NCBI GenBank assembly: GCA_964564435.1
Contig: CAZMAT010000003.1
Span: 96,451 to 160,450, forward strand
From: an uncultured bacterium
Lineage (GTDB): Bacteria; Fermentibacterota; Fermentibacteria; Fermentibacterales; Fermentibacteraceae
Direction: 5' to 3'
Length of the DNA stretch: 64,000 bases
Shown: one piece after another, positions 1 to 64,000 of the stretch
How positions within the stretch are numbered: position 1 is the stretch's first letter
How the letters are laid out: every line of letters starts with the position of its first letter
Translations under genes and position numbers: made by a program
The notes under the pieces: model-generated
The model's input: only the letters and a program-made list of their open reading frames with translations
Told to the model about the DNA's origin: nothing
Database searches by the model: none

Positions 1-887
1 CTCATGGGATCGGGCTCCCACGCGATCATTTCCGGAGGCGTGCCTGAGGCGGCCATCCTCTCCTCCACGAAGGCCTTCTCGTCGGCGATCTCCTCCTCCG
101 TCTTGGGCACCGGCTCGTAGGGTTCGCTGATGGAAAGGAAGACGGTCCCGTCGGGTTCGTAGCACTCGACCAGATACTCGTCCGGCGACATCGGGGCCCT
201 GAACACCCTGCCGTCAGGCGTTGTGGCGAACGAGAATATCGACGACATGCTCGAGGCTAGGTCCGTCGGGTCGAAGGGCGCCATCTCGCTGTGGTAGACG
301 ACCGCCGGCTCGGCCGACGAGCCCTCCCATCGCGCCAGGGTGAAGCCCATGAACATGCCCTGGTCGTTCTGCTCGAAATCGGGCTTGAGGCCGACTATGG
401 CGGTCGAGTCGAGCGCCGAGATCTGGACAGGCACTGTCGGGAAGAAGCCCGATATCTCGCCCGACGGGGCGCCGGTCGAATCGAATACGATTATCTTGGC
501 GGCCATGGCGTCGGCCACGGCCATGCTCCCGTCGATCTGCCTGAAGGCGAAGGCCGAAGGCGTGAGGAACTCTCCCGGGCCGCTGCCCTGGCGGCCGACG
601 GACCTCAGATAGGTCCCGTCCCGGTCGTAGAACAGGATCGAGCACTTCTTGAGGTCGAGCACTGCTATCTCACCCGCCGGTGACCACGCGACCCCGGCGA
701 TCTGGCCGAAGACGTAGGCGCTGTCGCCGAGTTCGATGCCGATGCTGTCGACGACTGCGAGCGTCCTCTGCGGGGCTCCCTCGGCCCAGTCCGGGACGGT
801 GTCGACCGGCTTCTCCCCGCATCCGGCGGCCAGGGCGAGCGCCAGCGCCAGTGCGGCTGCGGATACGGAGGCTGTTCTCGATGTCAC
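1..887 (-). CDS. NHL-repeat (beta-propeller) lipoprotein, C-terminal part outside window
   Basis: Reverse-strand translation from GTG at 887 gives VTSRTASVSAAALALALALAAGCGEKP..., a signal peptide plus lipobox LAAGC, followed by GRQGSGPGEF-type NHL-like repeats. AGGAGG lies 6 nt upstream and overlaps the glnA stop. Absent from the ORF track because no stop falls within the window. Confidence 0.6.
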   Translation of the reverse strand, partial: MTSRTASVSAAALALALALAAGCGEKPVDTVPDWAEGAPQRTLAVVDSIGIELGDSAYVFGQIAGVAWSPAGEIAVLDLKKCSILFYDRDGTYLRSVGRQGSGPGEFLTPSAFAFRQIDGSMAVADAMAAKIIVFDSTGAPSGEISGFFPTVPVQISALDSTAIVGLKPDFEQNDQGMFMGFTLARWEGSSAEPAVVYHSEMAPFDPTDLASSMSSIFSFATTPDGRVFRAPMSPDEYLVECYEPDGTVFLSISEPYEPVPKTEEEIADEKAFVEERMAASGTPPEMIAWEPDPM

Positions 888-897
888 GCCGATCCTC

Positions 898-2325
898 CTA
901 GATGTTGAAATAAAGGAAATGCTCGAGCGGATGGGGATTGCCGCGGAGCAGCAATGTCTCTTCGCGTTTGGCGTCGATGTATGCATCGATGAGGTCGGGC
1001 TCGAACACCCCGCCCTCCTCCAGGAAGGACCTGTCCGTCTCGAGGCTGTCGAGGGCCTCGTCGAGGCTCTCGGGCAGGACTTCGAGCCCCGAGGTGTCGT
1101 ATCCCGGGGCGAAGACGTTCGCGTCGATGGGGCCGAAGCCCATCTCCTCGGGGACCATGTCCTTCCTTATGCCGTCGAGCGCCGCCATGAGGATCGAAGC
1201 CATGCACAGATACGGATTCCCCGAGCCGTCGGGCACCCTGTACTCGAACCTCATCGACTCGGGTGTCCTCGCGTAAGCCGGAACGCGCACGGCCGCGCTC
1301 CTGTTCGCGCCCGAGAAGAACCTGTAGACGGGAGCCTCCTGGTTGGGCACCAGCCGGTGGTAGCTGTTGATGGAGGGGTTGGTGAAGGCGCAGAGAGCCC
1401 GCGCGTGGTGCAGGATGCCGGCGATGGCGCTGCGGGCGGTCTCGCTCAGGTGGCAGTAGCCCTCCTCGCAGAAGAACACCCTCTCCTCGCCGTTGAGGAA
1501 GTAGAGGTGGAAATGCATGCCGTTGCCCGGCTCGCCCTTCATGGGCTTTGGCATGAACGTGGCAGCCAGGTTGTGCCTGAGCGCGACGTTCCTGACGATG
1601 TGCTTGGTGATCATCACGTTGTCGGCCGAGCTGAGGAACGGCGCGAACGCCACCTCGATCTCCACCTGCCCCATCCTGCCGACCTCGTGGTGGTGGTACT
1701 TCACCTGGATGCCCGCCGCCTGGAGCAGCGAGACCATTTCGGCCCTCGCGTCGTGGAGGCTGTCGACCGGGAACATCCTGTGGTAGGCGCTCTCGGTCTG
1801 GTGGAAGAGCCCCAGCGACTCGGGCGAGGCCGAATTCCTATGGTTCTCGAGGCTCGCGAACTCGTATCCGACCCTGCACGGCTCGTTCCAGATGCAGGCC
1901 TTGTCGAACAGGTAGAACTCGAACTCGGGAGCCCAGAAGCTCTCGGTAGCGAACCCGGACTCCCGCAGGAGGTCCTGCGCCTTCCTGGCCACGCCCCTGG
2001 GGTCGCGGGAGAACGGCTGCCCCGTGTCGGGATGGAGGATGTCGGCTATCAGGCACAGTGTGGACTGCTTCGTGAAAGGATCGTCGAAGACCCTCCTGGG
2101 ATCGGGCACCAGAGCCAGATCGCCGGCCTCCGTGGGGGTCATGGCCGAGAGGGTGGATCCGTCGAAGCCCACGCCCTTCGTGAAGAGCTCGGGCTTGATG
2201 CTCCTGGCCGGTAGGGTTACGTGCCGCCAGCAGCCCAGCACGTCGGAGAACCTGATGTCCACCTCTTCGTACTCGCTCTCGGCGAGCTTCCTGAGGAGTG
2301 CCTGCACTACGCCCGATGCTGTCAA
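898..2325 (-). CDS. glnA: glutamine synthetase type I
   Basis: 475 aa with GSI hallmarks (EVDIRFSDVLG..., FMPKPMKGEPGNGMHFHLYF, NPYLCMASILMAALDGI). TTG start overlaps the ispG stop (TTGA). Confidence 0.9.
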   Translation of the reverse strand: MTASGVVQALLRKLAESEYEEVDIRFSDVLGCWRHVTLPARSIKPELFTKGVGFDGSTLSAMTPTEAGDLALVPDPRRVFDDPFTKQSTLCLIADILHPDTGQPFSRDPRGVARKAQDLLRESGFATESFWAPEFEFYLFDKACIWNEPCRVGYEFASLENHRNSASPESLGLFHQTESAYHRMFPVDSLHDARAEMVSLLQAAGIQVKYHHHEVGRMGQVEIEVAFAPFLSSADNVMITKHIVRNVALRHNLAATFMPKPMKGEPGNGMHFHLYFLNGEERVFFCEEGYCHLSETARSAIAGILHHARALCAFTNPSINSYHRLVPNQEAPVYRFFSGANRSAAVRVPAYARTPESMRFEYRVPDGSGNPYLCMASILMAALDGIRKDMVPEEMGFGPIDANVFAPGYDTSGLEVLPESLDEALDSLETDRSFLEEGGVFEPDLIDAYIDAKREETLLLRGNPHPLEHFLYFNI

Positions 2326-3404
2326 CTCAACGGACCTCCGTGTTGTCTGGCGAGCCTTTCGAGCTCCTCCGATATCCTGGCGCGGACCTCGCCAGGGCTC
2401 ACCGTCCCGGGGAGCCTCCGGCCCCCCTCGAACAGGATCACTCCGGCGGGGCTCCCTATTACGGCGAAGTCTGCGTCCCGGGCCTCACCGGGGCCGTTGA
2501 CCTCGCATCCCATCACAGCTACCGTGAACGAACCGCGCATCCCCCTGAGCATCCCGGAAACCTCCTCCGCCAGCCCCGCCACGTCTATCCGCGTTCTGGC
2601 GCAGGTGGGGCAGCTCACCAGCCTCGGGTGGATGCTCCCCAGCCCGAGCGAGGAGAGGATCTCCCAGGCCACGAAGGGCTCGTCCTCGGGAGGGCCGGAC
2701 AGAGAGACCCGGATCGTGTCGCCTATTCCCCTTGCCAGCAGCAGCGCCATGGCCACCGAGCTCCTGACCGCCCCCCCGAGGGAGGGTCCGGCTTCGGTGA
2801 CACCGAGATGGAGCGGCCTGTCGCACTCCCTGGCCGCCCGCAGGTTGGCCTCCACCGTCGTCATCGGGTCGCTCGCCTTGAGCGAGATGACCGTGTCGGT
2901 GAAGCCTGTTTCGTCGAGCATCCGGAGATGGCGCTCGGCAGCGGCCCAGAGCGCGTCCGACCCGGTGCCGAACCTCTCCCTGATATCTCCCGGGATGCTG
3001 CCGGAATTGATGCCGATCCTTATCGGGATGCCTTTCGAGGCAGCCTTCTCGGCCACGGCCCGGACATCCGCGGGCCTGCGGATGTTGCCCGGGTTGATGC
3101 GCAGCTTGGAGATCCCGGCATCGACCGCCGCGATCGCCAGATCGTGCCGGAAGTGGATGTCCGCCACCAGCGGGACGCAGCTCTCGGCGGCTATCGAATG
3201 GAGGGTGGAGGCGGATGCCTCGTCGGGGACCGAGACCCTGACTATCTGGGCTCCGGCCCTCGCCAGCGACCCTATCTGTGCGATGGTGGCACGGGCGTCT
3301 GAAGTGGGCGTGTTCGTCATGGACTGGACGGAAACCGGGGCGCCGCCGCCGATCGCCACTCCACCGACCGATACCGCCTGCGACCTTCTCCTGCGGATCC
3401 TCAT
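2322..3404 (-). CDS. ispG: 4-hydroxy-3-methylbut-2-enyl diphosphate synthase (IspG/GcpE)
   Basis: The Arg-rich first 79 codons of the 439-aa ORF look like over-extension. Conserved IspG begins at [32 protein letters not shown] (ATG at 3404, forming ATGA with the prmC stop). CPTCART Fe-S motif present. Confidence 0.88.
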   Translation of the reverse strand: MRIRRRRSQAVSVGGVAIGGGAPVSVQSMTNTPTSDARATIAQIGSLARAGAQIVRVSVPDEASASTLHSIAAESCVPLVADIHFRHDLAIAAVDAGISKLRINPGNIRRPADVRAVAEKAASKGIPIRIGINSGSIPGDIRERFGTGSDALWAAAERHLRMLDETGFTDTVISLKASDPMTTVEANLRAARECDRPLHLGVTEAGPSLGGAVRSSVAMALLLARGIGDTIRVSLSGPPEDEPFVAWEILSSLGLGSIHPRLVSCPTCARTRIDVAGLAEEVSGMLRGMRGSFTVAVMGCEVNGPGEARDADFAVIGSPAGVILFEGGRRLPGTVSPGEVRARISEELERLARQHGGPLS

Positions 3405-4240
3405 GTCCTCCTCGCGGCAACCCAGCGCGGCCTGCCGGAAAGGTCGGGCCCGTGCCTGACGTCGCTCCATCCCCCCGCTGACTCCAGCACCGCAGCCAGG
3501 ATCGAAGGCTGAGGTCCCGACGCCTCCATCACCAGGGCCCCTCCGGGCCTCAGCAGCCTGACGGCCTCCCCGGAGAATCTCCGTATCAGGGCCATGCCGT
3601 CGGGGCCCCCGTCGAGGGAGGAGGCCGGGTCGTGGATGCACACCTCGGGCTCGAGGGTCGGAATCACTCCGGATGGTATGTATGGGAGATTGGCAGCGAT
3701 GCCGTCAAATCCCCTCCCGAGCGCACCGCCCAGGTCGCACCTCACGAGGGCGGTGTTCCATGCGCCGTGCAGGGCGCGGTTGCGAGCGGCAAGGCCGAGG
3801 GCGGCGGGGGATATGTCGCTCCCGACCACGAGGCATCCCGGGAACTCGAGCGCCAGCGTGACTGCGATAACGCCCGAGCCCGTGCCTGCGTCGAGGAGCC
3901 TGGATGGTTCCGGGTCGAGCATGCCGAGCAGGGCTTCGAGGGTAGACTCTGTTTCCTGCCTCGGCACGAGCGCCTCCGGCCCCGACAGGAATCTGCGTCC
4001 CATGAACCAGGCTTCCCCGGTCAGGTGCTGCAGAGGGATCCTGCCGGCCCTGGCCTCCACCAGGGCGAAGTATTCCCCCTCGCTGCCGGGATCCAGAGAC
4101 ATCCGGGACGACATGTGGAGGGCGTGCCTGGGAAGGCCGAGCACGTGCATGAGGAGGAGCTCAGCATCGATCCCGGGATCGGGGCATCCGGAAGACCCCA
4201 GGGCCCTGGAGGCGGCCGCAAGGGCTTCCCTGACCGTCAC
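3401..4240 (-). CDS. prmC: release factor glutamine N5-methyltransferase PrmC/HemK
   Basis: 279 aa with [14 protein letters not shown] motif and NLPYIP (NPPY-type) motif. Overlaps the prfA stop. Confidence 0.85.
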
Positions 4241-5319
4241 CCTCCCTGCGATCCGCCGGTGGTGCGTTCCGAGAGGAGCCGGTCCTGCTCGGCCGATACC
4301 AGGGCGTCCACGATCCCGTCGAGGTCGCCCGTCATGACCTGCTCGAGGCTGTGCACCGTCAGGTGTATCCTGTGATCGGTGACCCTGGACTGGGGGAAGT
4401 TGTAGGTGCGGATCTTGGCGCTCCTGTCGCCGGAGCCCACCATGGAGCGCCTTGCCGAGGCCCGCTCCGATTCCGCCGCCTCCTGTTTCAGCGCGAGGAG
4501 CCGGGAGGAGAGGACCTTCATGGCCTTGGCCTTGTTCTTGTGCTGGCTCTTCTCGTCCTGGCAGGTGACTACGAGCCCCGTCGGGAGGTGGGTGATCCTC
4601 ACAGCCGAATCCGTCGTGTTCACGCTCTGGCCGCCCGGTCCGGTGGACCTGTAGACATCGATCTTCAGGTCGTCGGGCCTGATGTCGAGCTCGACCTCCT
4701 CGGCCTCCGGGAGGACCGCGACCGTGCAGGCGGAGGTGTGGATCCTGCCCTGGGCCTCCGTTTCGGGCACCCTCTGGACCCTGTGGACGCCGGCTTCGTA
4801 CTTCATTCGGGAATACACGCCCTCGCCCGACACCGAGAAGGAGATCTCCTTGAAGCCGCCCTTCTCGGAGGGCCTGCTGCCGAGGACCTCGATCCTCCAG
4901 CCCCTGCGCGCGGCATAGCCGGAGTACATCCTGAACACGTCGGCGGCGAAGAGGGCAGCCTCCTCGCCTCCCGTGCCTCCGCGTATCTCCACGATGACGT
5001 TCCTGCCCTCGTTCTCGTCCCTCGGGAGGAGCATCCTCTTCAGGGAGTCCTCGAGCGCGGCCCGCTGCTCCCTGACTCCGGGCAGCTCGTCCCTCGCCAT
5101 CTCGACCAGCTCGGGATCGTCGCCGGAAAGGGCCTCCTCCAGCTCCTCCACCAGCTTACCGACCGAGGCGAGCGCCTCCAGCGCGTCCCTTATCCTCGAC
5201 AGGGCTGCACGCTCGGAGGATAGTGCGCGAATGGACGATGAGCTGCGCTGCGTCTCCGGAAGGCACAGGAGGTCGTCTATCTCCGCGATCCTCGCGATGA
5301 TGCCCGGGAGCTCGTTCAT
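4237..5319 (-). CDS. prfA: peptide chain release factor 1
   Basis: 360 aa with the GGQ motif ([25 protein letters not shown]) and typical RF1 domains. Confidence 0.92.
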
Positions 5320-6290
5320 TCCGGCGTCACCAGCCGGACCGAGGGGCCGGGGTCCTCGCCGACGGCCAGCTTCAGGGCCGCCACCGCCACCTCGACCTCG
5401 GCCGGGCCCGCCTTGCGGGTCGTGAACCTCTGCAGCAGGAGGCCGGGCCAGGCGAGCGCCCGCGCGAGCGATGACCTCTCGAGGTTCCTGTCGACCAGCC
5501 GCAGTATCTCGTAGGAGATCCCCATCACCAGGGGCAGGAGCGGGAGATGATAGAGAAGCCTCCAGTGGGCTGCGGGACTGCTGCCGGTGGCCAGCGCCAC
5601 CGTGAAGTCGACGACGGAGTAGAAGGCCACGGCCAGGAGCATGACGAGGAAGATGAAGCTCGTGCCGCAGCGCTGGTGCCTGGGATCGGCGAGCCCTGCG
5701 GCCCCGGCGAGGTCTTCCGCCCCGCCCTCCCAGGCATGGATGGTCTGGTGCTCCGCTCCGTGGAAGACGAACACGCGCCTGATCTCGGGGATCAGGGAGA
5801 TCGCGGCCACGTAGGCGAAGAAGCCGGCTATGCGGAAGAGCCCCGCAAGCAGGTTGATCCAGAGATGGTTGTCACCGCTGATGAGCATGCCGAGGCGTAT
5901 CGGGAGCCAGCCGAAGAGGGCGGCCGCCAGGAGGAGGCCCAGCGCGAACGACAGGAACGACCCGTCCCCGCCGCCCTTGCCCTTCTCCTTCGCCGGTTCC
6001 GCCATCTCGGCAGACCAGCTCAGGGCGGCCATGCCCATGCGCAGCGAGTCGAACAGGGAGGCGGCGCCTCTGAGCACGGGCTTCCGCCAGACCGGGTTCC
6101 GCGAGGCGAGGGGCCCGGCGTCCAGGATCCTGCCGGCTATGGAGCCGTCGGGAGTGCGCACGGCCACCGCCGCCCGCGTGGAGGAGCGCATCATCACGCC
6201 CTCGATCACGGCCTGCCCGCCGGCCTTCTCGAGCCGGCAGGACCCCGCCTGCGCCCCGGAGTCGGTCGGCTTGTCCACGCTGTCGGTCAT
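5316..6290 (-). CDS. DUF1385 (COG3872) family putative metal-dependent enzyme
   Basis: 324 aa with [12 protein letters not shown] and GAEHQ motifs typical of DUF1385, which is commonly linked to prfA/prmC. Confidence 0.7.
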
Positions 6291-6331
6291 CTATACCCGG
6301 ATCCTGCCGGACTCGCGAGGGAGCCAGCGGC

Positions 6332-6547
6332 CTATTTGCCTTCGGAGTCCTTGCGGCCGTACTTCCGGTTGTACTTGTCCACCATCCCGGCGGAGTCGAT
6401 GAGCTTCTGCCTGCCGGTGTAGAACGGGTGGCAGCTCGAGCAGATGTCGAACTTGACGTCGCCGGACGTGGAGCGCGTGCGGATGGTGTTCCCGCAGGCG
6501 CAGGAGAAAGTGGCCTCTTCGTACTTCGGATGGATGTCCTTCTTCAC
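6332..6547 (-). CDS. rpmE: 50S ribosomal protein L31
   Basis: [27 protein letters not shown]...[16 protein letters not shown] at 6547 preceded by AAGGAG with an 8-nt spacer. The track ORF is extended 24 codons upstream. Confidence 0.85.
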
Positions 6548-6590
6548 CTCTGCCGCTCCTTGGAAATTCCGGCTCTCCGGACGCGGGGCA

Positions 6591-7871
6591 TCATTGGGAC
6601 ATGCTCGCCATCGCGTCAAGGAACCTCTTGTTGGACTTGTGCTGGGAGATCTGCTTCTTGAGGAGTTCCATGGCCTCCACGGGATTGAGGTCGACCAGGA
6701 TCTTCCTCATTATCCAGACCTTGCTCAGGGTCTCCTCGTCGAGGAGCAGCTCCTCGCGCCTGGTGCCCGACTTCGTGATGTCGATGGCGGGGAAGACCCT
6801 GCGGTCGGCGAGCCTCCTGTCGAGGACTATCTCGCTGTTGCCGGTTCCCTTGAACTCCTCGAAGATGACCTCGTCCATCCTGCTGCCGGTGTCCACGAGG
6901 GCCGTCCCGACTATCGTCAGGCTACCGCCCTCCTCGGCCTTCCTGGCCGCGCCGAAGAACCTCTTGGGGCGCTGCAGGGCGTTGGAGTCGACACCGCCGG
7001 AGAGGATCTTGCCGGAATGGGGGATCACGGTGTTGTTGGCCCGGGCGAGGCGCGTGATGGAGTCGAGCAGGATCACGACGTCGTGGCCGCTCTCGACCAT
7101 CCTCTTGGCCTTCTCGAGCACTATGTCGGCCACCTGGACGTGGCGCTTGGGGGCTTCGTCGAACGTGGAGCTGATCACCTCGCCCCTGACGTTGCGCTTC
7201 ATGTCCGTGACCTCTTCGGGCCTCTCGTCGATCAGGAGGACGATGAGCACCACCTCGGGGTGGTTTATGGCTATGCTGTTCGCTATGTGCTGGAGGAGTA
7301 TGGTCTTGCCCGCCCGCGGCGGGGAGACTATCAGGGCGCGCTGCCCCTTCCCCAGCGGGGTCAGGAGATCCATGATGCGGCCGCTGAACTCCTCCGAGTC
7401 GTGCTCCAGGATGAAGCGCTCCTTGGGGTAGTAGGGGGTCAGCTCGTCGAAGTTGCGCCGTGTCCTGGCGAGATCGGGGCTCTTCTGGTTGACCGTCTCG
7501 ACCCTGAGGAGGGCGAGGTACTTCTCGCCTTCCTTGGGCTGCCTGACCTGGCCAGATATCGTGTCGCCCGTCAGGAGTCCGAACCGCTTTATCTGAGACG
7601 GGGAGACGTAGATGTCGTTGGTCCCTGGCAGGTAGTTGGATTCGACGGCCCTGAGGAAGCCGTACCCCTCGGGCAGGGTCTCCAGCACTCCCGTCGCGAA
7701 CTCGAGCCCGTTCTTCTCGGTCTGGCTCTCGAGCATCATCTGGATGAGATCTCGCTTCCTGCAACCGGCGATACCCTTGATCTCCATGCTCTTGGCTATG
7801 GCCTGGAGCTCCACCAGCGTCATGCTCTCGAGATCGGAAAGGGAATGACCGTCGAGCGGCTTTTCTACCAT
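6591..7871 (-). CDS. rho: transcription termination factor Rho
   Basis: Full Rho architecture (N-terminal RNA-binding domain, Walker A PPRAGKT, RecA-like core). Start re-picked at [23 protein letters not shown] (ATG at 7871, 426 aa); the track ORF is 51 codons longer. Confidence 0.92.
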
Positions 7872-8029
7872 TGAGTCCCTCAATCGGTTCGGGTTAACGA
7901 GAGATATGGGGGGCGAATGCGCCTGCCCAGCGGCCGTATCCGGGAACCGCGTAATGGAACATCCGTATCTGTCAAGCAGTTTCGGATCGACGGATCGGAA
8001 AGCACTAATAAATTGTTTCAACAAAGAGG

Positions 8030-8610
8030 AGAGTCAAGCCCCTTGCTCCGCGTCCGCGGAGCAAGGGGCTGGGAGCGGCAGCACGCTCATCTCCGCGTCC
8101 GCGGAGATGAGCAGGCCCGGCAGTGGCTTGCCAACCCTCCGATTCTCCGGTTCGGCAAGCCGCGAGAGGGCCGGGGTGTATAGTCCAGTCTCGCCTCTGC
8201 GAGACTGGCACGCGCACTCGCAGTTTCCTGCTTGGAAACTGCTGTAGCGCTACCCGTCGATTTCGGCAGGCTGGAAACTGATTTTCATGTCAGCCGAAAT
8301 CGATGATGCGGGAGCGATCCAGCCTGCTGCTCGATATCCTTGCGTCTGACCCGCCGTGAACGCAGGCCGGGCGCCGGGTTCTCTCGCGGTTCGCCCATCT
8401 AGTCGTGCTGGATGCTGGCGAACCACTGTCGAACCTGCTCATTCCCGCCGACGCGGGAAAGAGCGCCCTGCGCAGGATCCAGCCCTTTCCGCGGGCTGTC
8501 TGAAGATCAAGCCCTTCCTTGCGAGGCTTGCACGCATACCCGCGGTTTCCTGCTGGGAAACCGCTGAAATGCTACCCGCCGATTTCGGCGAAGCCGAAAT
8601 CGGAGTATAC
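8030..8610. repeat. hairpin-rich intergenic repeat array upstream of rho, at least two copies of the ~140-bp structured element family
   Basis: At least 8 perfect or near-perfect stem-loops, including 8039-8068 and 8085-8112 (both with loop cgcgtccgcgg), gcagtttcc-tgcttg-ggaaactgc, and cgatttcggc...gccgaaatcg. Shares the agcggcagcacg, ggcacgcgYactcgcagttt and gctacc motifs with the repeats at 53.9-54.4 kb and 57.1-57.4 kb. Confidence 0.7.
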
Positions 8611-8617
8611 TCCCCCG

Positions 8618-10195
8618 GTGAACAGGCGCAGGTTCTCCCGGATCGCCGTGCTGTCGGCCGCCCTGGCGGCGGCCGCCGCATCCTCCCTGGCTTCCCTGCG
8701 GTACGAACCGGGCCCGTGGTCCTGGGCGGCCTCCGCCGTCTGCGCCGCATCGGCGGCGCTCCTTGCCTCTCGCGGCCACCGGGACGGAAACGGCGCGTCG
8801 ACCCACCGGCAGGCATCCGCCGCCGCCCTCGTCCTCTCCTCCGTGAGGCTGACCGGAGGCTTCGGCGGGCCCCTGACTCCGCTCTACTTCCTGCTCCTCG
8901 CCTGGATGGCGGGGCGTCCCGTCCAGGGGCCCGCACTCGAGGCCGGGATCGCCCTGGGACTCGTCGAGGGGCTGCTCACCGCATCCAGGGGCGGCCTGAT
9001 CACCCCCGGTCTCCTGGGCAGGCTTTCGGCGGCTGCCCTGCCTCTCGTCGCACTTCCGGTGTCGTCGCTCGCGCTGGAATGGATGGCATCGGGAGGCGGG
9101 CGCGCGAAAGGTCCGGGGAGCAGATCCGGGCGGACTGGTCCATGCGGGAATGATCCTGCTCCCGTCTCGCAGGGCTGCCTGGAGCTCGTCAAATCGATCG
9201 CCCAGGCCGGCAGTCTCGGCGGGGCCATACACTCGACCGCAGCCTGGCTGGCAGGCTCCGGGAACGATCTGACCGTCACCGTCGGGCTCCTGTCCGGCGA
9301 CAGCGGCAGCCTCGACGTTTACGAATCGCTGGGCCCCCTGGCGCAGGGACGAGTCGGCATGAACTTCGACCTGGAGGGCTCGGTGGCGGGGTGGACCATC
9401 AGGAGCGGCAACTCGATATCGCGCTGCGGCCTCGGGAGCGGCGGGCGGGCCGTCACCACGCTCTCCCGGTCCGATCCATCGACCGTGCGCTGCGGGAGCT
9501 GCTCGGCAGCACCCGTGGTGATCTCCGGCAAGAGCGTCGGAGTCCTGCTCGTCGAATCCCCCTCGGAGGAGGGCACCGGAACCGGAGTCGAGGGGACGCT
9601 CGACCTGGCGGCCGGGCTGCTCGGCCTGGCGATAGAGAAGATCCTCCTCCGCGAGCAGAAGAAGGATCTCCAGAACAGGGACGGTCTGACGGGGCTTCCG
9701 CATCCCGTGGACTTCATGGATTTCGTGAGGCGGACATCGAGGGACGTCTACCGGTTCGGCAGGAGCGTATCCCTGTTCGTGGTGGAGATCGATTCCCTCG
9801 AGGAGGTGAACGCCGCGCACGGTTTGAGGGGAGGGAACAGGCTCCTGTCCGCCTGCGGCGAGAGCCTCGGAGGGATTGCCGGCTCCGAGGCGGCTATCAC
9901 CAGGCTCTCGGCCTCGAAATTCGCGATCTGCATCCCCGGCATGGACCAGGCCGCGGCGGAGGCGTTCGCCGAGAGCGTCGTGAGGAGCTTCGACGGCATG
10001 AAGGTGAAGCTGGAGTCCGGCGAGATATCGCCGAGAGTCGTCGTGGGGGGGGCGGTGACGAGGAGCGACAGGAGGATCGAGTCGCTATGTGCCGAGGCTT
10101 CGCGGGCCATGGTCTCCGCGAGGGCGGTCTCCTCGAGGTTCCAGGTCGCGCTCCTGCTCGCATCCGGACAGAACCACGGGGCCGTCGATCCTTGA
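8618..10195 (+). CDS. membrane-anchored GAF/GGDEF-domain protein with degenerate GGDEF
   Basis: About 5 N-terminal TM helices, a central GAF-like region, and a C-terminal GGDEF fold (GLTGLPHPVDFMDF...LFVVEIDSLEEV...RLSASKFAICIPG). The GG[DE]EF signature is replaced by SASKF. The 5' end of the track ORF overlaps a repeat element, so the start was moved to GTG 8618; this is uncertain. Confidence 0.65.
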   Translation: MNRRRFSRIAVLSAALAAAAASSLASLRYEPGPWSWAASAVCAASAALLASRGHRDGNGASTHRQASAAALVLSSVRLTGGFGGPLTPLYFLLLAWMAGRPVQGPALEAGIALGLVEGLLTASRGGLITPGLLGRLSAAALPLVALPVSSLALEWMASGGGRAKGPGSRSGRTGPCGNDPAPVSQGCLELVKSIAQAGSLGGAIHSTAAWLAGSGNDLTVTVGLLSGDSGSLDVYESLGPLAQGRVGMNFDLEGSVAGWTIRSGNSISRCGLGSGGRAVTTLSRSDPSTVRCGSCSAAPVVISGKSVGVLLVESPSEEGTGTGVEGTLDLAAGLLGLAIEKILLREQKKDLQNRDGLTGLPHPVDFMDFVRRTSRDVYRFGRSVSLFVVEIDSLEEVNAAHGLRGGNRLLSACGESLGGIAGSEAAITRLSASKFAICIPGMDQAAAEAFAESVVRSFDGMKVKLESGEISPRVVVGGAVTRSDRRIESLCAEASRAMVSARAVSSRFQVALLLASGQNHGAVDP

Positions 10196-10209
10196 GGGTC
10201 GCGGCAAGG

Positions 10210-10590
10210 GTGCTCCTGTTCGCTCTGGCAGCGGTGATCTGGATCCTGAGCTCGGATCCCGCCCCGGATTACATCCCGCCCCTCTTCCCATATCAGGACA
10301 AGCTCATGCATTTCGTGGAGTTCGCCTCGCTGGGATTCGCCATCTCGCTGAACCGCGACCTGTTCCGGAGATCGGACGGCGCCGCCCTCGCCTCCGGCGT
10401 TCTGTGGGCGGGACTCGACGAGATCCACCAGGCCTACGTCCCGGGAAGGGACTGCTCGACCGGCGATTTCCTGGCCGACTGCGCCGGGCTGGCCGCGGGT
10501 TTCGCGGCCGGGGCTCTGAGGTCGGCCAGGGCTGGCCGCAGGCGCAGGCTTGGCCTTATGTTCCGCGAACGGAGTGAAAGCGGCTCTTGA
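10210..10590 (+). CDS. VanZ-like family membrane protein
   Basis: LFPYQDKLMHFVEFA...GLDEIHQAYVPGRDCSTGDFLADCAG matches the VanZ family. It is the 3' part of track ORF 9391..10590, whose 5' portion is antisense to the GGDEF gene. Start uncertain (GTG 10210 or TTG 10192). Confidence 0.6.
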   Translation: MLLFALAAVIWILSSDPAPDYIPPLFPYQDKLMHFVEFASLGFAISLNRDLFRRSDGAALASGVLWAGLDEIHQAYVPGRDCSTGDFLADCAGLAAGFAAGALRSARAGRRRRLGLMFRERSESGS

Positions 10591-10698
10591 CACCGCTTCA
10601 CCGGCAGGATACGATCTTCAGTCGGACAGGGGTCGGTCCTCAAGTTGTTCCCAGGGGTCCATTCAGCCATTCTGACCAGTCGAGAGGAGGTCCCGCGT

Positions 10699-10965
10699 AT
10701 GCCTAGAGCCAGGATGATCTGGTTCTGCCTGGCAGTTCTCAGCGCCGCCCTGCTTCTCTCCGCCTGCGGTCCCAGCGAGGCACAGATCCGTGCCAGGGAC
10801 GAGGCCAGGAGTGCGGCTCTTGCGGCCGAAGCCAGGGCAGCCAGCCTTCAGGCCGAGTATGCAGATCTGACCGAGTCCATCCCCCAGAAGGAGGCTCAGG
10901 TCCAGTCACTTCAGCAGGAGCTCGCCGAGCTCCAGGCCGAGTATCAGGCACTCGGCGGCCGCTAG
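10699..10965 (+). CDS. small coiled-coil lipoprotein
   Basis: MPRARMIWFCLAVLSAALLLSACG signal and lipobox, then heptad-like AQIRARDEARSAALAAEARAASLQAEYADL... GAGAGGAGG RBS precedes ATG 10699. Confidence 0.5.
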   Translation: MPRARMIWFCLAVLSAALLLSACGPSEAQIRARDEARSAALAAEARAASLQAEYADLTESIPQKEAQVQSLQQELAELQAEYQALGGR

Positions 10966-10980
10966 GAGGGGGGGAACGCA

Positions 10981-11658
10981 ATGAATCGCAACTTCGCAAT
11001 GATCCTTGCAGCGACTCTGTTCCTCGCATCCGGCGCCGTTGCGGGAACCTGGTCCGCTGAAGAGCTGTCCCAGTACACGCACGATGAGATCGACGCCATG
11101 GGCAACGACAACCTCCCTCTCCAGATCGCCTACTGGGAGTGGGTCAAGGCCGAGGCCGACGATGTGATAGCCGAGTGGGAGCCCCAGGTTCTCCCTCTGC
11201 GCGCCCAGGCTCAGGATCTGGACAACCAGATCGCCAGCCTCCAGAACCAGATCAACCAGCTCAGGGCCGACATCGAGAGGCTCCGCAACTCCGGCGTGAC
11301 CCACAACATCGTCGAGGGCGAGTGCCTCTGGACCATCGCGTCCTACCACTACTACTTCAACGACGGCACCAAGTGGCCGCAGATCTACGAGCGCAACCGC
11401 GAGACGATAAGCGACCCCGACCTGATCTACGCCGGTCACACGCTCATCGTCCCCGTGCCCATGGTCAGCAGCTACACGGTCGTCGATGGTGACTACCTCG
11501 GCAAGATCGCCGGCTACGGCGTCGTCTACGGCGACAGGGGCATGTGGCCCCAGCTCTATGAAGCAAACCGCGGTGTGATCAGCGATCCCAACCTGATCTA
11601 TCCCGGCCAGGTTCTCACCGTCCCCAGGACCGGCTCGAGGCCTGGTACCACCCGTTAG
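10981..11658 (+). CDS. secreted LysM-domain protein (two LysM repeats)
   Basis: Signal peptide, a coiled-coil stretch, then two LysM-like modules (HNIVEGECLWTIAS...DLIYAGHTLIVP and YTVVDGDYLGKIAG...NLIYPGQVLTVP). GGAGGGGGG RBS. Confidence 0.8.
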   Translation: MNRNFAMILAATLFLASGAVAGTWSAEELSQYTHDEIDAMGNDNLPLQIAYWEWVKAEADDVIAEWEPQVLPLRAQAQDLDNQIASLQNQINQLRADIERLRNSGVTHNIVEGECLWTIASYHYYFNDGTKWPQIYERNRETISDPDLIYAGHTLIVPVPMVSSYTVVDGDYLGKIAGYGVVYGDRGMWPQLYEANRGVISDPNLIYPGQVLTVPRTGSRPGTTR

Positions 11659-11672
11659 AAAACTGTCGAGCG

Positions 11673-11710
11673 GGGAAGCTCCTCCGGTCCCGGGGGAGCT
11701 TCCCTTTTCT
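11673..11710 (+). terminator. Rho-independent terminator after the LysM gene
   Basis: gggaagctcc-tccggtcccgg-ggagcttccc is a perfect 10-bp GC-rich stem followed by ttttct. Confidence 0.6.
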
Positions 11711-11731
11711 CGGGAGACGGATCCATCCGGC

Positions 11732-12688
11732 ATGTTAGAAAGCGTCAGGGTCCAGAGGGAGCTTCCGCTCGAGCTCGCGGGCGAGGTCCTCGGACCCGGC
11801 GATTCCTTTCTGCGGCTGATATGCAGCAGGCTGGGAGTCACCGCGGTCTACAGGGACGGAGTCGTGGTGTTCACCGGGCCGGTGGAAGCCGCAGAGAAGG
11901 CCGGCAGCGTCCTCGACCGTCTCAGGGAGGACATCGGGACCACCGGGTCGGTCCGTGACATCTCGCTCTACACCGCACTGGACTTCCCATCCCCCGGCGA
12001 TCCCGGCCTGGATCTCCCCGTTCCCGGCAAGGCGGGGCGCGTCTCCCCCCGGACCCCCGGCCAGGAGGAGTACATCTCCGCCATGCGGGGCAGCGAGATC
12101 GTATTCAGCATCGGACCGGCAGGCACGGGCAAGACCTTCCTCGCAGTGGCCGCCGCGGTCGCCTCGCTCCGGGACGGCCTCGTAGAGAGGATCGTGATCA
12201 CCAGGCCTGCAGTCGAGGCAGGCGAGAATCTCGGCTTCCTGCCGGGCGACCTGCTGCAGAAGATCGACCCTTATCTCAGACCCATCTATGACGCGCTCAA
12301 CGACACGCTCTCGCCGGCGCGCCTCCGGCGAAGCATGGACAACGGCGTCATCGAGGTCGCCCCTCTCGCCTACATGCGCGGGAGGACGCTCAACAACGCC
12401 TTCGTGATCCTCGACGAAGCCCAGAACACCACCCTCACCCAGCTCAAGATGTTCCTCACCAGGCTCGGGTTCAGATCGAGGGCGGTCATCACGGGCGACA
12501 TCACGCAGATCGACCTCGAGCCCGCGTCGTCCTCCGGCCTGGTGCGCATCCGTCCGATCCTCGAAGGTGTCGAGGGGATCAGGTTCGTCCTGCTCGGCGA
12601 GAGGGACGTCGTGAGGCATCCCCTCGTGCAGAAGATCATCACCGCCTTCGCCCGGTACGAGCAGAGCCCGGGGGTGGAACAGAAATGA
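11732..12688 (+). CDS. phoH: PhoH-like ATPase
   Basis: 318 aa with Walker A GPAGTGKTFLAV and the PhoH C-terminal region. ATGA overlap with the next gene. Confidence 0.9.
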   Translation: MLESVRVQRELPLELAGEVLGPGDSFLRLICSRLGVTAVYRDGVVVFTGPVEAAEKAGSVLDRLREDIGTTGSVRDISLYTALDFPSPGDPGLDLPVPGKAGRVSPRTPGQEEYISAMRGSEIVFSIGPAGTGKTFLAVAAAVASLRDGLVERIVITRPAVEAGENLGFLPGDLLQKIDPYLRPIYDALNDTLSPARLRRSMDNGVIEVAPLAYMRGRTLNNAFVILDEAQNTTLTQLKMFLTRLGFRSRAVITGDITQIDLEPASSSGLVRIRPILEGVEGIRFVLLGERDVVRHPLVQKIITAFARYEQSPGVEQK

Positions 12689-14730
12689 CCGGCGGCAGGG
12701 CCGCCATGCTCCTGGTGCTGGCAGGTGCCGCCGCCGTGGCGGGCGCCTACCTCTTCATCGTCGCGCCCTCGTTCGCCCTCAACGATTTCGAGATCAGGGA
12801 GGGTGAGATAGTTCCCGACGGCATCGAAGCCCCGTTCTCCTTCGAGGTCCTGCTCCCCGCTGACGAGATGTCGGGGCTCAGTCAGGAGGTCGAGGCGACG
12901 GTCCCCCTGTATCTGTCCTATTCCGACGACGTCTGGCCCGAGGTCCGCGAAGGGCTCTCCAACCGCCTGGACGAGCTCTCGGTGGACAGCCTGGTGATCC
13001 AGGGGGCCCTGCGCGAACTCGGGATCATGTACGAGAAGGGCGTGATGGACCTGGACGGCCTGACCGGGGAATCCAGGGGAGGGCTGGCGATCGTCACCAG
13101 GAACGGGATGGACGGCACACCCGCTCCTCTCGGCAACGTCAACATCCACGGGCTGTCCGAGGTGGAGGCGGCGTTCGCGTCGACCCTGCGCGGAGGGGGG
13201 CTTCCCGAAGGGCAGGCCGATTCGCTCTCGGCACTCCTCTCCCCCAATGTCCTCGTGGATGGCGCGCGCAGGCAGGCCAGCATCGAAGAGGCCCTCTCGA
13301 GCTATTCCATGGTGGACACCCTGATAAGCGCGGGCGACATGATCGTGCCGGCCGGAGGTGTCGTGACCGAGCAGTCGGCCAGATACCTCGAGGCACTGAG
13401 GTCGTCACAGGCCGAGGGGATGAGCGGCAGGCGCGCTAGGAACGCTGCCGGCAGGCTGCTGCTGCTGGCCGGGATCTTCTCGGTGGCGGTCGTCTACGTG
13501 AGGGATTCCATGAAGCCCGCCTGGATCGACCGCGAACGGGTCATGCTGCTGTGCACGAGCTGGACCGCGGCGCTGTTCGTCACAGGCATCCTCTCGGTGC
13601 TGTCGGGGCGGTTCTACGGGGGGTCCTACGCCTCCCTCGTCACCTTCGGAGCCCTGCACACGAGCGTTTTCACGAACAGGAGGCACGGCGCGGTATTCTC
13701 CATCCTGTTCGCCGCGCTGACCGCGGTCGGGCATCCCCATCCCTTCAGCAGCCTCATGGTCGCAACGGCCTCGGGATCGCTCGCATCATATACGGGGTGG
13801 GACCTCCGCAAACGCAACACGATACCGCTATGCATGGTCTACGCCTCGCTCGCGGGAACGGCGGCGTTCCTCACCTGCCGCCTCCTCGACATAGGGGTCA
13901 ACACCACCCCGATGTGGATCGGGATCCTCGAGACCCTGCTCTCCCCGGTCGCCGGCGTGGGGGCGGCATATGCCCTTCTCCCGCTGTTCGAGAAGTTCGG
14001 GGTCAGCACCGTCAGGTCCATCGAGGAGGTCAAGAAGAGGGACCACCCGCTCCTGCTCGATCTCAGCCGGTGGGCGATGGGGACCTGGCAGCATTCTCAG
14101 CATGTCTCCGATCTCGCCTCCGAGGCCTCCCGCGCGATCGGGGCCGACCATGTCCTCGCCGAGGCCGGCGGGCTCTTCCACGACATCGGCAAGGTCATGG
14201 ATCCCAGGCACTTCATCGAGAACCTGCCCCCGGAGACCCCCAACCCCCATGACCTGCTGCATCCCAGGGAGAGCGCCGCGAGGCTCAGGGCACACGTCAC
14301 CGAAGGGGTGAGGCTCGCAAGGAAGTTCAGGGTCCCCGGGCCGGTCATGGACATAATCGCCCAGCATCACGGGATGACGGTCATGAGAGCCTTCTACGAG
14401 AAGGCCAGGCGCGAGTGGGAGCAGGGGGTGGAAGGAGCCTCGGAGCCCCGGGAGGCGGATTTCCGCTACGCAGGCCCCAAGCCCGCCACCAGGGAGGCCG
14501 CCATCGTGATGCTGGCCGACGCCGTCGAGTCGGCCACGAAGAACATGTCGGGCGAGCCGCCCGAGGTCATCGAGGAGCTGGTGAGGGATGTCATCGAAGA
14601 GAGGGACGTCGACGGCCAGCTCGACGATTGCCAGCTCACGCGCGGCAACCTGACCGTGATCCTCGCGACATTCCTGCAGGTCCTCCAGGGCCGTTTCCAC
14701 GAGAGAGTGAAGGACTATCCCCATGGCTGA
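12685..14730 (+). CDS. 7TM-HD phosphohydrolase (PgpH/YqfF-like, putative c-di-AMP phosphodiesterase)
   Basis: 681 aa with a 7-TM domain and a C-terminal HD domain (GGLFHDIGKVMDP...IIAQHHG). Gene position between phoH and ybeY matches B. subtilis yqfF. Confidence 0.8.
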   Translation: MTGGRAAMLLVLAGAAAVAGAYLFIVAPSFALNDFEIREGEIVPDGIEAPFSFEVLLPADEMSGLSQEVEATVPLYLSYSDDVWPEVREGLSNRLDELSVDSLVIQGALRELGIMYEKGVMDLDGLTGESRGGLAIVTRNGMDGTPAPLGNVNIHGLSEVEAAFASTLRGGGLPEGQADSLSALLSPNVLVDGARRQASIEEALSSYSMVDTLISAGDMIVPAGGVVTEQSARYLEALRSSQAEGMSGRRARNAAGRLLLLAGIFSVAVVYVRDSMKPAWIDRERVMLLCTSWTAALFVTGILSVLSGRFYGGSYASLVTFGALHTSVFTNRRHGAVFSILFAALTAVGHPHPFSSLMVATASGSLASYTGWDLRKRNTIPLCMVYASLAGTAAFLTCRLLDIGVNTTPMWIGILETLLSPVAGVGAAYALLPLFEKFGVSTVRSIEEVKKRDHPLLLDLSRWAMGTWQHSQHVSDLASEASRAIGADHVLAEAGGLFHDIGKVMDPRHFIENLPPETPNPHDLLHPRESAARLRAHVTEGVRLARKFRVPGPVMDIIAQHHGMTVMRAFYEKARREWEQGVEGASEPREADFRYAGPKPATREAAIVMLADAVESATKNMSGEPPEVIEELVRDVIEERDVDGQLDDCQLTRGNLTVILATFLQVLQGRFHERVKDYPHG

Positions 14731-15112
14731 CGGACCAGTCGTCGAGACCCCGGTCGGCGATCCCGGCTTCGACCCGGAGGATCTCCTGCGGATGGTCTCC
14801 CCCCCGGTGGAGGGTGACGTCGAGATCGTCCTGGTCGATCCGGGATACATGCGGGTGATGAACCGCAGGTACAGGCACATCGACCGCTATACCGACGTGC
14901 TCACGTTCGACCTGTCCGAGGGCGGAGCCGGCCCCGAGGGGGTCATCTACGCCGACATGCGCCTCGCCCCGCCCATGGAGGAGCTCCTCGAGAGGATATT
15001 CCACGGCTATCTCCACCTCCTGGGTCGCACCCACGACACGGAGGCCGACTCCGCATCCATGGCGGCCGACGTGGCCTCGATGGTCGCCGGGGCTTTGGAG
15101 GGAACACGGTGA
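14723..15112 (+). CDS. ybeY: rRNA maturation endoribonuclease YbeY
   Basis: 129 aa with the HGYLHLLGRTHD zinc-binding motif. Confidence 0.9.
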   Translation: MADGPVVETPVGDPGFDPEDLLRMVSPPVEGDVEIVLVDPGYMRVMNRRYRHIDRYTDVLTFDLSEGGAGPEGVIYADMRLAPPMEELLERIFHGYLHLLGRTHDTEADSASMAADVASMVAGALEGTR

Positions 15113-16329
15113 CGACCCCTGTGATCCTTCTGTCTTCAGGAGCGCTTCTGACCGCCGTGGCCAACGCCCTCAGGGCGGCGCTCCCAGGCATCCTGCCCGG
15201 GAGGAGGGACGCCGCGGAACGCAGGGAGACGGCCATCTCGCACCTCAGGGTGCTCTGGCTGGCGAGGTTCTGCGGCCTGATCACGGCAGGGATGGGCATC
15301 GCCCTCGTAGCGCTCGAGATGGGCATTTCCCCCGGATTCCCGCCCCCGGCCTCGGCTGTTGCGCTTTCGATCCTCCTCTTCCTCCTGGCGGAACTGGCGC
15401 CATCCAGGCTCGGCCACACGAGGCCCGACCTGATCAGGCGCTCGCTCGGCATCCCCCTGTTCCTTCTCCGGGTGGTCTTCCACCTGCCGGCGCGGGCGAT
15501 ACTCGGCCCGGCGTCCGGGGACGACGGGGAGACCGGGGAGTGGGTCTTCACGCCCCCCGACTTCATGTGGCTGGAACAGCGCACGGAAAGGAGCGAGCAG
15601 CACAGCTTCCTGCAGGAGAGGGAGCTGATGGAGGGCATAGTGGATTTCGCGGACAAGATCGTCCGCGAGGTCATGGTGCCCCGCATCGACATGGTTTCCA
15701 TGGCCGCGGGCGACGATCTCGACCGCGTGCTGCGGGAGGCCCTGGCCGCCAGCCATTCCCGGATCCCGGTGTATCGCGAGAAGATCGACGACATCATCGG
15801 TGTGCTCTACGTGAAGGACCTGCTGAAAGCCCTCTCCAAGCCGCCTTCGGAACCGTTCCGGATGGAGAAGATCCTCAGACAGCCGTATTTCGTGCCCGAA
15901 TACAAGAGGGTCGACAGCCTGTTCAGGGAGTTCCAGTCCCACAGGATACACATGGCCGTCGTGGTTGACGAGTACGGCGGGACCGCCGGACTCGTGACCA
16001 TGGAGGACCTGGTCGAGGAGGTCTTCGGCGAGATCCTCGACGAGTTCGAGGACTCCGAGGCCCCCATGATCCAGTCACTCGGCCTCGACACCTTCAGGGT
16101 CGACGCCATGCTTCCCATCGACGACCTGAACGATCTGCTGGAGTCGTCCTTCGGGTCCGACGACTTCGACACCGTGGGCGGTCTCGTCTACAGCAGCATC
16201 GGGAAGATCCCCAGGCCAGGCGAGAGCGTGCTGCTCGACGGGTACAGGTTCACCGTGGAGAGGGTGCGGGCGCAGAGGATACTGCTCGTCAGGGTGTCTC
16301 CCGAGCGGCAGCAGGAAACTCCCCCCTGA
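15109..16329 (+). CDS. HlyC/CorC-family transporter (DUF21 + CBS pair + CorC_HlyC)
   Basis: 406 aa with an N-terminal TM region, a CBS pair (MVPRIDMVSMA..., IHMAVVVDEYGGTAGLVTMEDLVEE) and a C-terminal transporter-associated domain. GTGA overlap with ybeY. Confidence 0.8.
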   Translation: MTTPVILLSSGALLTAVANALRAALPGILPGRRDAAERRETAISHLRVLWLARFCGLITAGMGIALVALEMGISPGFPPPASAVALSILLFLLAELAPSRLGHTRPDLIRRSLGIPLFLLRVVFHLPARAILGPASGDDGETGEWVFTPPDFMWLEQRTERSEQHSFLQERELMEGIVDFADKIVREVMVPRIDMVSMAAGDDLDRVLREALAASHSRIPVYREKIDDIIGVLYVKDLLKALSKPPSEPFRMEKILRQPYFVPEYKRVDSLFREFQSHRIHMAVVVDEYGGTAGLVTMEDLVEEVFGEILDEFEDSEAPMIQSLGLDTFRVDAMLPIDDLNDLLESSFGSDDFDTVGGLVYSSIGKIPRPGESVLLDGYRFTVERVRAQRILLVRVSPERQQETPP

Positions 16330-16330
16330 G

Positions 16331-17086
16331 GTGAGAGAGACAACTCCGGCCTGGGTCCTGCGGAGAGTCAGGTGGAGCGAATCCTCGCTGATCCTCACCC
16401 TGTATTCGATGGATCAGGGCAGGATCTCGGTGATGGCGAAGGGCGCCCTCAAGCCGGGCGGGAGGTTCCACGGGATGCTCGAACTCCTGGCCGGCGTCGA
16501 GGTGACCGTCTCCAGACGCGAGGGCCGGGAGATGTCCACCCTCACCGACGCTTCGCTGATCGAACCCTGCACCGGGCTCAGGGCGGACCCCGAGGCTTTC
16601 GCGCACGCCTGCCTGCTCTCGGAATGGGTGCAGGGTCTCTTCTTGGGAGGGGAGTCGGCCGGTGCGGTCTACGGGCTTCTCGGGACCGCCTTCTCGACCC
16701 TGCCGGAGAGCCGGGCGAAGTGGGCCGTCACCTGCGCCTCGGTGGAGACCATGCTCAGGCTTGCCGGACACGGCATGGAGATAGATGATTGCGTGCGCTG
16801 CGGCCTGCCCCCGGAGGGCTCGGAGACATGGAGCCACCGCGAAGGCGGGATCGTCTGCGCGAGGTGTTCGATGCCCGGAGAGACCGCCGTTTCGAAGGGC
16901 ATCCTCGAATTCATAAGGACCTGCCGGAAATCCGGCTTCGAGACCGCCTCCCGCACCAGGCTCTGGAAGGGCGGCTTCCGGGCGTGCCACGATTTCATGC
17001 GGGACTTCGCACAGGCCCACAACCAGTCGGGTTTGAGGCTTCGCTCGCTCGGCGTACTGGAGGATCTGGAACATGGCGCCGTCTGA
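16331..17086 (+). CDS. recO: DNA repair protein RecO
   Basis: 251 aa with N-terminal OB-fold residues (ESSLILTLYSMDQGRISVMAKGALKPG) and a C-terminal Cys4 zinc motif (CVRCG...CARCS). Confidence 0.8.
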   Translation: MRETTPAWVLRRVRWSESSLILTLYSMDQGRISVMAKGALKPGGRFHGMLELLAGVEVTVSRREGREMSTLTDASLIEPCTGLRADPEAFAHACLLSEWVQGLFLGGESAGAVYGLLGTAFSTLPESRAKWAVTCASVETMLRLAGHGMEIDDCVRCGLPPEGSETWSHREGGIVCARCSMPGETAVSKGILEFIRTCRKSGFETASRTRLWKGGFRACHDFMRDFAQAHNQSGLRLRSLGVLEDLEHGAV

Positions 17087-18440
17087 CGACTCTATGAAGA
17101 AGATGGTTTCCCTCTGCAAGAGACTCGGTTTCGTGTTCCAGTCCGGCGAGATCTACGGCGGGCTCCAGTCGGCCTGGGACTACGGCCCGCTGGGCGTAGA
17201 GCTCAAGAAGAACATCGAGTCGAGCTGGTGGGACTTCATGGTCAGGCGCCGCGCCGACGTGGTCGGAGTCGACACAGCCATCATCACGCATCCCGACGTC
17301 TGGAGGGCCTCCGGCCACGTCGAGAACTTCCACGATCCCCTCGTGGACTGCAAAAAGTGCAGGGCGAGGTTCAGGGCCGACCAGATCGAGGGCACGAAGT
17401 GCCCGGAGTGCGGCGGCGAGCTCACCGAGCCCAGGGATTTCGGCCTGATGTTCCGCACGATGATGGGCGCGGTCGAGGATGAGGCCGCCGAGGTCTATCT
17501 GCGCCCGGAGACCTGCCAGTCGATCTTCGTGAACTTCAGGAACATCGTCACGGCGTCGAGGCAGAGCCTGCCGTTCGGCATAGCCCAGATCGGCAAGGCC
17601 TTCAGGAACGAGATCACAGCCAGGAACTTCGTATTCAGGTCCCGCGAGTTCGAGCAGATGGAGATGGAGTACTTCTGCAGGCCCGCTGACGCCGACAGGT
17701 TCTTCGAGTACTGGAAGGGCGAGAGGATGGCGTGGTACCTGTCCCTCGGCCTCTCGAGGGACAGCCTCCGGTTCCGCGACCACGCGAAGGAGGAGCTGGC
17801 CCACTATGCCAGGGCCTGCACCGACATCGAGTTCGCATTCCCGTTCGCCCCCGGGGGGTTCGGAGAGCTCGAGGGCATCGCCAACAGGTCCGACTACGAC
17901 CTCTCGGCCCACATGAAGGCCAGCGGGCAGGATCTCTGGTTCATCGACCAGGTCGCGAACGAGAAGGTGGTCCCCTGGGTCGTGGAGACCTCCGGAGGCG
18001 TGGGGCGCACCATCCTCGCCGTGCTGCTGGACGCCTACCACGAGGATGTGGTGGACGGCCGCGAGCGCGTGACGCTCAGGCTGTCGCCGGCTCTCGCGCC
18101 GGTGAAGACGGCGGTGCTGCCGCTCTCCCGCGCCCTCGAGGGGAAGGCGGCCGGGGTGGCGGACATGCTGCGCCCTCATCTGCCAGTGAGCTTCGACGTG
18201 ACGGGATCGATAGGCAAGCGCTACCGCCGCATGGACGAGATAGGCACGCCCTTCTGCGTCACATACGATTTCGAATCCGAGAACGACGGGGCAGTGACGA
18301 TCCGCGAGCGGGACACGCTCGAGCAGGTCAGGGTCGGGGTGGACAACCTCGCCGACCTCCTCCTCGACTGCCTCAGGAAGGGCTGGGGGCCGGCCATCGA
18401 AAAGGCCGGGCTCTCGGCCGCCGGGAGGGCCTCGGAGTGA
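17073..18440 (+). CDS. glyQS: glycine--tRNA ligase (alpha2 type)
   Basis: 455 aa with class-II GlyRS motifs (FQSGEIYGGLQSAWDYGPLG, Cys-rich insertion CKKCRARF...CPECGG, C-terminal anticodon-binding domain). Confidence 0.9.
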   Translation: MAPSDDSMKKMVSLCKRLGFVFQSGEIYGGLQSAWDYGPLGVELKKNIESSWWDFMVRRRADVVGVDTAIITHPDVWRASGHVENFHDPLVDCKKCRARFRADQIEGTKCPECGGELTEPRDFGLMFRTMMGAVEDEAAEVYLRPETCQSIFVNFRNIVTASRQSLPFGIAQIGKAFRNEITARNFVFRSREFEQMEMEYFCRPADADRFFEYWKGERMAWYLSLGLSRDSLRFRDHAKEELAHYARACTDIEFAFPFAPGGFGELEGIANRSDYDLSAHMKASGQDLWFIDQVANEKVVPWVVETSGGVGRTILAVLLDAYHEDVVDGRERVTLRLSPALAPVKTAVLPLSRALEGKAAGVADMLRPHLPVSFDVTGSIGKRYRRMDEIGTPFCVTYDFESENDGAVTIRERDTLEQVRVGVDNLADLLLDCLRKGWGPAIEKAGLSAAGRASE

Positions 18441-18442
18441 GC

Positions 18443-20857
18443 ATGGAACTGTCCAAGCGCTACGTCGCGTCCGAGGCCGAGCCCCGCTGGCAGAGGCAGT
18501 GGCGCGAATCCGGCATCTACAGGTTCGATCCCGACTCGGGGAAGCCCCTGTTCACGATCGACACGCCGCCTCCGACGGTCTCGGGCATGATCCACATGGG
18601 GCACGTCTTCAGCTACGTGCAGGCCGAGGTCATAGCCAGGTACAGGAGGATGGCGGGGGACGGGGTCTTCTACCCGTTCTGCTTCGACGACAACGGGCTG
18701 CCCAGCGAGAGGTTCACCGAGAAGACGAAGAAGGTCCGCGCGCACGAGATGCCCAGGAGCGAGTTCGTGAAGCTGTGCCTCGAGGTGACGTCCGGCGCCG
18801 AGGATGGCTTCCGCGAGCTCTGGACGAGGCTCGGCTTCTCGTGCGACTGGGACGAGATGTACACCACCATCAGCCCCTGGGTCAGGGGCCTGAGCCAGAG
18901 GTCGTTCCTCGACCTGCACTCTAAGGGCAGGATCTACCGGAAGAGCATGCCGACGCTCTGGTGCCCCGAGTGCAGGACCGCCGTAGCCCAGGCCGAGACC
19001 GAGGACCGCGAGCTCGACTCCGTCTTCCACGACCTGGTGTTCGGGCTGGCCGGCGGGGGGACCATCCCCATAGCGACTACGAGACCCGAACTCCTGCCCG
19101 CCTGCTCTGCGGTGTTCCGCAACCCGGATGACGGGCGCTGGAGCCATCTTGAGGGCAGATCCGCCGTCGTCCCGCTGTACGGGCGCGAGGTCCCCGTCCT
19201 CGCGGACGGCAGGGTGTCCATCGAGAAGGGCAGCGGCCTCGTGATGTGCTGCACCTTCGGAGACACGACCGACATCGCCTGGTGGGAGGAATACGGGCTC
19301 GAGCTGCGCATCGCCCTCGAGCGGAACGGCCGTATGAACGAGCTCGCCGGGCCGTATCGGGGCCTGAGCGTGAAGGAGGCCCGCGCCAGGATCGTCGAGG
19401 ACCTCTCCGCGGGCGGGCTCCTGACCGGCTCGAAGCCCCTGGTCCACGCGGTCAACGTCCACGAGAGATGCGGCACCGCCCTGGAGTACCTCGTCACCCC
19501 GCAGTGGTTCATCCGCATCCTGGACATCAGGGACGAGCTGCTCGAGCGCGGCAGGCAGGTGAAGTGGCACCCGGAGATGTTCCGGGTCAGGTACGACCAC
19601 TGGGTCGAGAACCTCAGGTGGGACTGGTGCATAAGCCGCCAGCGCTACTACGGGGTCCCGTTCCCGCTCTGGTACTGCGGCTCCTGCGGGGAGCCGGTGT
19701 TCGCCCGGGCGGAGGACCTCCCGGTGGACCCGCTCGAGGATTCGCCCTCCGGCCCCTGCCCGCACTGCGGATCTGCGGAGTTCACCCCCGAGAACGACGT
19801 GATGGACACCTGGGCCACCAGCTCGCTCACGCCCCTCATCAATGCCAGGTGGGGGGAGCCCGGCGACAGGTCGGGCATGATACCGATGAGCCTGAGGCCC
19901 CAGGCGCACGACATCATAAGGACCTGGGCATTCTACTCGATCGTGAAGGCGCATCTCCACATGGACACGATCCCGTGGCGGCACGTGATGATCAGCGGCC
20001 ACGCCCTCAACCCGAACCGCGAGAAGATGTCCAAGAGCAAGGGCAACGTCGCGGGCGACCCTTTGGCCGCCCTCGAGAAGTACTCGGCCGACGAGCTGCG
20101 TTACTGGGCCTGCTCGAGCCGGCTGGGCACCGACGTGATGTTCAGCGAGGAGGTCCTCGGCCTGGGGCGGAAGCTCGTGACGAAGCTCTGGAACGCGGCC
20201 CGGTTCACCGCCGGGCATCTCGAGGGATTCGACCCCTCCACCCTCGTCGAGCTGCGCCCCTTCGACAGATGGATCCTCTCCCGCGCATCGAAGGCGGTCG
20301 CCGATGCCACCTCGGGCATGGAGGAGTTCGAATACTCTGTCTGCATGAGGGAGGCCGAGTCGTTCTTCTGGAACGCCTTCTGCGACAACTACCTCGAGAT
20401 AGTGAAGGGGCGCCTGTTCGGCTCCGATCCGCAAGCCGCCGGCGCCGCAAGGAAGGCGCTCTACGACTGCCTCTACACCGTCCTCCGCCTCTTCGCGCCC
20501 ATCCTGGTCCACATAACCGAGGAGCTCTACCAGGGGATCTTCAGGGAGCACGAGGGGCATGCCAGCATCCACACCGCCCCATGGCCCGTTGATGGGGAGA
20601 TCGACTCCGATGCCCTGCGGGCCGGCGACCTCTGCCTCGGGGTGATCGAGGCCGCCAGGAGGTACAAGAGCGAGAAGAACCTGAGCATGGCCGCCCCCCT
20701 GGGCAGGCTCTCGGTCACCTCCTCCGGGGAGGACATCGCGCTGATGCGGGGCTTCGGGGAGGATCTCGGGAACGTCACCAGGGCGTCGTCGATCGTCTGG
20801 GTCGAAGGCGTATCCGGCATCTCGGTGGACATCGAGGAAGCGGGGGAGGGTTCGTGA
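18443..20857 (+). CDS. valS: class-I aminoacyl-tRNA synthetase with editing domain, most likely valine--tRNA ligase
   Basis: 804 aa with TIDTPPPTVSGMIHMGHV (HIGH-type) and KMSKSKGNV motifs plus a CP1 editing insertion. The length fits ValRS better than IleRS or LeuRS. ATG 18443 has a GGAG RBS; the track ORF is over-extended from 17732. Confidence 0.7.
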   Translation: MELSKRYVASEAEPRWQRQWRESGIYRFDPDSGKPLFTIDTPPPTVSGMIHMGHVFSYVQAEVIARYRRMAGDGVFYPFCFDDNGLPSERFTEKTKKVRAHEMPRSEFVKLCLEVTSGAEDGFRELWTRLGFSCDWDEMYTTISPWVRGLSQRSFLDLHSKGRIYRKSMPTLWCPECRTAVAQAETEDRELDSVFHDLVFGLAGGGTIPIATTRPELLPACSAVFRNPDDGRWSHLEGRSAVVPLYGREVPVLADGRVSIEKGSGLVMCCTFGDTTDIAWWEEYGLELRIALERNGRMNELAGPYRGLSVKEARARIVEDLSAGGLLTGSKPLVHAVNVHERCGTALEYLVTPQWFIRILDIRDELLERGRQVKWHPEMFRVRYDHWVENLRWDWCISRQRYYGVPFPLWYCGSCGEPVFARAEDLPVDPLEDSPSGPCPHCGSAEFTPENDVMDTWATSSLTPLINARWGEPGDRSGMIPMSLRPQAHDIIRTWAFYSIVKAHLHMDTIPWRHVMISGHALNPNREKMSKSKGNVAGDPLAALEKYSADELRYWACSSRLGTDVMFSEEVLGLGRKLVTKLWNAARFTAGHLEGFDPSTLVELRPFDRWILSRASKAVADATSGMEEFEYSVCMREAESFFWNAFCDNYLEIVKGRLFGSDPQAAGAARKALYDCLYTVLRLFAPILVHITEELYQGIFREHEGHASIHTAPWPVDGEIDSDALRAGDLCLGVIEAARRYKSEKNLSMAAPLGRLSVTSSGEDIALMRGFGEDLGNVTRASSIVWVEGVSGISVDIEEAGEGS

Positions 20858-21375
20858 GGCCGTCCTGGGACGAGTATTTCCTCAAGCTCGCCATGCTCGC
20901 GTCCGAGAGGGCGACATGCCCGAGGATGCACTGCGGCTGCGTGCTCGTGAAGGACCGCTACGTCCTCTCGACGGGCTACAACGGCTCCCTGCCCGGCTCT
21001 CCCCACTGCGAGGACGAGGGCTGCCTGGTCGTGGACAATCACTGCGTCAGGACGAACCACGCCGAGATGAACGCCATCTGCCAGGCAGCGAGGCACGGAG
21101 TGTCGCTCGAAGGCGCCTCGGCCTACGTAACCAACATGCCCTGCACGACCTGCGCCAAGGCCCTGACAGCCGCGGGGATCCGCAGGGTCGTGGTCTTCTC
21201 GGGATTCCACGACACGCTGGCGGGGAAGTTCTTCGCCGAATCGGGCGTCGTCCTGGAGAAGCGCGCAATGCCCTGCCGGGAGATCATGTACGACCTGGAG
21301 TCGTATTCCTCGGCGAGGAGCCTCGATGCACAGGGCGGCTGCCCCGATGGAGACCACGGGACAGGCGGGAGCTAG
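20854..21375 (+). CDS. dCMP deaminase (ComEB-like)
   Basis: 173 aa with the CMP/dCMP deaminase zinc motif HAEMNAI...PCTTCAKAL. GTGA overlap with valS. Confidence 0.85.
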   Translation: MRPSWDEYFLKLAMLASERATCPRMHCGCVLVKDRYVLSTGYNGSLPGSPHCEDEGCLVVDNHCVRTNHAEMNAICQAARHGVSLEGASAYVTNMPCTTCAKALTAAGIRRVVVFSGFHDTLAGKFFAESGVVLEKRAMPCREIMYDLESYSSARSLDAQGGCPDGDHGTGGS

Positions 21376-22169
21376 AGCTTCCCTGCCCCTCCGGTGCCCC
21401 AGCGCGACTGCACCGCCCTCTCCAGGGCGCGGAAGAACAGCCTGTCCGTGAGGAGCCCGATGGCGACTATCACCACCATGACGGCCACGACTTGTGCAAT
21501 GTCGTTGAGCTCCCTGCCCAGCGCCAGCATGCTGCCGAGGCCCGGCACCGAGTAGAGCAGCTCGCCCGCCATGAGGGACCTCCAGGCGAAGGTCCACCCC
21601 AGCTTCATGCCCGTGACGATCGAAGGCAGGGATGCCGGAAGGACCACCCTCGCGTACAGCGAGGGGCCCGCGGCGCCCAGGTTCCTCGCCGCCTGCAGGT
21701 AGACCCCGGGCGTGTTGCGGATGCCGTCCTGCGTGGCGAGGGATATCGAGAGGAAGGCGCCCATGATCACCACGAAGAGGATCGCCTGCTCCGACAGCCC
21801 GAACCACAGGATCGCCGGAGGGAGCCAGCAGATGCTCGGAAGGGCCTGAAGCCCGAGCACCACCTGCCCGACCGTGTCCCGTGCGAGCCGTGAGCTCCCC
21901 AGCAGGATTCCCAGCAGGGTCCCGGAGGCCAGGGCGATCCCGTAGCCTATGAAGAGCCTCTTCATGCTCCCGAGGATGGATATCCAGAGCACCCCCGTGC
22001 CGCCGGTCCTCGCCAGGGATTCGAGAACGCCCGGGAGTGTGGGGAAGAGGTAGGAGGGCCATATCCCGGCCTCCCCGAGCACTATCCAGACGGCGACCAG
22101 CAGGGCTCCGAAACCGAGCTGTACCGCCCTTCTCGAGAGAGCCGTCCCGGCCCTAGCGCGGTTCTCCAT
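21372..22169 (-). CDS. ABC transporter permease (NitT/TauT, SsuC/TauC-like)
   Basis: 265 aa with 6 TM helices and the ABC-permease EAA-like loop (ARNLGAAGPSLYARVVLP). Confidence 0.8.
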   Translation of the reverse strand: MENRARAGTALSRRAVQLGFGALLVAVWIVLGEAGIWPSYLFPTLPGVLESLARTGGTGVLWISILGSMKRLFIGYGIALASGTLLGILLGSSRLARDTVGQVVLGLQALPSICWLPPAILWFGLSEQAILFVVIMGAFLSISLATQDGIRNTPGVYLQAARNLGAAGPSLYARVVLPASLPSIVTGMKLGWTFAWRSLMAGELLYSVPGLGSMLALGRELNDIAQVVAVMVVIVAIGLLTDRLFFRALERAVQSRWGTGGAGKL

Positions 22170-22974
22170 CGCCCACCGCCCTTCCTGCCGGCCTGAGGTC
22201 CGCCAGGACCTTCGCAGCGAGGGGCATCAGCCCCGGGTCCTCCATGTGCCTGGGCCTCGGCAGGTCGACGGCATGTTCGGCCACGACCCTTCCCGGAGCG
22301 CCCGACATGACCAGTATCCGGTCGGCCAGGACCGCAGCCTCCCTGACGTTGTGCGTGACGAAGACCATCGTCTTGGAAGACTCCATCCACAGATCCTGGA
22401 GCTCGGTGTGCAGCGAGTCGCGGGTGAGCGCGTCCAGGGCGCCGAAGGGCTCGTCGAGCAGGAGCACGCGAGGGTCGACAGCGAGTGCCCGGGCGAGGGC
22501 CGTCCTCTGGCGCATCCCTCCTGAGAGTTCGTGGATCCACGACTGGCCGAAGCGCTCGAGGTGGACCATGCGGAGGAGACGGTCGGCGACCGCATCCCTT
22601 TCGGTCCTGGGCACCCCCCTGGCCCTGAGCCCGAACTCCACGTTGGCCCGCGCGTTCATCCAGGGGAACAGGGCCGCGTCCTGGAAGATCAGCACGCGGG
22701 AGGAGTCCGGTCCCTCCACCCTCCTGCCGTCCGCCAGCACCTCGCCGGAAGTGGGCCTGTCGAGGCCTGCGAGCAGGTGGAGCACGGTGGTCTTGCCGCA
22801 TCCCGAGGGGCCCACGATGCACACGAACTCGCCCGGGCGAACCTTCATGTCGAGGCCCTCCAGGGCTGCGACCGAACGGCCCGGCCGGCTGAAGCTCCGC
22901 GAGACGCCCCTCAGCTCGAGTTCCAGGGCTATCTCCCCGCTTCCGTGATCCCGCCGAGGATGGTCAGGTCGCAA
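22153..22974 (-). CDS. ABC transporter ATP-binding protein (SsuB/TauB-like)
   Basis: Walker A GPSGCGKTT, ABC signature LSGGMRQR, Walker B LLLDEPFGALD. Start uncertain: TTG 22974 or ATG 23046, both overlapping the 3' end of the SBP gene. Confidence 0.85.
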   Translation of the reverse strand: MRPDHPRRDHGSGEIALELELRGVSRSFSRPGRSVAALEGLDMKVRPGEFVCIVGPSGCGKTTVLHLLAGLDRPTSGEVLADGRRVEGPDSSRVLIFQDAALFPWMNARANVEFGLRARGVPRTERDAVADRLLRMVHLERFGQSWIHELSGGMRQRTALARALAVDPRVLLLDEPFGALDALTRDSLHTELQDLWMESSKTMVFVTHNVREAAVLADRILVMSGAPGRVVAEHAVDLPRPRHMEDPGLMPLAAKVLADLRPAGRAVGDGEPR

Positions 22975-23927
22975 AGGCCAGCGAGATCCGGCTCCTCGTC
23001 GAGGTAGCCGATCCTGAAAGCCGCTTCCGCGCTCTGGATGATGCATTCAGGGAGCGGATCCCAGGTCGGGGTCATCCTCGACCAGGCCATGGCGATGACT
23101 GAATCCGGAAGGGCCTTTCCGGTCATCCTGCCGATCTCCGAATTGACCAGGGCCATGGCCGAATCGGGATTCGCCAGCTCCCACTGCGTGATCTCGACGT
23201 GCGCCCTCAGCCACGCCCCGACCAGCTCCGGGTTCTCCTCGAGTATCCGGGTGGAGGCTATGACGCATGCCGTAGGGAACCTGCCCCCCTCCCAGAGATC
23301 CCTCTCGTCGACCAGGACGGTCCCGCCGCCCTCCACGACGAGCCTGCTGGCCCAGGGCTCGGGCACCCAGGCGCCGTCGATCTGTCCCTGGACGAAGAGG
23401 TCGAAGATGTCCGGGTTCTGCACCGCGACGACCTCCACGGTCCCACCCTGCTCCAGGGTCGAGAGGCCGTTGTCCATGAGCCAGCACCGCAGCGCCACGT
23501 CCTGGGTGTTCCCGAGCTGCGGCGATGCGAGCTTCCTGCCGTCGAGATCGGCCGGAGTCGATATCCCCGCATCGGAACGGACAACGAGGCAAGCTCCGGC
23601 GCTGGTGGCTCCCGCCACCACCCTCAGAGCGGCGCCATCGGAACGGATGTAGCCGTTCACCGCGGGATTGGGGCCTATGTAGGCCAGATCGATCTCGCCC
23701 GCGAAGAGGGCCTCTATCACGGAAGGTCCTGCGTTGAAGACGATGGGTTCGATCACGATCCCGGGGCCCGTCTCCCGTGCGAAGTCGCCTCTCGCCAGGC
23801 CTATGATGGCCTGGGAGTGCGTGATGTTGGGGAAGTAGCCGACCCTGAGAGTGCCCTCGGGCCGCTCCCTGCCGCATCCGGCGCAGAGCGCCGCGAGCGC
23901 GAGGGTGATCATCCTGCGGTTCGTCAT
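22929..23927 (-). CDS. ABC transporter substrate-binding lipoprotein (SsuA/TauA/NrtA-like)
   Basis: MTNRRMITLALAALCAGCG lipoprotein signal, then an NMT1/SsuA-like fold (LRVGYFPNITHSQAII...). Start re-picked at ATG 23927. Confidence 0.8.
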   Translation of the reverse strand: MTNRRMITLALAALCAGCGRERPEGTLRVGYFPNITHSQAIIGLARGDFARETGPGIVIEPIVFNAGPSVIEALFAGEIDLAYIGPNPAVNGYIRSDGAALRVVAGATSAGACLVVRSDAGISTPADLDGRKLASPQLGNTQDVALRCWLMDNGLSTLEQGGTVEVVAVQNPDIFDLFVQGQIDGAWVPEPWASRLVVEGGGTVLVDERDLWEGGRFPTACVIASTRILEENPELVGAWLRAHVEITQWELANPDSAMALVNSEIGRMTGKALPDSVIAMAWSRMTPTWDPLPECIIQSAEAAFRIGYLDEEPDLAGLCDLTILGGITEAGR

Positions 23928-24124
23928 CAGTGCCTTTCTTCGGGACGCCTGACCTTCGTCACCAGCACGGTCCCGTCCGTCAGCAGAACCCATCTCAGCC
24001 TGTCCTCGGGCGTCAGGCCCAGCCTGTCGACTATCTCCTTCGGGACCGTGGTCCTTCGCCTGCTCTCGCGGATCGTGAGCGCAGTCTCGGTCACGAAGTC
24101 CACCTGTTCGAGGTCTACATGCAT
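23927..24124 (-). CDS. AbrB/MazE/SpoVT-family DNA-binding protein
   Basis: MHVDLEQVDFVTETALTIRESRRRTTVPKEIVDRLGLTPEDRLRWVLLTDGTVLVTKV has the swapped-hairpin AbrB fold signature. GGAGGT RBS sits 5 nt upstream of ATG 24124; the track ORF is over-extended. Confidence 0.6.
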   Translation of the reverse strand: MHVDLEQVDFVTETALTIRESRRRTTVPKEIVDRLGLTPEDRLRWVLLTDGTVLVTKVRRPEERH

Positions 24125-24242
24125 TCCGTACCTCCGGGCGCCAATTTTACACCAAATCATATTGGTGTCAAGCCAAATGCTCGTGGCGAACCGCGCGTGG
24201 GATGAGGCTCGGCGCATGCCCGGCAGCCGCTGCGTGCGTGTC

Positions 24243-25712
24243 CTAGCGGATCGAGGCCTGGAACTGGATGGTGGCGTCGAGCCGGGAAGACCCTTCGGTT
24301 TCTTCCGAGCCTTCCCCGATCGATTCCACGGAGTCCTTCCGAAGGTACGACAACCTGCCGGCTATTTCGGAGCCTTCGGAGAGAGGCAGCCCGAGCGCGG
24401 CCTGGAGCAGGAATCCCCTGCCGTGCTGCTGGATGGACGCGAAGTCTCCCGGCAGGGAGAGCTCGCCGAAGTAGACCCTGGAATCGTAGTCGTCGGTGGA
24501 GAAGCCCGCGGCGGCGAGCCTGAGGATCGCGTCGCCGAGCGAGAGCTTCAGCCTCGTCTCGGCACCGGTTCCGCCTGGGGAGCCGTCGGGGCCGTCGTGA
24601 CCGGTGCGCTGGACGGCGGCGGAGAGGATCGTGCCTCCCGCAGGCCTCCAGGAGGAGGATGCGACGATGCGGTACGACCCGGCGCCCTCTTCGGAGGAGC
24701 CCCTCGCACGCAGGCCAAGGTCGAAGTCGGGGGTCATCCTCCGCGAGATCTCCAGATCGGCTCTAGAGCCTGAGTCGTCCCCCTCCAGGAGGCACATCGC
24801 CGTGAGGCGGGCCGACCATCCGTCCCCTGGCCGGAGCCCGGCTGAGGCGCCGGCCCCTATGTCGCAGGCCCCTCCCAGGGGCATGGAGGATCTGTCCCCG
24901 GGGAAGTCGCCCGGGCAGCGGAAGACACCGGCGTTGAACCGCAGGGCGGATGTCTCCTCGTGGATGCAGGCCCAGAAGGCTTCTGACGCCCTGTCGCCCG
25001 AGAGCCCGGCCGCAGCCTCGCAGGTTATCCCGACGGCCCCTGCCGATCCGTCGAAATCCATCCCGGCACGCCCGTAGAGGCCGTCACCCCGGTCACCGAG
25101 GACCGCTCCGAACCCGAACGGGCCGCGGGCGATCCTTGCAGCAGCGAGATCCTCCCGGACCGAACTCTCGGCTGCGAGCTCCGACGCAGTCCGGTGGAGG
25201 CCCTCTCCGGAAGGGTCGATGCGGGATGAGGCACCGAGGAGCGTGCACGACACCCCGCCTAGGGAGAATCCGCCGCCTGCTCCCAGCAGTGGCTCGGCGT
25301 CCGAGCATCCCGGGCTGGCCGCGGGTTCGAGCCTCGTTTCGAGGGAAGGCGGCTTCTCCTCGATGCCGGCGCCGCTCGACCAGCCTCCGGGATGAGACAG
25401 GACGAGCCCCGACCCCAGACCGGCCCTCAGCCAGCCCCCGACCGCGCTGAAGGCCGAACCGGGATCCCGGTACGAAGCCCCCGCCGTGACCAGATCGCAC
25501 CAGTCCTCCCCGGGGTCCTTCTCCGCCACTGCGGTCAGGGCGAACCCGCCGCGCGAGAGGCGCACCCTGTGGAGGAACGAGTACGGGTCACCCGCCCATG
25601 TGCCGTCGACGGAACCGCTGGCGTCGGGGAACAGCCTTCCCAGCCTGAAGAGGACGTCGCCTCCACCGGGAGATGTCACCAGCGCAAGGGAGAGGATGAT
25701 CCCGGGGATCAC
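24243..25712 (-). CDS. secreted Gly/Ser/Ala-rich protein, possible outer-membrane beta-barrel
   Basis: Starts at a GTG overlapping the TGA of the ComEA-like gene (GTGA). MIPGIILSLALVTSPGGG signal-like N-terminus and alternating amphipathic segments. The track ORF 24243..26723 is over-extended through the upstream gene in another frame. Confidence 0.45.
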   Translation of the reverse strand: MIPGIILSLALVTSPGGGDVLFRLGRLFPDASGSVDGTWAGDPYSFLHRVRLSRGGFALTAVAEKDPGEDWCDLVTAGASYRDPGSAFSAVGGWLRAGLGSGLVLSHPGGWSSGAGIEEKPPSLETRLEPAASPGCSDAEPLLGAGGGFSLGGVSCTLLGASSRIDPSGEGLHRTASELAAESSVREDLAAARIARGPFGFGAVLGDRGDGLYGRAGMDFDGSAGAVGITCEAAAGLSGDRASEAFWACIHEETSALRFNAGVFRCPGDFPGDRSSMPLGGACDIGAGASAGLRPGDGWSARLTAMCLLEGDDSGSRADLEISRRMTPDFDLGLRARGSSEEGAGSYRIVASSSWRPAGGTILSAAVQRTGHDGPDGSPGGTGAETRLKLSLGDAILRLAAAGFSTDDYDSRVYFGELSLPGDFASIQQHGRGFLLQAALGLPLSEGSEIAGRLSYLRKDSVESIGEGSEETEGSSRLDATIQFQASIR

Positions 25713-26779
25713 TCCACTGCCAGCCTGGATCTCATCCCCTCGAACAGCGACTGACCTATCCCCGGGACGTCCATGATCTGTTCGACCGAAGTGAAGGGGC
25801 CGTGCTCGAGCCGGTACGCCACTATGGCCTCGGCCCTGGCGGGCCCTATGCCCGGGAGCGAGCAGAGATCGTCGACCCCGGCGGTGTTGATGTCTATCAC
25901 ACGGTCGGCCGCCTGTGCGGGAGGCGGGGCGGGGATTTCGCGCACGAGGGGGACTGGGACGTGAGCCGCCCGGCCGAGAGCCACCCCGGCGGAATGGGTC
26001 TCGCCGAGGTCGGGGTGGAACCCGAGGCCGTAGAGGAACTCGACGGGGCCGGCGCCGAACGTGAGGGAGAGTGCGAACCTCGACGGATCCGAGGACAGGC
26101 CGAGCCGGATGACCAGAGATCCGGTCGGGGAGTATCCCGCCGTGAACGAAGGCTCCGGATCGAGCCCCTCTGTGAATGTCAGACCCGCCGACAGGCCCAG
26201 CCGTTCGACCGGGGCGACCCCTGCAGAGAACGACGCGCTCCTGGGGACCGCGGGGTCGCCCGAATCGCCCAGGCGGCTCCTCGCGAGGCCCCTCACCGCG
26301 AGCGCCGTCAGCACGCCGTCCATCGGGCGGGCGACGAGGCCTGCGTCGGAGGAGAATGCGGTGCAGGAGCCGTATCCCGAGATGGAGAGCCTGTGAGCCG
26401 ACACCGAAACCCCGCAGGCGAGGCCCGTTATGATCCTCCTGGAGGCGCCCGCGGTGAATGTGAGTTCGGAATAGCCCTCGTCGCCCGAGGCGAGTGCTCC
26501 GGCCGAGAAGCATGTCGCGCCCGAGGGCAGCGAGCCGGCCACGGAGGCCCTGTCGAGCCTCCGCAGGCCGAACGGCCTCGAAGCCGACGCGGATACGGAC
26601 CATCCCTCGAGGAGGGCGGTTCCGGCGGGGTTCTCGAACATGACGGCGGCGCACTGGGGGAAGAGGGCCGATGAAGAACCGGCTGCAATCCACGGAGCCT
26701 GCTGGACCGGTTCGAATGCGCACTCCGCGGCACCCGGCGACAGAACGGCGATCACTACGGCTGTTCGATGCCAGTTCAC
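25709..26779 (-). CDS. ComEA-like helix-hairpin-helix DNA-binding protein with beta-rich N-terminal domain
   Basis: C-terminal DINTAGVDDLCSLPGIGPARAEAIVAYRLEHGPFTSVEQIMDVPGIGQSLFEGM matches the ComEA HhH tandem. N-terminal ~280 aa are signal-peptide-led and Gly/Ser-rich with beta-strand periodicity. Confidence 0.6.
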   Translation of the reverse strand: MNWHRTAVVIAVLSPGAAECAFEPVQQAPWIAAGSSSALFPQCAAVMFENPAGTALLEGWSVSASASRPFGLRRLDRASVAGSLPSGATCFSAGALASGDEGYSELTFTAGASRRIITGLACGVSVSAHRLSISGYGSCTAFSSDAGLVARPMDGVLTALAVRGLARSRLGDSGDPAVPRSASFSAGVAPVERLGLSAGLTFTEGLDPEPSFTAGYSPTGSLVIRLGLSSDPSRFALSLTFGAGPVEFLYGLGFHPDLGETHSAGVALGRAAHVPVPLVREIPAPPPAQAADRVIDINTAGVDDLCSLPGIGPARAEAIVAYRLEHGPFTSVEQIMDVPGIGQSLFEGMRSRLAVE

Positions 26780-26875
26780 GTTTCCAGTCTACTCCATGAC
26801 GGGTTCCGCTGCAAGTGGTGTTGACATTGCCTCCCCGGCAGACAAAACTCTGTCCATGAAGCGGAGGAGGGGCGT

Positions 26876-28366
26876 TTGGGTGTCTGTCGCATCGAAAGCG
26901 GCGGACGGGGACAGGGAGGGGAGGGGGCGGCGCTAGACGGGCTCCTGACGGACACGGCTCTAGAGGTGCTCAGGAAGCGCTTCCCGAACTCACCGGACCC
27001 CGCAGCCGAATGGAAACCCGGCAGACCGGCCTGGCGGTCGCTGCTGCCGGAGCTCGAGGTTCTCGACGAGGAACTGGCGTCGCTGCGCAGGCGCGGCGGC
27101 AAGGTCGTGCTATACGGGCACGACGACGCAGACGGCATCACCGGCATCTATGCCGGCAGGGTCATGCTCGCCCGGCTGGGTTTCAGGGTGGTGCCGATCA
27201 TCCCGGACAGGGCTTCAGAGGACTACGGCCTGCTGCCGTCGCGGATGGACGGCCTTCTCGAGGCCGGCGACCTCCTGCTCACGGTGGACTCGGGCTGCTC
27301 GGCAGTCGAGGGGGTCGAGTGGGCCCTCGCGAGAGGGGCAAGGGTCGTCATCACCGACCACCATACCCTGAACCCTCCCCTGCCCCGGGCGCACGGCCTC
27401 ATAGACCCCCAGGCCATCGGCTTCCCCGGCACCGTCCTCGCGGGATGCGGAGTCCTGTATGCCGCTCTCGCCGAGCTCTTCCCCTCCATTGCAGACTGCC
27501 CACGGCTCTACACGGCGGTCGCCCTCGGCACCGTGTCGGACAGGGTCCCTCTGCTGGCAGCGAACAGATACCTCCTCGAGCGCTTCCGGAACGTCGAGAC
27601 CGGCGATCTCCCCGCGGGGATGCGGGTCATCGTCGACGCCTGGCCCAACAGGAAGGGCGCCTGGTGTGCCTGCAACGTGAGGCAGCAGATCACGTCGGTC
27701 ATCGGAAAGGGCCTGAACTCCGGCATCGGGCGGCTGCTCGAGATGCTCGAGAGCGACGACGCGGCATGGTGCGCCTCGGCCTGGCGGGAGATGGTCGCCG
27801 CCAGCGATTCGAGGTCCCAGCAGATGTCCGACATGCTTTCCCGCGCCATGAACGAGAAGGATCCCGAGGCCGATGCCTTCGGGATGGTCATCGTGCACCT
27901 GCCCGGCATACCGCCCGGGATGGGCGGCACCCTGGCCAGCAAGCTGTCGCGCATCTTCAGGCGGGGGACCATCGTCGTCACGACCCGCGGCAACGGTTCG
28001 ATCGTCGGGGAGGCCAGGTCCCTCGGCGACTGGGACATGGCATCGTTCCTCACCGGCATGAAGAACGTGTTCAGCAGCGCCGGAGGCCACTCCAGGGCGG
28101 CCGGTTTCAACACCGACAGGATGGGCTGGCCCGAACTCCGCAGGAACCTCATCTCCAGGCTCTCCACGGTACGTTCGAAGCCGGTGCCCGAACCGCACGT
28201 CGATCTCGAGCCCGCCTCCCTGCCGCAGGCGCAGGAGCTCTCCTGCCTCGCCCCGTTCGGCCCCGACTTCCCTCCTCCCGCCGTGAAGGTGGGAGGGATG
28301 CGCTACCTGATGCAGCTCGGTCCGAACGGGCCGTGCTGGTGCATCACGGAGGACAGCGGGGAGTAG
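26876..28366 (+). CDS. DHH/DHHA1 phosphoesterase (RecJ-like/NrnA-like)
   Basis: VVLYGHDDADGITG, VVITDHH and the GGHSRAAGF DHHA1 motif. Start uncertain. Confidence 0.7.
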   Translation: MGVCRIESGGRGQGGEGAALDGLLTDTALEVLRKRFPNSPDPAAEWKPGRPAWRSLLPELEVLDEELASLRRRGGKVVLYGHDDADGITGIYAGRVMLARLGFRVVPIIPDRASEDYGLLPSRMDGLLEAGDLLLTVDSGCSAVEGVEWALARGARVVITDHHTLNPPLPRAHGLIDPQAIGFPGTVLAGCGVLYAALAELFPSIADCPRLYTAVALGTVSDRVPLLAANRYLLERFRNVETGDLPAGMRVIVDAWPNRKGAWCACNVRQQITSVIGKGLNSGIGRLLEMLESDDAAWCASAWREMVAASDSRSQQMSDMLSRAMNEKDPEADAFGMVIVHLPGIPPGMGGTLASKLSRIFRRGTIVVTTRGNGSIVGEARSLGDWDMASFLTGMKNVFSSAGGHSRAAGFNTDRMGWPELRRNLISRLSTVRSKPVPEPHVDLEPASLPQAQELSCLAPFGPDFPPPAVKVGGMRYLMQLGPNGPCWCITEDSGE

Positions 28367-28490
28367 GCGCCGTGGAAGCGCCCCGAACGCGGCGCACACT
28401 CTCCCGAAATGGAAACCCGGCGCATCCCTCCTTGGAGGGACACGCCGGGAAACCGGACGCAGCCGGGCGGCCTACCGCCCCTGAGCCGCC

Positions 28491-30110
28491 CTAGATGTCG
28501 AAGTCCGCATCGTCCCGCGGCTCCACCTTGAAGTCCTCGAAGGAGAACCAGCACACCCCGACGATGCTCTGGATCGCTCCTCCCACTGTCGGTTCGTAGG
28601 TGTAGTCGCCCATGTCGTCCATCATGCAGGCACCCGACCCGTCGGTGACGGACCACTGGCCGTAACCGAGGCTGTCGCTCACCACCGTGAGATTCTGGAT
28701 CCTGACGAGAACGCTCTCCCACTCCTCGGGCGCGGAGGAAGTCATCATCTCGCCCGTGGTGGCATCGTGGGGGGCGGGCAGCGGGTGTCCGGAGGAGACG
28801 ATCTCGGCGTCGGTGATGTATGACAGTTCGGTGAAACCGTAGTATTCCTGGACGGTCCCGGTCACCACGACGCTGTCCCCCCGGGCGAAGCCCGCGATGT
28901 CGTTGTCGTAGAGGGCGAGCCCGCTCCATTCGCCGCCGCCCTCGTCCTGGATGACCGCATAGTCCTGGGACGAGGAGTAGAACTCGTCACCTCCCACGGT
29001 GACTATTCCAGTGACGCTCACTATCTGTCCGAGATACGGCGACTCGGCCGCCTGCCCCTGCACCTCGTAGCAGGAGAGCACCTCGCCGGGGCCCGTTCCG
29101 CCACCGACGTCGAGGTCGCCGTCGTCCCTGGGTTCGAGCTTCCATTCGCTGTAGCTGTACCAGAGCACGCCGGCCGCGCTGAAGAGCGTGTCTCCCACGG
29201 AAGGAACGTAGGAGTAGTCGCCCATGTCGTCTACGATGCACTCGCCGGACCCGTCATCCACATCGAACTGGCCGTAGGAGCCCACCGAGATCACTACCGC
29301 GTCGGAGATCTCTACGAGGACGGCCTCCCATTCCTCGGCTCCGCCGGCCTCGGTCAGATCGTCGGTGGCGACGGCGGACGGCGCGGGGAGATCGGCATCC
29401 GAGCCGAGGATCTCGATGGATGAAGGGAAGCTCAGCTCTGTCGTCCCGTAGTACTCCTGCACGGTTCCCGTGATCGCGATGCTGTCGCCCCTGACCAGGC
29501 TCTCCACGCTGTCGCCGTAGAGGACAAGGCCGCTCCACGGTCCGCCGGCCGGATCGGAAAGGACGGCGTATATCCCGTCAGAGGAGTAGAGCTCGGTGCC
29601 CCCGGCGGTCACGACGCCCATGACCGTGACGACCTGGCCCTCGTAGGGGGACGAGGTGGCCATGCCCTGAACCTCGGCGCAGGTCAGCCAGTCGCCGGCG
29701 GCTCCGGAGTCGGGCGTGACGGCCGTGACCTCGTTGCTCCAGCTCTCGAGGCCCTCCGTGTCACGGGTTACGAGGGCGTAGTAGTAGGTGTGGCTCCACT
29801 CGAGCCCCGTGTCGGTGAACACAGTGTCGGAGGCCGTGGTGCGGGTGGCCGCTATCACGGCGCCGGTCTGATCCTCCTCGATGCCGGGCTCCTCCGACCT
29901 GTAGAGGCGGTACTCCTCGAAATCCTCGTCGGGGCACATGGTCCAGCTCGCCAGTACCGAGTTCGTGGAACCCGAGGCGTCGGCGTCGAGCACCGAGGCC
30001 TGGGGCTCCTCGCCTGTGCCGGCGGGGCCCTGTTCGTCGTCGCCGCAGGAGGCCGCCAGGGTGACGGCCGCTGCCAGGATGAGCATCCTAGTCCTCGCAG
30101 AAGAAGGCAT
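28491..30110 (-). CDS. lipoprotein with Fn3-like domain and two tandem ~185-aa OB-like repeats
   Basis: MLILAAAVTLAASCG lipobox. Two repeats (CAEVQGMATSSPYEGQVVTVMGVVTAGG...EWKLEPRDDGDLDV and CYEVQGQAAESPYLGQIVSVTGIVTVGG...DFKVEPRDDADFDI), also visible as a ~540-bp DNA duplication. GGAGGT RBS 5 nt before ATG 30110. Confidence 0.55.
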   Translation of the reverse strand: MPSSARTRMLILAAAVTLAASCGDDEQGPAGTGEEPQASVLDADASGSTNSVLASWTMCPDEDFEEYRLYRSEEPGIEEDQTGAVIAATRTTASDTVFTDTGLEWSHTYYYALVTRDTEGLESWSNEVTAVTPDSGAAGDWLTCAEVQGMATSSPYEGQVVTVMGVVTAGGTELYSSDGIYAVLSDPAGGPWSGLVLYGDSVESLVRGDSIAITGTVQEYYGTTELSFPSSIEILGSDADLPAPSAVATDDLTEAGGAEEWEAVLVEISDAVVISVGSYGQFDVDDGSGECIVDDMGDYSYVPSVGDTLFSAAGVLWYSYSEWKLEPRDDGDLDVGGGTGPGEVLSCYEVQGQAAESPYLGQIVSVTGIVTVGGDEFYSSSQDYAVIQDEGGGEWSGLALYDNDIAGFARGDSVVVTGTVQEYYGFTELSYITDAEIVSSGHPLPAPHDATTGEMMTSSAPEEWESVLVRIQNLTVVSDSLGYGQWSVTDGSGACMMDDMGDYTYEPTVGGAIQSIVGVCWFSFEDFKVEPRDDADFDI

Positions 30111-30182
30111 CTCCGACCTCCGGTTGAGTGAATCCCTCGTCGTGCTTTCCTGACCGAATATCGCCCGGCGGGGTGTCGGCGG

Positions 30183-31067
30183 CTAGAAGGAGGCGGAGAG
30201 CCCGGCCAGCACGGGCCAGCCGAACTCGTCGCGGGATAACGAGATATCCAGCCGGTAGGAACCGGAGGATTCGTAGGCGTAGCCCGCCCCGAAGAAGGGG
30301 CCGGAAGCTTCGGATTCGCCGGGGACCAGCTCCCAGCCTCCGGATACGGCTACCGGGCCGGCGGGGATCTCGGCGGCTGCCGAGAGCCTCGAGGCGGTGA
30401 AGAACCCGAGGGACCCCCCGCCCACCAGTCGGAGGATGGCCGCTGGCCTCCACGAAGCTCCGAGCGTGAGCACGGTGGGCATGTTCTTCCTTACGCCGTT
30501 CCACTCTGGCGCGCTGCCCAGGTTGTCGACGGAAAGACCAAGTTCCAGGCCGGGGAGAGCGTCGCTGTAGAGGCCGATTGTTGACGTGAGGCCCGTCGCC
30601 CCTTCTGCGTCGGCGCTCTCCCATACCGGGCCGAGCGAGGCTCCGGCCCTGAGCCCGGGCAGGATGGCGGTGGAGAAGGAAGCCGACAGGCAACCCGTCG
30701 ACCAGGAATACTCTCCCGTAGGCATCCCCGCCTCGTCCCTGCCCTGGATGCCTCCGTGGCCGAGCCACTGGATCGCCAGGCCGGCAGTGGAGCCTCCCCC
30801 GGCGGAGAAGGCTGCCGCTGCGCCGGCGGTGGATGACTCGAGCCGGGCGGTCCCGCCGGATGCGGTTATCCCGGGGATGAGGGCAGCGGGATTCGTCGTC
30901 CCTGCAGAAGCCCCGGCCGTGACGGCGCCCGCCGCGATGCCGAGCCTCGCGGTGGCGGCGAAGGGATCGGCGCAGAGCACCAGGGCGTCGGCTGTGCCCG
31001 TCGAGGCGGAGGAGACGCCCGATGCGAGCAGGGCGGTCAGCGCACTATTGAGAAGTACTCTACCCAT
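30183..31067 (-). CDS. outer-membrane beta-barrel protein (PorV/PorQ-like), C-terminal Phe
   Basis: MGRVLLNSALTALLASGVSSAST signal, Gly/Ala/Ser-rich alternating strands, ends ...LAGLSASF. Start re-picked at ATG 31067 with a GGAGG RBS. Confidence 0.5.
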   Translation of the reverse strand: MGRVLLNSALTALLASGVSSASTGTADALVLCADPFAATARLGIAAGAVTAGASAGTTNPAALIPGITASGGTARLESSTAGAAAAFSAGGGSTAGLAIQWLGHGGIQGRDEAGMPTGEYSWSTGCLSASFSTAILPGLRAGASLGPVWESADAEGATGLTSTIGLYSDALPGLELGLSVDNLGSAPEWNGVRKNMPTVLTLGASWRPAAILRLVGGGSLGFFTASRLSAAAEIPAGPVAVSGGWELVPGESEASGPFFGAGYAYESSGSYRLDISLSRDEFGWPVLAGLSASF

Positions 31068-32188
31068 CTCCCACCGCCTCCGTCCTCGAGGACGGCTGCA
31101 TAGAGCCCGGGAGAGGCGAGGGAGCCTCCGTCCAGAGAGAGGTCCCACTCGACCGAAAGGGTTCCGGTCTCACGGTTCATCACGGTTTCCCCCGACAGGT
31201 TCACGACTCTGAGGGTGTATGCCTGAGAGCCTCCGGACTCGGGCCATCGGAACGTGACATGGTCGGAGCATGGGCTGGGATAGGCGACGAAGCCGGAAGG
31301 ATCCCCGGGGGCCCCGCCTCCGGGCAGGGACTGGAAGTAGAGGCTGTCGCCGTCGGTCGAGATGAAGAACGTGCCCAGCAGGTCGGTCCTGAAGATGTCG
31401 ATGTCGCGCCCCAGCAGCCTGGCGATAACCTCGCCGTGGGGATGCCCGAAGGGATTGCCTGCGCCCACTTCGATCGCAGCCCAGTCGGGTGAGACCGCCG
31501 CGAGCCACTGCGTCGAGGTGGACGTGTAGGAGCCGTGGTGGCCCACCTTCAGGACGTCCGAGGCGATGCTGTCGATCAGGCCGAGAGCCAGCGCATCGAG
31601 TACGACCTCCTCGCCGCCCTCCGTCTCGAGGTCGCCTGTGAAGAGGAAGCTCACATCCAGGTACGAAAGCCTGAGCACGATGCTTGCGTTGTTGATGTTG
31701 CCGGGGTCGAGCGGATCCACCGGGTGCAGCACCTGCACCGAGAGATCCGGACCCCAGTCGAGGGAATCGCCCCTCCGGAGGATGCGGAGGCCCGACCCGC
31801 AGGCCTCGACGGCGTCCATGAACTCGCCGTATACGAACGAGCCGGAGTCGAAGCCGCTGTCCCAGACGGAGTCGACCGTGACGGTCTCGAGGACGGAGAT
31901 CAGCCCTCCGATGTGATCCGAATGCGGGTGGGTCGCGACGATGCCGTCGAGATGCGTGATGCCCAGGCTGTCGAGGAGCGGGAGGACCCTGGATTCCCCG
32001 CAGTCCCAGAACGGGTCGGACCCGTGGTCACCCCCGTCGATGAGATAGCTCCCGCCAGACGGGGTCCTCACGAGCATCGCATCACCGGAGTAATCGGAGT
32101 AGCCGGGATCGATGAAGAATACCGTCAGCGGATCGGATGCAGCCGCCGCCGCCAGGGCCAGCGCCAGGAGCAGGGATCTACTGGACAA
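31037..32188 (-). CDS. secreted MBL-fold hydrolase (ComEC/Rec2 C-terminal-like nuclease domain) with C-terminal Ig/T9SS-like domain
   Basis: Signal peptide, then HPHSDHIGG metallo-beta-lactamase motif and a later HHGS motif. C-terminal ~90 aa are beta-rich (YTLRVVNLSGETV...GLYAAVLEDGGG). Confidence 0.7.
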   Translation of the reverse strand: MSSRSLLLALALAAAAASDPLTVFFIDPGYSDYSGDAMLVRTPSGGSYLIDGGDHGSDPFWDCGESRVLPLLDSLGITHLDGIVATHPHSDHIGGLISVLETVTVDSVWDSGFDSGSFVYGEFMDAVEACGSGLRILRRGDSLDWGPDLSVQVLHPVDPLDPGNINNASIVLRLSYLDVSFLFTGDLETEGGEEVVLDALALGLIDSIASDVLKVGHHGSYTSTSTQWLAAVSPDWAAIEVGAGNPFGHPHGEVIARLLGRDIDIFRTDLLGTFFISTDGDSLYFQSLPGGGAPGDPSGFVAYPSPCSDHVTFRWPESGGSQAYTLRVVNLSGETVMNRETGTLSVEWDLSLDGGSLASPGLYAAVLEDGGGGRWVEYFSIVR

Positions 32189-32771
32189 ATGCCTTGATGA
32201 ATGCCCAGGTATTGGACGCGAAGGAATTCTCGTAGACGCTGTTCTTTTCTCCAGGCGAGCCCTTGTCGCCGTCGCCGAACGAGAACAGGGCCGCCGCCCA
32301 GCTGGATGAGAGCCCGATGGTCCAGTTAGGGTTGATCCTCTCGCAGGAGCATCCCGGCTCGACAGGCCAGGACGCGTCGTAGGCCAGTGTCTCGACGGTC
32401 TGCCCTCCGGGCTCGATCAGCATGAGCGAGCCGGCGGCCGATATGCTGAAGCCCGAGTAGACCTGGTCGGGAGAGTAGCCGCCGTTGCGCCCGGGGTCAC
32501 CCGAGGAGCCGAGGACGACATATCCGTCGGGGGGCACGAGATAGGTGCCGCAGATGATCTGGATGCCGCTCTGGTTGCGGATCCGCCACCCCGAGAGGTT
32601 CACGTAGTCGTCGGATCTGTTGTAGATCTCTATCCACTCCCCCTCAGCCTCAGTTGCGGAAGAGAGCGGGGCCGCCATGAACTCGTTGAAAACCAGAGCC
32701 GACGAGGACAGGTCCTCGGGCAGGCACGGCTGATTGCCGGCAATGATCGACGCAACCATCAGCACAGTCAT
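32178..32771 (-). CDS. lamin-tail-domain (LTD) secreted protein
   Basis: LVFNEFMAAP...EWIEIYNRSDDYVNLSGWRIRNQSG matches the LTD signature. Overlaps the MBL gene by 11 nt. Confidence 0.7.
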   Translation of the reverse strand: MTVLMVASIIAGNQPCLPEDLSSSALVFNEFMAAPLSSATEAEGEWIEIYNRSDDYVNLSGWRIRNQSGIQIICGTYLVPPDGYVVLGSSGDPGRNGGYSPDQVYSGFSISAAGSLMLIEPGGQTVETLAYDASWPVEPGCSCERINPNWTIGLSSSWAAALFSFGDGDKGSPGEKNSVYENSFASNTWAFIKAFVQ

Positions 32772-32825
32772 CTCATTCCCTCTGTCCCCGGGGCCGGCGG
32801 CAGCAGCGATACGGGCATCCGCCCG

Positions 32826-33749
32826 TCATTCCGCGTCTCCGGACCCGCCCTCCATAGCCCTGAGCAGCTCCTCTATCTCCTGGAGGGCCTGTCGCCTCTC
32901 CTCCTCGAGCTGCCTCAGAGCCTCCTCGTCCTGTGTCCTGCGCAGGCGCTCCGTGGGCTCGAGCGTCGTCCTGTTGAAGAACGGCCCGAGCTCGAACTCG
33001 GCGGCGAGCGTGAACTTGGAGTTCTGCATCACGTCGGTCTGATCCCTGTCGTCGCCCCTGAGCGACTGCTCGAACTCGGACAGGCAGGCCGCTACGGACA
33101 CCTTCCTGTTGATGGCGTAGCGGGCGCCGAAGTTGGCATCCCGGCCGTCCCATTCCACCGCGAGCGAGAAGACGTTCGAGGGATGGACCTCCACGGCCAT
33201 GAAGAGGCCGGGTAAGGGATTGGCGAAACCGTCGGAGTCCTCTTCCTGGATGAAACGCCCGGAGCCCCATCCGAGGTTCAGGCAGACCGGAACATGGGCG
33301 AGGTAGTCCAGGCTCTTGGTGACCACGATGTATGCGGAGAGGTTCTGGCTCTGCGGGTACTCGTACAGCGCAGAGTCGTCCTCGAAGAACTCGTAGTTCT
33401 TCTCGCCTATCAGGTTCTCGACTCCGACCGCGATGCCGGGCCGGGTGATGGACTCCCGGAGGGCCAGGACCCTGGCCTGCCCCGAGAAGCCGCCTGCGCC
33501 CAGATACGTTGCGCCGAGCTGGATCCGGTCGATCAGGCCCACCTCTACATAGCCGCCCAGGGCGAAGTCCGATTCGTTCGAGCCGTTGGGGTTCTCGAAG
33601 CCGTAGGCGGTGAATCCGAGCCCCACGGCCACCTGGGTATGCTCGAGGACGCCGGCCACGGGGGCGTCGAGCATACCGTACCTGGCGAAGGGCAGCGAAC
33701 CCGCCAGCACGCTCGAAGCGGCGCACGCCAGAACTGCGAAGTATCTCAT
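32826..33749 (-). CDS. hypothetical secreted beta-rich protein with C-terminal coiled coil
   Basis: Signal peptide MRYFAVLACAASSVLAGS, beta-strand periodicity, C-terminal EALRQLEEERRQALQEIEELLRAMEG. Confidence 0.45.
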   Translation of the reverse strand: MRYFAVLACAASSVLAGSLPFARYGMLDAPVAGVLEHTQVAVGLGFTAYGFENPNGSNESDFALGGYVEVGLIDRIQLGATYLGAGGFSGQARVLALRESITRPGIAVGVENLIGEKNYEFFEDDSALYEYPQSQNLSAYIVVTKSLDYLAHVPVCLNLGWGSGRFIQEEDSDGFANPLPGLFMAVEVHPSNVFSLAVEWDGRDANFGARYAINRKVSVAACLSEFEQSLRGDDRDQTDVMQNSKFTLAAEFELGPFFNRTTLEPTERLRRTQDEEALRQLEEERRQALQEIEELLRAMEGGSGDAE

Positions 33750-33767
33750 CGGACCTCCCTGGTCGGC

Positions 33768-35039
33768 CTAAGATAACCCGCCCCGGCCGCTGGGCAAAGC
33801 CCCGTCACTCCCGCGGGCGATGGCCAGTGCCTCCATGACCGCTCCGGCGAAATCCCGCCTGTTCCTCCTGTACTCCAGCAGTGCCTCCCCGGTACGGTCG
33901 GACATGGCCTGCAGCGCGCTCCTGTCCCGGAGCAGCCCGGCTACGTGTTCCGCGCTGGTGGAGGGATCGTCGAAGTCGAGGCATGCCAGGGGTCCTCCGG
34001 CTCCTATCCCCGAGAGGGACTGGGGGACGGCGGCGACTGGCATGAGGTAGGACATGGCGTCGAGGATCTTCATCTTGATCCCCGAGCCCAGCCTGATTGG
34101 ACACAGGTAGAGGTCGTGCGAGCAGTGCAGTCCGGGAAGGGCTTCCTCGTTCACGAAACCGAGATACTCGATCCCCTCGCAGGTGATCCCGAGTTCCCGG
34201 GCCTCGTCCTCCGACAGGCCGCAGACCGAGAGTACGGCGGCGGGATCGATCCTCCTGAGAGCGGGCATGAACCTCCCGGCCAGCCATCTCAGGGCGTCCA
34301 GGTTCGGGAAGTACCGGTGCGAGCCGATGAAGAGCAGCTTCCTGCCGGATTCCGAGCCTTTCCACCGCTGTTCCCTGACGGGGATCGGCTCGTCGGTCAG
34401 CACCACCCTCGTTCCGGGGTAGGTCCGCGAGTACCATCCGGCATCGCTCCCGGATATCGAGATCACTGCGCTTACGCGCTTCATCAGGTGCCTCTCGTAG
34501 AACACCGTCTTCAGGTACTCGCCCAGGAAGAACAGGCGCAGCGGGCTCAGGATTCCCTGGAACCTGAACTGGTCCAGGGCCACGCGCCTCTCGACGTTGT
34601 GCGTGACGCAGATGACGGGGACGCTCCTGAACGCCTCGCGGGGGATCATCTCCAGCCCGGAGATGTGTTCGCAGACGATCGCATCCAGGCCCCGGCCGAG
34701 CAGCTCCCCGACGTGGCGTATGGCCGCGTCGCTCTTCCTGACCCTGCATATCCTCGGCTTCGGGGAGGAGAGGAACGAAGCGAGCGCCCGGACCCCTGCG
34801 GCGAACCCTTCGGCGACGTGCGGCAGGCTTCTGGGGAAGACCTCGGTTTCGAGCCCGATCTCCCTGAAATGGCCGGCCTGATCGGCGCGGTCCCCGTCGG
34901 CATCCAGCAGAACCAGGCTGACCGATACGCCCGGCGCCCGGGAGAGCTCCATGATGTGGTTGAGGAAGGAGACCTTCCCGCCCTTGTCGGGGGGCCAGGG
35001 GACCTCGACGACTATGTGCGCGATCCTGAGTCCGTCCAA
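33768..35039 (-). CDS. glycosyltransferase family 4 (GT1-type)
   Basis: 423 aa with an N-terminal Glyco_trans_4-like region and a C-terminal GT1 domain (EGFGLP-type region CEGIEYLGFV...LCPIRLGSGIKMKILDAMSY). Confidence 0.8.
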   Translation of the reverse strand: MDGLRIAHIVVEVPWPPDKGGKVSFLNHIMELSRAPGVSVSLVLLDADGDRADQAGHFREIGLETEVFPRSLPHVAEGFAAGVRALASFLSSPKPRICRVRKSDAAIRHVGELLGRGLDAIVCEHISGLEMIPREAFRSVPVICVTHNVERRVALDQFRFQGILSPLRLFFLGEYLKTVFYERHLMKRVSAVISISGSDAGWYSRTYPGTRVVLTDEPIPVREQRWKGSESGRKLLFIGSHRYFPNLDALRWLAGRFMPALRRIDPAAVLSVCGLSEDEARELGITCEGIEYLGFVNEEALPGLHCSHDLYLCPIRLGSGIKMKILDAMSYLMPVAAVPQSLSGIGAGGPLACLDFDDPSTSAEHVAGLLRDRSALQAMSDRTGEALLEYRRNRRDFAGAVMEALAIARGSDGALPSGRGGLS

Positions 35040-35240
35040 GCGGGGACCTTCCTGCCGCGGGCCTGCCGCGGAGCGGTTTGTGCGCGCATCCTAACCGGGT
35101 CGGGCCTTTTCGTCAAAGGCCCGCGCCCTGCCGGCGTCCGGCGGCCAGTCTTGCCGTCCCGGGCGATGCGGGGCATACTCCGGCCGGTATCCACGGAACC
35201 GCCGCCCCGGGCGGCGCTGCAACCGACGACGGGAGGCGAG

Positions 35241-35702
35241 ATGCCGGAGGACAGGACCCCGCCGCATGCATGCCCCAACCACAGCCTCTACGATGCCAAC
35301 GACCCGCTCATAAGGAAGCTGCACTGGGTCATCAGGGCGGCCGTGAGGGTGCTGGCCGTTCTCATGGTCTTCGTGATCGTGTGGGGGATAGGCGACGTCG
35401 TGTACGGACTCTACAGGCAGCTCGTCGCCCCGCCCTTCATGCTGCTGAGCATGAACGAGGTGCTGGGGACGTTCGGCGGATTCCTCGCCGTCCTCATAGC
35501 CATCGAGATCTTCACGAACATCACGCTCTACCTCAAGTCCGAGGTCATCCCCGTGCAGCTCGTGATTGCCACGGCCCTCATGGCGATAGCCAGAAAGGTG
35601 ATCATCTTCGACTTCTCGAGCATGTCGCCGGTCTTCGTCTTCGGCACGGCGTCGGTGATCCTGGCCCTGGGCCTGACCTACTGGCTCCTGACCCGGAAAT
35701 AG
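35241..35702 (+). CDS. small 4-TM membrane protein, PsiE-like
   Basis: 153 aa with four predicted TM helices. GGGAGG RBS 4 nt upstream of ATG 35241; the track ORF is over-extended from 33945. Confidence 0.5.
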   Translation: MPEDRTPPHACPNHSLYDANDPLIRKLHWVIRAAVRVLAVLMVFVIVWGIGDVVYGLYRQLVAPPFMLLSMNEVLGTFGGFLAVLIAIEIFTNITLYLKSEVIPVQLVIATALMAIARKVIIFDFSSMSPVFVFGTASVILALGLTYWLLTRK

Positions 35703-35728
35703 CAGGGCGGGCGATTCCCTCCCTGCCG

Positions 35729-35940
35729 TCAGAAGCCGTTGGTGCTCGACTTCTCGGGCGGTTCGACCTCGATCCTCTCGCGCCCCGGTTCGACCGTCTC
35801 CTCGAACGTCCATCCCGGCGGCAGGCCGAAGCCCGCGAGGGGCATCACCCTGTAGACGGTCACGCCCCTCTTCTGCGAGAACTTCGAGACCGCGCAGAAG
35901 GCAGCCCCCCTCGCGCGGGCGAGTCTGGCCGCCTCCGCCA
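35729..35940 (-). CDS. small conserved hypothetical protein (paralog of 62196..62423)
   Basis: MAEAARLARARGAAFCAVSKFSQKRGVTVYRVMPLAGFGLPPGWTFEETVEPGRERIEVEPPEKSSTNGF shares GFGLPxGW...EVEPPE with the 75-aa protein at 62196. It is the 3' tail of track ORF 35729..37048, the rest of which is antisense to gap. Confidence 0.45.
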
Positions 35941-36012
35941 TTGCTTCGCCGCGATCCGTGAAGAGTGCCGGCCTGGGCCTTGCCTGTCCCATCCGCCAGT
36001 ATCCCCTGCCCG

Positions 36013-37233
36013 CTAGAGGGTCGAGGCGATGTAGGAGGTCAGCTCCCCGAGCCGGTGGGTGTAGCTGCCCATCTCGTTGTCGTACCAGCCGAAGATCTTC
36101 ACGTGTGTCACCGGGATGCTCTCGGTCCGCTCCCCGTCGACCGCGGGCAGGACCACGTCCACGAAGCCCGTGCGGGTGTGCGTCTCGACGGCCTCGATGA
36201 CGACGGCCGCATCCTCGCCCTGCACGTCGGACGATACGTTCTGCTCCTCGCTGTACCTCACGAGGCCCGCCGCCTCGCCCAGGGATGCGTCGCGATAGAT
36301 GGCGTTGATGGCGTCGCGGTCGATGAGCGGCCTGCCCTCGCCGTCCATCCCGGACTGGAACGTGATGTTGAGGATGATGAGGCTGACCGTGGATGTGGGG
36401 ATCCTCACCGAATCCGCCATGAAGCCTATCCTCGAGATCTCGGGCAGCACCTGCTCCAGGGCCTTGGCCGCCCCGGTCGAAGTGAGGACGATGTTGGACA
36501 GGCCGGCCCGGGCCTTCCTCATGTCCTTCGCCCCGGAGTCCGGGACGGCGTCGAGGACGGGCTGGCTGGGGGTGATGGAGTGTACTGTGCTCATCCCCGC
36601 CGTGATCATGCGGCGGGTCAGGTCCCTTTCCAGCAGGGGCCGCATCATGTGTGCAAGGGCTGTCGTGGTGCACGATCCGCCGGAGACGACGGTGTGCCGG
36701 CCCGGCTCGAACCTGTGGTGGTTGATGCCGTAGATCATCATTATGGCGTCGTCGGGATCGGGGGCGTTCTTCTGCCTGCTCTTGAAGGGCGCGCTCTGGA
36801 TCACTGCCCTGGCCCCGGCCGCCAGATGACCTCTCAGCGCTCCTCCCGGAGTGTCCGCCTCGGCGTGCTGGTCCACGAACCTGCCGGTGCAGTCCACCAC
36901 GAGGGACACCCCGTTGTCCCGCCAGGGGATGTCCTTCGGGTTGCGCGCCTCCCTGAGGATCCGCACCTCCCGCCCCTGGATCGAGAGGATGCCCCTGCCC
37001 TCGTCGACGACCCTGCAGTCCCTGGTGGCATTGAGTCCGCCCAGCCACCTGTGCAGCAGCCCGTAGGTGCTGTCCTTGACGATGTACTGGATCACCGAAT
37101 CGAGCGACGTCCCGACCTCGCGCCCTGTGTTCACGACGAAACGGTCGAAGTCATCGCGTCCCAGGTGGTGCCACAGGGTCAGCTTCCCGATCCTGCCGAG
37201 CCCGTTGATCCCGAGTACACGCTGTCCGCTCAT
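36013..37233 (-). CDS. gap: glyceraldehyde-3-phosphate dehydrogenase family protein
   Basis: VLGINGLGRIGKLTLWHHL (NAD-binding), SGGSCTTTALAHMMRPL (catalytic Cys). 406 aa, longer than canonical GAPDH. GGGAGG RBS. Confidence 0.85.
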   Translation of the reverse strand: MSGQRVLGINGLGRIGKLTLWHHLGRDDFDRFVVNTGREVGTSLDSVIQYIVKDSTYGLLHRWLGGLNATRDCRVVDEGRGILSIQGREVRILREARNPKDIPWRDNGVSLVVDCTGRFVDQHAEADTPGGALRGHLAAGARAVIQSAPFKSRQKNAPDPDDAIMMIYGINHHRFEPGRHTVVSGGSCTTTALAHMMRPLLERDLTRRMITAGMSTVHSITPSQPVLDAVPDSGAKDMRKARAGLSNIVLTSTGAAKALEQVLPEISRIGFMADSVRIPTSTVSLIILNITFQSGMDGEGRPLIDRDAINAIYRDASLGEAAGLVRYSEEQNVSSDVQGEDAAVVIEAVETHTRTGFVDVVLPAVDGERTESIPVTHVKIFGWYDNEMGSYTHRLGELTSYIASTL

Positions 37234-37273
37234 GGTGTCGCCTCCCTGGTATTCGATCGAGCTGGTTCCGTCA

Positions 37274-40200
37274 TCAGATCGGCCGGGCGGTGACCGGAAG
37301 CCTCCCGGGGAAGATGTGACCGGTGCGCCCGTCGATGCTGAGCCAGTCCCCGGGCTTCATCTCGAGTCCGGCGAGCCTGGCCGAGCCCTTCTGTTCGTCC
37401 ACTTCGAGCCTGTGGCAGTCCACCACAGCCGTCTTCCCGAGCCTTTTCGCCGTCACCGCCGCGTGGGACGTGGCTCCTCCCCTCGCGGTAAGTATCCCCT
37501 GGACCTTCACGATCATCTCGATGTCCTCGGGGACCGTGTCCGGCCGCAGCAGCAGGATGCTCTCACCCGGACTCCCGGCGAGCAGAATCTCGATCTGCTC
37601 CCTGTTGACCGCGACCCTGCCGGAGTAGGCTCCGCCGGACACCCCCATCCCCAGGGCGACGGGCTCTGCCGGAGATCCCGCGTCGGAGACGAAGTATGGC
37701 GCATCGGAAGCCGGCTCCGAAACCATGGGCCTCTTCTGTAGGAAGTACAAGTCCCTGCCCGAGGGTGACTCGAACGTGAACTCGATCTCCTGGGGATCGT
37801 ACTCCCGGAGCGAGACGATGTCGCGGGAGGCATCCAGCAGGGTCCGGTAGACGTCGGGGAAATCCTTTTCGAGCGAGTTCTCCACCCCGTCGTAGAGGCT
37901 GCTCCCGAGGCGCTGGGCCTCGGAGATCGGCATGGGGGAGACCAGGCCCCCGACCAGGTCCTCCCCCTGGCTGCATGTCGTGAAGTCGCCGAAGAGCCTC
38001 ACCTGTCGGGTGTACCGGTCGTGGGGGTTCCTGGTGAAGGTCACGCCGGAGCCCGAAAGCCTGTTCCTGTTTCCGAAGACCATCCTCTGGAGGATGACCG
38101 CGGTCCCCCAGTCGTCCGCTATGCCCGTGCAGGACCGGTAGAACTTCGCGTGCGGCGAATCCCACGATTCGAGCACCTTGTGGATGCAGGCCACGACCTG
38201 TTCGAAGGGATCGTCCACGAAGGCGACTCCCAGGCCCTCCGCCCTCGTGCGGTAGGCGGCCGCCATCTCCCGCATGTGCTCCGGGGCGAAGTCCATCTTG
38301 AGCTGTACGCCGTAGCGCTTCTTGAAGTCGATCATGATCTCGTCGAAGATCTCCCGGTCGTGCCCGAAGCTCATGGCCCATGTCTGGACGAAGCGCCTGT
38401 AGGAGTCCCAGGCGGCCCAGGCATATCCCTCCCTCTGCGACAGGGCCTCGGTCAGATCAGGATTGAGCCCCACGTCCACGAAGGTCGTCATGAAGCCGGG
38501 CATCGAGATCGCAGACCCGGAGCGGATCGAGAGGATCAGGGGGCGGTCCCTGTCGCCCAGGCGGAGGCCGGTCTTCTCCTCCATGTCGTCCAGGGCGCGG
38601 CGGATCCGTCCTATCGTATCCCTGTACATCGGGCCGTAGGACATCGCGGGAAGCGCAGAGAACAGCTCGGCCGTGATCACGAAGCACTCGGGCACGTTGA
38701 GGCCGTAGGCGGCCAGGTGCTTCAACCCCAGCCCCTTGTAGCCCAGCGTCATCTGGTCGTCCGCCGCGGGCCGGCTCTCGTGGAGGGGCGAGATGAGGCA
38801 GTCCGGATCGTAGTTCATCATGCGGGTGAGCGCATCGGGGCTCAGGCTGCCGGCGAGGTCGGATATCTGGCGGTACTTGTCGCCGACATACCTGTCCAGC
38901 GCCTGGATCCCCTGGGCCGAGACGAGCACCTCGCGCAGGACGATCTCGGACACGGCGTCGACTGTCATCCCCCGGGCCTCGCACTGCCTCGGATCGTTCG
39001 AGAGCACTATGCGGAGGATCTGGTCGTGGCTCAGGATGGAGGCCCTGGAGAGCGAGCTGACGCTCTGCACGAGGAAGAGGAAGATGTTCCTGTACTGGTG
39101 GAAGGTGATGTTGTGCCAGGAGAAGCTCGCCTCGAGGAGCCCGATGCTGGCCGTGAACGTGCGGGTGTTCACGCCGTCCAGCGCGAGCACCCTGTCGAAC
39201 CGCCTGAGGTCCTTGGCCATCTTCCTGAGAGAGGCCCTGTTGACGAAGGGGATCTCCGGCTGGGAGACAAGGTCGTCCAGCAGCCTCGCGAGGAGCGTCT
39301 CGAGCCTGAAGGTCAGGCCGAGCGCCTCGAACTTGGGCTCCGAGTAGGAGCCGTACATCGAGGGGATCCCTGCGGCGATGTGCCTCTTGTGATAGATGTT
39401 CTCGACCGCCGCGGAGGGTGCGGGGTCGAGGATGATCTCCTTGAGCTGCTCCATGATGTCGAGCATGGCGTCCATGAGGGCATCCCTCTGCTCTCCGCGC
39501 GGATCCTGGCGCCAAGCCCGGAGGGAGTCCGAGAATGCCCTGCGCGCCTCCGTGTCCAGCCCGGTGTGGTCGATGACCGTCTTCTCGAGGGAGTCGGTGG
39601 AGAACGAGTACTTGCTGCGGAGGAGCTGGTAGAGGCGTATCATGAGCGCGACCCTTGTCCTGTCGGCCTCCGGGAGATGGCCCGCCTCCTCCATCCTTTC
39701 GGCAAGGGACTGCGGGGACAGGGTGGCCAGCCCCTCTATCAGCTCTCCCACGGGATCTCCGCTGTCGAGGTCGCCGCAGGGCCCTCCCCAGTGCTCATGG
39801 AGCCTCGCCAGCACCTCTCCCGGGCCCTTCGCATGCTCGTGCTCCCTGCTCACGGCCTCGAACACGCTCCCGGACAGGTACCTGCGCAGGGGGGACGCGT
39901 CCGAGGTGGCCCAGTAGCGGAGCACCGACCGGCTGAAGTCGACCAGCCTGCTGGACGACTCGGCGTGGGTCTGCTTCCTGAGGAAGTGGATCAGGGAGTC
40001 CCTCCTGCCGCAGATCTCGTCGATTCTCGTGGAAACGGACCTGAGCTCGCCCTCGGCCCCGAGGTCGCTGAAGTAGGACGGGAACGTCCTGAGGAGCTGC
40101 TTGGCCACGAAGTAGACGGGCCCGATGTCGGCGTTCAGGAATCGGGTGATGTCCCTCTGGAACAGGTCCGTGTCGGATATGAACACCCCTCCGAGCCGGA

Positions 40201-41434
40201 GCTGCACGTTCAGCGCCGCTGCGAGCTGCTCGTAGAGCGCGGGGTTGGATTCCACTATCCTCATCCAGCAGCGGATCTTGGGCAGGTGGTAGGGGTTGAC
40301 GACAGTCTCCCAATCGTCCGTCGCCTCGCCCACCTCGGGGTACTGGAACTTCCAGTAGAGTATGTCCTCGATGATGTGATCGGCGGCCTTGGTGTTCCCC
40401 GCCCTGCCGATGGCGGTGCCGATCGCCTCGTAGCACTGGAACCTCCGGATGAGGAAGCTGTCCTCCCTCCGGCCGAAGAACCCCTTGAGCCTGCTCAGGA
40501 TCCTGTGGACGTCGGCATGCCTGTCGGGCTCCATCAGGTCCTTGACCACGAGGAGGAGCGTGTTCAGGACTTCCTGCTGCCTGTACCCCAGGCTGTCGTC
40601 CTTCAGGTAGTAGAGGCAGACCAGGAACCTGTCGCCCGGGTCGTCTATCTCGAAGATGCCCGCGACCGCCCTGTCCACCAGGTCCGAGAAGGAGGGGAGG
40701 GCCCCCGAGAGGAGGTCCCGGGGCTGCGCCCCGGAGAGCGCCGATTCCAGGGCCGAGAGCTCGCCTGCCGACAGGAAGGAGAAGGAGGAGACTATGAGGT
40801 CGGGCCCCGCGAGCCCCGTATCCTCGCTCCGGCTCCAGCTCGCCACGTCCAGGTGGTCGCGCGCGTACCGGTACCCGAGCCCCAGTACAGACCTGTAGAG
40901 GCTCTCGAGCGGATCTGCGAGCCCCGGGAATTCGTGCCCTTTCCTGTAGAGCTCCCTGAGCAGCGAGTCGCGTTCCAGGAAGGCCCCGGGAGACTTCGAG
41001 AGCAGAGAGGACAGGTCTGCGCAGAGATCGGGCACCAGCTCCGAGTATTCCTCCCCGTGGCGCCCCGCGACGGCCGTGGATGTCCACAGCAGGACGATGC
41101 GGAGCAGGGCGGAGGTCTGCCTCTCCTCCAGGGGGCTCCTGATCAGGCCGGAGAGGAGTTCCGCAAGGAGCCGGAAGAGGACGGCCCTGTCCGGAACCTG
41201 CTCGACGTATGCCCAGTCGCGGAGGAGGATCGTCTGGAAACCCTCGATGAGCGTGTCGATGTTCCTGAACTCGTGGAAGTACTCGGTGAGGGTGTCGACC
41301 ATCGTGCCGCGCACGCCGTGGAACTTCTCGACGGCGGACACGAGAGGGGAGAAGCGGTCGGGGATGGCCACCTTCCTCGCAGTATCAGCGATGTTCGCCC
41401 TCAGCGCATCGGAGTCGGGTATCGGATCCCTCAT
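37274..41434 (-). CDS. large PPDK-like phosphotransferase: ~850-aa helical N-terminal region + PEP/pyruvate-binding ATP-grasp domain + PEP-utilising mobile His domain, no TIM-barrel domain
   Basis: C-terminal GGATSHAAVTAKRLGKTAVVDC (phosphohistidine mobile domain) and upstream PPDK_N-like region (NVPECFVITAELF...). Start set at MRDPIPDSD (ATG 41434, AGGGA RBS). Confidence 0.7.
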   Translation of the reverse strand: MRDPIPDSDALRANIADTARKVAIPDRFSPLVSAVEKFHGVRGTMVDTLTEYFHEFRNIDTLIEGFQTILLRDWAYVEQVPDRAVLFRLLAELLSGLIRSPLEERQTSALLRIVLLWTSTAVAGRHGEEYSELVPDLCADLSSLLSKSPGAFLERDSLLRELYRKGHEFPGLADPLESLYRSVLGLGYRYARDHLDVASWSRSEDTGLAGPDLIVSSFSFLSAGELSALESALSGAQPRDLLSGALPSFSDLVDRAVAGIFEIDDPGDRFLVCLYYLKDDSLGYRQQEVLNTLLLVVKDLMEPDRHADVHRILSRLKGFFGRREDSFLIRRFQCYEAIGTAIGRAGNTKAADHIIEDILYWKFQYPEVGEATDDWETVVNPYHLPKIRCWMRIVESNPALYEQLAAALNVQLRLGGVFISDTDLFQRDITRFLNADIGPVYFVAKQLLRTFPSYFSDLGAEGELRSVSTRIDEICGRRDSLIHFLRKQTHAESSSRLVDFSRSVLRYWATSDASPLRRYLSGSVFEAVSREHEHAKGPGEVLARLHEHWGGPCGDLDSGDPVGELIEGLATLSPQSLAERMEEAGHLPEADRTRVALMIRLYQLLRSKYSFSTDSLEKTVIDHTGLDTEARRAFSDSLRAWRQDPRGEQRDALMDAMLDIMEQLKEIILDPAPSAAVENIYHKRHIAAGIPSMYGSYSEPKFEALGLTFRLETLLARLLDDLVSQPEIPFVNRASLRKMAKDLRRFDRVLALDGVNTRTFTASIGLLEASFSWHNITFHQYRNIFLFLVQSVSSLSRASILSHDQILRIVLSNDPRQCEARGMTVDAVSEIVLREVLVSAQGIQALDRYVGDKYRQISDLAGSLSPDALTRMMNYDPDCLISPLHESRPAADDQMTLGYKGLGLKHLAAYGLNVPECFVITAELFSALPAMSYGPMYRDTIGRIRRALDDMEEKTGLRLGDRDRPLILSIRSGSAISMPGFMTTFVDVGLNPDLTEALSQREGYAWAAWDSYRRFVQTWAMSFGHDREIFDEIMIDFKKRYGVQLKMDFAPEHMREMAAAYRTRAEGLGVAFVDDPFEQVVACIHKVLESWDSPHAKFYRSCTGIADDWGTAVILQRMVFGNRNRLSGSGVTFTRNPHDRYTRQVRLFGDFTTCSQGEDLVGGLVSPMPISEAQRLGSSLYDGVENSLEKDFPDVYRTLLDASRDIVSLREYDPQEIEFTFESPSGRDLYFLQKRPMVSEPASDAPYFVSDAGSPAEPVALGMGVSGGAYSGRVAVNREQIEILLAGSPGESILLLRPDTVPEDIEMIVKVQGILTARGGATSHAAVTAKRLGKTAVVDCHRLEVDEQKGSARLAGLEMKPGDWLSIDGRTGHIFPGRLPVTARPI

Positions 41435-41513
41435 GGCGTTCCCTGCGAATCCCCGGGCACTCTCCCCCGGACCTGCCGGCGTCCGGGGCCTCCGGCCGGC
41501 GGGTCGTGCGAGG

Positions 41514-43211
41514 CTATAGCCCGCCGTCCTCCACCGAGTCAAGCCATGCCGCGACCGGGCCGATCGTCGCTCCCACCGCTCCGTCCGCGAACGGGTTCCG
41601 CAGCCCCGTGGCGGACAGGAGCTCCGTGAACGAGCGGCTGCCGCCCAGGTCGCAGAGCCCGGTGTAGGCTCCCATGGCTGTGTCGCGTCCGGCCCGCGCC
41701 CTTCCCCAGAACTCGAACGCGCACACCTGGGCGAGCGTGTAGTCGATGTAGTAGAAGGGATCCTCGAAGATGTGGCCCTGCCTGAACCAGAAGCCCCCGT
41801 TCTCGAGGAAGCTGTCGCCGTCGTAGTCGCGCCAGGGCAGGTACCTGCGCTCGATCCCCCTCCAGGCCGCCCGCCTCTCCGACGGCGAGGCCGACGGATT
41901 GCCGTAAACCCGGTGCTGGTACTCGTCGACGGCGGCGCCGTAGGGGATGAACAGGACCGCGCCAGAGAGATGCGCGAACCTGTACTTGTCGGCGTCCCCC
42001 CCGAAGAACCGGTCCATCCAGGGCCAGGCCAGGAACTCCATGCTCATGGAGTGTATCTCGCATGCCTCGAGGGTGGGCGAGAGGTACTCGGGCACCTCGA
42101 AGCCCCTCGAACGATATGCCTGGAAGGCGTGCCCGGCTTCGTGCGTCAGAACGTCGACGTCGCCGCTCGTCCCGTTGAAGTTGGAGAAGATGAAGGGCGC
42201 CCCCTCGGTTGCGATGTACGAGCAGTAGCCGCCTCCGGCCTTGCCGCTCCTTGTCTCGAGGTCCATCAGCTCCCTCTCGACCATGAAGTCGAAGAACTCC
42301 TTCGTGGCGGGGGACATCTCGGAGAACAGGTCCCTGCCGCGGTCGAGTATCCATGACGGACCGCCACCGGGCACGGGATTGCCCGACGGGAACTCGAAGC
42401 TCTCGTCGAAGAACTTGAGGGACGTCAGGCCGATGCGAGCGGCCTGCCTCTTCCTCAGGGCCGCCGCCAGAGGCACGATCGTGCCGAGCACCTGTCCCCT
42501 GTAGCCGGCCACCATCGCGGCGTCGTAGTCGGACCTTCCAAGCCGCGCGTACGCAAGGGGGACGAAGCCGGGGAAGCCGAGCCTCCTGGCGATGCCGTCC
42601 CGGAGGTGCACCAGCTTGTCGTAGATGCCGTCGAACTCCTCGATGTGGGTCGAATAGAAGGAGCTGACCGCCTCGGTGGCGTCCCGCCTCACACCGCGAT
42701 CCTTGGATTCGATGAAGGGAACCATCTGGGGCAGGTTGCGCACCTCGCCCATGAAGTCGATCCGGGCGCCCGCCTTGAGCTTGACATACTCGCTGGCGAG
42801 CCTGTTCTCGGCCTGGAGGTCGCCCAGCACCTCGGGGCTGAAGGTCGAAAGCTGGAGCTCGGCGAGACGGAAGAGCTGAGGACCCCGTCTGCGTTCCAGG
42901 TCGGGCCTGAACCTCGACGAGACGAGCGCGGCATAGAACCGGCTCTTGATGCCTTCGTATACGGGCATGAGTTCGTCGGCCGCGTCGTTCTCCGCGTCGT
43001 AGAAGGCATCGGCGGTGTCGATGGTGTGCCTGATCCGCCCGATGGCGACCATCGACTCGAACCCGTTGCGCTCCAGGTCGATCTCGGCCATGAGCCCGTC
43101 CTGGACTCCCGCCGAGGATGCACTCGCGAACCGGGTCACCAGATCGTCCATCCTGGCTTCGAAGGCATCCCTGTCGGGTCTCCTGTACTCGAAGTCGACG
43201 AACCGCTTCAT
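41514..43211 (-). CDS. pepF: oligoendopeptidase F (M3B family)
   Basis: 565 aa with the HEAGHA zinc motif and PepF-type N-terminus (FEYRRPDRDAFE). GGAGG RBS. Confidence 0.85.
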   Translation of the reverse strand: MKRFVDFEYRRPDRDAFEARMDDLVTRFASASSAGVQDGLMAEIDLERNGFESMVAIGRIRHTIDTADAFYDAENDAADELMPVYEGIKSRFYAALVSSRFRPDLERRRGPQLFRLAELQLSTFSPEVLGDLQAENRLASEYVKLKAGARIDFMGEVRNLPQMVPFIESKDRGVRRDATEAVSSFYSTHIEEFDGIYDKLVHLRDGIARRLGFPGFVPLAYARLGRSDYDAAMVAGYRGQVLGTIVPLAAALRKRQAARIGLTSLKFFDESFEFPSGNPVPGGGPSWILDRGRDLFSEMSPATKEFFDFMVERELMDLETRSGKAGGGYCSYIATEGAPFIFSNFNGTSGDVDVLTHEAGHAFQAYRSRGFEVPEYLSPTLEACEIHSMSMEFLAWPWMDRFFGGDADKYRFAHLSGAVLFIPYGAAVDEYQHRVYGNPSASPSERRAAWRGIERRYLPWRDYDGDSFLENGGFWFRQGHIFEDPFYYIDYTLAQVCAFEFWGRARAGRDTAMGAYTGLCDLGGSRSFTELLSATGLRNPFADGAVGATIGPVAAWLDSVEDGGL

Positions 43212-43350
43212 GACAATCCTCCGTCTCCATTTCCGCCATGCCCGGCGGCAATGGATGATACTCGAAGCGCGGAAGCGGTCAACGATATGCTGGCAGGCCG
43301 CCTCCCCGGAATCGTATCTTCCCGCTTACGCTCTGGAGCAGGGAGGTCTC

Positions 43351-45528
43351 ATGCCCGCACTCACGCTCTCCCTGGTCTGCGCGGCGGCTCTCGGAACTCC
43401 CGAGCTCCGCGCGACGAGGGTCGAAGAAGCCCCCTCAGTGGACGGCCGCCTGGACGAAGCCGTCTGGGCCCTGGCCGGGCCGGTGCCCTGCCTCTTCACA
43501 CAGTACGATCCCGAGAACGGCGCTCCCATGTCCGTGGAGACCGTGATCTCCATCCTTTACGACGACGAGGCTGTCTACTTCGGCTTCGAGCTGTCGGATC
43601 CCGATCCCGCGGGGATGATGGAGGCCCTCTGCCCGAGGGACGACTACGCCACGGGCGAGTGGATCGCCGTGCTCCTGGACACCTGGGGCGACGGCCGGGA
43701 GGCGTCGAGCTTCGAGGTCAGCCTGGCCAACTCGCAGCTCGATTCGAGGATAAGCCCGTTCGGCAACTGGGACTACAGCTGGGATGCGGTATGGAAGAGC
43801 GGCACCTGCCGCACTGACAGCGGCTGGTCGGCCGAGATCGCAATTCCCTTCAGCTGCCTGCGCTTCTCAGGGTCGGAAGGGGAGCAGCCCTGGACCGTCA
43901 ATTTCCAGAGGATCAGAGGCGCGACCAGGGAGAACGGCTGGTTCGTGCTGTCCGATACACAGCAGATGGCCCGGCTGGAGACATTCGCCCCCATCCGCGG
44001 CATGTCGGGGGTCGACCGCTCGCTGGGCATCGAGTTCCGTCCGTACGGGTCGGCGAGGCTGCTGAGGACTGCCGAGGCGGACTCGTGGAACTCCGATCCG
44101 GATGCCGGACTGGACGTCAAGATAGGGATCTCCAGCGGAGTAGCGCTGGATCTCACCGTACTCCCCGACTTCGGACAGGTCGAGGCCGACGAGGCGGAGA
44201 TGAATCTCTCGCACTTCGAGCTCTTCCTCGACGAGCGCAGGCCGTTCTTCATGGAGTCGGAGGACATCTTCGAGATGCCGTTCCACATGTTCTACTCCAG
44301 GCGGATAGGCGCCGCCGCCCCCAACGGCGAGGTCACCCCTATAGCCGGCGGGTTCAAGCTTTCCGGCAACCTCGGCGGCGGGTACAGGTTCGGCCTCCTC
44401 GACGCGGTCACCTCGTCGGTCTCGGAGGACTCCGTCACCATCGAGCCTGCGGCCAACTACTCGATCCTCAGGGCGATGCGTGAATCAGGCTCCTACGACT
44501 ACGTCGGCGTCGCGGCGGTCGACCGCTATTCGTGGGCCCAGGACGGCATCCCCGCGGCCGAGAGTCGCGCGTTCGCCGTGGACGGCAGCATCCTGATCCC
44601 CGGCAACCATCTCCTGCACGGGGAGGTCGCGGGCTCCTCGGGCACCGGCCTCGAGAGCGACGGAGCTTACGAGATCTCGATGAGCAGGGTGAGGAGCACG
44701 TTCACGTATGACGGCGGCTTCTCGTACGTCGGGGAGGACTTCGACGTCAACGCCACGGGCTTCACGACCCAGACCGGCTACTGGGACGGATGGGCCAGCG
44801 CCTACCGCTCGCTCGCACCGGGAGGTTTCATAAGCAGGGCCGGCTACGGCCTCTCGGCCTACTACGCGGAGCTGGACAGCGGTGAGATCACAAGCAGGAA
44901 CATCTCCGCAGACGCCGACGCAAGCCTGCCGAGCGGAGCGAACTTCGGAGGAGGCGCCGGACTCGACGGGCGCACGTTCGACCGGTACGAGGGCCCTTCG
45001 GGGCGCTGGTACGACGGCACTGCATCCGTGTACGCCTATGCCGGCACGGGCAGGTTCCATGGCATGAGCCTCTCAGCCGATGCGGGCACCGGAGGGTACT
45101 GCAACGGCGGCAGCTACGTCGACTGCGGCCTGCATTACTCGATCAGGCCATCCGAGCCGCTCGTCCTCTCGCTCGAGGGCGACTGGTACAGGACCGAAGG
45201 CGCGGACAGGTACAACTGGGAGGCCGAAGAGTGGGACGTCAGGGACACGGACTGGCGGTCGCTGGTCTTCAGGGCCGGGTACATGTTCGGCCCCGACATG
45301 GACGTCAGGCTGTTCTCCCAGCTCTCGGAGTTCGAGTCGGACTTCGCGCTGACGGGGGAGACGGAGAGCGGGGAGCTCGCCGCCAACATGCTCTTCTCCT
45401 GGCGCTACAGGCCCGGCAGCATGCTGTACCTGCTCGGGGAGAACCGGTTCGAGAAGGAGGCCGACGGCGGGTTCGGCTCCCCGGACCTGGGCCTCTATGC
45501 GAAGCTGACCTGGTTCCTCCCCGTCTAG
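43351..45528 (+). CDS. secreted DUF5916-like protein with N-terminal CBM9-like domain
   Basis: Signal peptide MPALTLSLVCAAALG. VDGRLDEAVWA...FTQYDPENGAPMSVETVISILYDDEAVYFGFELSDPDP resembles the carbohydrate-binding family-9-like fold. GGGAGG RBS before ATG 43351; the track ORF is extended from 43015. Confidence 0.55.
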   Translation: MPALTLSLVCAAALGTPELRATRVEEAPSVDGRLDEAVWALAGPVPCLFTQYDPENGAPMSVETVISILYDDEAVYFGFELSDPDPAGMMEALCPRDDYATGEWIAVLLDTWGDGREASSFEVSLANSQLDSRISPFGNWDYSWDAVWKSGTCRTDSGWSAEIAIPFSCLRFSGSEGEQPWTVNFQRIRGATRENGWFVLSDTQQMARLETFAPIRGMSGVDRSLGIEFRPYGSARLLRTAEADSWNSDPDAGLDVKIGISSGVALDLTVLPDFGQVEADEAEMNLSHFELFLDERRPFFMESEDIFEMPFHMFYSRRIGAAAPNGEVTPIAGGFKLSGNLGGGYRFGLLDAVTSSVSEDSVTIEPAANYSILRAMRESGSYDYVGVAAVDRYSWAQDGIPAAESRAFAVDGSILIPGNHLLHGEVAGSSGTGLESDGAYEISMSRVRSTFTYDGGFSYVGEDFDVNATGFTTQTGYWDGWASAYRSLAPGGFISRAGYGLSAYYAELDSGEITSRNISADADASLPSGANFGGGAGLDGRTFDRYEGPSGRWYDGTASVYAYAGTGRFHGMSLSADAGTGGYCNGGSYVDCGLHYSIRPSEPLVLSLEGDWYRTEGADRYNWEAEEWDVRDTDWRSLVFRAGYMFGPDMDVRLFSQLSEFESDFALTGETESGELAANMLFSWRYRPGSMLYLLGENRFEKEADGGFGSPDLGLYAKLTWFLPV

Positions 45529-45550
45529 TCCGGTGAGTCGGGTGAGTCCG

Positions 45551-45744
45551 GTGTCAGAGGAAAAAATGTAAAGTAATCAGGCTTTTGGAATAGAAGACCG
45601 AAATGTCTTGAGAAATAACGTATTAAAGCACTATATGATCGATGCAACCCATTGCCTGTCTTTTGTTTTCAGGATTCTTGGATTGCATCTTCTTGAGGGT
45701 CCGATTACACGATTCTGATTACTTTACATTTTTTCCTCTGACAC
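45551..45744. mobile_element. MITE-like element: perfect 30-bp terminal inverted repeats flanking a 134-bp AT-rich core
   Basis: gtgtcagaggaaaaaatgtaaagtaatcag (45551-45580) is the exact reverse complement of 45715-45744. The core is ~38% GC against a ~68% GC background, has no ORF, and lies 9 nt from the 3' end of tRNA-Ser. Confidence 0.55.
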
Positions 45745-45753
45745 CGACCGATG

Positions 45754-45844
45754 TGGCGGAGGGGGTGGGATTCGAACCCACGGACCCCACTAGGGAGTCA
45801 ACGGTTTTCGAGACCGCCCCGATCGACCTCTCCGGCACCCCTCC
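45754..45844 (-). tRNA. tRNA-Ser (anticodon CGA)
   Basis: 91-nt reverse-strand cloverleaf: acceptor GGAGGGG/CCCCTCC, anticodon loop CTCGAAA, long variable arm, T-loop TTCGAAT, encoded CCA. Closely resembles E. coli tRNA-Ser. Confidence 0.85.
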
Positions 45845-46019
45845 GCACGGCCCCGAATATCCGCTTTCGGGCCCCCTCGTGCAAATCCGGTCTTGCCCTG
45901 CCGGATGACTCGGTCTATTTTCACCCTGCTGTGACCAGATGCCGGAACTTCACCCTGCATCGCGGGTTGTTGATGGCAGGTACGTCAGTGAGACTCAACT
46001 CGGCTCTGCTGGAGGAACG

Positions 46020-46826
46020 ATGCACCGCATGATACTGGTCGCCTCCGTGATCCTCGCCGCGGCCTGCGCCTGCCTCAGTGCCGGCGACGGAAGCGGGCCC
46101 GCTCCGAACTTCACTTCGACCCTCCTGGTGGACACCGGCTACACGCCCTATTCCGGCATCTCCTGGAACAGGGGCGAGTATCCCGTCTTCGTCCTGCACT
46201 GGACCCCGTCGGAAGAGGCCGATCACTACGAAGTCCGCGTCTCGACGGACCGCATCGACGAATCGAACTGGGACGTCGCCGTGCCGGTGGACACCGTGTC
46301 GGGCGGCCAGGATTCCTGCTGGGTCTCCCTCGATCCCGTCGTCTTCGAGAACACCTGCATCGGCTGCGGCCTCTGCGTCGATGCCTGCCCCCAGAACGCG
46401 ATGACCCTGGTCGGCGGACGCGCGGTGATAAACCCCGATTCGTGCACGTCCTGCGGCCAGTGCGTGCTGGTCTGCCCGGTGAATGCGATCACCGATACGA
46501 AGTACGACACCTGGTATTACTTCGCTATCCGCGCCTACTCGGCTTCGGGCGCCCCGTCCGAGGATGTCGTCTGCACCGCAGACGCCTACAGGATACGGTA
46601 CTTCGACGACATCTCGCGCTGCCAGCACTGCAACAGCGAAGGAACGTCCACCTGCTATGCCGTCATCAACACCCCGCCCTGCCCCGTGGACGCGATCTAC
46701 TGGGACGAGGACTTCTACATCTACATCGACACCACGAAGTGCATCAGCTGTGGCATCTGCTTCGAGCACTGCCGGACCGACGGCCTCTACTCCATAAGCA
46801 ACTACGTGGAGTCGTCCGCACCGTAG
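46020..46826 (+). CDS. lipoprotein with two 2[4Fe-4S] ferredoxin-type domains
   Basis: MHRMILVASVILAAACACLSAG signal and lipobox. Four CxxCxxCxxxCP clusters (CIGCGLCVDACP, CTSCGQCVLVCP, CQHCNSEGTSTC, CISCGICFEHC). GGAGGA RBS. Confidence 0.65.
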   Translation: MHRMILVASVILAAACACLSAGDGSGPAPNFTSTLLVDTGYTPYSGISWNRGEYPVFVLHWTPSEEADHYEVRVSTDRIDESNWDVAVPVDTVSGGQDSCWVSLDPVVFENTCIGCGLCVDACPQNAMTLVGGRAVINPDSCTSCGQCVLVCPVNAITDTKYDTWYYFAIRAYSASGAPSEDVVCTADAYRIRYFDDISRCQHCNSEGTSTCYAVINTPPCPVDAIYWDEDFYIYIDTTKCISCGICFEHCRTDGLYSISNYVESSAP

Positions 46827-46914
46827 ACGATGCATCCGGGATGCGGTTCCGCGGCCCGATCCCCGCGATCGGCCGCACCGGGCCGCCCGGGATGGGAAGG
46901 AACCGAAGGGAGAG

Positions 46915-47409
46915 ATGCTTGTGAGGTTCATCCCGATTACCGCCCTCGTCCTTGCCGCTGCAGCCTCCGGCGCAGGCATGGCCTTCTCGACCGATTCGGG
47001 CAAGCCGGTCGTCTCCTGGGATGCGGTCGACCCTTCATGGGATCATCTCGAGATCAGGATCTCCGCAACGCCCTTCGACGAAGCGGCTCCCGCGAAGGGC
47101 GCCGTAGTCTCCCTGATCGCCGTCGACAGCCTTTCAGGCGCGTTCCCGCTGGAAGCCGAACTCGCGGGCAGCTTCGCCGTCGAACCTGAGATCTGCATCG
47201 GCTGCGGCCTCTGCGTGTCGGCATGCCCCGTCGATGCCATCACGCTGGTCGAAGGCAAAGCCCTCGTCGACCCGGCGACCTGCATAGCCTGCGGGCTCTG
47301 CGCCTCCTCGTGCCCGGTCTCGGCCATCCTCGCCCCGTCGGCATCCGCGCATTTCGCCCTGCTCGGAGTCGACGCCGGGGGTGCCGCCACCATGCTGGGG
47401 TCGATCTAG
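46915..47409 (+). CDS. signal-peptide-bearing 2[4Fe-4S] ferredoxin-domain protein
   Basis: MLVRFIPITALVLAAAASGAGMA N-terminus. CIGCGLCVSACP and CIACGLCASSCP motifs. Confidence 0.65.
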   Translation: MLVRFIPITALVLAAAASGAGMAFSTDSGKPVVSWDAVDPSWDHLEIRISATPFDEAAPAKGAVVSLIAVDSLSGAFPLEAELAGSFAVEPEICIGCGLCVSACPVDAITLVEGKALVDPATCIACGLCASSCPVSAILAPSASAHFALLGVDAGGAATMLGSI

Positions 47410-47643
47410 GTGCCGCTGCGCAGGTATCTACTGCCTGTGCTTGTGCTTGCGATCGCGGCGCTAGCCCTCGCCGGGACGAAGTACAGGATAGACCGTACGC
47501 GCTGCACGGGTTGCGGCGACTGCGACAGGATCTGCCCCGTGGATGCCGTCGAGATCGTGGACGGCTACTCGACCATCGACCCCGATGCCTGCATAGGCTG
47601 CGGCATGTGCCTGGGGGTGTGCAGCCATGACGCGGTACGCTAG
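47410..47643 (+). CDS. small signal-peptide-bearing 2[4Fe-4S] ferredoxin
   Basis: GTG start. MPLRRYLLPVLVLAIAALALAG (RR-containing n-region), then CTGCGDCDRICP and CIGCGMCLGVC. Confidence 0.6.
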   Translation: MPLRRYLLPVLVLAIAALALAGTKYRIDRTRCTGCGDCDRICPVDAVEIVDGYSTIDPDACIGCGMCLGVCSHDAVR

Positions 47644-47869
47644 CCTCGCGGGCCTGCTGATGCTGCTTCTCGCCGCTGCCTGCAGCGGTCCGTCGGACAC
47701 GACGCAGCTCGTGGTGGATCCGGACCTCTGCATCGGCTGCGGTGAATGCGAGGAAGTCTGCCCCTACGGTGCCGTTGAGGTCGTCGACGGCCATGCCGTG
47801 ATCGACCCCGCCCTCTGCCACTTCTGCCTGAGGTGCGTCGAGGAGTGTCCGAAGGGGGCGATCTACTGA
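47627..47869 (+). CDS. small lipoprotein-type 2[4Fe-4S] ferredoxin
   Basis: MTRYASLAGLLMLLLAAACSG lipobox, then CIGCGECEEVCP and CHFCLRCVEECP. Confidence 0.6.
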   Translation: MTRYASLAGLLMLLLAAACSGPSDTTQLVVDPDLCIGCGECEEVCPYGAVEVVDGHAVIDPALCHFCLRCVEECPKGAIY

Positions 47870-49074
47870 TGAAGAAGCTCTCTCTGATCCTGCTCGTGCT
47901 TTCCGCCGCCGCCTGGTCGGCTGCGCTGGAGCAGTTCGTATCCCTGTCGGTCGAATCCGACAGCCTCGGGGTCTCCCCCGGCCGCAGGCAGGCCCTGTGG
48001 AACGGCATGATCTCCGAGGATTCCTGGGGCGTCAGGGTCACCGACAGATATCTCGATGCCGACAGCGGCGGGCTCGTCCCCCGGCGCTTCCTGGGCAGGA
48101 ACGACCTGCTGGTGGATGGTGACGCCAGATTCGGCGCCCTCACCGTCAGCCCCGGCTTCAGATGGAACACCGCCGCGGGCGACGGCCTCGACTTCATCCT
48201 GCCCGACCAGCAGGGCACGGTGCTCGACCGCTCCTACACCAGGCCCGGGCTCGGCCTCGGTGTCTCGCTGCCCCACGGGTTCGGCGCGTTCGTCGAGGGC
48301 AGCCTCGTGGAGCGCAGCCTCGAGTACCCCGACGGTTCCTCCCTCGGCTGGTCCGGCCAGGGCGCCGAGGGCTACGTCGAGTGGGACGCCCCGGGCCTCT
48401 TCTGGGCCAGGGCCGGAGGCTCCTTCCGCAAGCACTCGAGCGACGACATCGGGTTCGATACCGACTGGTCCGAAGTCGGCGCAGCCGTGGGCATCCGAAC
48501 CACCGTGCTGCCCGCAAGGGTCCAGCTCGTCGGCCAGGCCGAGTTCGGCTCCCTTTCGGGGGAGGACTACCTGGGGGGCGACCTGGGCGAGAGGGCTTCG
48601 CTCCGGCTGCGCGCCGTCAGGTCCTTCACTCCCGGGATGGCGCTGGACATGACAGTGTTCTCGTCTCTAGACCATCGCGACGGGGCCTGGTACAGGGCTG
48701 CCTCATCGGGTGCCGCGAGGCTTGTCCTGACGCGCGGGAGGCCCGGGGAGATCCCCAGCCAGCTCGTGCTGGGGGGGCAGGTGACGTCCTCGTCGTTCAC
48801 GACCGCGCGCTTCGAGGCCTCCGGCAGGCTCCACCTGGTCGAGGGGCTGTCCACGCTGCTCTCGGCCACGGCCCGCAGGATCCCGACAACCGTCGCGGGC
48901 GCCGGGCCCGGACGCGACTGGGTGACCCTCGGCGCCGGACTCGAATACAGGATATCCACCCTCGCCGTCGTCTGGGCGAAGGTGCAGCAGGAACTGACGA
49001 TACTGAACGACACCGAGGACTGGACGAGGCTGGACGCCGGGATCCAGTTCTGGCCGCCTTCCATCAGTATCTGA
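47869..49074 (+). CDS. outer-membrane beta-barrel protein (putative porin)
   Basis: MKKLSLILLVLSAAAWSA signal and ~16 amphipathic beta-strand segments. ATG overlaps the TGA of the preceding ferredoxin gene. Confidence 0.5.
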   Translation: MKKLSLILLVLSAAAWSAALEQFVSLSVESDSLGVSPGRRQALWNGMISEDSWGVRVTDRYLDADSGGLVPRRFLGRNDLLVDGDARFGALTVSPGFRWNTAAGDGLDFILPDQQGTVLDRSYTRPGLGLGVSLPHGFGAFVEGSLVERSLEYPDGSSLGWSGQGAEGYVEWDAPGLFWARAGGSFRKHSSDDIGFDTDWSEVGAAVGIRTTVLPARVQLVGQAEFGSLSGEDYLGGDLGERASLRLRAVRSFTPGMALDMTVFSSLDHRDGAWYRAASSGAARLVLTRGRPGEIPSQLVLGGQVTSSSFTTARFEASGRLHLVEGLSTLLSATARRIPTTVAGAGPGRDWVTLGAGLEYRISTLAVVWAKVQQELTILNDTEDWTRLDAGIQFWPPSISI

Positions 49075-49126
49075 ATCACCTCTCCAGGGGTCCCGGCACC
49101 GGCCGGGGCCCCGTGGGAAGCCGCCG

Positions 49127-50257
49127 ATGACACTCGACCCCCTGATCCGCGGAGCCGCCCTCGGCCTCGCCACCGGAACGGCCTGCCTGGCCTCCTGCGG
49201 CCCGGTCTACGGGGCCTACCTGCTCTCCGAGAAGAGGTCGGGTCTCGAGTCGCTGCGCGTGCTCCTCGAGCTCAACCTGGGAAGGTTCCTTTCCTACGCC
49301 GCCTTCGGAGCCCTTTTCGGCCTGCTGGGAGGGTCGCTCCCAGTCTCGATAAGGGGGCCCCTGGCGGCGGCTGGATACATCCTCTTCTCCGTCTATCTCC
49401 TTCTCTCGGTCGTCCGTGCCAGGAAGTCGTGCGGCGGCGGATGCTCAACTTCCAAGCTAACCCGCTTCACCCGGAGTCCGCTGCTGCTGGGCGTGCTCAC
49501 CGGCCTCTCGGTGTGCCCCTCGTTCCTGATCGCGGTAACAGGCGCGTTCGAATCCAGCGGTCCACTGAGCGGAGCTCTCCTCTTCTCGGGATTCTTCGCG
49601 GGGACGACCGTATACATGCTTCCTTTCGCAGTCCTGGGACTTTTCACCAGGAAGGCCTGGTTCACCACGATCGCGAGGGTTCTTGCAGTCATCGTCTCGG
49701 TCTACTTCCTGGCCGTCGGGGTGCGCATGGCCCTGGCTCTGATCAATCCCGGCGTATCGCAGACCACCGGCACCGCGGGCGCTCCCTCCGACGGTGAAGG
49801 GCCGGCATACGCGGCGCTCGAGGAGGATACGCTCTATTTCGTGGGCATACCGGGCGACCCGGCGGATCACGCACAGGATCTCGCCGCGTTCTTCGGCTCG
49901 CAGGAAGGCCCCGGAGCCGTCTTCGTCGCCGTCGCCCCCGCCGATCCGACTTCGTTCGCCGGGCGCATCCCCGAGCTTTCCTCGGTCATCGTGCCCTGGT
50001 GGGTCGACCCGAGGAGCGGGATCGCCCTCGAGCCATGGCAGGCCGAGTTCGCATGGGTCGTGGAAGCTCGCAGATACAGGGCCTTCGCGGTCGAGTACGA
50101 GCCGTGGTGCGAGGACAGGGCCGAGACGATCCGGTCGTTCCTCGACAGATACAGCTTCAGTGTGGAGCCCGATTCCGGATTCACTTTCCTGATGCAGAAC
50201 ACCCTCGAGTGTCCGCCGGATTCCTGCGCGACGTGCCCCCTCGGGGCGTTCGAGTAG
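49127..50257 (+). CDS. polytopic membrane protein with Cys motifs and a C-terminal soluble domain ending CPLGAFE
   Basis: About 6 TM helices with TACLASCGP and SCGGGCS motifs. C-terminal ...ECPPDSCATCPLGAFE shares the CPLGAF motif with the NapH-like protein encoded at 51529-52968. Confidence 0.45.
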   Translation: MTLDPLIRGAALGLATGTACLASCGPVYGAYLLSEKRSGLESLRVLLELNLGRFLSYAAFGALFGLLGGSLPVSIRGPLAAAGYILFSVYLLLSVVRARKSCGGGCSTSKLTRFTRSPLLLGVLTGLSVCPSFLIAVTGAFESSGPLSGALLFSGFFAGTTVYMLPFAVLGLFTRKAWFTTIARVLAVIVSVYFLAVGVRMALALINPGVSQTTGTAGAPSDGEGPAYAALEEDTLYFVGIPGDPADHAQDLAAFFGSQEGPGAVFVAVAPADPTSFAGRIPELSSVIVPWWVDPRSGIALEPWQAEFAWVVEARRYRAFAVEYEPWCEDRAETIRSFLDRYSFSVEPDSGFTFLMQNTLECPPDSCATCPLGAFE

Positions 50258-50304
50258 CCTGACCCGCGCCTGACGCGGGGCTCGGCAGTTTCATGGAGGA
50301 AGAG

Positions 50305-51507
50305 ATGCCCACGGATTTCAGTGCTGGATATGCCGGACCCAGGGTCAAATCCGACTGCCTGGTCACCTTCGCGCCCGGAGAGGGCGCCCTGGAAGTCTCG
50401 ATCACTGGAGAGGCGGATCACGCCCCCCTCGAAGCGGCCATCAGGGCCGTCGCCGACAGGCTGGGTGTCGGCGGCAGGGTGACCGTGAAGGATTCCGGGG
50501 CCCTTCCCTTCGTGGCGGCAGCCCGTTTCGAGGCTGCGGCGAGGAGGGCGCTCGGCGGCAGCCTGACCCCCCTTCCACCTGCGGTGGTCTTCCAGCCGTC
50601 GCCCAGGGTACGCCCCCGCAGATCGAGGCTGTACCTTCCCGGCAACCGCCCGGAGTTCCTGCCCAAGGCCGTCTCGTCGGGCGCGGACGGCGTGATACTG
50701 GACCTCGAGGACAGCGTCTCCCCCGACAGGAAGTTCGAGGCCAGGATACTGGTGGCCCACGCCCTCGCATCCATGGACTTCGGCGGGGTGGAGATCATGG
50801 TGCGCATCAACCAGGGGGCCGAGGGCGACGAGGACCTCGCCTGGATCATCCCGCAGAGGGTTCAGCACGTGCTTGTGCCCAAGGTCGAGACCCCCTCGAG
50901 GATCTCGGACGTCCGCGCACTTTCGGAGAAGATCGCGAAGCGGTGCCACAGGCCTGGGCTGCCGTGGTTCATGCCCATCATCGAGAGCCCCCTCGGGATC
51001 CTCTCTGCGCTGGACATCGCCCGCGCAGTGCCCGAAACCGCCGCCCTCACCCTGGGCCTGCAGGACCTGACCGCCGAGCTTGGCGTGAGGCCCACGCCGG
51101 GCGGACGAGAGAGCTTCTTCTCGCGCAGCATGATCGTGCTCGCCGCCAGGGCGGCCGGGCTCCAGCCGATCGATACCGTCTACGCCGACGTGAAGAACGA
51201 GGAGGGGCTCAGGGCATCCATCTCAGAGGCCCGCGAACTGGGATTCATCGGCAAGGGATGCGTCCATCCCGGGCAGGTCGCTGCCATCAACCAGGGTTTC
51301 ATGCCCGACGCCGAGTCGATCGAGTACGCGAAGAAGGTCGTGCTCGCCATGGAGGAGGCGCAGAGCCGCGGGCTGGGCGCGGTGGCCCTGGGCAGCAAGA
51401 TGATCGACCCCGCCGTCGCGAGGCAGGCCGAGGCCACCGTAGCGGAAGCCGTCATGTTCGGGATCATCCCCGAAGGCTGGAGGGATGCCGCGGGGGCGGG
51501 TGAATAG
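50305..51507 (+). CDS. citrate lyase acyl-carrier (CitD-like) fused to citrate lyase beta / citryl-CoA lyase (CitE, HpcH/HpaI family)
   Basis: N-terminal ~90 aa are CitD-like (GYAGPRVKSDCLVTFAPGEGALEVSITG...). The remainder is CitE-like (ILDLEDSV, MVRINQG, FIGKGCVHPGQV). GGAGGA RBS before ATG 50305. Confidence 0.7.
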   Translation: MPTDFSAGYAGPRVKSDCLVTFAPGEGALEVSITGEADHAPLEAAIRAVADRLGVGGRVTVKDSGALPFVAAARFEAAARRALGGSLTPLPPAVVFQPSPRVRPRRSRLYLPGNRPEFLPKAVSSGADGVILDLEDSVSPDRKFEARILVAHALASMDFGGVEIMVRINQGAEGDEDLAWIIPQRVQHVLVPKVETPSRISDVRALSEKIAKRCHRPGLPWFMPIIESPLGILSALDIARAVPETAALTLGLQDLTAELGVRPTPGGRESFFSRSMIVLAARAAGLQPIDTVYADVKNEEGLRASISEARELGFIGKGCVHPGQVAAINQGFMPDAESIEYAKKVVLAMEEAQSRGLGAVALGSKMIDPAVARQAEATVAEAVMFGIIPEGWRDAAGAGE

Positions 51508-51528
51508 AACCGGGCGGCCGGGGCCGCC

Positions 51529-52968
51529 CTAGCCCTCCTTCGTGCCGATCTCGCAGCTCCCGGAGGAAGGCTCGCCGGGCATCCCGCAGGACTGCCCCCT
51601 GCGCCCGGTGAGGCGGCACAGTTTCGTCCACAGGCCGGCCCGGCAGGCCAGCCCCAGCACGAACCCGTAGAAGCACAGGTACCGGCAGAAGAACCTGCCC
51701 CAGAGGATCGAAAGGACTGCCGCGGCCAGGCCGAGCACCAGGTTTCCCGCGAGGAACAGGGTGAACACAGCCCTGAACGGATCCACCTCGCAGAACAGGG
51801 CGGCCCAGGGCACGTCGAGGATGCCTCTCCAGGCCAGGACGACAGCCGCGCAGAAGAGCACGAACAGCACCGTCCTCGCTCCGAGCAGGATCCGGTCGAG
51901 CTTCCGGCCGGGCTGGGGGAGGCGCAGGATGTCTAGCTTCCAGAGGATCTCCTGGAAGGCCCCCATCGGGCAGACCCATCCGCAGTAGACCCTTCCGAAG
52001 AAGAGCGCGTGGACGACCGGCAGAGCCAGCAGGAGGATGCCGGCGAGCCCGAGGAAGGATATCGCCGTGCCGCCGAGGGCGTACTGGAACGCGCCCAGGG
52101 GGCAGAAGCATCCCTGGACCACGAAACCCAGAAGCAGGAGGCTCAGGGACAGCACGACGAGCCGTGTAGCCCGTGCCTTCCTCCTAGTCTTCCTCCCGCC
52201 CCGCAGCTTCCTCGATGCGATGGTCGCGAAGGCGAGGAGCACCGCCGTGATGCAGAGGATGACCAACGTCCTCGTGCGACCGGTCGAGGGGTTGCCGCAG
52301 GTGTCGTCCGTCCATCTCCCCGCCCAGTGAGGGCAGAGCTGCCTCTCGTACGGGCAGGCCGCCGCAGGCGGGAGGCCGCGAGGGCAGCCCAGCGAGACGA
52401 AGGCGGGCGGAGCGCCGGCGGAATCCTGCAGCGCCGACGCGGTGGTATCGGCCGTCAGCGGCCCCGGGTTGTCGCAGCGGCCGTCGGCGCCTTCATCCCT
52501 GTAGAGGGCGCATGACGGCGCTTCCGCGTAGCAGGCCTGCTCGGGGGTGTAGCCGAGGGGGCAGGAGACCACGACGCAGTCGGAGTCGTCGGTGGTCTGG
52601 CCCTGACTGGCGCTGTCGGGAGCCGTGACGCCGATGGAATCGGACTGTACTTCCTGCTGGACAACCGGATCGGGCGGGGTCGAATCCGGGCCCGTGTCAG
52701 GCCCCGTATCCGGATCGACCAGGGTTGTGTCAGCCGTGGAGACGATAGTGTCGGCCGGAGTGACATCGGGCTCGACCGCTTCCGTATCGGGCTCCGCCAC
52801 CGACGGCTGGGGGCCCGGATTGTCGCACAGGCCGTCTCCGTCGGAGTCGGTGAACAGCCCGCAGGTGGGGGCCGATTCGGGGCAGGCGTTCCCGGGCGGG
52901 AAGCCCAGCGGGCATGTCGCCAGAGCCGCCGATGTCAGGATGAATGCAAACCAGAACGAGGTTCTCAT
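51529..52968 (-). CDS. NapH/MauN-family membrane polyferredoxin-like protein with periplasmic Cys-rich Asp-rich repeats
   Basis: Signal peptide, then three repeats (CPLGxxPxxACxxxxPxC...DxDGDGxCDNPGP). TM domain carries CFCPLGAFQY and CGWVCPMGAFQE motifs diagnostic of the NapH/NosR/MauN Fe-S membrane family. Confidence 0.65.
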   Translation of the reverse strand: MRTSFWFAFILTSAALATCPLGFPPGNACPESAPTCGLFTDSDGDGLCDNPGPQPSVAEPDTEAVEPDVTPADTIVSTADTTLVDPDTGPDTGPDSTPPDPVVQQEVQSDSIGVTAPDSASQGQTTDDSDCVVVSCPLGYTPEQACYAEAPSCALYRDEGADGRCDNPGPLTADTTASALQDSAGAPPAFVSLGCPRGLPPAAACPYERQLCPHWAGRWTDDTCGNPSTGRTRTLVILCITAVLLAFATIASRKLRGGRKTRRKARATRLVVLSLSLLLLGFVVQGCFCPLGAFQYALGGTAISFLGLAGILLLALPVVHALFFGRVYCGWVCPMGAFQEILWKLDILRLPQPGRKLDRILLGARTVLFVLFCAAVVLAWRGILDVPWAALFCEVDPFRAVFTLFLAGNLVLGLAAAVLSILWGRFFCRYLCFYGFVLGLACRAGLWTKLCRLTGRRGQSCGMPGEPSSGSCEIGTKEG

Positions 52969-53034
52969 CCGCCGGTCAGTGTCTCCCCGAATGGAGCGCG
53001 GGGCGCCATGGAAGCGCCCCGCTGCTGGATGATC

Positions 53035-53658
53035 CTATTCGAAAATGTACTTGATGGAGGCAAAGGTCTCGTTCTCGAGATCGTTCGTCCCTGCGAGTAT
53101 CCAGTGGGGGACAGTCGACTCGAGCCCGCCGGTCGGCTGGCCGTCCGGGCTGCAGAAGACCGCGCGTCCGTCGGCACCGTTCCAGTTGTACACATAGACC
53201 GACTGACTGTCCGGGGTCGCGGTCCACTCTATGTCTATCAGCAGATTGTTGCTCCCGTTGTAGAAGAAGGGGGTGTCCAGGTCAGTGCTGAACCACTGGT
53301 CCGGGCCGAGACCCGACAGCGTGTACGTAGACCTGCTGAACACAAGCGTCTTCGACGACGGGACGTAGTTGTTCTCGAAGTTCGTGCCAAGAGCATCGAG
53401 GGTCGTGTAGCCCATGTAGATCTTGAAGTTGTTGTAGGAGCCGTGGTCTTCGCCGAACGGCGCACGCTTCCACATGAGATCCTGGATCGTGATCGCCGTG
53501 CCTATCTCGCTGTCGAGCACTACCACCTGGTAGCGCATTCCGGCAGGATATCAACCACCGCAGAAAGGCGTACTGCCGAGCCCTACGTCGCTGCCTATCT
53601 CGACGTCGGCCATCGCAGCCGTCGAAAGCAGCAGTGCCGCTGATATCAGTCTGTTCAT
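53035..53658 (-). CDS. secreted protein interrupted by in-frame TGA (signal peptide-CGG-TGA-mature domain): candidate selenoprotein or pseudogene
   Basis: ATG 53658 has a strong GGAAGGAGGAAGG RBS. Reads MNRLISAALLLSTAAMADVEIGSDVGLGSTPFCGG, then TGA at 53551-53553, then the same frame continues YPAGMRYQVVVLDSEIG... to the stop at 53035. An 8-bp stem with AGGU loop lies 14 nt downstream of the UGA. Local GC (~57%) is lower than background. Confidence 0.4.
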
Positions 53659-53720
53659 CCTTCCTCCTTCCCTGTCTGGAACCCAAATATACCTCCGCGG
53701 CGTCCCCGGGCAAAAGCGGC

Positions 53721-53750
53721 TTGACGCTGCGTGCCGCCCGCCCATATAAA
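53721..53750 (+). promoter_or_regulatory. putative sigma70-type promoter of tRNA-Asp
   Basis: TTGACG (53721-53726), 18-nt spacer, TATAAA (53745-53750), 17 nt upstream of the tRNA 5' end. Confidence 0.4.
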
Positions 53751-53767
53751 TCCCGCCTGCAAACGGT

Positions 53768-53845
53768 GGTCCGGTAGTTCAATTTGGTTAGAGCACCGCC
53801 CTGTCACGGCGGAAGTTGCGGGTTCGAGTCCCGTCCGGACCGCCA
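53768..53845 (+). tRNA. tRNA-Asp (anticodon GTC)
   Basis: 78 nt: acceptor GGTCCGG/CCGGACC, anticodon stem CCGCC/GGCGG with loop CTGTCAC, T-arm GCGGG-TTCGAGT-CCCGT, discriminator G, encoded CCA. Confidence 0.9.
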
Positions 53846-53862
53846 CTTCCCGCGCCCGCGGG

Positions 53863-54420
53863 AAGTGGCAGCGTCGCCAGCACTGTTTGCGAAGCAAACG
53901 TGCGAGAGACCATCAATCCAGCCTGTCACTCCTGTTCGATTTCGTGTGTCTGACTACTGCTTGCGCCGCAGCATTGCTCGCACTTCTTTCGAGGCTCTTC
54001 AGCTCGCACTGCGGGTCCTTCCGGGGGGCGTTGCCTCCCGTCCCCCTCATTTCGCGAAGCGAAATGAGAAACAAGCGGCAGCACGGTTCGCGAAGCGAAC
54101 CTGCGAGAGCGATCCAGCTGATCTGGTGGCACGCGTACTCGCAGTTTTCTGCGAAAACTGCTGTTACGCTACCTATCGATTCCGCCCTGCGAAATCGATG
54201 AAATTAGAAGGAAGCGGCAGCACGGTTCGCGAAGCGAACCTGCGAGAGCGATCCAGCTGATCTGGTGGCACGCGTACTCGCAGTTTGCTGCGAAAACTGC
54301 TGTTACGCTACCTATCGATTCCGCCCCGCGAAATCGATGAAATAAGAAGGAAGCGGCAGCACGGTTCGCGAAGCGAACCTGCGAAAGCGATCAAGCCTGT
54401 CCTCGAGCCCATGCGGTTCT
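53863..54420. repeat. 139-bp tandem repeat (about 2.3 near-identical copies plus one degenerate copy), each unit carrying three small hairpins
   Basis: Units begin at 54073, 54212 and 54351 (period 139) with only 3-4 mismatches. Internal hairpins are ggttcgc-gaa-gcgaacc, gcagtttt-ctgcg-aaaactgc and tcgatt...aatcga. A degenerate copy at 53863-54072 directly follows tRNA-Asp. Confidence 0.8.
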
Positions 54421-54429
54421 TCACCGTTA

Positions 54430-57120
54430 AGTGGGGCACAGGTCCTGTTCAGCAGCACCGTGCTCTCACCCTGAGTCTGTAGTTCTCGAAGCCCTTGAAG
54501 CCGTTGATGCTCCTGGAGATCTGATTTATCAGCTTGTTTCTGCTTCCGCAAAACAAGCTGGCTGCTATCGGCTCATCACTCTGTGTATCCACGCTGGGTA
54601 AGCTGATAATGTACGTCTACAGAAAATCTGCCCGCTTGTAGTCAACTACACTGTGAAGTCTTGATTGTCGACCCATCAGAGAATCCATTGCGCTTCTACA
54701 AGCAACAGGTTCAAGATCATTTCTCTGTAAGCAACGACGAGTTCTCCATCGATCCTGTGTTTCGAATCTGACGGACGCGGAAGCGTAAAAGGGCTCTAAG
54801 TCAATGTAGCAATCGACATTGGGCAACTACTTATATGCGGTATGATGCCGTGCTGGTCAGTATTCGACAGGCCATACCCATGCGGCTTCTTCGGACATTT
54901 GGTTGACATGGTTGCTCCCGCATACTAGTCATCGATCACTACTCACACTGAGTAACAACAGTTGCGGCATCTTCAGGGGGGTTGACGATGGGCATCGCCT
55001 TGGTTGCGCTTATCGTTACCGGAACACTGAACCTCACCAGTTATAACGTATGGAAACCGGCTTCGTGGAACAGGGCAGACGCTCGGGATCTGGTGATATC
55101 ATCTGTAACGGGTAATCCGGTTGTTGCAGGAGGCAGATGAAACATAGTCGGAGGCTCCGGTGGAGCCGATGAAGGAGAGTTCCGGGTCTGGGAATTTGAT
55201 CTTGCATCGCTTGGAACAACACCTCCTGCTGGTAGTGAGCCCTATCTATGGACATACGCGTATGCTGGAAGCACTGACTACTCTTCTCAGAAAGCACATG
55301 CACTTACTGCGTACGGATCCACGGAAGAAAACGAGAGCTACCTCGTAGCCGGCCATGACCACTACTGGCTCGGTCCGGTGCCGCACCTGCTCATATCGGA
55401 CTTGTATGTAGCAGGTGGATCTTCTCCCATTGGATCAGACCATCAATTCGAACGACCTGGTTCTGTCATGCCCGAGGCGAATGACATAGTCTACATTGAT
55501 GACATCAGTTCATTCGTCACCGGCTCTACCGGTGCAGGAATGGCTACCTGCGGAACCTATCGCCCAGGCGAAGGGTATCCCAAGCAGCCTTTCCTTCAGA
55601 TATCGGACATCGATGACTATTCGACGGTCTTCCCTGGTCTTTCGTCATCATCCTGGGGAAGAAGCCTCGGAGCAGTAGTATACGACTCGGAAAACAGCAT
55701 CATCGTTGCAGCCGGCATGTCTACGGGTTCGCCTTCAACGAATAGAATAGATAGAATAGTGATCTGCGGCTATAACCGATTCATAGGAGCCGTCGAGAAC
55801 TCCTTCTCGCTTGGCAGCTGCTTCTTAAGTGAAAACGAAGTCGAAGCATACAGACCGCCTCTTGTGGATCTCGGCGGAGGATTCTATCTGTATTTGACCA
55901 GCATACAAGGGCCGGTGGACATCTCGGGTTACTCATGGCACGGAGTTATCGCTACATTGTGGAAGTACAGCAATAATGGCGGAGTCGCGTCGATCAACTG
56001 CGTATCAAGTGACATCTGCAGGATACAGAACATCGCCGGCTACAGCAAGTTCTCCGACTTCATACCATTTTCGATAGGGCTTACCGAGAGCTTTGGAAGT
56101 TCCGGCGGTGACGCTGTCGTGCTGATTAACTCTAGATACACAGATGCACGGGAAGAGATCGACCAGTCCCGCCTTGTTGTTGGTACCGTGAATGTTGTTA
56201 TGGGATCTTCGCCAACAGTTGATATTGCAGACGGAGTCAATGATTTCCAAACGATACGGATACTACCAGAGCAGGAGTTCCAATCGGGTTGCGCGTACCA
56301 GGCCATGCTGGGGAACGAATTTGTCTTTACCGATTGCAGCAGCAGTGAGGCTTTTTCTGGAACCGGAGTAGGTGTTTTCTACAAGAGCCTGACATGTCAT
56401 GATTACAAGAAGATCTGGCTCTTCCAGATATCGCCGTCGAACGCAGAGGCGTCGATTGTACCGATGACGGAGCGAGAAGACCAGACCTATCCAGCGTCAG
56501 AAGTGAGCTTCCATCTGACCTCTAATCCGGTAGTGGATGGCGTTGTCGAAATTGCCACGAATGGGACGATTTCGACAGGTACAGAGGCTTTGTTGTTTGA
56601 TGTTTCGGGGAGGATGATCGGTCGAACCAGCCCCGATGTCTCTGGCACTTTCAGAATCGCAAGCGTTCATGGATGCCCTCTGCCAACTGGTGTCTATACT
56701 GCCGTGGTTACCCAGAACGGGGAGGCGTGCTTCGTTAGTACATGCGCTGTCATTGACTAAATGACATAGTGCTGCGACCAGCTTTGTGGGCTGCGCCTGC
56801 GCAGCCCACAACCTTATTGCTAACTAGTGTGGACGACGCATTACAAAGAGACAAGGTTCAATATAAGCTAGATTGTGATATTCAACCGCTTCATAGTACA
56901 ATGGGTGAGTTTCCGGTGTTGGAGTCATTTTCTCGACAGCAGAGTTCTTCCCTTATGCCTTATCTCAGTCCAGATGCTCTAGCACTCAACCTTTGCTATC
57001 CCAGCTGCCAGCGGCCTTATCGATTCTCCTAACTAGAACGCTTTGATGCTCCAAGCCTGACCGTGCTGAACCATTTACAGAAACCCCAGCAGACTAACAT
57101 TCCAACAGGTGATCCATATC
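54430..57120. mobile_element. low-GC (~50%) islet adjacent to tRNA-Asp, bracketed by copies of the hairpin-repeat family, no recognisable mobility genes
   Basis: Sharp compositional drop against the ~68% GC background. Located 3' of a tRNA gene, with repeat copies on both borders (53863-54420 and 57125-57370). A single large ORF lies inside. Confidence 0.6.
54988..56760 (+). CDS. islet-encoded Ser/Gly-rich secreted protein with T9SS-type C-terminal sorting domain, containing an in-frame TGA at 55138
   Basis: ATG 54988 has an AGGGGGG RBS. Reads MGIALVALIVTGTLNL... (hydrophobic N-terminus) for 50 codons, TGA, then the same frame continues 540 codons. The C-terminus (NPVVDGVVEIATNG...ALLFDVSGRMIG...GVYTAVVTQNGEACFV) matches the Por/T9SS CTD pattern. 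A stem-loop with GGU-containing loop lies 12 nt after the UGA. The track reports only the 55378..56760 part. Confidence 0.5.
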
Positions 57121-57124
57121 AAGT

Positions 57125-57370
57125 GTGATCCTTGCATCAACGACCCTTCACTCACGCATACGTGGATTGATGATGTGGCCTGCACGGTTCTCACGCGGAG
57201 AACGTGCGAAAGCGAACAGGTTGCCCAGATACTCAAGCCGGAATACCCGTGCACTCGTGCCTGACGGAAACCTTGATCCGCCCGAGGTGGATCAAGGCAC
57301 GCCCTGTCGCGGTTTCCCTTCGGGAAACCACTGTCGGGCTACCCATCGATTCCGCTTCGCGAAATCGATG
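57125..57370. repeat. right-border copy of the hairpin-repeat family
   Basis: cgcggtttccc-ttcg-ggaaaccac tgtcgggctacccatcgattccgcttcgcgaaatcgatg parallels the 139-bp unit (gcagttttctgcgaaaactgctgttacgctacctatcgattccgccctgcgaaatcgatg). The upstream part has gcacggttc...gcgaaagcgaac similarity. Confidence 0.55.
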
Positions 57371-57381
57371 TGACGATCCGG

Positions 57382-57648
57382 CTACTCCAGCATGACCAGC
57401 CGGTGGGCCGAAGCTCCTGACTGCGTCGATATCCTCACGAGATAGACCCCCGGAGCGAAGCCGCCGATCCCGGTCTCGTTGACCCCGGCCGCCGCCGGGA
57501 TCGCAGGTGCTTCCTGCACGATCCTCCCCGAGACGTCGAAGACCGACACGTCCACGGCCGCCGCGGAACCGAGGACGAATCTCACGGTAGCCAGGCCCGC
57601 CGCCGGATTGGGGAAGACGCACGACAAGGATATGATCCCGTGGTGCAT
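57382..57648 (-). CDS. orphan 88-aa ORF consisting only of a T9SS-type C-terminal sorting domain (likely gene remnant)
   Basis: MHHGIISLSCVFPNPAAGLATVRFVLGSAAAVDVSVFDVSGRIVQEAP...GVYLVRISTQSGASAHRLVMLE shows the CTD pattern with no catalytic or cargo domain. It abuts the islet border repeat. Confidence 0.45.
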   Translation of the reverse strand: MHHGIISLSCVFPNPAAGLATVRFVLGSAAAVDVSVFDVSGRIVQEAPAIPAAAGVNETGIGGFAPGVYLVRISTQSGASAHRLVMLE

Positions 57649-57760
57649 CCAATATCCAACCGCCGTACGCCCCGGTCAATCGCATGAGGCCTGCACGGCC
57701 TGGATACTCTTCCGGAGGCTTTGGAACGTCGTATCTTCGGTGATCCGGAGGAGGTCGGCC

Positions 57761-58408
57761 TTGAAGAGACTCCCTGCCCTGGTCGCGATGCTCGCCCTCG
57801 TCCCCGCCGTGTGTCCCGCCGCCGCCGGGGACGGTCCGGTACCCCCGCTCTCCCCGCCAGTCCAGTCGGGATCGGGGGCCGGAGCTCCCGCTACGGTCGA
57901 GCAGTTCACGGAGGAGTCCGGAGACTGGTCCATCATGGGCGGGGGGAGCGTGACGGCGGACCGGCTCGTCTCGTTCCTCCTCGAGAACAACCCCGGTGCC
58001 GACAGCGGGAGGGTGGCGCTGCTCGCCTCGCTCTACGTCGAGGAGGCGGCGTTCGAGGGGGTCGACTCCGACGTGGCCTTCGTGCAGATGTGCCACGAGA
58101 CCGGCTTCCTGCGGTTCGGGGGGCTCGTGACGGAGGAGATGAACAACTTCTGCGGGCTCGGATCGACGGGGCCCGGGAATCCCGGGCTTTGGTTCCCCGA
58201 CGAACGCACCGGCGTGCGCGCCCACATACAGCACCTGAAGGCCTACGGATCCACCGAATCGCTGAACCTCGAGCAGGTCGACCCGCGCTTCGGGATGGTC
58301 AGCCCCCGGGGGAAGTCCCCCGATGTCTTCGGCCTCTCGGGGACATGGGCCTCCGACAGGCACTACGGGGAGAGCCTGGCGGAACTGCTCCTGCGGCTGC
58401 GGGGCTGA
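57761..58408 (+). CDS. secreted peptidoglycan hydrolase with glucosaminidase (FlgJ-like) domain
   Basis: TTG 57761 is preceded by GGAGGAGG. Signal peptide MKRLPALVAMLALVPAVC. Glucosaminidase-like core (FVQMCHETGFLRFGG...NNFCGLG). The track ORF is over-extended from 57479. Confidence 0.65.
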   Translation: MKRLPALVAMLALVPAVCPAAAGDGPVPPLSPPVQSGSGAGAPATVEQFTEESGDWSIMGGGSVTADRLVSFLLENNPGADSGRVALLASLYVEEAAFEGVDSDVAFVQMCHETGFLRFGGLVTEEMNNFCGLGSTGPGNPGLWFPDERTGVRAHIQHLKAYGSTESLNLEQVDPRFGMVSPRGKSPDVFGLSGTWASDRHYGESLAELLLRLRG

Positions 58409-58466
58409 CTCCCCGCAACCACCTCCGCCTGCCGACCCGGCCCGCTCCGATCCGGGGATCGCCCCT

Positions 58467-58955
58467 TCAGGCCCCCATGGTCCAGGCGCTGATGGCTTCG
58501 AAGCCCGACCTGGGGATCTGGAGCCTGAACGACTGCCTTCCGTCCGCAGGCTCCACCAGCATGACGACGGCCTCCTCCATGGATCCGGTCGGCCCCGCCA
58601 GGGTCTTCATCTCCGCCTTCCGGTCGGTGAGGGAGACCGAGACGCCGCTCTTCTCGAAACCGATGGGCGGGTATCCGCCCTCGTTGTGGCCGAAGACCAG
58701 GCGCCCCCGGTCCGTTGTGGCAGCCATGACGTTGATGCCGCGCTTGCGCACGCCGAGGACCTCGCCGACCTTGTCACCGATGGTCCTGTCGATGTCGTAG
58801 AAGCATACCCACATCGCGCTGACCTGCTCGCCCTCGGCCAGGCCGAACAGCTTGACATAGTACCCCCGGCCGCCGTCTCTACCGATCTTGAACCACCAGT
58901 ATCCGCCGACCGCGGCTATCGCGACGACCAGGACGACGATCTGGACGACTCCCAT
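58467..58955 (-). CDS. hypothetical N-terminally membrane-anchored protein
   Basis: MGVVQIVVLVVAIAAVGGYWWF TM anchor. GGGAGGG RBS 4 nt before ATG 58955; the track ORF is over-extended to 59078. Confidence 0.45.
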   Translation of the reverse strand: MGVVQIVVLVVAIAAVGGYWWFKIGRDGGRGYYVKLFGLAEGEQVSAMWVCFYDIDRTIGDKVGEVLGVRKRGINVMAATTDRGRLVFGHNEGGYPPIGFEKSGVSVSLTDRKAEMKTLAGPTGSMEEAVVMLVEPADGRQSFRLQIPRSGFEAISAWTMGA

Positions 58956-59152
58956 TCCACCCTCCCCCGGCCGGGCGCCCCTGCCCGGCTTTATCAGGCT
59001 CCCCTGGGAAGCCCGAAGCCCATGCATGTATCCCGAAGGATTTGTCCGGTCCGGCACCCGGTCAAGCCTCCCTGCCATGCATGCGGTACTGATCCACGAT
59101 CCGGCGGCTCATACGGATGTATCGATCGCCCGGCCCCGGGCCGGTGCGCGGG

Positions 59153-59196
59153 TTGACATCGCGGGCACGCCCCGCGATAAACGCGAATGATTCGCG
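59153..59196 (+). promoter_or_regulatory. putative promoter (TTGACA-17-GATAAA) plus 7-1-7 palindromic operator CGCGAATgATTCGCG overlapping the zur start codon (candidate Zur/Fur box)
   Basis: TTGACA 59153-59158, GATAAA 59176-59181, palindrome 59182-59196 spanning ATG 59187. An 8-bp inverted repeat atcgcggg/cccgcgat also lies in the spacer. Confidence 0.45.
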
Positions 59197-59645
59197 ATAT
59201 GGACGGAACCCTCGATTGCGACGGCGCCGGGATCACGCCCGAAGCCGTCCTGCACGGCCACGGCCTGCGCGTCACCTCGCTCAGGAGGTCGGTCATGTCT
59301 GCCTTTCTTGCTGCAGGGGGAGCTCTCTCGGCGGATGACCTGATGGCGAGGGTCGGCTTCGGGAGCCTTTCGAGCATCTACAGGGCGCTCGAGGCCATGG
59401 AGGCCGCGGGTGTGCTCGCGAGGTGCCCCGTCTCCGGCGGCGTGAGGCAGTTCTGCCTCGCACCGGGCAGGAGCTCGGGCCACAACCACTTCGAGTGCCT
59501 CGGCTGCGGCAGGGTGACCCACTTCGAGATGGACCTGCCCGAGGGATGCATGGACCGCGCACTGGGAAAGGGCTTCAGGGTGGAGAGCGCCTCTATCCAC
59601 CTTTCCGGCACCTGCCGCGACTGCGCTCGGAGGGCGAAGGGATGA
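59187..59645 (+). CDS. zur: Fur-family metalloregulator, likely Zur
   Basis: 152 aa with HNHFEC...CGRVTHFE and C-terminal CRDCAR metal-binding Cys/His motifs. Immediately upstream of znuACB with overlapping stop and start. Confidence 0.8.
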   Translation: MIRDMDGTLDCDGAGITPEAVLHGHGLRVTSLRRSVMSAFLAAGGALSADDLMARVGFGSLSSIYRALEAMEAAGVLARCPVSGGVRQFCLAPGRSSGHNHFECLGCGRVTHFEMDLPEGCMDRALGKGFRVESASIHLSGTCRDCARRAKG

Positions 59646-60469
59646 GGCGTTCCCTCGTTCCCATTCTCCTGACGCTGTCCGCCTGCAGGAACGCCCCGGC
59701 CCCCGTGGATGGTCTCGAGGTGGCGGTCAGCATCGCGCCGGAGGCCTATCTGGTGGAGGGCATCGCCGGCGATGCCGCCCGGGTGACCATAGTCGTCCCG
59801 CCAGGTGCGGATCCGCACTCGTACGAACCGACACCAGCGACGATGGAGGCTGTCGCGGACGCCGGCCTGTACCTCGCGATCGGCATGCCCTTCGAGGACC
59901 AGTGGCTCCCGAGGCTCCGGGGTTCGTCCCCGGGGCTAGAGGTGGTCCGGATCGACTCCGGGATCGACCGGACGGCCAATCCCGATCCCCACTTATGGAT
60001 GTCCCCCTCCCTGATGAGGATCCTCGCATCCAACACGTGCATGGCGCTCACGGCTGCTTCACCTGGCGACTCGGCACTGTTCGCCGGTGGCCTCGCCCGT
60101 CTGACGGCCGAGATAGACTCTGTGGACGCCGAGGCGGGCAGGATGCTCGAGGGGATGCGGGGGGCCTCGTTCACCGCCCTTCATCCCGCCTATTCCCATT
60201 TCGCCCGCGACTACGGCCTGGTGCAGATCGCCCTCGAGGTGGAGGGCTCCGAGCCCTCGCCGGCCGAGCTTGCCTCGATCGTACAGGCGGTGCGGGCTTC
60301 CGGCTCCAGGGTGGTGATCGTATCGCCCGGCTTCTCCACCGGAGCTGCGGGTGCGCTCGAGATGGAGCTCGGGATTCCCGCCGCGCCGCACGACCAGCTC
60401 TCGCGCGACTGGCCGGGATCGATGCTCGATCTCGCCAGGATCATCTCCGGAGGAGGTGGCTCGCAGTGA
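59642..60469 (+). CDS. znuA: zinc ABC transporter substrate-binding lipoprotein (ZnuA/TroA family)
   Basis: MRRSLVPILLTLSAC lipobox. TroA-like fold with the HSYEPTP metal-binding His and a second His (PHLWMSP). The track ORF is over-extended from 59423. Confidence 0.85.
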   Translation: MRRSLVPILLTLSACRNAPAPVDGLEVAVSIAPEAYLVEGIAGDAARVTIVVPPGADPHSYEPTPATMEAVADAGLYLAIGMPFEDQWLPRLRGSSPGLEVVRIDSGIDRTANPDPHLWMSPSLMRILASNTCMALTAASPGDSALFAGGLARLTAEIDSVDAEAGRMLEGMRGASFTALHPAYSHFARDYGLVQIALEVEGSEPSPAELASIVQAVRASGSRVVIVSPGFSTGAAGALEMELGIPAAPHDQLSRDWPGSMLDLARIISGGGGSQ

Positions 60470-61233
60470 CCACGGCTCCTCCCGTGGTGTGCCTGCGCAA
60501 GGTCACGTTCGGCTACGGGCCGGGCAGGCCCGCCCTCGACGGGGTCGACTTCGAGGTGGCCGTCGGAGACTACGTGGCGGTCATCGGGCCGAACGGGGGC
60601 GGGAAGACCACGCTCCTGAAGGTGATCCTGGGGCTCAGGACGCCCTGGTCGGGCACGGTCGAGGTGTTCGGAGGCCCGCCCGCGGCGGCGAGGGGCAGGA
60701 TCGGGTACGTGCCGCAGTGGAGCGGCGCCAGCCTCGACTTTCCAGCGACAGCTCTCGACGTGGTGATGATGGGCCTTCCCCCCAGGACCGGCGGACGGGC
60801 CGCGAAAGCGATAGCGCTCGACAGGATGGCGGACATGGGGATAGCCGGTCTCGCCGGGATCCATGCCGGGAGCCTCTCGGGCGGCCAGCGCCAGAAGGTG
60901 TACGTCGCCAGGGCGCTCGCGGGCGACCCGGAGCTGCTGCTTCTCGACGAGCCGGCCGCGAGCGTCGATCCCGCCGGCCAGGGCGGGCTCTACGACCTCC
61001 TTGCCAGGCTCAACGAGAAAGTGACCCTCGTTCTCGTCACCCACGACGTCGGAGCGGTCTCCGGTCAGGTGCGCTCGATCGCCTGCCTGAACTCGGAGAT
61101 GGTCAGCCACGGCGGCACGCTCGACACGGAGGCCCTCTGGAAGGCCTACGGCTGCCCGGTGGACCTCGTCTCCCACGGGACCCCGCACAGGGTTCTCGAA
61201 GCGGGCGCCCACGGAGGCTGCGGACATGCCTGA
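60466..61233 (+). CDS. znuC: zinc ABC transporter ATP-binding protein
   Basis: Walker A GPNGGGKTT, signature LSGGQRQK, Walker B LLLLDEP. GTG overlaps the znuA stop. Confidence 0.9.
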   Translation: MTTAPPVVCLRKVTFGYGPGRPALDGVDFEVAVGDYVAVIGPNGGGKTTLLKVILGLRTPWSGTVEVFGGPPAAARGRIGYVPQWSGASLDFPATALDVVMMGLPPRTGGRAAKAIALDRMADMGIAGLAGIHAGSLSGGQRQKVYVARALAGDPELLLLDEPAASVDPAGQGGLYDLLARLNEKVTLVLVTHDVGAVSGQVRSIACLNSEMVSHGGTLDTEALWKAYGCPVDLVSHGTPHRVLEAGAHGGCGHA

Positions 61234-62089
61234 GGCCCTGCTCAGGTTCGAGTTCCTGCAGCATGCAGTCCTGGCGATCCTGCTGGGATCGGTGGCCTGC
61301 GGCCTGATAGGCGGCCTGCTCTTCGTCAACAGGCTCTCGAGCCTCTCGGGCGGGATATCGCACGCGGTCTTCGGCGGTCTCGGCCTCTCCCTGCTCGCCG
61401 GCATACCCCCCCTGGCCGGCGCAACGGCTGCGAGCATCATAGCGGCTCTGCTGCTGGGCTTCATCTCCGCCAGGGCGAGGAGCCGGTCCGAGGCTGCGAT
61501 AGCAGCGGTCTGGTCGATAGGGATGTCGCTCGGCCTGATATTCGTGTCGCTGGCCCCGGGCTACAGGGGCGACCTGATGGGCTACCTCTTCGGGAGCGTG
61601 CTCGCAGTCCCGGCGGCGGACCTGGTGCTGACGGGCGCTGTCGATGCCGCCGCCCTCGCGTTCGTCCTCCTCTTCTACAGGCGCATCCTGTGCGTGTCCT
61701 TCGACCCCGAGTACGGAGCGACCCGCGGGATCGGCGCCGGCGCCCTCTACACCGCATTCCTCTGCCTCACCGGGCTCTCCGTGGTGGTTCTGATGAGATC
61801 GGTCGGACTTGTCATGGTGATCGCCCTGCTGACCATCCCCGCCGCATCAGCCCGCCTGCTCACCCACAGGCTCCCGGTGATGATGGCGCTCGCCTGCTGC
61901 TTCAGCGCAGTATCCGGGCTGGCCGGCCTGTACGCCTCCTGGGAGCTCGACTTGCCGGCCGGAGCCTGCATCGTGCTCGCAAGCGCAGCGCTGTTCGGCT
62001 GCATCTCCGCCGGCCGGGCCCTGTCCTCGCGCGCCCGGGGGTACGCAGCCGCAGACGCCGGACGGAGGGGCTCCCGAAGCGCCTCCTGA
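61226..62089 (+). CDS. znuB: zinc ABC transporter permease (ABC-3 family)
   Basis: 287 aa with ~8 TM helices typical of ZnuB/TroCD permeases. Confidence 0.85.
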   Translation: MPEALLRFEFLQHAVLAILLGSVACGLIGGLLFVNRLSSLSGGISHAVFGGLGLSLLAGIPPLAGATAASIIAALLLGFISARARSRSEAAIAAVWSIGMSLGLIFVSLAPGYRGDLMGYLFGSVLAVPAADLVLTGAVDAAALAFVLLFYRRILCVSFDPEYGATRGIGAGALYTAFLCLTGLSVVVLMRSVGLVMVIALLTIPAASARLLTHRLPVMMALACCFSAVSGLAGLYASWELDLPAGACIVLASAALFGCISAGRALSSRARGYAAADAGRRGSRSAS

Positions 62090-62195
62090 CGTCCTGTGGC
62101 ATTTTTCCGGAACCCCGTTCATAGTATGTGCCCCGGTCGGGAGGTCCTGTCCGGTTGACCCGTCCGGATACGCTGCTGCCAAGGAGGTCTCTGGG

Positions 62196-62423
62196 ATGAC
62201 TGAACTCGACAGGGCTAGACGTGAGGCCGGACGACTCGCCGATATGAAGGGCGTGAGCTACTGCGTGATCTCGCGGGAGGAATCCGGCAAGAAGGAGTAC
62301 AGGATCGCCTGCATGGAGGGATTCGGCCTCCCCAGGGGCTGGATGCTCGAGGAGGTCATCAACCCGAGGGTGGAGAGGGTGGAGATCGAGCCCCCCGAGA
62401 ACATCGAGGACGACTCATTCTGA
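62196..62423 (+). CDS. small conserved hypothetical protein (paralog of 35729..35940)
   Basis: MTELDRARREAGRLADMKGVSYCVISREESGKKEYRIACMEGFGLPRGWMLEEVINPRVERVEIEPPENIEDDSF. GGAGG RBS 5 nt upstream. Confidence 0.5.
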   Translation: MTELDRARREAGRLADMKGVSYCVISREESGKKEYRIACMEGFGLPRGWMLEEVINPRVERVEIEPPENIEDDSF

Positions 62424-64000
62424 CCCAGGGCTTCCCCTCCGATTCCGAGATAGCCGCCGCGGCCAGCCCACTGCCGATCACCGAAGTCGCCCGAAGGCTC
62501 GGCCTCGCCGGCGAGGATCTCGTCCTCTACGGGGACGACAAGGCCAAGGTCCGCCTCGACGCGGTGCGCAGGAGGTCGAAGGGCCAGGGGCGACTGGTAC
62601 TCGTCTCCGCCATGACCCCGACACCCGCCGGCGAAGGCAAGACCACCACCTCGATCGGCCTGGCGCAGGGGCTGGCCAGGCTCGGCCTGAAGTCCTGCAT
62701 CGCCCTGAGGGAGCCCTCGCTGGGCCCGATATTCGGGATGAAGGGCGGGGCCACCGGAGGAGGCTACTCGCAGCTACTGCCGGCGGAGGACATAAACCTC
62801 CACTTCACCGGCGACCTCCACGCCATCACCTCGGCGCACAACCTGCTCGCGGCGGCCATAGACAACCACATCTACTGGGGCAACCGCTCGGGCCTCGACC
62901 CGCGGACCGTGCGCTTCCACAGGGTTCTCGACATGAACGACAGAGCCCTGCGCAACATCATCATCGGGCTCGGTGGCAGGACCCAGGGTGTCCCCCGGGA
63001 ATCCGGGTTCGACATAACCGCCGCCAGCGAGGTGATGGCGATCCTGGCCCTCACCGAGGGCAGGGAGGACCTGAAGGAGCGCCTGTCGCGCATCTTCGTG
63101 GGGCTGACCTACGACGGCGACCAGGTGACCGCGGGCTCCATGGGGGTGTCGGGAGCGATGGGCGTCCTGCTGAAGCACGCCATCAGGCCCAACCTAGTCC
63201 AGACCCTCGAGGGCGTGCCGGCCTTCGTCCATGCCGGGCCCTTCGCCAACATCGCCCACGGATGCAATTCGATCATCGCCACCAAGATGGCCGTCGGCCT
63301 CTCGGACTGGGCCATCACCGAGGCTGGTTTCGGCTTCGACCTCGGAGCCGAGAAGTTCTTCGACATCAAGTGCAGACACGGCGGGCTCGATCCTTGCATC
63401 GTCGTCCTGGTAGCGACCTGCCGCGCCCTCAAGATGCACGGCGGCAAGAAGAAGGACCTCGACCCTCCCGACCCGGATGCCGTGGCGAGGGGGCTGCCCA
63501 ATCTCGAGAAGCACCTCGAGAACATCGGGAAGTTCAGCCTGCCGGCGGTCGTCTGCGTGAACAGGTTCCCTTCCGATACGCCCGAGGAGCTCGGGGTGGT
63601 CACCCGCAGGTGCGGGCAGCTCGGCGTCCCGGTATCTGTCGGAGAGGGATTCCTGCGCGGGGGGGCTGGCATGGTCGACCTCGCCGAGAAGGTGGTCGCA
63701 TCAGCTACCTCCTCCGATGCGCACTTCAAGCCCCTGTACGACTGGTCATGGCCCGTCGAGAAGAAGGTCCAGACAGTCGCGAAGGAGATCTACGGGGCAG
63801 AGTTCGTGGACTACTCGCCCCAGGCCCGGAAGGACCTGGCGACCATACGGAAGTTCGACTACTGCTCCCTGCCGGTCTGCATCGCCAAGACGCAGAACTC
63901 CCTCTCCGACAACCCCGAGCTCCTCGGGCGCCCCAAGGACTTCGTGGTGACGGTGAGGGAGATACAGATAGCCGCCGGCGCCGGTTTCGTGATCCCCATC
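62414..64000 (+). CDS. fhs: formate--tetrahydrofolate ligase (partial, continues beyond window)
   Basis: Reading frame gives ...TQGFPSDSEIAAAASPLPITEVARRLGL...AMTPTPAGEGKTTTSIGL...VHAGPFANIAHG, classic FTHFS motifs, with no stop before 64000. There is no ATG/GTG/TTG within 35 codons upstream; the start is provisionally placed at CTG 62414, overlapping the small upstream gene. Confidence 0.8.

Follow-up and report, generated by a model that had tools for sequence, protein, structure and literature searches.

The intergenic region upstream of rho in the genome of an uncultured bacterium is filled with hairpins that recur behind a tRNA-Asp gene and at the border of a low-GC islet, which raises the question of what kind of element they represent. 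The preliminary description of this DNA saw in them a family of ~140-bp structured repeats, for which it offered two alternatives, a REP/BIME-type extragenic repeat or a small structured RNA, and it considered them a possible recombination substrate that had delivered the islet. The stretch of DNA analyzed (64,000 nt, GCA_964564435.1 CAZMAT010000003.1:96451-160450) is referred to here as the window. The host is a high-GC (~68%) member of Candidatus Fermentibacteria, the Rho protein of which shows 75-78% identity to proteins named after Fermentibacteria or Aegiribacteria and 87-98% identity to the Rho proteins of closer relatives. The rho gene (6591-7871, − strand) and a GGDEF gene (GTG start at position 8618, + strand) are divergent, and the 746-nt spacer between them houses the repeat cluster (8030-8610). 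The window includes two tRNA genes, tRNA-Asp (53768-53845, +) and tRNA-Ser (45754-45844, −). We consider it somewhat probable that the clusters are a lineage-specific extragenic palindromic repeat built like the E. coli REP/BIME-2, with REPIN-like doublets.

Anatomy of the repeat

The ~140-bp unit proved to be a composite, and the basic element, named R, is only ~50 nt long. R has a head, GG(T/A)AGC-N4-CA, a 9-bp stem with a bulged C, GCA(C)GGTTYSC/GSRAACC-TGC, and a tail, GAG(A/T)GCG. It is found as two distinct subtypes that are ~70% alike: X, with head GGAAGC and tail GAGAGCGATCCAGC, and Y, with head GGTAGC and tail GAGTRCGCGTGCC. X units have the bulged C, as do the Y units of two relatives (loci L035 and L037, described below). 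The sequence GTAGC is present in every Y unit whose head end is aligned, in three species, mostly as GGTAGC and in one L037 unit as CGTAGC; in Y, 7 nt separate the GTAG from the stem, and X carries GAAG instead.

The module that consists of agcggcagcacg, a hairpin, and ctgcgagagcgatccagc is X, that is, R on the + strand, while the so-called hairpin 1 with its flanks (ggcacgcgYactc, hairpin 1, and tgtWacgctacc) is Y, or R on the − strand, when reverse-complemented. The identity of X and Y as one element was recognized first from cross-hits of an iterated nhmmer profile on the opposite strand and then by alignment. The agcggcagcacg sequence and hairpin, which had been described as a separate upstream module, are indeed present but represent the hairpin 1 element inverted.

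X and Y form tail-to-tail inverted doublets across a spacer, the sequence of which differs between copies and yet includes a hairpin in each one (8185-8208, 57271-57297, ccag...ctgg in copies C and D, and caagcc...ggcttg in copy B). A third palindrome, hp2, formerly hairpin 2, is located at the head-to-head junctions. X, spacer, Y, and hp2 together constitute a 139-bp module that is tandemly amplified after tRNA-Asp. The predicted minimum-energy folds are made of local hairpins, with head-to-head pairing limited to a short helix, and not of one long hairpin.

Copies and clusters in the window

An nhmmer profile of the composite unit detected five full copies in the window, all on the + strand, and no others (E 1e-25 to 6e-29). 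They were designated A (8195-8302), B (8518-8624), C (54117-54216), D (54256-54354), and E (57284-57395). A 19-base fixed-spacing motif, GAAACNNCTGNNNNGCTACCNNNCGATT, occurs five times in the window when up to 2 mismatches are allowed, versus 0.00 expected. These results agree with the initial count of at least five copies of a conserved unit. The same orientation ascribed to them applies to the composite but not to the basic element R, which occurs in both orientations, and the ggcacgcgYactc sequence ascribed to each copy is not found in copies B and E, which have tgcacgcataccc and ggcacgccctgtc, respectively.

A covariance model of R (R1), built on 19 units, identified 10 strong units in the window with scores of 36-63 bits and alternating orientation, starting at 53867 (+), 54068 (+), 54127 (−), 54207 (+), 54266 (−), 54346 (+), 57169 (+), 57295 (−), 8206 (−), and 8528 (−). 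An unfiltered local search added a long-loop variant (8110-8177, +) and a degenerate unit (8373-8439, −). The rest of the window (~60 kb) and the loci L018, L019, L020, and L038 gave no further units with the covariance model. All strong hits, in the window and in the relatives, are extragenic and lie in the rho-GGDEF spacer, the tRNA-Asp trailer, or the tRNA-Ser trailer.

The rho-GGDEF cluster begins with a hairpin that has a perfect 15-bp stem (8037-8070, +) and occupies an hp2-like position before an X-type head. This head, GGAGCGGCAGCACG, followed by a 12-bp hairpin and lacking the standard tail, defines a weak R-like unit (8071-8112, +; 5.3 bits). The two hairpins (8037-8070 and 8085-8112) have ctccgcgtccgcggag in common, as expected from the earlier mention of two more hairpins with identical loops upstream of rho. 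They are followed by the long-loop R variant, named Z (8110-8177, +; AGGCCCGGCAGTG, hairpin, CGCGAGAGGGCC; 14.5 bits), and by a hairpin in the spacer between tail-to-tail units (8185-8208), the sequence of which is not conserved between copies. The Y unit of copy A (8206-8257, −; head GGTAGC, tail GAGTGCGCGTGCC; 54.3 bits), previously read as ggcacgcgcactc, hairpin 1, and tgtagcgctacc, is adjoined by the copy A hp2 (8257-8303), which folds with 11-bp arms and a 25-nt loop. Farther downstream are an orphan X-type tail, GCGGGAGCGATCCAGC, without a stem (8304-8323, +), a degenerate R unit with a 21-nt loop, CGACAGT-GGTTCGCC...GGCGAACC-GCGAGAG (8373-8439, −; 13.8 bits, E 7.6e-4 in a search of 751 nt), the Y unit of copy B (8528-8579, −; 44.3 bits), and the copy B hp2 (8579-8603), whose 3′ arm continues into the sequence GGAG 14 nt upstream of the GGDEF GTG start.

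Behind tRNA-Asp the first structure is a trailer hairpin (53840-53871, +) that begins inside the 3′ end of the tRNA gene (GCCA), and the first unit is a diverged X, named X0 (53867-53917, +; 47.5 bits), whose position is conserved in the L035 species. A remnant of the T-arm and 3′ end of tRNA-Asp, CGGGGGGCGTTGCCTCCCGTCC, which has lost ggaccgcca, is followed by an hp2-type hairpin at 54046-54068 (54022-54068, +). The first 139-bp composite (54068-54199, +) includes R units at 54068-54118 (+, 60.6 bits) and 54127-54176 (−, 48.5 bits) and hp2 at 54176-54198; the second (54207-54338, +) includes R units at 54207-54257 (+, 63.2 bits) and 54266-54315 (−, 47.0 bits) and hp2 at 54315-54337. A third R unit (54346-54396, +; 61.6 bits) with the start of a spacer (54346-54410) is the ancestral partner of copy E. 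The doublet is split by an inserted islet of ~2.9 kb (54411-57290) with a G+C content of 50% versus ~68% around it, defined by G+C content and by comparison with a relative. A diverged R unit (57169-57221, +; 36.2 bits) and a spacer hairpin (57271-57297) are found in the right end of the islet. Copy E (57295-57368) consists of a Y unit (57295-57347, −; 52.7 bits), orthologous to an L035 Y unit, and hp2 (57346-57368).

Tandem Repeats Finder reported an array at 54061-54396 with a 139-bp period, 2.4 copies, and 95% matches, in accordance with the two tandem 139-bp units described before. The two composites, which correspond to copies C and D, are 96% identical and are the product of a recent tandem duplication specific to the window.

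The rho-GGDEF cluster was 100% identical across independently assembled contigs from seven sequencing runs and is therefore not an assembly artefact. Short-read contigs pass unbroken through copies A and B; therefore, these units share no 31-mers with other loci, which argues against the many near-identical copies of a young or recently active high-copy REPIN population. In short-read (Logan) assemblies of this species, numerous independent contigs stop exactly at ~54102, inside the tandem X unit, or at ~8087-8090, within the second hairpin of the pair with ctccgcgtccgcggag. Local repeats account for both breaks, and genome-wide copies are not needed to explain them.

Distribution among relatives

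Related genomes were reached through neighboring proteins. In one species (L032-L036), whose Fer4_5 protein is 84% identical to that of the window, X, Y, and hp2 units are found behind tRNA-Asp. In a second one (L037, a 2.5-Mb genome with a Fer4_5 protein 63% identical), units are found behind tRNA-Asp and an array of ~800 nt is located behind tRNA-Ser. The R and hp2 members of these two Candidatus Fermentibacteria species have diverged from those of the window. No units were detected in the 12 kb examined of a more distant genome (L038), and none in the rho-GGDEF spacers of three relatives with Rho proteins 96-98% identical, which are 278-452 nt long versus 746 nt in the window. The tRNA-Ser trailer of the window has no R/hp2 array. 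Therefore the clusters have been gained and lost at the species level, and the rho-GGDEF cluster, being missing in close relatives, is not a conserved regulator of rho or of the GGDEF gene.

The copy B hp2, if transcribed, could mask the ribosome-binding site of the GGDEF diguanylate cyclase; relatives express this enzyme without the hairpin. Directly downstream of tRNA-Ser(cga), at 45549-45746, the window has an AT-rich element of ~198 bp, the terminal inverted repeats of which are perfect over 31 bp (GGTGTCAGAGGAAAAAATGTAAAGTAATCAG; 43 nt at 88%); it is MITE-like in appearance and present as a single copy in the window. In L037 the array of ~800 nt occupies its place behind the same tRNA-Ser.

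A scan for AAACNNCTGNNNNGCTACCNNNCGATT in 185,579 species genomes and in JGI metagenomes returned only chance hits, coding-like in nature. The sequence is specific to the species of the window, the relatives carrying GAACC..GCTG instead, and because the motif is too narrow to detect these relatives the negative scans say little. A broader X-unit pattern gave five chance matches in viral contigs, with scores of 16-18 bits versus 36-63 bits for real units, and no match was found in plasmid and phage collections. A six-frame peptide search of the array against 5.8 billion proteins produced no match even at an E value of 10.

Selection on pairing

Once the relatives were added, the R stem could be aligned for 19 units from three species and hp2 for 13 copies. 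In the R stem 98.8% of the cells are paired and six of nine pairs have changed on both sides. None of 500 shuffles reached the observed values, although related sequences without structure can exceed such a pair-count control too, and when the partner strand was slid only 19-43% of cells were paired. For hp2 the corresponding figures are 95.7% of cells paired and compensatory changes in seven of nine pairs. All folds were far more stable than those of shuffled sequences (z −3.3 to −7.1). The Z variant provides a further case: its flanks, AGGCCCGGCAGTG and CGCGAGAGGGCC, are kept in the window and in L037 (~17541-17598, ~17745-17804, and, on the other strand, 6537-6480), and the hairpin that they enclose has been exchanged for a different sequence that is still paired. 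On these alignments, selection on pairing is well supported. Covariation that keeps the stems paired had been proposed from the window copies, with loops and spacers free to vary; the first part stands, but the linkers turned out to be conserved as well.

These data bear on the simplest explanation of the clusters, namely that they are plain segmental duplications of a tRNA trailer in which the palindromes were merely inherited, with no selection on structure. A tandem pair as similar as copies C and D, the location of the majority of copies within one hot-spot region, and the permissiveness of the shuffle control are what one would expect under that explanation. Nevertheless, we judge it highly improbable: when both helices are taken together, 13 of 18 stem pairs have changed on both sides while 96-99% of cells remain paired, compared with 19-50% in the slid controls; the hairpins of the spacers and of Z were replaced by unrelated sequences that still pair; and units occur at unlinked loci, behind two different tRNA genes, in three species.

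The islet and the tRNA-Asp hot spot

Comparison with L035 shows how the islet came to lie between two copies of the repeat. A match to window positions 54342-54410 (90% identity) is separated in L035 by only 12 nt from a match to 57298-57370 (81% identity); therefore the segment between 54411 and ~57290 was inserted into a doublet, in the spacer between its X and Y units. Since ancestral spacer sequence remains only on the left side of the islet, a crossover within the units is excluded and the breakpoint must be in the spacer. Judging from these alignments, copies D and E on either side of the islet are paralogues of long standing and did not arise from the insertion, and the idea that the repeats served as the recombination substrate that delivered the islet had to be abandoned. 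No terminal repeats or target duplication of the islet were found, and no CCGTCCGGACCGCCA direct repeats flank it, this sequence occurring in the window only in the tRNA itself. A test of the repeats for MITE features detected no target-site duplication or defined termini, and the empty sites of the relatives were unalignable at the borders. Insertion sequences such as ISPpu9 are known to target REPs (PMC12288879), and so a cluster that served as a landing site would not be unusual.

The islet includes an ORF of 460 codons (55378-56760) without a Pfam match, the product of which has a C terminus that resembles a T9SS sorting tail. The ORF carried by the cassette at the same hot spot in L037 codes for an unrelated protein of 448 amino acids, and thus the cargo differs between species. 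Next to the islet, on the − strand (57382-57648), there is an 88-amino-acid ORF that consists solely of a Por_Secre_tail (T9SS C-terminal sorting) domain (E 3e-9), with the stop codon adjoining copy E; a truncated gene is its probable origin.

The tRNA-Asp trailer of the relatives has the appearance of a hot spot for serial integration, with several copies of the tRNA-Asp 3′ end, CCGTCCGGACCGCCA, beyond the gene. In L037 copies are found at 8872-8858, 8487-8473, and 6822-6808, with degenerate ones near 6950, 6670, and 5610, and in L035 the sequence recurs ~510 nt beyond tRNA-Asp. Between the repeats lie small modules, such as an element of ~135 nt seen three times, and single-ORF cassettes coding for 448 and 165 amino acids. 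Behind each repeat comes either a hairpin and an X-type unit or the ~135-nt module, which has no R units. Some repeats are preceded by a T-arm-like stem and GGTCC, and could pair as an acceptor minihelix. In the window only the truncated remnant of the tRNA 3′ end remains (54022-54043).

This organization led us to consider the units as ends or recombination sites of small integrative cassettes inserted at tRNA genes, that is, as sites for a recombinase that would be functionally comparable to attC. The CCGTCCGGACCGCCA repeats that delimit modules and the cassettes with 448- and 165-amino-acid ORFs in the relatives fit this proposal, as does the presence of other cargo, the 460-amino-acid ORF, in the equivalent place of the window within a low-GC islet bordered by R units. 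However, the islet lacks flanking tRNA 3′-end repeats, the R units at its sides are not recombinant halves of each other, the crossover having taken place in the spacer, and neither the rho-GGDEF cluster nor the L037 tRNA-Ser array has cargo or tRNA-end repeats. In addition, neither a tyrosine recombinase nor an integron integrase was found among the scanned window ORFs, nor was an integrase found at the related loci, and the units, with their two or three short near-perfect hairpins, do not have the hallmarks of attC (a single long imperfect hairpin with RYYYAAC/GTTRRRY cores). A role as cassette sites is therefore quite unlikely in our opinion.

A more elaborate version, to which we would give only a slim chance, is that the R/hp2 clusters are recombination or processing sites of an undescribed tRNA-linked cassette system, in which single-gene cassettes carrying genes for T9SS-secreted proteins and lipoproteins would be loaded behind tRNA-Asp beside the hairpins, while transcription from the tRNA promoter would extend through the arrays, to be followed by cleavage at tRNA-like minihelices. 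Such a system would be an analogue of the integron in function, anchored on a tRNA gene.

DNA element or RNA

At three of the four loci the repeats begin directly behind the CCA of a tRNA gene and run in its direction, with no U-tract terminator between the two. This position is not predicted by REP biology and could reflect a role at the RNA level. The arrays might then encode structured non-coding RNAs that share a transcript with the tRNA-Asp or tRNA-Ser ahead of them and are processed to hairpin-rich trailer RNAs, which could act as 3′ external transcribed spacer sponges, as scaffolds like REP325/naRNA4, or as cis-regulators of the GGDEF gene. A sigma-70-like promoter, TTGACG-18-TATAAA, is located directly 5′ of tRNA-Asp (53720-53755) and is kept in the relatives, which suggests that this lineage uses canonical −35/−10 promoters. 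The conservation of single-stranded linkers while the stems covary, the stability of the folds relative to shuffled sequences, and the abutment of the copy B hp2 on the ribosome-binding region of the GGDEF gene are compatible with an RNA, and many E. coli REP clusters are transcribed, one of which (REP325/naRNA4) acts as RNA (PMC4550694).

On the other hand, the unit is found in both orientations within one array, so that no single RNA strand is defined, and the rho-GGDEF spacers of close relatives, as mentioned above, have no cluster that could regulate either gene. In a search of Rfam 15 at gathering and permissive thresholds only the two tRNAs reached the gathering score and the repeats gave nothing below an E value of 0.89. 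The units were also searched for promoter-like and terminator-like sites of their own, and none were found. A full tally on the tRNA-sense strand gave about equal numbers of G.T and A.C mismatches; DNA palindromes are expected to show both types of transition on one strand, whereas G.U would predominate in a single-strand RNA gene. An inference of the − strand from these mismatches was dropped in view of this tally, and a strand inference from folding energies gave mixed results, both strands folding about equally well. The small structured RNA alternative of the preliminary description has in consequence gained no positive support, and the search of Rfam suggested there identified no family for the repeats; we regard tRNA-linked trailer RNAs as unlikely, although the units may nonetheless be transcribed.

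How extragenic palindromes of the REP/BIME kind would work in this host can be outlined by analogy. The hairpins would act in single-stranded nucleic acid. Replication slippage, or an HUH Y1 (RAYT-type) enzyme with its gene in another part of the genome, would allow the clusters to spread and vary. Read-through from the upstream tRNA, or into the GGDEF 5′ leader, would generate stable stem-loops, and these could block exonucleases, attenuate transcription, or mask a ribosome-binding site. Both mobilization by a RAYT-type enzyme and any role at the RNA level are extrapolated here from REP/BIME systems.

Significance

The clusters are a real BIME/REPIN-like mosaic of extragenic palindromic units, new for this phylum and of a kind already known. 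REP/BIME-type repeats have been characterized almost entirely in Proteobacteria, and finding this grammar in an uncultured candidate phylum of anaerobic digesters would widen the known range of a genome-structuring element. The covariance model R1, together with the X and Y subtypes and hp2, provides a concrete model for finding the cognate enzyme. In practical terms, short-read assemblies of the lineage break in the clusters at tRNA-Asp, and the clusters mark a hot spot where cargo genes vary by species. The tRNA linkage and the hot spot of repeated tRNA-Asp 3′ ends in the relatives are the least ordinary aspects, and they leave a small chance that something more novel is involved.

Comparison with known systems

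A tandem repeat behind a tRNA gene has a precedent in E. coli, where the region distal to tyrT is said to include 3.14 repeats of a 178-bp unit, each with the last bases of tRNA-Tyr (Egan and Landy, 1978). The arrays described here are similar in that they lie right behind a tRNA gene in the same orientation and, in the relatives L035 and L037 and as a remnant in the window, include copies of the tRNA 3′ end. Unlike the tyrT-distal repeats, which are locus-specific and have no inverted palindromic units, R units are also found away from tRNA genes.

REP325/naRNA4 of E. coli (PMC4550694), a transcribed REP cluster with two palindromic units per repeat, acts as an RNA, and the arrays could likewise act at the RNA level. 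REPINs are inverted REP doublets, often in tandem, with a spacer that is unconserved except for its folding (PMC3337134), and those of Pseudomonas fluorescens (PMC3116915, PMC3337134) share with the X-Y pairs the inverted doublet, the unconserved but folding spacer, and the tandem arrangement of doublets. They differ in that the halves of the X-Y doublets are different subtypes, in that local hairpins are predicted, and in that there is no sign of hundreds of copies.

Another close counterpart is the E. coli REP/BIME-2. E. coli BIMEs combine two REP types in inverse orientation with linkers, and have a 5′ GTAG and an essential stem mismatch; BIME-2 elements are repeated in tandem, with good conservation among the copies of one locus and differences in copy number from strain to strain (PMC3333891). 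The REP/BIME-type assignment of the preliminary description is borne out on architecture, since two subtypes alternate, the linkers are conserved, the composite is in tandem, the units are extragenic, and clusters are present or absent depending on the genome. There are several differences. The GTAG is 7 nt from the stem instead of adjacent to it and is carried by only one subtype, an unrelated third palindrome, hp2, is found at every head-to-head junction, and the period is 139 bp. The copy number is apparently low, against typically more than 100 per genome for REP/BIME repeats, the copies have diverged, and the link to tRNA trailers is strong. Neither the scanned window ORFs nor the genes tabulated for related loci (L018, L037) included a Y1/RAYT or other transposase gene. 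Nevertheless, as in E. coli REP/BIME-2 with its y and z2 units and its S, s, l, and r linkers (PMC3333891, PMC2817692), short imperfect palindromes of two subtypes alternate tail-to-tail and head-to-head, with conserved flanking motifs that include, in one subtype, a head-side GTAG and with an unpaired base in the stem. They lie outside genes, form composites that are tandemly amplified with high identity within a locus, and make up clusters that differ between related genomes, here in Candidatus Fermentibacteria and not in Proteobacteria.

Follow-up and report, generated by a model that had tools for sequence, protein, structure and literature searches.

The cluster lies in a 64-kb stretch of DNA (hereafter the window) from an uncultured Fermentibacter genome. 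It comprises two neighboring gene sets, Module A and Module B, with a RecJ-like gene between them on the opposite strand. Its features are as follows.

20854..21375, plus strand: ComEB-like dCMP deaminase (dCMP_cyt_deam_1 in L001 and L005 to L007), possibly associated
24243-26779, minus strand: Module B, a PorV-family barrel-ComEA HhH fusion followed by a large outer-membrane barrel
24243..25712, minus strand: large outer-membrane beta-barrel of 489 aa with a signal peptide, predicted ~24 strands, no named family
25709..26779, minus strand: PorV-ComEA fusion of 356 aa with a signal peptide, a barrel (~20-285) and a ComEA-type HhH domain (294-354)
26876..28366, plus strand: RecJ-core DHH/DHHA1 exonuclease of 496 aa (DHH and DHHA1 matches), divergent from the fusion gene
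28416..28449, minus strand: intrinsic-terminator-like hairpin with a 15-bp stem, 11 GC pairs and a T-rich tail
28491-32771, minus strand: Module A, coding for an LTD protein, a secreted MBL protein, a PorV/PorQ-family barrel and a lipoprotein
28491..30110, minus strand: surface-type lipoprotein of 539 aa, lipobox LAAS-C followed by GDDE
30183..31067, minus strand: PorV/PorQ-family outer-membrane beta-barrel of 294 aa with a signal peptide and a terminal Phe
31037..32188, minus strand: secreted MBL protein of 383 aa, with a ComEC-type nuclease domain and a T9SS sorting domain
32178..32771, minus strand: LTD protein of 197 aa (PF00932 LTD, E=2.1e-13, 51 bits against a cutoff of 34)
32826..33749, minus strand: peripheral 307-aa protein, beta-rich, with a signal peptide and a charged C-terminal helix
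33768..35039, minus strand: peripheral group-1 glycosyltransferase (PF13692, E=5e-13; TIGR03087, E=6e-19)

All the domains listed in an initial annotation of this DNA were found where it had placed them. The LTD protein has a short, hydrophobic and uncharged N-terminus, and its C-terminal tail, ...N(S/T)WAFIKAFVQ, is invariant across five orthologues. As read from the sequence, its gene shares its final 11 nucleotides with the MBL gene, which begins with TTG. The MBL protein consists of a metallo-beta-lactamase-fold domain (residues ~20-295), in which the motif HPHSDHIGG is present, and a T9SS C-terminal sorting domain (~303-383). It groups with the C-terminal nuclease domains of ComEC, as had been proposed, and not with beta-lactamases, matching model positions 450-661 of TIGR00361 ComEC_Rec2 (E=7e-33), PDB chain 9ic4_A (E=1e-40) and residues 527-800 of full-length ComEC (30bt_A, E=1.5e-38). 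Residues D36, H87, D91, H92, D186, H217, H218 and H249 do not vary among 64 orthologues and position 89 is H or D, as it is in ComEC; the metal ligands are intact. The ComEC C-terminal domain is a Mn2+-dependent nuclease required for transformation (PMC8579336), and the sequence of the MBL protein suggests that it is a DNA nuclease. PF18962 (Por_Secre_tail) was matched by 44 of the 64 orthologues, the window protein itself scoring 19 bits, under the curated cutoff. Together with the presence of two PorV-family barrels, those matches support the earlier proposal of export by the T9SS.

The open reading frame of the third gene spans 30183-31148 on the minus strand, and gene callers put its start at 31067, where it overlaps the MBL gene by 31 nt and is translationally coupled to it. 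Its product matches NF033709 PorV_fam and NF033711 PorQ, both with E=4e-9 and both under the curated cutoffs (PorV score, 36 bits), and its hhalign comparison with a PorV-family alignment (A4) gave a probability of 96.6% (E=6e-10). The barrel gene directly follows the MBL gene in eight of eight contigs, and its product may retain the nuclease at the outer membrane.

In the lipoprotein, an fn3 domain (41-131) is followed by two repeats of ~195 aa (140-336 and 343-539), which are 52% identical to each other over 195 aa (E=8e-72). Its start, CGDDE, agrees with the export signal C(x)(D/E)(D/E) applied in PMC12478041, and both the lipoprotein and the MBL protein would, judging by their signals, be located at the cell surface. 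An OB-like fold had been expected for the repeats, and each was modeled with high confidence as a tandem OB-fold pair. The models match the double-stranded DNA (dsDNA)-binding HIN domains of p204 and p202, including dsDNA-bound structures, and by sequence the repeats are similar to the YhcR-like OB region of ExeM/NucH (NF033681), a region essential for ExeM activity (PMC6085458). Given this similarity, and with no ComEC chain among the top structural matches, we rejected their identification as ComEC's own OB domain. Membership of DUF5689 was not supported, as 1 of 81 homologues matched (E=0.02). The picture of a disaggregated ComEC holds only in part. The ComEC-type catalytic domain agrees with it, but the channel domain is absent and the OB repeats are ExeM/NucH-like; Module A is better described as a surface nuclease of the ExeM type that has been disaggregated and whose catalytic domain is of the ComEC type. 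The hairpin, 42 nt past the lipoprotein stop codon and convergent with the DHH gene, is likely the end of the minus-strand transcription unit, a case made by its stem strength and position, as the region as a whole has no more terminator-like sites than shuffled sequence has.

In Module B, the HhH domain of the fusion protein is well defined (HHH_3, E=3.5e-20; TIGR00426, 68 bits against a cutoff of 53). The initial annotation had described its signal peptide and beta-rich N-terminus correctly but had not recognized in the latter, ~285 aa long, a PorV/PorQ-family barrel: 44 of 57 aligned homologues match NF033709 PorV_fam. A search with this domain gave 1026 representative proteins, with the HhH fusion in 24 of the best 150. 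The GTGA coupling noted earlier was found again, the stop codon of the fusion gene overlapping the GTG start of the 489-aa reading frame. The latter lies just beyond the left border of the feature as first drawn. The model of the large barrel, built from 10 sequences, is of only moderate confidence (pLDDT 66), so that neither the number of strands nor the size of the pore is certain; DNA may pass through this barrel. The HhH domain of the fusion is predicted to lie in the periplasm. No mention of PorV together with ComEA or HhH was found in the literature searched.

The DHH protein had been counted among the secreted ones. However, it and its four orthologues have no signal peptide, and it corresponds to a cytoplasmic RecJ core (TIGR00644 recJ, 179 bits against a cutoff of 397; PDB RecJ core 1ir6_A, E=2.7e-33) from which the RecJ C-terminal OB domain is absent. 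All five genes of the minus-strand run described initially are present, but the 307-aa gene is peripheral to it. Only the window and the closer relatives (L003/L011, L009, L010 and L012) carry it upstream of the LTD gene, with unrelated genes in its place in L005-L007, and its product has only faint YjbH (exopolysaccharide) and OMP_b-brl matches. It is probably cotranscribed with Module A and is not a conserved member of it. The glycosyltransferase gene heads the same-strand run, with a promoter-like site at 35116-35088 in a promoter scan; its adjacency to the run is not kept in L005-L007 either. The dCMP deaminase gene, whose orthologues are 75-78% identical, follows a tRNA synthetase gene in the window and lies directly downstream of the ComEA-fusion/big-barrel operon in three other genomes.

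Gene adjacency was kept: eight Fermentibacterota contigs, among which MBL identity is 50-95%, have the gene order in common. In each of the eight distinct contigs examined, the LTD, MBL and barrel genes follow one another directly in the same orientation, and the ComEA-barrel pair and the DHH gene are found at most 7 kb away in seven of them, the L009 contig ending short of that region. The clustering of these genes is thus not due to chance. The DHH gene adjoins the ComEA pair in every contig reaching that far. As the housekeeping neighbors, the tRNA synthetase and dCMP deaminase genes, are also syntenic across the contigs, the proximity of the modules is weaker evidence than the start/stop overlaps inside each of them.

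The locus had been read as one DNA module, and the separate standing of the two-gene ComEA set, which is conserved far outside the phylum, had been missed. The PorV-HhH fusion always precedes a homologous large barrel in Fermentibacterota, as it does in three of four distant lineages, probably of the FCB group (Fibrobacterota-Chlorobiota-Bacteroidota), in which the large-barrel partner bears its own HhH domain. The MBL, LTD and OB genes are all absent near the distant PorV-HhH modules. The two sets can thus be separated, and the region is made up of two modules rather than a single one.

Jointly, both sets look like a system for the pilus-independent capture, cutting and probably import of environmental DNA. 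Our main reading is that two outer-membrane-associated DNA-handling modules lie side by side in Fermentibacterota and most likely act in series, to which we give a probability of about 0.5. Module A would be a cell-surface DNase assembly. Its lipoprotein would be flipped to the cell surface, in keeping with a start that fits the Bacteroidota lipoprotein export signal, and bind double-stranded DNA via its four OB folds, which form two HIN-like pairs. The ComEC-type nuclease would be exported by the type IX secretion system via its C-terminal sorting domain, and the dedicated PorV-family barrel, whose gene lies directly 3', would keep it at the outer membrane; the LTD protein might be an accessory that improves DNA engagement, like the LTD of ExeM. 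Module B would then take up DNA or DNA fragments, which presupposes a coupling between the two modules. The ~24-strand barrel may provide passage across the outer membrane, and the ComEA HhH domain, tethered at the periplasmic end of the PorV-family barrel, may bind incoming DNA and block its back-sliding. Periplasmic DNA could be passed on to ComEC for transformation, or else be broken down further and salvaged; the cytoplasmic RecJ-core exonuclease and the dCMP deaminase would be compatible with either fate. Several points count against this reading: no core T9SS genes, comEC, dprA or pilus genes appeared in the 64-kb window, the sorting-domain score of the MBL protein and the PorV score of its barrel are under the curated cutoffs, the modules are separable and their proximity is part of a general synteny, the large-barrel model is of moderate confidence, and the cluster encodes neither a transporter nor a phosphatase for nucleosides or nucleotides.

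It is possible, if doubtful, that the locus serves scavenging or extracellular DNA turnover only. Module A would then be an ExeM/Xds-like surface DNase that provides phosphate and nucleotides by digesting DNA from the environment or from biofilms, and the ComEA pair and the RecJ-like gene would be no more than syntenic neighbors with a separate role. The combination of LTD and tandem OB domains is a signature of ExeM/NucH extracellular nucleases, the Bacteroides ddb locus uses HIN-like lipoproteins and secreted nucleases for DNA catabolism without transformation, the surroundings of the distant PorV-HhH modules are free of nuclease genes, and synteny is general enough to include housekeeping genes. 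However, the catalytic domain is specifically ComEC-type, not EEP, NucA or EndA, and the modules stay within 7 kb despite their sequence divergence (50-95%) and several local rearrangements. Moreover, the cluster encodes no nucleoside or nucleotide transporter and no phosphatase or nucleotidase that would handle the products.

A ComEC nuclease acting in trans appears unlikely. The host ComEC would have no MBL domain, and the free-standing MBL protein would degrade the non-transforming strand in the periplasm, next to ComEA. The Bacteroidetes ComEC is indeed of the DUF4131+Competence type without Lactamase_B (PMC6299819), and degradation of that strand is an acknowledged open question where ComEC has no such C-terminal domain (PMC8579336). 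The MBL gene also adjoins the ComEA gene, and the nearby ComEB-like deaminase in three genomes is reminiscent of comEA-comEB-comEC. Nevertheless, the sorting domain and the coupled PorV-like barrel indicate the cell surface and not the periplasm, and a co-operonic LTD protein and an LES-bearing lipoprotein are typical of extracellular nucleases.

We also consider it rather improbable that Module B is a T9SS or cell-surface accessory with its HhH domain facing outward, which would anchor extracellular DNA, e.g., in a biofilm matrix, instead of importing it. Both barrels of the fusion family are members of PorV/PorQ, a family associated with the T9SS, and Module B divergently adjoins the gene of the T9SS protein PorD (DUF4835) in L014 and L015. 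Against this, the C-termini of outer-membrane barrels are normally on the periplasmic side. ComEA HhH domains are known as uptake receptors that are periplasmic or tethered to a membrane (PMC3879209), and an HhH protein is required for transformation in Riemerella (PMC8459023). Finally, it is very improbable that the locus is not a DNA system at all, in which case the MBL protein would be a phosphodiesterase for a glycopolymer or a lipid head group of the cell surface, with carbohydrate-binding OB, LTD and fn3 domains. In favor of this, the MBL protein has weak PDB matches to the teichoic-acid phosphorylcholine esterase CbpE (E=1e-4), general phosphodiesterase activity has also been reported for the ComEC C-terminal domain (PMC8579336), and a glycosyltransferase and a faintly YjbH-like protein are encoded upstream on the same strand. 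However, these neighbors are not conserved alongside the core, the CbpE matches are ~35 orders of magnitude weaker than those to ComEC, a nuclease-family model fits the OB region, as do HIN structures that bind dsDNA, and a ComEA DNA-binding domain is adjacent.

The closest known systems to the paired modules are the ExeM/Xds nucleases, the Bacteroides ddb DNA-utilization locus and the Riemerella transformation genes. Like ExeM/Xds/NucH of Shewanella, Vibrio and Aeromonas (NF033681; PMC6085458), the proteins of Module A appear to be secreted, to degrade DNA in association with the cell envelope and to bring together an LTD, a YhcR-like OB-fold pair and a catalytic phosphoesterase. Here, however, each of the three functions has a polypeptide of its own, with an MBL of the ComEC type and not EEP as the catalytic domain. 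The OB pair occurs twice and has a lipid anchor, and for export and anchoring a T9SS sorting domain and a PorV-like barrel stand in place of GlyGly-CTERM and rhombosortase. The ddbABCDEF locus of Bacteroides thetaiotaomicron (PMC12478041) and RA0C_RS04915/RA0C_RS04920 of Riemerella anatipestifer (PMC8459023) are also from FCB-group hosts. They share with our locus a surface lipoprotein with an LES-type start and a model resembling the p202 HIN dsDNA-binding domain, such as DdbD, modeled as p202 HIN-like (PMC12478041), which is co-encoded with secreted nucleases and outer-membrane barrels, and the same ambiguity between DNA catabolism and transformation. In contrast, our locus has no TonB-dependent (SusC-like, CarboxypepD_reg) transporter, its lipoprotein is not DUF5689 by sequence, its nuclease is from a different family, and it uses PorV-family barrels and a T9SS signal. 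The Riemerella HhH protein (HhH residues 236-301), essential for transformation (PMC8459023), looks, by analogy, to have the same architecture as the PorV-HhH fusion.

For the MBL protein, the ComEC/Rec2 C-terminal domain (TIGR00361; 9ic4, 30bt, 9vc6; PMC8579336) is the best sequence match and covers the whole catalytic domain, with a common motif set (GD, HxH/DxDH, H, D, HHGS, GHPH). However, the protein is free-standing and Sec-secreted, has a T9SS sorting domain and has neither the OB (DUF4131) nor the membrane-channel domain, and it is therefore not a ComEC. Like the ComEA receptor (TIGR00426/TIGR01259; Vibrio cholerae ComEA, PMC3879209), the fusion protein of Module B has a C-terminal HhH domain that passes the curated domain cutoff, and it lies behind a signal peptide in the cell envelope. 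Whereas ComEA is soluble or anchored by an inner-membrane helix, the HhH domain here is fused to a PorV/PorQ-family barrel and always paired with a large barrel protein. The two small barrels are of the same family as the T9SS PorV/PorQ shuttle or anchor barrels (NF033709, NF033711), and one of them is encoded beside the gene of a CTD-bearing cargo, although the scores of the Module A barrel are below the curated cutoffs; both may have a role in secretion. They differ from those barrels in being two dedicated paralogues that go with DNA-handling proteins, and one has a DNA-binding domain fused to it.

The window has a G+C content of approximately 66%, and its proteins are 95 to 100% identical to those of MAGs named Candidatus Fermentibacter or Fermentibacteria, members of the Fermentibacterota, formerly Hyd24-12. 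Nearby genes are of ordinary chromosomal type (glnA, ispG, prfA, rho, two aminoacyl-tRNA synthetase genes, phoH, the GAPDH gene, and genes for a PEP-utilizing enzyme and an NMT1-type ABC transporter). Rfam searches detected two tRNAs in the window and nothing else. Directly after the tRNA gene at 53768-53842 (plus strand), the G+C content is 0.52-0.56 from 54000 to 58000, compared with 0.65-0.69 elsewhere. This stretch is probably a horizontally acquired island, and a 460-aa open reading frame (ORF) within it (55378-56760) has no Pfam match.

All the elements of the secreted nucleic-acid-handling cluster listed in the initial annotation were found in the window, and we grouped most of them into two modules.

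Principal features
20854-21375, plus strand: ComEB-like dCMP deaminase gene, overlapping the end of a class-I tRNA synthetase gene
24243-25712, minus strand: 489-aa signal-peptide ORF, with a GTG start overlapping the TGA stop of the ComEA protein gene (module B)
25709-26779, minus strand: 356-aa signal-peptide protein with a C-terminal ComEA-type helix-hairpin-helix (HhH); its TGA stop overlaps the next GTG start (module B)
26876-28366, plus strand: DHH/DHHA1 protein, divergently transcribed
28491-32771, minus strand: module A, with a lamin-tail domain (LTD) protein, a metallo-beta-lactamase fold (MBL) protein, a barrel, and a lipoprotein

The order on the minus strand is glycosyltransferase, 307-aa protein, LTD protein, MBL protein, Phe-ending barrel, and two-repeat lipoprotein. 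The MBL and LTD genes overlap by 11 nt, and with the start chosen by gene callers, the barrel and MBL genes overlap by 31 nt. Promoter and terminator scans gave results at chance level overall, the one noteworthy signal being a strong hairpin terminator at 28449-28416, 3′ of the lipoprotein gene. A 65-aa AbrB/MazE/PrlF-like gene (approximately 23927-24124, minus strand), which is kept in relatives, separates the 489-aa barrel gene from the operon of the NMT1-type ABC transporter; the region's best sigma-70-like promoter match (11 of 12 positions, 24171-24144) is located just upstream of this small gene.

The 383-aa MBL protein groups with the C terminus of ComEC, as initially proposed. Among family models, it best matches ComEC/Rec2 (TIGR00361), in the C-terminal part (model positions 450-661 of 663, E = 7e-33; 113.6 bits, cutoff 190), and its closest solved relatives are the ComEC C-terminal domain (CTD) 9ic4_A (E = 1e-40) and residues 527-800 of full-length ComEC 30bt_A (E = 1.5e-38); the first non-ComEC structure is CbpE (E = 1e-4). 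The GD, HPHSDH, HHGS, and FGHP motifs align with those of the ComEC CTD in the PDB. The metal-binding motifs and ligands are invariant among 64 orthologues, with H or D at position 89, where Moorella ComEC has D. In ComEC, the C-terminal MBL domain is a Mn2+-dependent nuclease needed for efficient transformation (PMC8579336). After a Sec signal peptide, the protein consists only of the MBL region and a putative C-terminal sorting region; neither the polytopic "Competence" membrane-channel domain nor the N-terminal DUF4131 OB domain of ComEC (TIGR00361) was found in it by family or structure matching. With this signal peptide and no membrane domain, the protein does not count as a ComEC. Approximately 80 residues at its C terminus give a weak match to the type A sorting domain of T9SS (type IX secretion system) cargo, Por_Secre_tail (PF18962; 19.2 bits, cutoff 27), which 44 of the 64 orthologues match with a best E value of 1e-9. 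Fermentibacterota also have a second clade of secreted ComEC-type MBL proteins, which are approximately 530 aa long, some with fn3 or Ig domains, and approximately 60% identical in the catalytic domain. These paralogues are encoded elsewhere, such as the 527-aa protein of contig L008 (10001-11584), and have no LTD, PorV-like, or OB neighbors.

The LTD of module A sits on its own 197-aa protein, co-operonic with the MBL gene. Its C-terminal tail, N(S/T)WAFIKAFVQ, is invariant in all five orthologues, which are just 50 to 66% identical in the remaining sequence, and the corresponding segment (32178-32230) overlaps the MBL gene start. This tail may serve for docking or anchoring. The 294-aa barrel matches the PorV/PorQ family models with E values of approximately 4e-9 (NF033709, 36.5 bits, under the curated cutoff of 90).

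The AlphaFold model of the 539-aa lipoprotein, whose gene is started 8 codons further downstream by gene callers, is confident (mean pLDDT of 89). It shows a lipidated N terminus, an fn3 domain, and two repeats, 52% identical to each other, each with two beta-barrel subdomains. In Foldseek, the top solved match (E = 7e-11) was the p204 HINab-dsDNA complex; fn3 domains aside, the HIN domains of MNDA, IFI16, and p202 came next. HIN domains bind dsDNA and each consist of two OB folds in tandem. Together with the matches of homologues to tRNA_anti-like (79/81) and tRNA_anti-codon (75/81), these results bear out the OB-like fold proposed for the repeats. The lipoprotein also matches the YhcR-like OB-fold nucleic-acid-binding region, i.e., only the N-terminal part, of the ExeM/NucH model NF033681 (68.9 bits against a cutoff of 300). 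We therefore rejected a reading of the repeats as a split ComEC OB domain in favor of an ExeM/YhcR-type, HIN-like tandem OB. The mature N terminus, CGDDE, is conserved and agrees with C(x)(D/E)(D/E), the signal for surface export in Bacteroidota that was applied in PMC12478041. Four Fermentibacterota homologues (P0214, P0220, P0222, and P0230) are approximately 790 aa long and carry CarboxypepD_reg and FlgD_ig domains, with Por_Secre_tail in two of them (P0222 and P0230), and others of approximately 333 aa have a single OB-pair repeat. Thus, the OB-pair module is reused in several surface architectures.

Conservation was assessed in eight distinct Fermentibacterota contigs, including Ca. Fermentibacter daniensis, with MBL identities ranging from 95% to 50%. 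Of the five-gene run originally described, the LTD, MBL, and barrel genes are contiguous and co-oriented in all eight contigs, and the 307-aa protein was rejected as a core member, being missing from contigs L005 to L007 (the 267-aa protein at that position in L005 is unrelated). Like it, the glycosyltransferase is not conserved with the core. The lipoprotein gene comes directly next in five contigs; in two it is separated by 6 to 7 kb, and in one it does not occur within the 21 kb available. In the Fermentibacterota contigs that reach them, the genes of the ComEA and 489-aa proteins are always adjacent. Inversions notwithstanding, at most 7 kb separates the pair from the MBL gene, and the pair keeps the DHH gene beside it. 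Since housekeeping genes are also part of the conserved synteny, the proximity of the two modules is suggestive only, and the overlapping reading frames inside each module are stronger evidence of co-function. A contig search with a single protein returned close relatives only, plus one unrelated Oscillospiraceae MBL. A DUF5343 gene accompanies the cluster in four genomes (L003, 18798-19520; L005, 16942-17541; L006, 19541-20221; L007, 19349-20068), and an NAD-dependent epimerase gene is found beside the DHH gene in three (L003, L006, and L007).

In module B, the HhH of the ComEA protein scores above the cutoff of TIGR00426 (68.2 versus 53.1 bits), whereas the full-length ComEA model TIGR01259 is matched only at positions 56-120 (62 bits against a cutoff of 152). 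Canonical ComEA combines the HhH with a short membrane anchor or is soluble; here a probable PorV-family barrel takes up the first 285 aa. Direct family scans with five orthologues each of this N terminus and of the 489-aa protein gave nothing at E ≤ 1, and their identities rest on a structure model, exhaustive phmmer searches, and profile-profile comparison. The phmmer search with the 285-aa N terminus returned 1,026 representative proteins, most of them free-standing and 260 to 290 aa long. Among 57 aligned homologues, 44 match the PorV/PorQ family model (best E value, 9e-19) and 24 have a ComEA HhH; such fusions number 24 among the top 150 representatives, some with two HhH domains. These matches mark the ComEA protein as a probable PorV-family outer-membrane barrel fused to ComEA. 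With 5-sequence profiles, hhalign gave probabilities of 50% for the N terminus against the small barrel of module A and 26% for the 489-aa family against its counterpart in the distant fusion locus L014. Larger profiles settled both, at 96.6% for the small barrel against a deep PorV-family alignment built from the N-terminus homologues and 98.5% over 400 columns for the L014-type partner. The model of the 489-aa protein, the predicted large barrel of module B, was built from ten sequences; it is of moderate quality (pLDDT of 66, pTM of 0.61) and shows about 25 long strands.

At three of the four distant loci, a gene for a 624- to 661-aa protein homologous to the 489-aa family (37 to 71 bits) comes directly after the fusion gene. 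The partners in L014 (by NCBIfam and Pfam) and L015 (by Pfam) have an extra N-terminal HhH, and no HhH match was recorded for the 624-aa partner in L016. There are no MBL, LTD, or OB genes nearby, which marks module B as an independent two-gene unit, widely distributed among genomes that, from sparse source names, appear to be FCB-type. One PorV-HhH fusion is annotated as being from a Bacteroidota bacterium. Beside two of these loci lies the gene of the T9SS protein PorD (DUF4835), on one side of the pair, with a DUF6913 gene on the other, which suggests a conserved four-gene neighborhood there.

Genes flanking the pair in two distant loci
9068-9943, minus strand: flanking gene in L014
13293-13754, plus strand: flanking gene in L014
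7004-7918, minus strand: flanking gene in L015
11271-11822, plus strand: flanking gene in L015

In the window itself, the core T9SS machinery (SprA/Sov, PorK-N, and PorU) was not detected, nor were comEC or type IV pilus genes. In the literature library searched, there was nothing on T9SS in Fermentibacterota and no paper mentioning PorV together with ComEA or HhH.

The DHH protein corresponds to the catalytic core of RecJ (alignments to 1ir6_A, with E = 2.7e-33, and to residues 66-464 of 666 in 2zxo_A) and stops short of the OB domain. It matches positions 48-471 of 546 of RecJ model TIGR00644 with 178.8 bits, below the cutoff of 396.9, and the C-terminal OB domain and domain IV of RecJ are missing. 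It had been counted among the secreted proteins; with no signal peptide in any orthologue, it is cytoplasmic. The dCMP deaminase gene, which follows the tRNA synthetase gene in the window, is found in three other genomes behind the 489-aa gene, with which it is co-oriented. This order of ComEA fusion, big barrel, and deaminase recalls comEA-comEB-comEC of Bacillus.

dCMP deaminase as third gene after the ComEA fusion and big barrel
12036-12533: L005
12025-12528: L006
11953-12477: L007

The features established here (domain identities and folds, signals, coupled genes, and conservation) lead us to infer a functional route. The lipoprotein would bind dsDNA at the cell surface, where a T9SS-exported ComEC-type nuclease, kept by its cognate PorV-like barrel and aided by the LTD protein, would cut or resect it. 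DNA or its fragments might then cross the outer membrane via the large barrel of module B and be captured in the periplasm by the barrel-tethered ComEA domain. Their final fate could be transformation through ComEC, or breakdown and salvage involving the RecJ-core exonuclease and the dCMP deaminase. We give this whole chain a probability of roughly one half. That module A is a surface DNA-binding and nuclease assembly appears probable, and a coupling of modules A and B is more doubtful.

How DNA passes the outer membrane without a type IV pilus and secretin in Bacteroidota and their relatives is an open question, as is the removal of the non-transforming strand where ComEC has no nuclease domain. 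Approximately half of ComEC proteins have no such domain (PMC8579336). A candidate for the former is the ComEA tethered to the outer membrane, whose large barrel partner is conserved and which occurs far outside Fermentibacterota; for the latter, it is the free-standing ComEC-type nuclease with its putative surface-export signals. It is conceivable, if unlikely, that the PorV-barrel-ComEA fusion and its partner of approximately 24 strands are a previously unrecognized, pilus-independent outer-membrane DNA-uptake device of Fermentibacterota, Bacteroidota, and related FCB lineages, fed in Fermentibacterota by the free-standing nuclease, with strand degradation moved from the inner-membrane ComEC to the cell surface. 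Fermentibacterota are abundant in anaerobic digesters and sediments, and the locus bears on eDNA turnover there. It would also extend the recent idea of DNA utilization loci (PMC12478041) to another phylum, with other transporter and nuclease chemistry.

Module A has the logic of an LTD, tandem OB folds, and a hydrolase in common with ExeM, Xds, and NucH. In those proteins, however, a single fused polypeptide holds all the parts, with a catalytic domain of the EEP type, which no cluster protein matched; the LTD is N-terminal on the same polypeptide in ExeM and NucH and on a separate co-operonic protein here. ExeM cannot act without its two-OB region, and its LTD raises activity (PMC6085458). 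A HIN-like surface lipoprotein, nucleases, and an outer-membrane barrel also occur in the ddb locus of Bacteroides and among the outer-membrane transformation genes of Riemerella, but those systems use a TonB-dependent transporter (DdbC/RA0C_RS04915) and a DUF5689 protein (DdbD/RA0C_RS04920), both lacking here. No cluster gene matched TonB_dep_Rec, Plug, or CarboxypepD_reg, and the 489-aa barrel shows generic barrel similarity only. Like DdbD/RA0C_RS04920, the lipoprotein has a HIN-like fold and a start (CGDDE) that fits the lipoprotein export signal; membership in DUF5689 was rejected by sequence, PF18942 being matched by 1 of 81 homologues (E = 0.02). ComEC has only its nuclease domain in common with this locus, and ComEA only its HhH domain. 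In Riemerella, RA0C_RS02645, with an HhH at residues 236-301, is essential for transformation (PMC8459023). Its layout is as expected for a PorV-HhH fusion, and it could conceivably be the same protein.

Follow-up and report, generated by a model that had tools for sequence, protein, structure and literature searches.

A REPIN-like doublet of terminal inverted repeats beside tRNA-Ser(CGA) in Fermentibacteria, and its probable partner, a RAYT-like HUH/Y1 gene

The element and its surroundings

The AT-rich element found at positions 45549-45746 of the 64-kb stretch of DNA that was analysed (the window) is a REPIN-like relic, one copy of a family dispersed in Fermentibacteria. By analogy with described systems, we consider it, with a probability of about 0.75 that includes the mechanism proposed below, to be a non-autonomous doublet of the terminal inverted repeats (TIRs) of a RAYT-like HUH/Y1 "TIRtron", i.e. 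the TIR-type counterpart of a REPIN. The terms TIRtron, for RAYT-like genes with long TIRs, and TIRYT, for the proteins they encode, are those given in passages of Di Nocera et al. 2013 (PMC3733652).

The whole element is 198 bp long and has 38% GC in a window of about 66% GC, with values of 0.36-0.41 inside it vs about 0.65-0.70 on either side. The window contains two copies, and no more, of the 30-nt sequence GTGTCAGAGGAAAAAATGTAAAGTAATCAG, one at 45551-45580 on the forward strand and one at 45715-45744 on the reverse strand; none of 100 dinucleotide-preserving shuffles of the window had a match. The inverted repeat stays perfect for one more CG on each side, which gives 32-nt arms (45549-45580 and 45715-45746), and these 32-nt termini are the conserved ends across all relatives compared. 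The left TIR (45549-45580, forward strand, CGGTGTCAGAGGAAAAAATGTAAAGTAATCAG) is identical to that of the P0003-type TIRYT element, a coding relative described below, and to the termini of loci L004, L006 and L001; the right TIR (45715-45746, reverse strand) is its perfect reverse complement. Between them lies a non-coding core of 134 nt (45581-45714; GC 0.39). Its last 16 positions (45699-45714, forward strand), next to the right TIR, share homology with the full-length TIRYT element at its 3' end, stop-codon region included. The 32-nt arm has no internal palindrome, is not self-complementary and contains no GTAG. Folded as a single strand, the element forms a 33-bp stem with a minimum free energy of -82.5 kcal/mol (z = -9.9). 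An Rfam scan returned the neighbouring tRNA together with sub-threshold matches to plant miRNA-precursor hairpins, the latter because of the long stem alone. The 64-kb window holds a single copy of the element.

The element is preceded by a gene for a 725-aa DUF5916 protein (43351-45528, forward strand; PF19313, with P0121 as a 100% identical match), whose TAG stop codon lies 20 nt ahead of the left TIR. On the other side, a spacer of 7 nt (45747-45753) separates the right end from the 3' end of tRNA-Ser(CGA), a gene with an encoded CCA on the reverse strand (45754-45844; ARAGORN, and 52.5 bits with the Rfam tRNA model) that points its 3' end toward the element. With the DUF5916 gene ending at 45528 on the forward strand and the tRNA 3' end facing it, the element is bracketed by convergent 3' ends. 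An earlier sequence-only reading had described most of this arrangement correctly: the perfect 30-bp TIRs are there, only one CG short on each side, and the AT-rich non-coding core of 134 bp is confirmed, as is the distance of 9 nt to tRNA-Ser(CGA) when counted from the 30-nt TIR (7 nt from the true terminus). Its size of 194 bp holds for the TIR pair and core as then delimited and gives way to 198 bp for the full element, and the genome GC of 68% that it quoted is above the 65.7% measured for the window.

A dispersed family of small doublets

Relatives of the element were recovered with the outer part of the TIR. The 20-mer CGGTGTCAGAGGAAAAAAYG was found at 22 loci in a scan of representative genomes, 20 of them in two Fermentibacteria genomes, those of "Ca. 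Fermentibacter daniensis" Dam_1 and of "Ca. Fermentibacteria" RA.bin127. Two loci from Clostridia MAGs (L032 and L048), also tried as relatives, were rejected, having only the 20-mer in common and no other likeness to the TIR. A 24-mer from the inner TIR had no match in GTDB representative genomes, phage and plasmid collections or viral contigs; it missed the family because the inner TIR is species-specific, and the outer 20-mer alone recovered it. A 23-mer scan of metagenome contigs matched two contigs. The doublets, 196-201 bp in length, number at least 10 in RA.bin127 and at least 12 in F. daniensis Dam_1; the set analysed below comprises 20 complete and distinct small elements including the window copy, two more being cut by the ends of their loci. 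The supposition that the element belongs to a dispersed family of small, non-coding, TIR-bounded elements was therefore right, with copies in two Fermentibacteria genomes.

The 20 cores are 132-137 nt long and have 35-48% GC, and their median pairwise identity is 0.53 vs 0.52 for shuffled sequences. No excess of secondary structure was found in them (mean z about -0.2 to -0.5), and tests for a hidden common structure or for similarity in flipped orientation among the cores were negative. The sequence of the core is thus unconstrained, its length and composition being conserved throughout the family. There are a few exceptions to the general dissimilarity of the cores: those of L042a, L042b and L044 are 80-88% identical in unrelated flanks, which shows that whole 197-bp units have been copied to new sites, and L043a and L043b have cores of 88% identity. 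Within a single genome the cores are for the most part unrelated, so that the majority of copies are very old and present-day mobility may be nil.

None of the 20 copies falls within a gene, and many have a stop codon 2-20 nt away. Eight of them are found 5-15 nt downstream of the 3' end of a tRNA gene, namely tRNA-Ser(CGA), tRNA-Ser(GCT) and tRNA-Phe (two each), tRNA-Ser(TGA) and tRNA-SeC. The eight correspond to five separate tRNA loci, out of about 18 separate sites in all. A rough estimate, based on about 44 tRNA genes in a total of roughly 2,300 genes (PMC5030696), puts such proximity far above expectation. A target-site duplication, that is a direct repeat, was found at none of the 20 copies. 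Instead, the flanks tend to prolong the inverted symmetry, with GTC before and GAC after the element, and GTC is present at 22 of the 40 ends. A one-sided GTC target as in IS608, for which the F. daniensis copies were oriented by the A/T asymmetry of their arms, is contradicted by the subterminal homology of the right end, and GTC/GAC is a symmetric flank preference only.

The window's own organism likely holds further doublets. All 10 Logan contigs of this species end at position 26-27 of the TIR, as they would in a 31-mer graph if those samples contained further copies sharing the GTC flank and the TIR, and from these unitig breaks inside the TIR we infer their presence.

The coding element and its protein

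TIRs of this kind also flank a protein-coding gene. In the complete coding element of L002 (1,121 bp), the left TIR occupies positions 1-32, an ORF of 324 aa positions 108-1082 and the right TIR positions 1090-1121; in L001, a TIR is followed by the start of the same gene. Matching TIRs were found around the coding elements of L002 and L013 (protein P0001), L004-L012 (P0003), L039 (P0004, in RA.bin127) and L049 and L018 (P0009-type, in F. daniensis), the 32-nt repeats standing about 75-107 nt before the ORF and 8-31 nt after it (L002, L013, L018, L023/L039 and L049). A conserved GC-rich hairpin is present in the coding element between its left end and the start codon of the transposase gene. 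No homologue of the TIRYT protein was detected in the window by tblastn.

The 324-aa protein matches the Pfam family Y1_Tnp (2.8e-11), and its H60 and H62 (the HUH motif) and Y119 (the tyrosine of RYIHLNP) are invariant across an alignment of 25 homologues. The nearest NCBIfam model is REP_Tyr_transpos (RAYT, NF047646), with 62.8 bits and thus below the curated cut-off of 80, and the IS200/IS605 TnpA model NF033573 gives only 14.8 bits (E = 0.025; cut-off 55). Toward Bac_DnaA_C, the single sequence has a weak match of 18.9 bits, below the cut-off, and several of its homologues carry a precomputed PF08299 annotation. A search of the PDB with the protein as a single sequence returned no match, a profile being needed; with the family profile, the structures retrieved were DnaA domain IV (3.7e-7) and the E. 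coli TnpArep (PDB 4er8; 0.002).

Wherever the context was recovered, the gene order is fixed (DUF1015, 160 aa, 106/116 aa, the TIR-flanked gene, Peptidase_S49, APH), with homologues of 100%, 82% and 61% identity (P0001, P0004 and P0009), and each of the two Fermentibacteria genomes contains one TIR pair spaced by about 1.12 kb (L049 and L039). The partner is therefore a single-copy gene for a RAYT-like HUH/Y1 protein that keeps one and the same syntenic position in the chromosome. That the full-length element might be multicopy and mobile was considered, on account of contigs ending at TIR termini and of deviant flanks in L003 and L016, and rejected. Because the right flank of L003 is orthologous to the flank of the doublet L038, these two loci are better explained by joining or recombination through the TIR that both kinds of element have in common.

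Age of the insertion

The locus of the window is collinear with its counterpart in RA.bin127 (L035), at 93.1% identity over 6.8 kb, and the element sits at the same place in both. Identity between the two amounts to 100% for tRNA-Ser(CGA) and for the 7-nt spacer beside it, 93% for the intergenic region upstream of the tRNA, 91-94% for the TIRs and 86% and 79% for the third codon positions of the flanking genes, while the core is 76.9% identical in the alignment of the locus (78% pairwise). As the site is shared with L035 and the identity of the core is 76.9% vs 79-86% for third positions, the core drifts at a roughly neutral rate and the insertion predates the split of the species. A third lineage, with a DUF5916 protein of 81% identity, also has the TIR directly after the stop codon (L062/L063). 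Moreover, F. daniensis and RA.bin127 have doublets at orthologous sites downstream of tRNA-Ser(GCT) and of tRNA-Phe, with 73-92% identity in both flanks, and the cores at these sites no longer align. The window copy is hence old and has been at its site since before the related species split.

The sequence-only reading had taken the insertion to be recent from the perfection of its TIRs. This is contradicted by the site between the DUF5916 stop codon and tRNA-Ser(CGA) being occupied in RA.bin127 as well as in the species with the 81% identical DUF5916 protein, and because orthologous sites are occupied in diverged species, perfect TIRs are not evidence of recent insertion. The same reading had set against a mobile element the case of a single copy conserved at orthologous loci in relatives; one half of this was found, since the orthologues do carry the element, and the other was not, the element not being single-copy.

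Arms with an invariant outer and a covarying inner part

All coding elements compared have the same outer 18 nt in their TIRs, CGGTGTCAGAGGAAAAAA, and only 3 of 46 arms depart from this sequence, by one substitution each. The inner part differs between species, and does so in parallel on both arms: changes affecting both arms were observed at five inner positions, and among 23 arm pairs 92.8% of the cells are standard pairs, vs 40-47% after shifting the partner by 1-3 columns. In F. daniensis, one inner position carries an A.A/T.T mismatch in eight of the 10 doublets. The window and L035 differ at two TIR positions on both arms and at a third, the innermost, on one arm only. The paired change at the upstream position agrees with the TIR flanking the TIRYT gene of RA.bin127; at the second paired position, the two RA.bin127 TIRYT arms differ from each other. 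More generally, the TIRs of the window copy and of several others at orthologous sites in diverged species have remained intact and have changed along with those around the TIRYT gene of each species. Such covariation is expected if the arms must pair, or if both must fit one protein whose specificity shifts, and the data fit both. A simple model of decay and replacement fails to explain intact, species-specific TIRs at orthologous sites.

Origin and alternative explanations

The right end of the element is also homologous to a coding element beyond the TIR: by blastn-short, its positions 151-196 match positions 1075-1120 of the P0003 element with 91% identity over 46 nt, reaching 14-16 nt past the TIR. 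This indicates that the side facing the tRNA is the right end, and fits a derivative of the coding element by internal deletion. P0003 and the DUF5916 protein of the window (P0121) are both present in run SRR20818708, and given this co-occurrence and the identity of the P0003 left TIR with the window arms, the cognate enzyme for the window element is probably P0003. The search for a parent IS with matching TIRs, anticipated by the sequence-only reading, thus led to a longer coding element (L002/L013/L039/L049), although in the form of a single-locus HUH/Y1 gene and not of a multicopy DDE-type IS.

In the mechanism that we infer from related enzymes, a doublet would arise from the coding element by internal deletion and would then be mobilised in trans, and rarely, by the TIRYT. 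The substrate would be single-stranded DNA with its two arms paired into a stem of 32-35 bp, and the chemistry a cut-and-paste without duplication, as for IS200/IS605 and RAYT enzymes. The outer 18 nt would serve as the sequence-specific recognition or cleavage site, and the AT-rich spacer of fixed length would help strand opening or the pairing of the arms. Several points weigh against this model. A TIR taken singly lacks the self-complementarity of REPs and of the IS200/IS605 subterminal hairpins, the window shows a single copy, most copies are very old, the TIR terminus departs at one position from the published motif, and the protein scores below the RAYT cut-off.

A different view of the element is that of a host signal, either a bidirectional terminator or an RNA-processing or stabilising hairpin between the DUF5916 gene and tRNA-Ser; the family would then persist for its service in this capacity behind tRNA and protein genes. 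Its position between convergent 3' ends, 20 nt past a stop codon and 7 nt past a tRNA, would suit such a role, as would the locations of the other copies (eight of the 20 at 5-15 nt after tRNA genes, others 2-16 nt after stop codons), and the inner 13-14 bp of the stem followed by an invariant T6 run resemble, on either strand, a hairpin with a U-tract. Intrinsic terminators are compact GC-rich hairpins with a loop of 3-8 nt and a U-tract directly after the stem. From these the element is far removed by its loop of 134 nt, no U-tract follows the complete stem, the T6 run being inside the 3' arm, and a terminator scan found no site at the element. That scan also found no other terminator-like site from the DUF5916 stop codon to the tRNA 3' end, its two sites lying beyond the tRNA at 45900-45966, which speaks for the host signal. 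The same can be said of the TIRs having stayed intact at orthologous sites where the cores have drifted to randomness, suggesting selection at each locus, and of the attenuation of transcription and stabilisation of mRNA reported for REPs and BIMEs in passages of PMC3733652. Nevertheless, termination would require neither the strict conservation of the outer 18 nt nor their identity with the flanks of a transposase gene, and we regard a host signal as an unlikely main explanation of the element. A role in termination or processing would, however, be compatible with a mobile origin, concerning as it does the present function, and is possible as a secondary role. Going further, the doublets might have been domesticated, each locus being maintained by selection instead of decaying as a passenger. 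The single-copy HUH/DnaA-like protein would then recognise about a dozen AT-rich cassettes of fixed length, located by preference immediately downstream of tRNA-Ser, tRNA-SeC and tRNA-Phe genes, with arms preserved and re-tuned genome-wide to the specificity of the protein, by gene conversion restricted to the TIRs or by selection, and spacers free to drift. We regard this as a speculative scenario, more doubtful still; if true, it would mean a host function, for example in DnaA-like local unwinding or in the termination or processing of transcripts from strongly transcribed tRNA genes, and would imply a mechanism that homogenises short dispersed repeats.

The remaining explanations fare much worse. 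In its perfect TIRs, its small size (below 300 bp), its AT-rich non-coding core, its multiple copies and the existence of a longer element with the same TIRs, the element resembles a classical MITE, i.e. a recent internal-deletion derivative of a multicopy DDE-type IS inserted with a target-site duplication. However, the direct duplication of 2-9 bp that the sequence-only reading had proposed to look for is absent from the window copy as from all the set of 20, the partner protein is of the HUH/Y1 type and not a DDE transposase, its gene occupies a single fixed locus, and the insertion is common to diverged species, so that a classical MITE is very improbable. The 3' ends of tRNA genes are common integration targets, and the element adjoins one; an attachment site or the scar of an integrative element had accordingly been suggested as an alternative. 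This was rejected on the synteny with L035, where 93% identity over 6.8 kb leaves neither island nor integrase, and on the orientation of the repeats, which are inverted and not direct, with no duplication of the tRNA end; together with the lack of matches in phage and plasmid collections and viral contigs, these data make the idea hardly tenable. An assembly artefact or a foreign contaminant might be suspected from a GC content about 25 points below that of the host, but the same junction is present in 10 independent Logan assemblies, a complete orthologue exists in an NCBI MAG (L035) and 19 further members of the family are found in two MAGs, and so an origin of this kind is refuted as well.

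Comparison with known systems

The window element and its partner match the TIRtron/TIRYT class and, within it, Y1 subclass 2.1.2, a known but barely studied kind. According to passages of Quentin et al. 2018 (PMC6006769), most TIRYTs belong to Y1 subclass 2.1, and those of subgroup 2.1.2 have a Bac_DnaA_C-like tail. The passages of Di Nocera et al. (PMC3733652) describe moderately abundant TIR families occurring as singles or dimers, and a GGGGWSAS motif in the majority, though not all, of the published TIRs; the TIR terminus GGTGTCAG agrees with this motif at seven of eight positions, with T replacing the third G. The likeness includes a protein of about 320 aa that is RAYT-like, of the HUH/Y1 type, and ends in an HTH resembling Bac_DnaA_C, long non-REP TIRs flanking its gene and the dispersal of the same TIR as dimers, as far as these passages describe the class. 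Fermentibacteria differ in being a new lineage with a new TIR sequence. Moreover, the passages of the two papers do not contain doublets of a fixed 196-201 bp with an AT-rich spacer, 40% of them immediately downstream of tRNA-Ser, tRNA-SeC or tRNA-Phe genes, nor persistence at orthologous sites or species-wide parallel change of both arms, and they report no experiments with any TIRYT.

REPIN-RAYT systems have conserved arms, a highly variable spacer, a single-copy and vertically inherited RAYT and a very slow rate of duplication (10.1101/2021.07.10.451892). The Fermentibacteria system shares with them a Y1 gene that is single-copy, passed on vertically and bordered by the repeat, and non-autonomous inverted doublets that fold into hairpins, have conserved arms around a spacer that varies, and are extragenic and long-lived (PMC3116915; 10.1101/2021.07.10.451892). 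It differs by 32-nt non-palindromic TIRs lacking GTAG, whereas REPs are imperfect palindromes of about 14-25 nt that usually bear a GTAG tag; by spacers of 132-137 nt, above the cut-off of 130 nt that defines REPINs; by about 10-12 copies per 2.2-Mb genome as against hundreds of REPINs; and by a protein with an extra DnaA-like domain that scores below the NCBIfam cut-off for RAYTs. Common to the family and to IS200/IS605 are the HUH/Y1 chemistry, the absence of target-site duplications and a GC-rich hairpin between the left end and the start codon. IS200/IS605 elements have subterminal hairpins and no TIRs, encode a TnpA of about 130-150 aa and are multicopy, whereas here TIRs, a 324-aa protein and a single copy are found. 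Finally, the bacterial MITEs Correia/NEMIS, RUP, ERIC and Nezha are similar in being 70-300 bp long, non-coding and intergenic, with TIRs of 15-30 bp and strong hairpins in transcripts, but they are DDE-mobilised and have target-site duplications and a conserved core, whereas here there are no such duplications, the cores are unrelated and the partner is a HUH protein.

The Fermentibacteria family provides a compact natural data set, with one coding element and about a dozen doublets per 2.2-Mb genome and several species with common insertion sites, in which the invariant outer 18 nt, probably concerned with recognition or cleavage, can be separated from an inner part that changes in parallel. 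It also displays a spacer constrained in length and AT content only, and a strong bias toward the 3' side of tRNA-Ser, tRNA-SeC and tRNA-Phe. It supplies concrete substrates, and predictions, for studying the action of RAYT-like HUH enzymes that carry a DnaA-like domain, and brings to an uncultured phylum the idea, known from REPINs, of non-autonomous elements that are long-lived and inherited vertically. For annotation, it accounts for a conspicuous AT-rich hairpin and for recurrent contig breaks in Fermentibacteria assemblies.

Junction repeats

Two extra 9-nt units (CGGTGAGTC and GGGTGAGTC; 45531-45548, forward strand) precede the left end of the window copy and repeat the flank/element junction AGTC/CGGTG. 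Both end in GTC, the trinucleotide that flanks 22 of the 40 element ends. The orthologous locus L035 is without them and shows an 18-nt gap relative to the window, whereas they are found in all 10 of 10 independent Logan contigs of the window's species. Comparable junction duplications are present at L047a and L030.

Contig joins and breaks at the TIR

In two contigs, the coding element, which carries the TIRYT gene between the same TIRs as the small non-coding doublets, is joined to flanks from elsewhere (L003, positions 1108-1456, and L016, positions 1-164). The right flank in L003 (1108-1456) is orthologous to the flank of a doublet at another locus (L038, 237-266). Recombination between dispersed TIR copies would explain these joins, as would mis-joins through the 32-nt repeat. 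Many public unitigs begin or end exactly at or inside the TIR (Logan contigs L004-L012, L021, L027-L029 and L052-L063), including stand-alone contigs of 1,111-1,129 nt that correspond to the coding element, so that the TIR repeat family is a systematic source of contig breaks in Fermentibacteria assemblies.

Doublets of Ca. Fermentibacter daniensis

A single 66-kb contig of F. daniensis, LKHB01000194.1 (the source of L041, L042, L044 and L050), harbors five or six doublets, which may reflect a local hotspot or a recent burst of copying. Three of them (L042a, L042b and L044) form the only clearly young doublet subfamily, with cores 80-88% identical and a right terminus in which the final G is replaced by A or T. 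At TIR position 26, eight of the ten F. daniensis doublets (L030, L040, L042a, L042b, L043a, L043b, L044 and L045) have AAATAC on one arm and AAAAAC on the other, leaving a conserved A.A or T.T mismatch within the stem. Both TIRs of the coding element of this species carry AAATAC.

Junction repeats at the element ends

At several loci the junction between flank and element (AGTC/CGGTG..., the slash marking the boundary) is repeated in tandem. Two extra 9-nt units are present beside the element of the window (45531-45548), none of which is found at the orthologous RA.bin127 locus L035. The doublet locus L047 carries such repeats at about 1980-1992 and 2189-2215, with one extra unit in L047a and a 14-nt repeat at its right junction, and in L030 (about 6762-6775) the unit is 11 nt long. 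The occurrence of these repeats at independent loci suggests that they are a by-product of end processing, or of slippage where the base of the hairpin lies.

The coding element and other Y1_Tnp proteins

In all species, the stretch separating the left TIR from the start codon of the TIRYT gene contains a conserved GC-rich hairpin, GGCCGGTC-loop-GACCGGCC, with loops that vary. It sits some 60-85 nt inward of the left TIR (L013, 9955-9976; also L018, L023, L004 and L049) and resembles the left-end hairpins of IS200, by which translation is controlled and read-through is blocked.

The annotation of Ca. Fermentibacter daniensis includes a second Y1_Tnp paralogue, the distant P0014 (34% identity). 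Homologues of 291-296 aa are numerous as well, and in many metagenomes a large group of proteins, each about 296 aa long, is encoded on free-standing contigs roughly 1.1 kb in length. P0014 and these ~296-aa proteins may represent further families similar to the TIRtron (the TIR-flanked TIRYT gene), each with its own repeats.

Other features of the window

A GC-rich inverted repeat without relation to the TIR family is present at 63579-63601 / 63908-63930 (23-nt arms, 96% complementary, spaced 306 nt). On the strand opposite the tRNA-Ser(CGA) gene, positions 45757-45809 (+) give a sub-threshold match to the Rfam family Plastid-psbl-rps4, scoring 37 bits where the gathering score is 68. This match most probably reflects the sequence of the tRNA itself.
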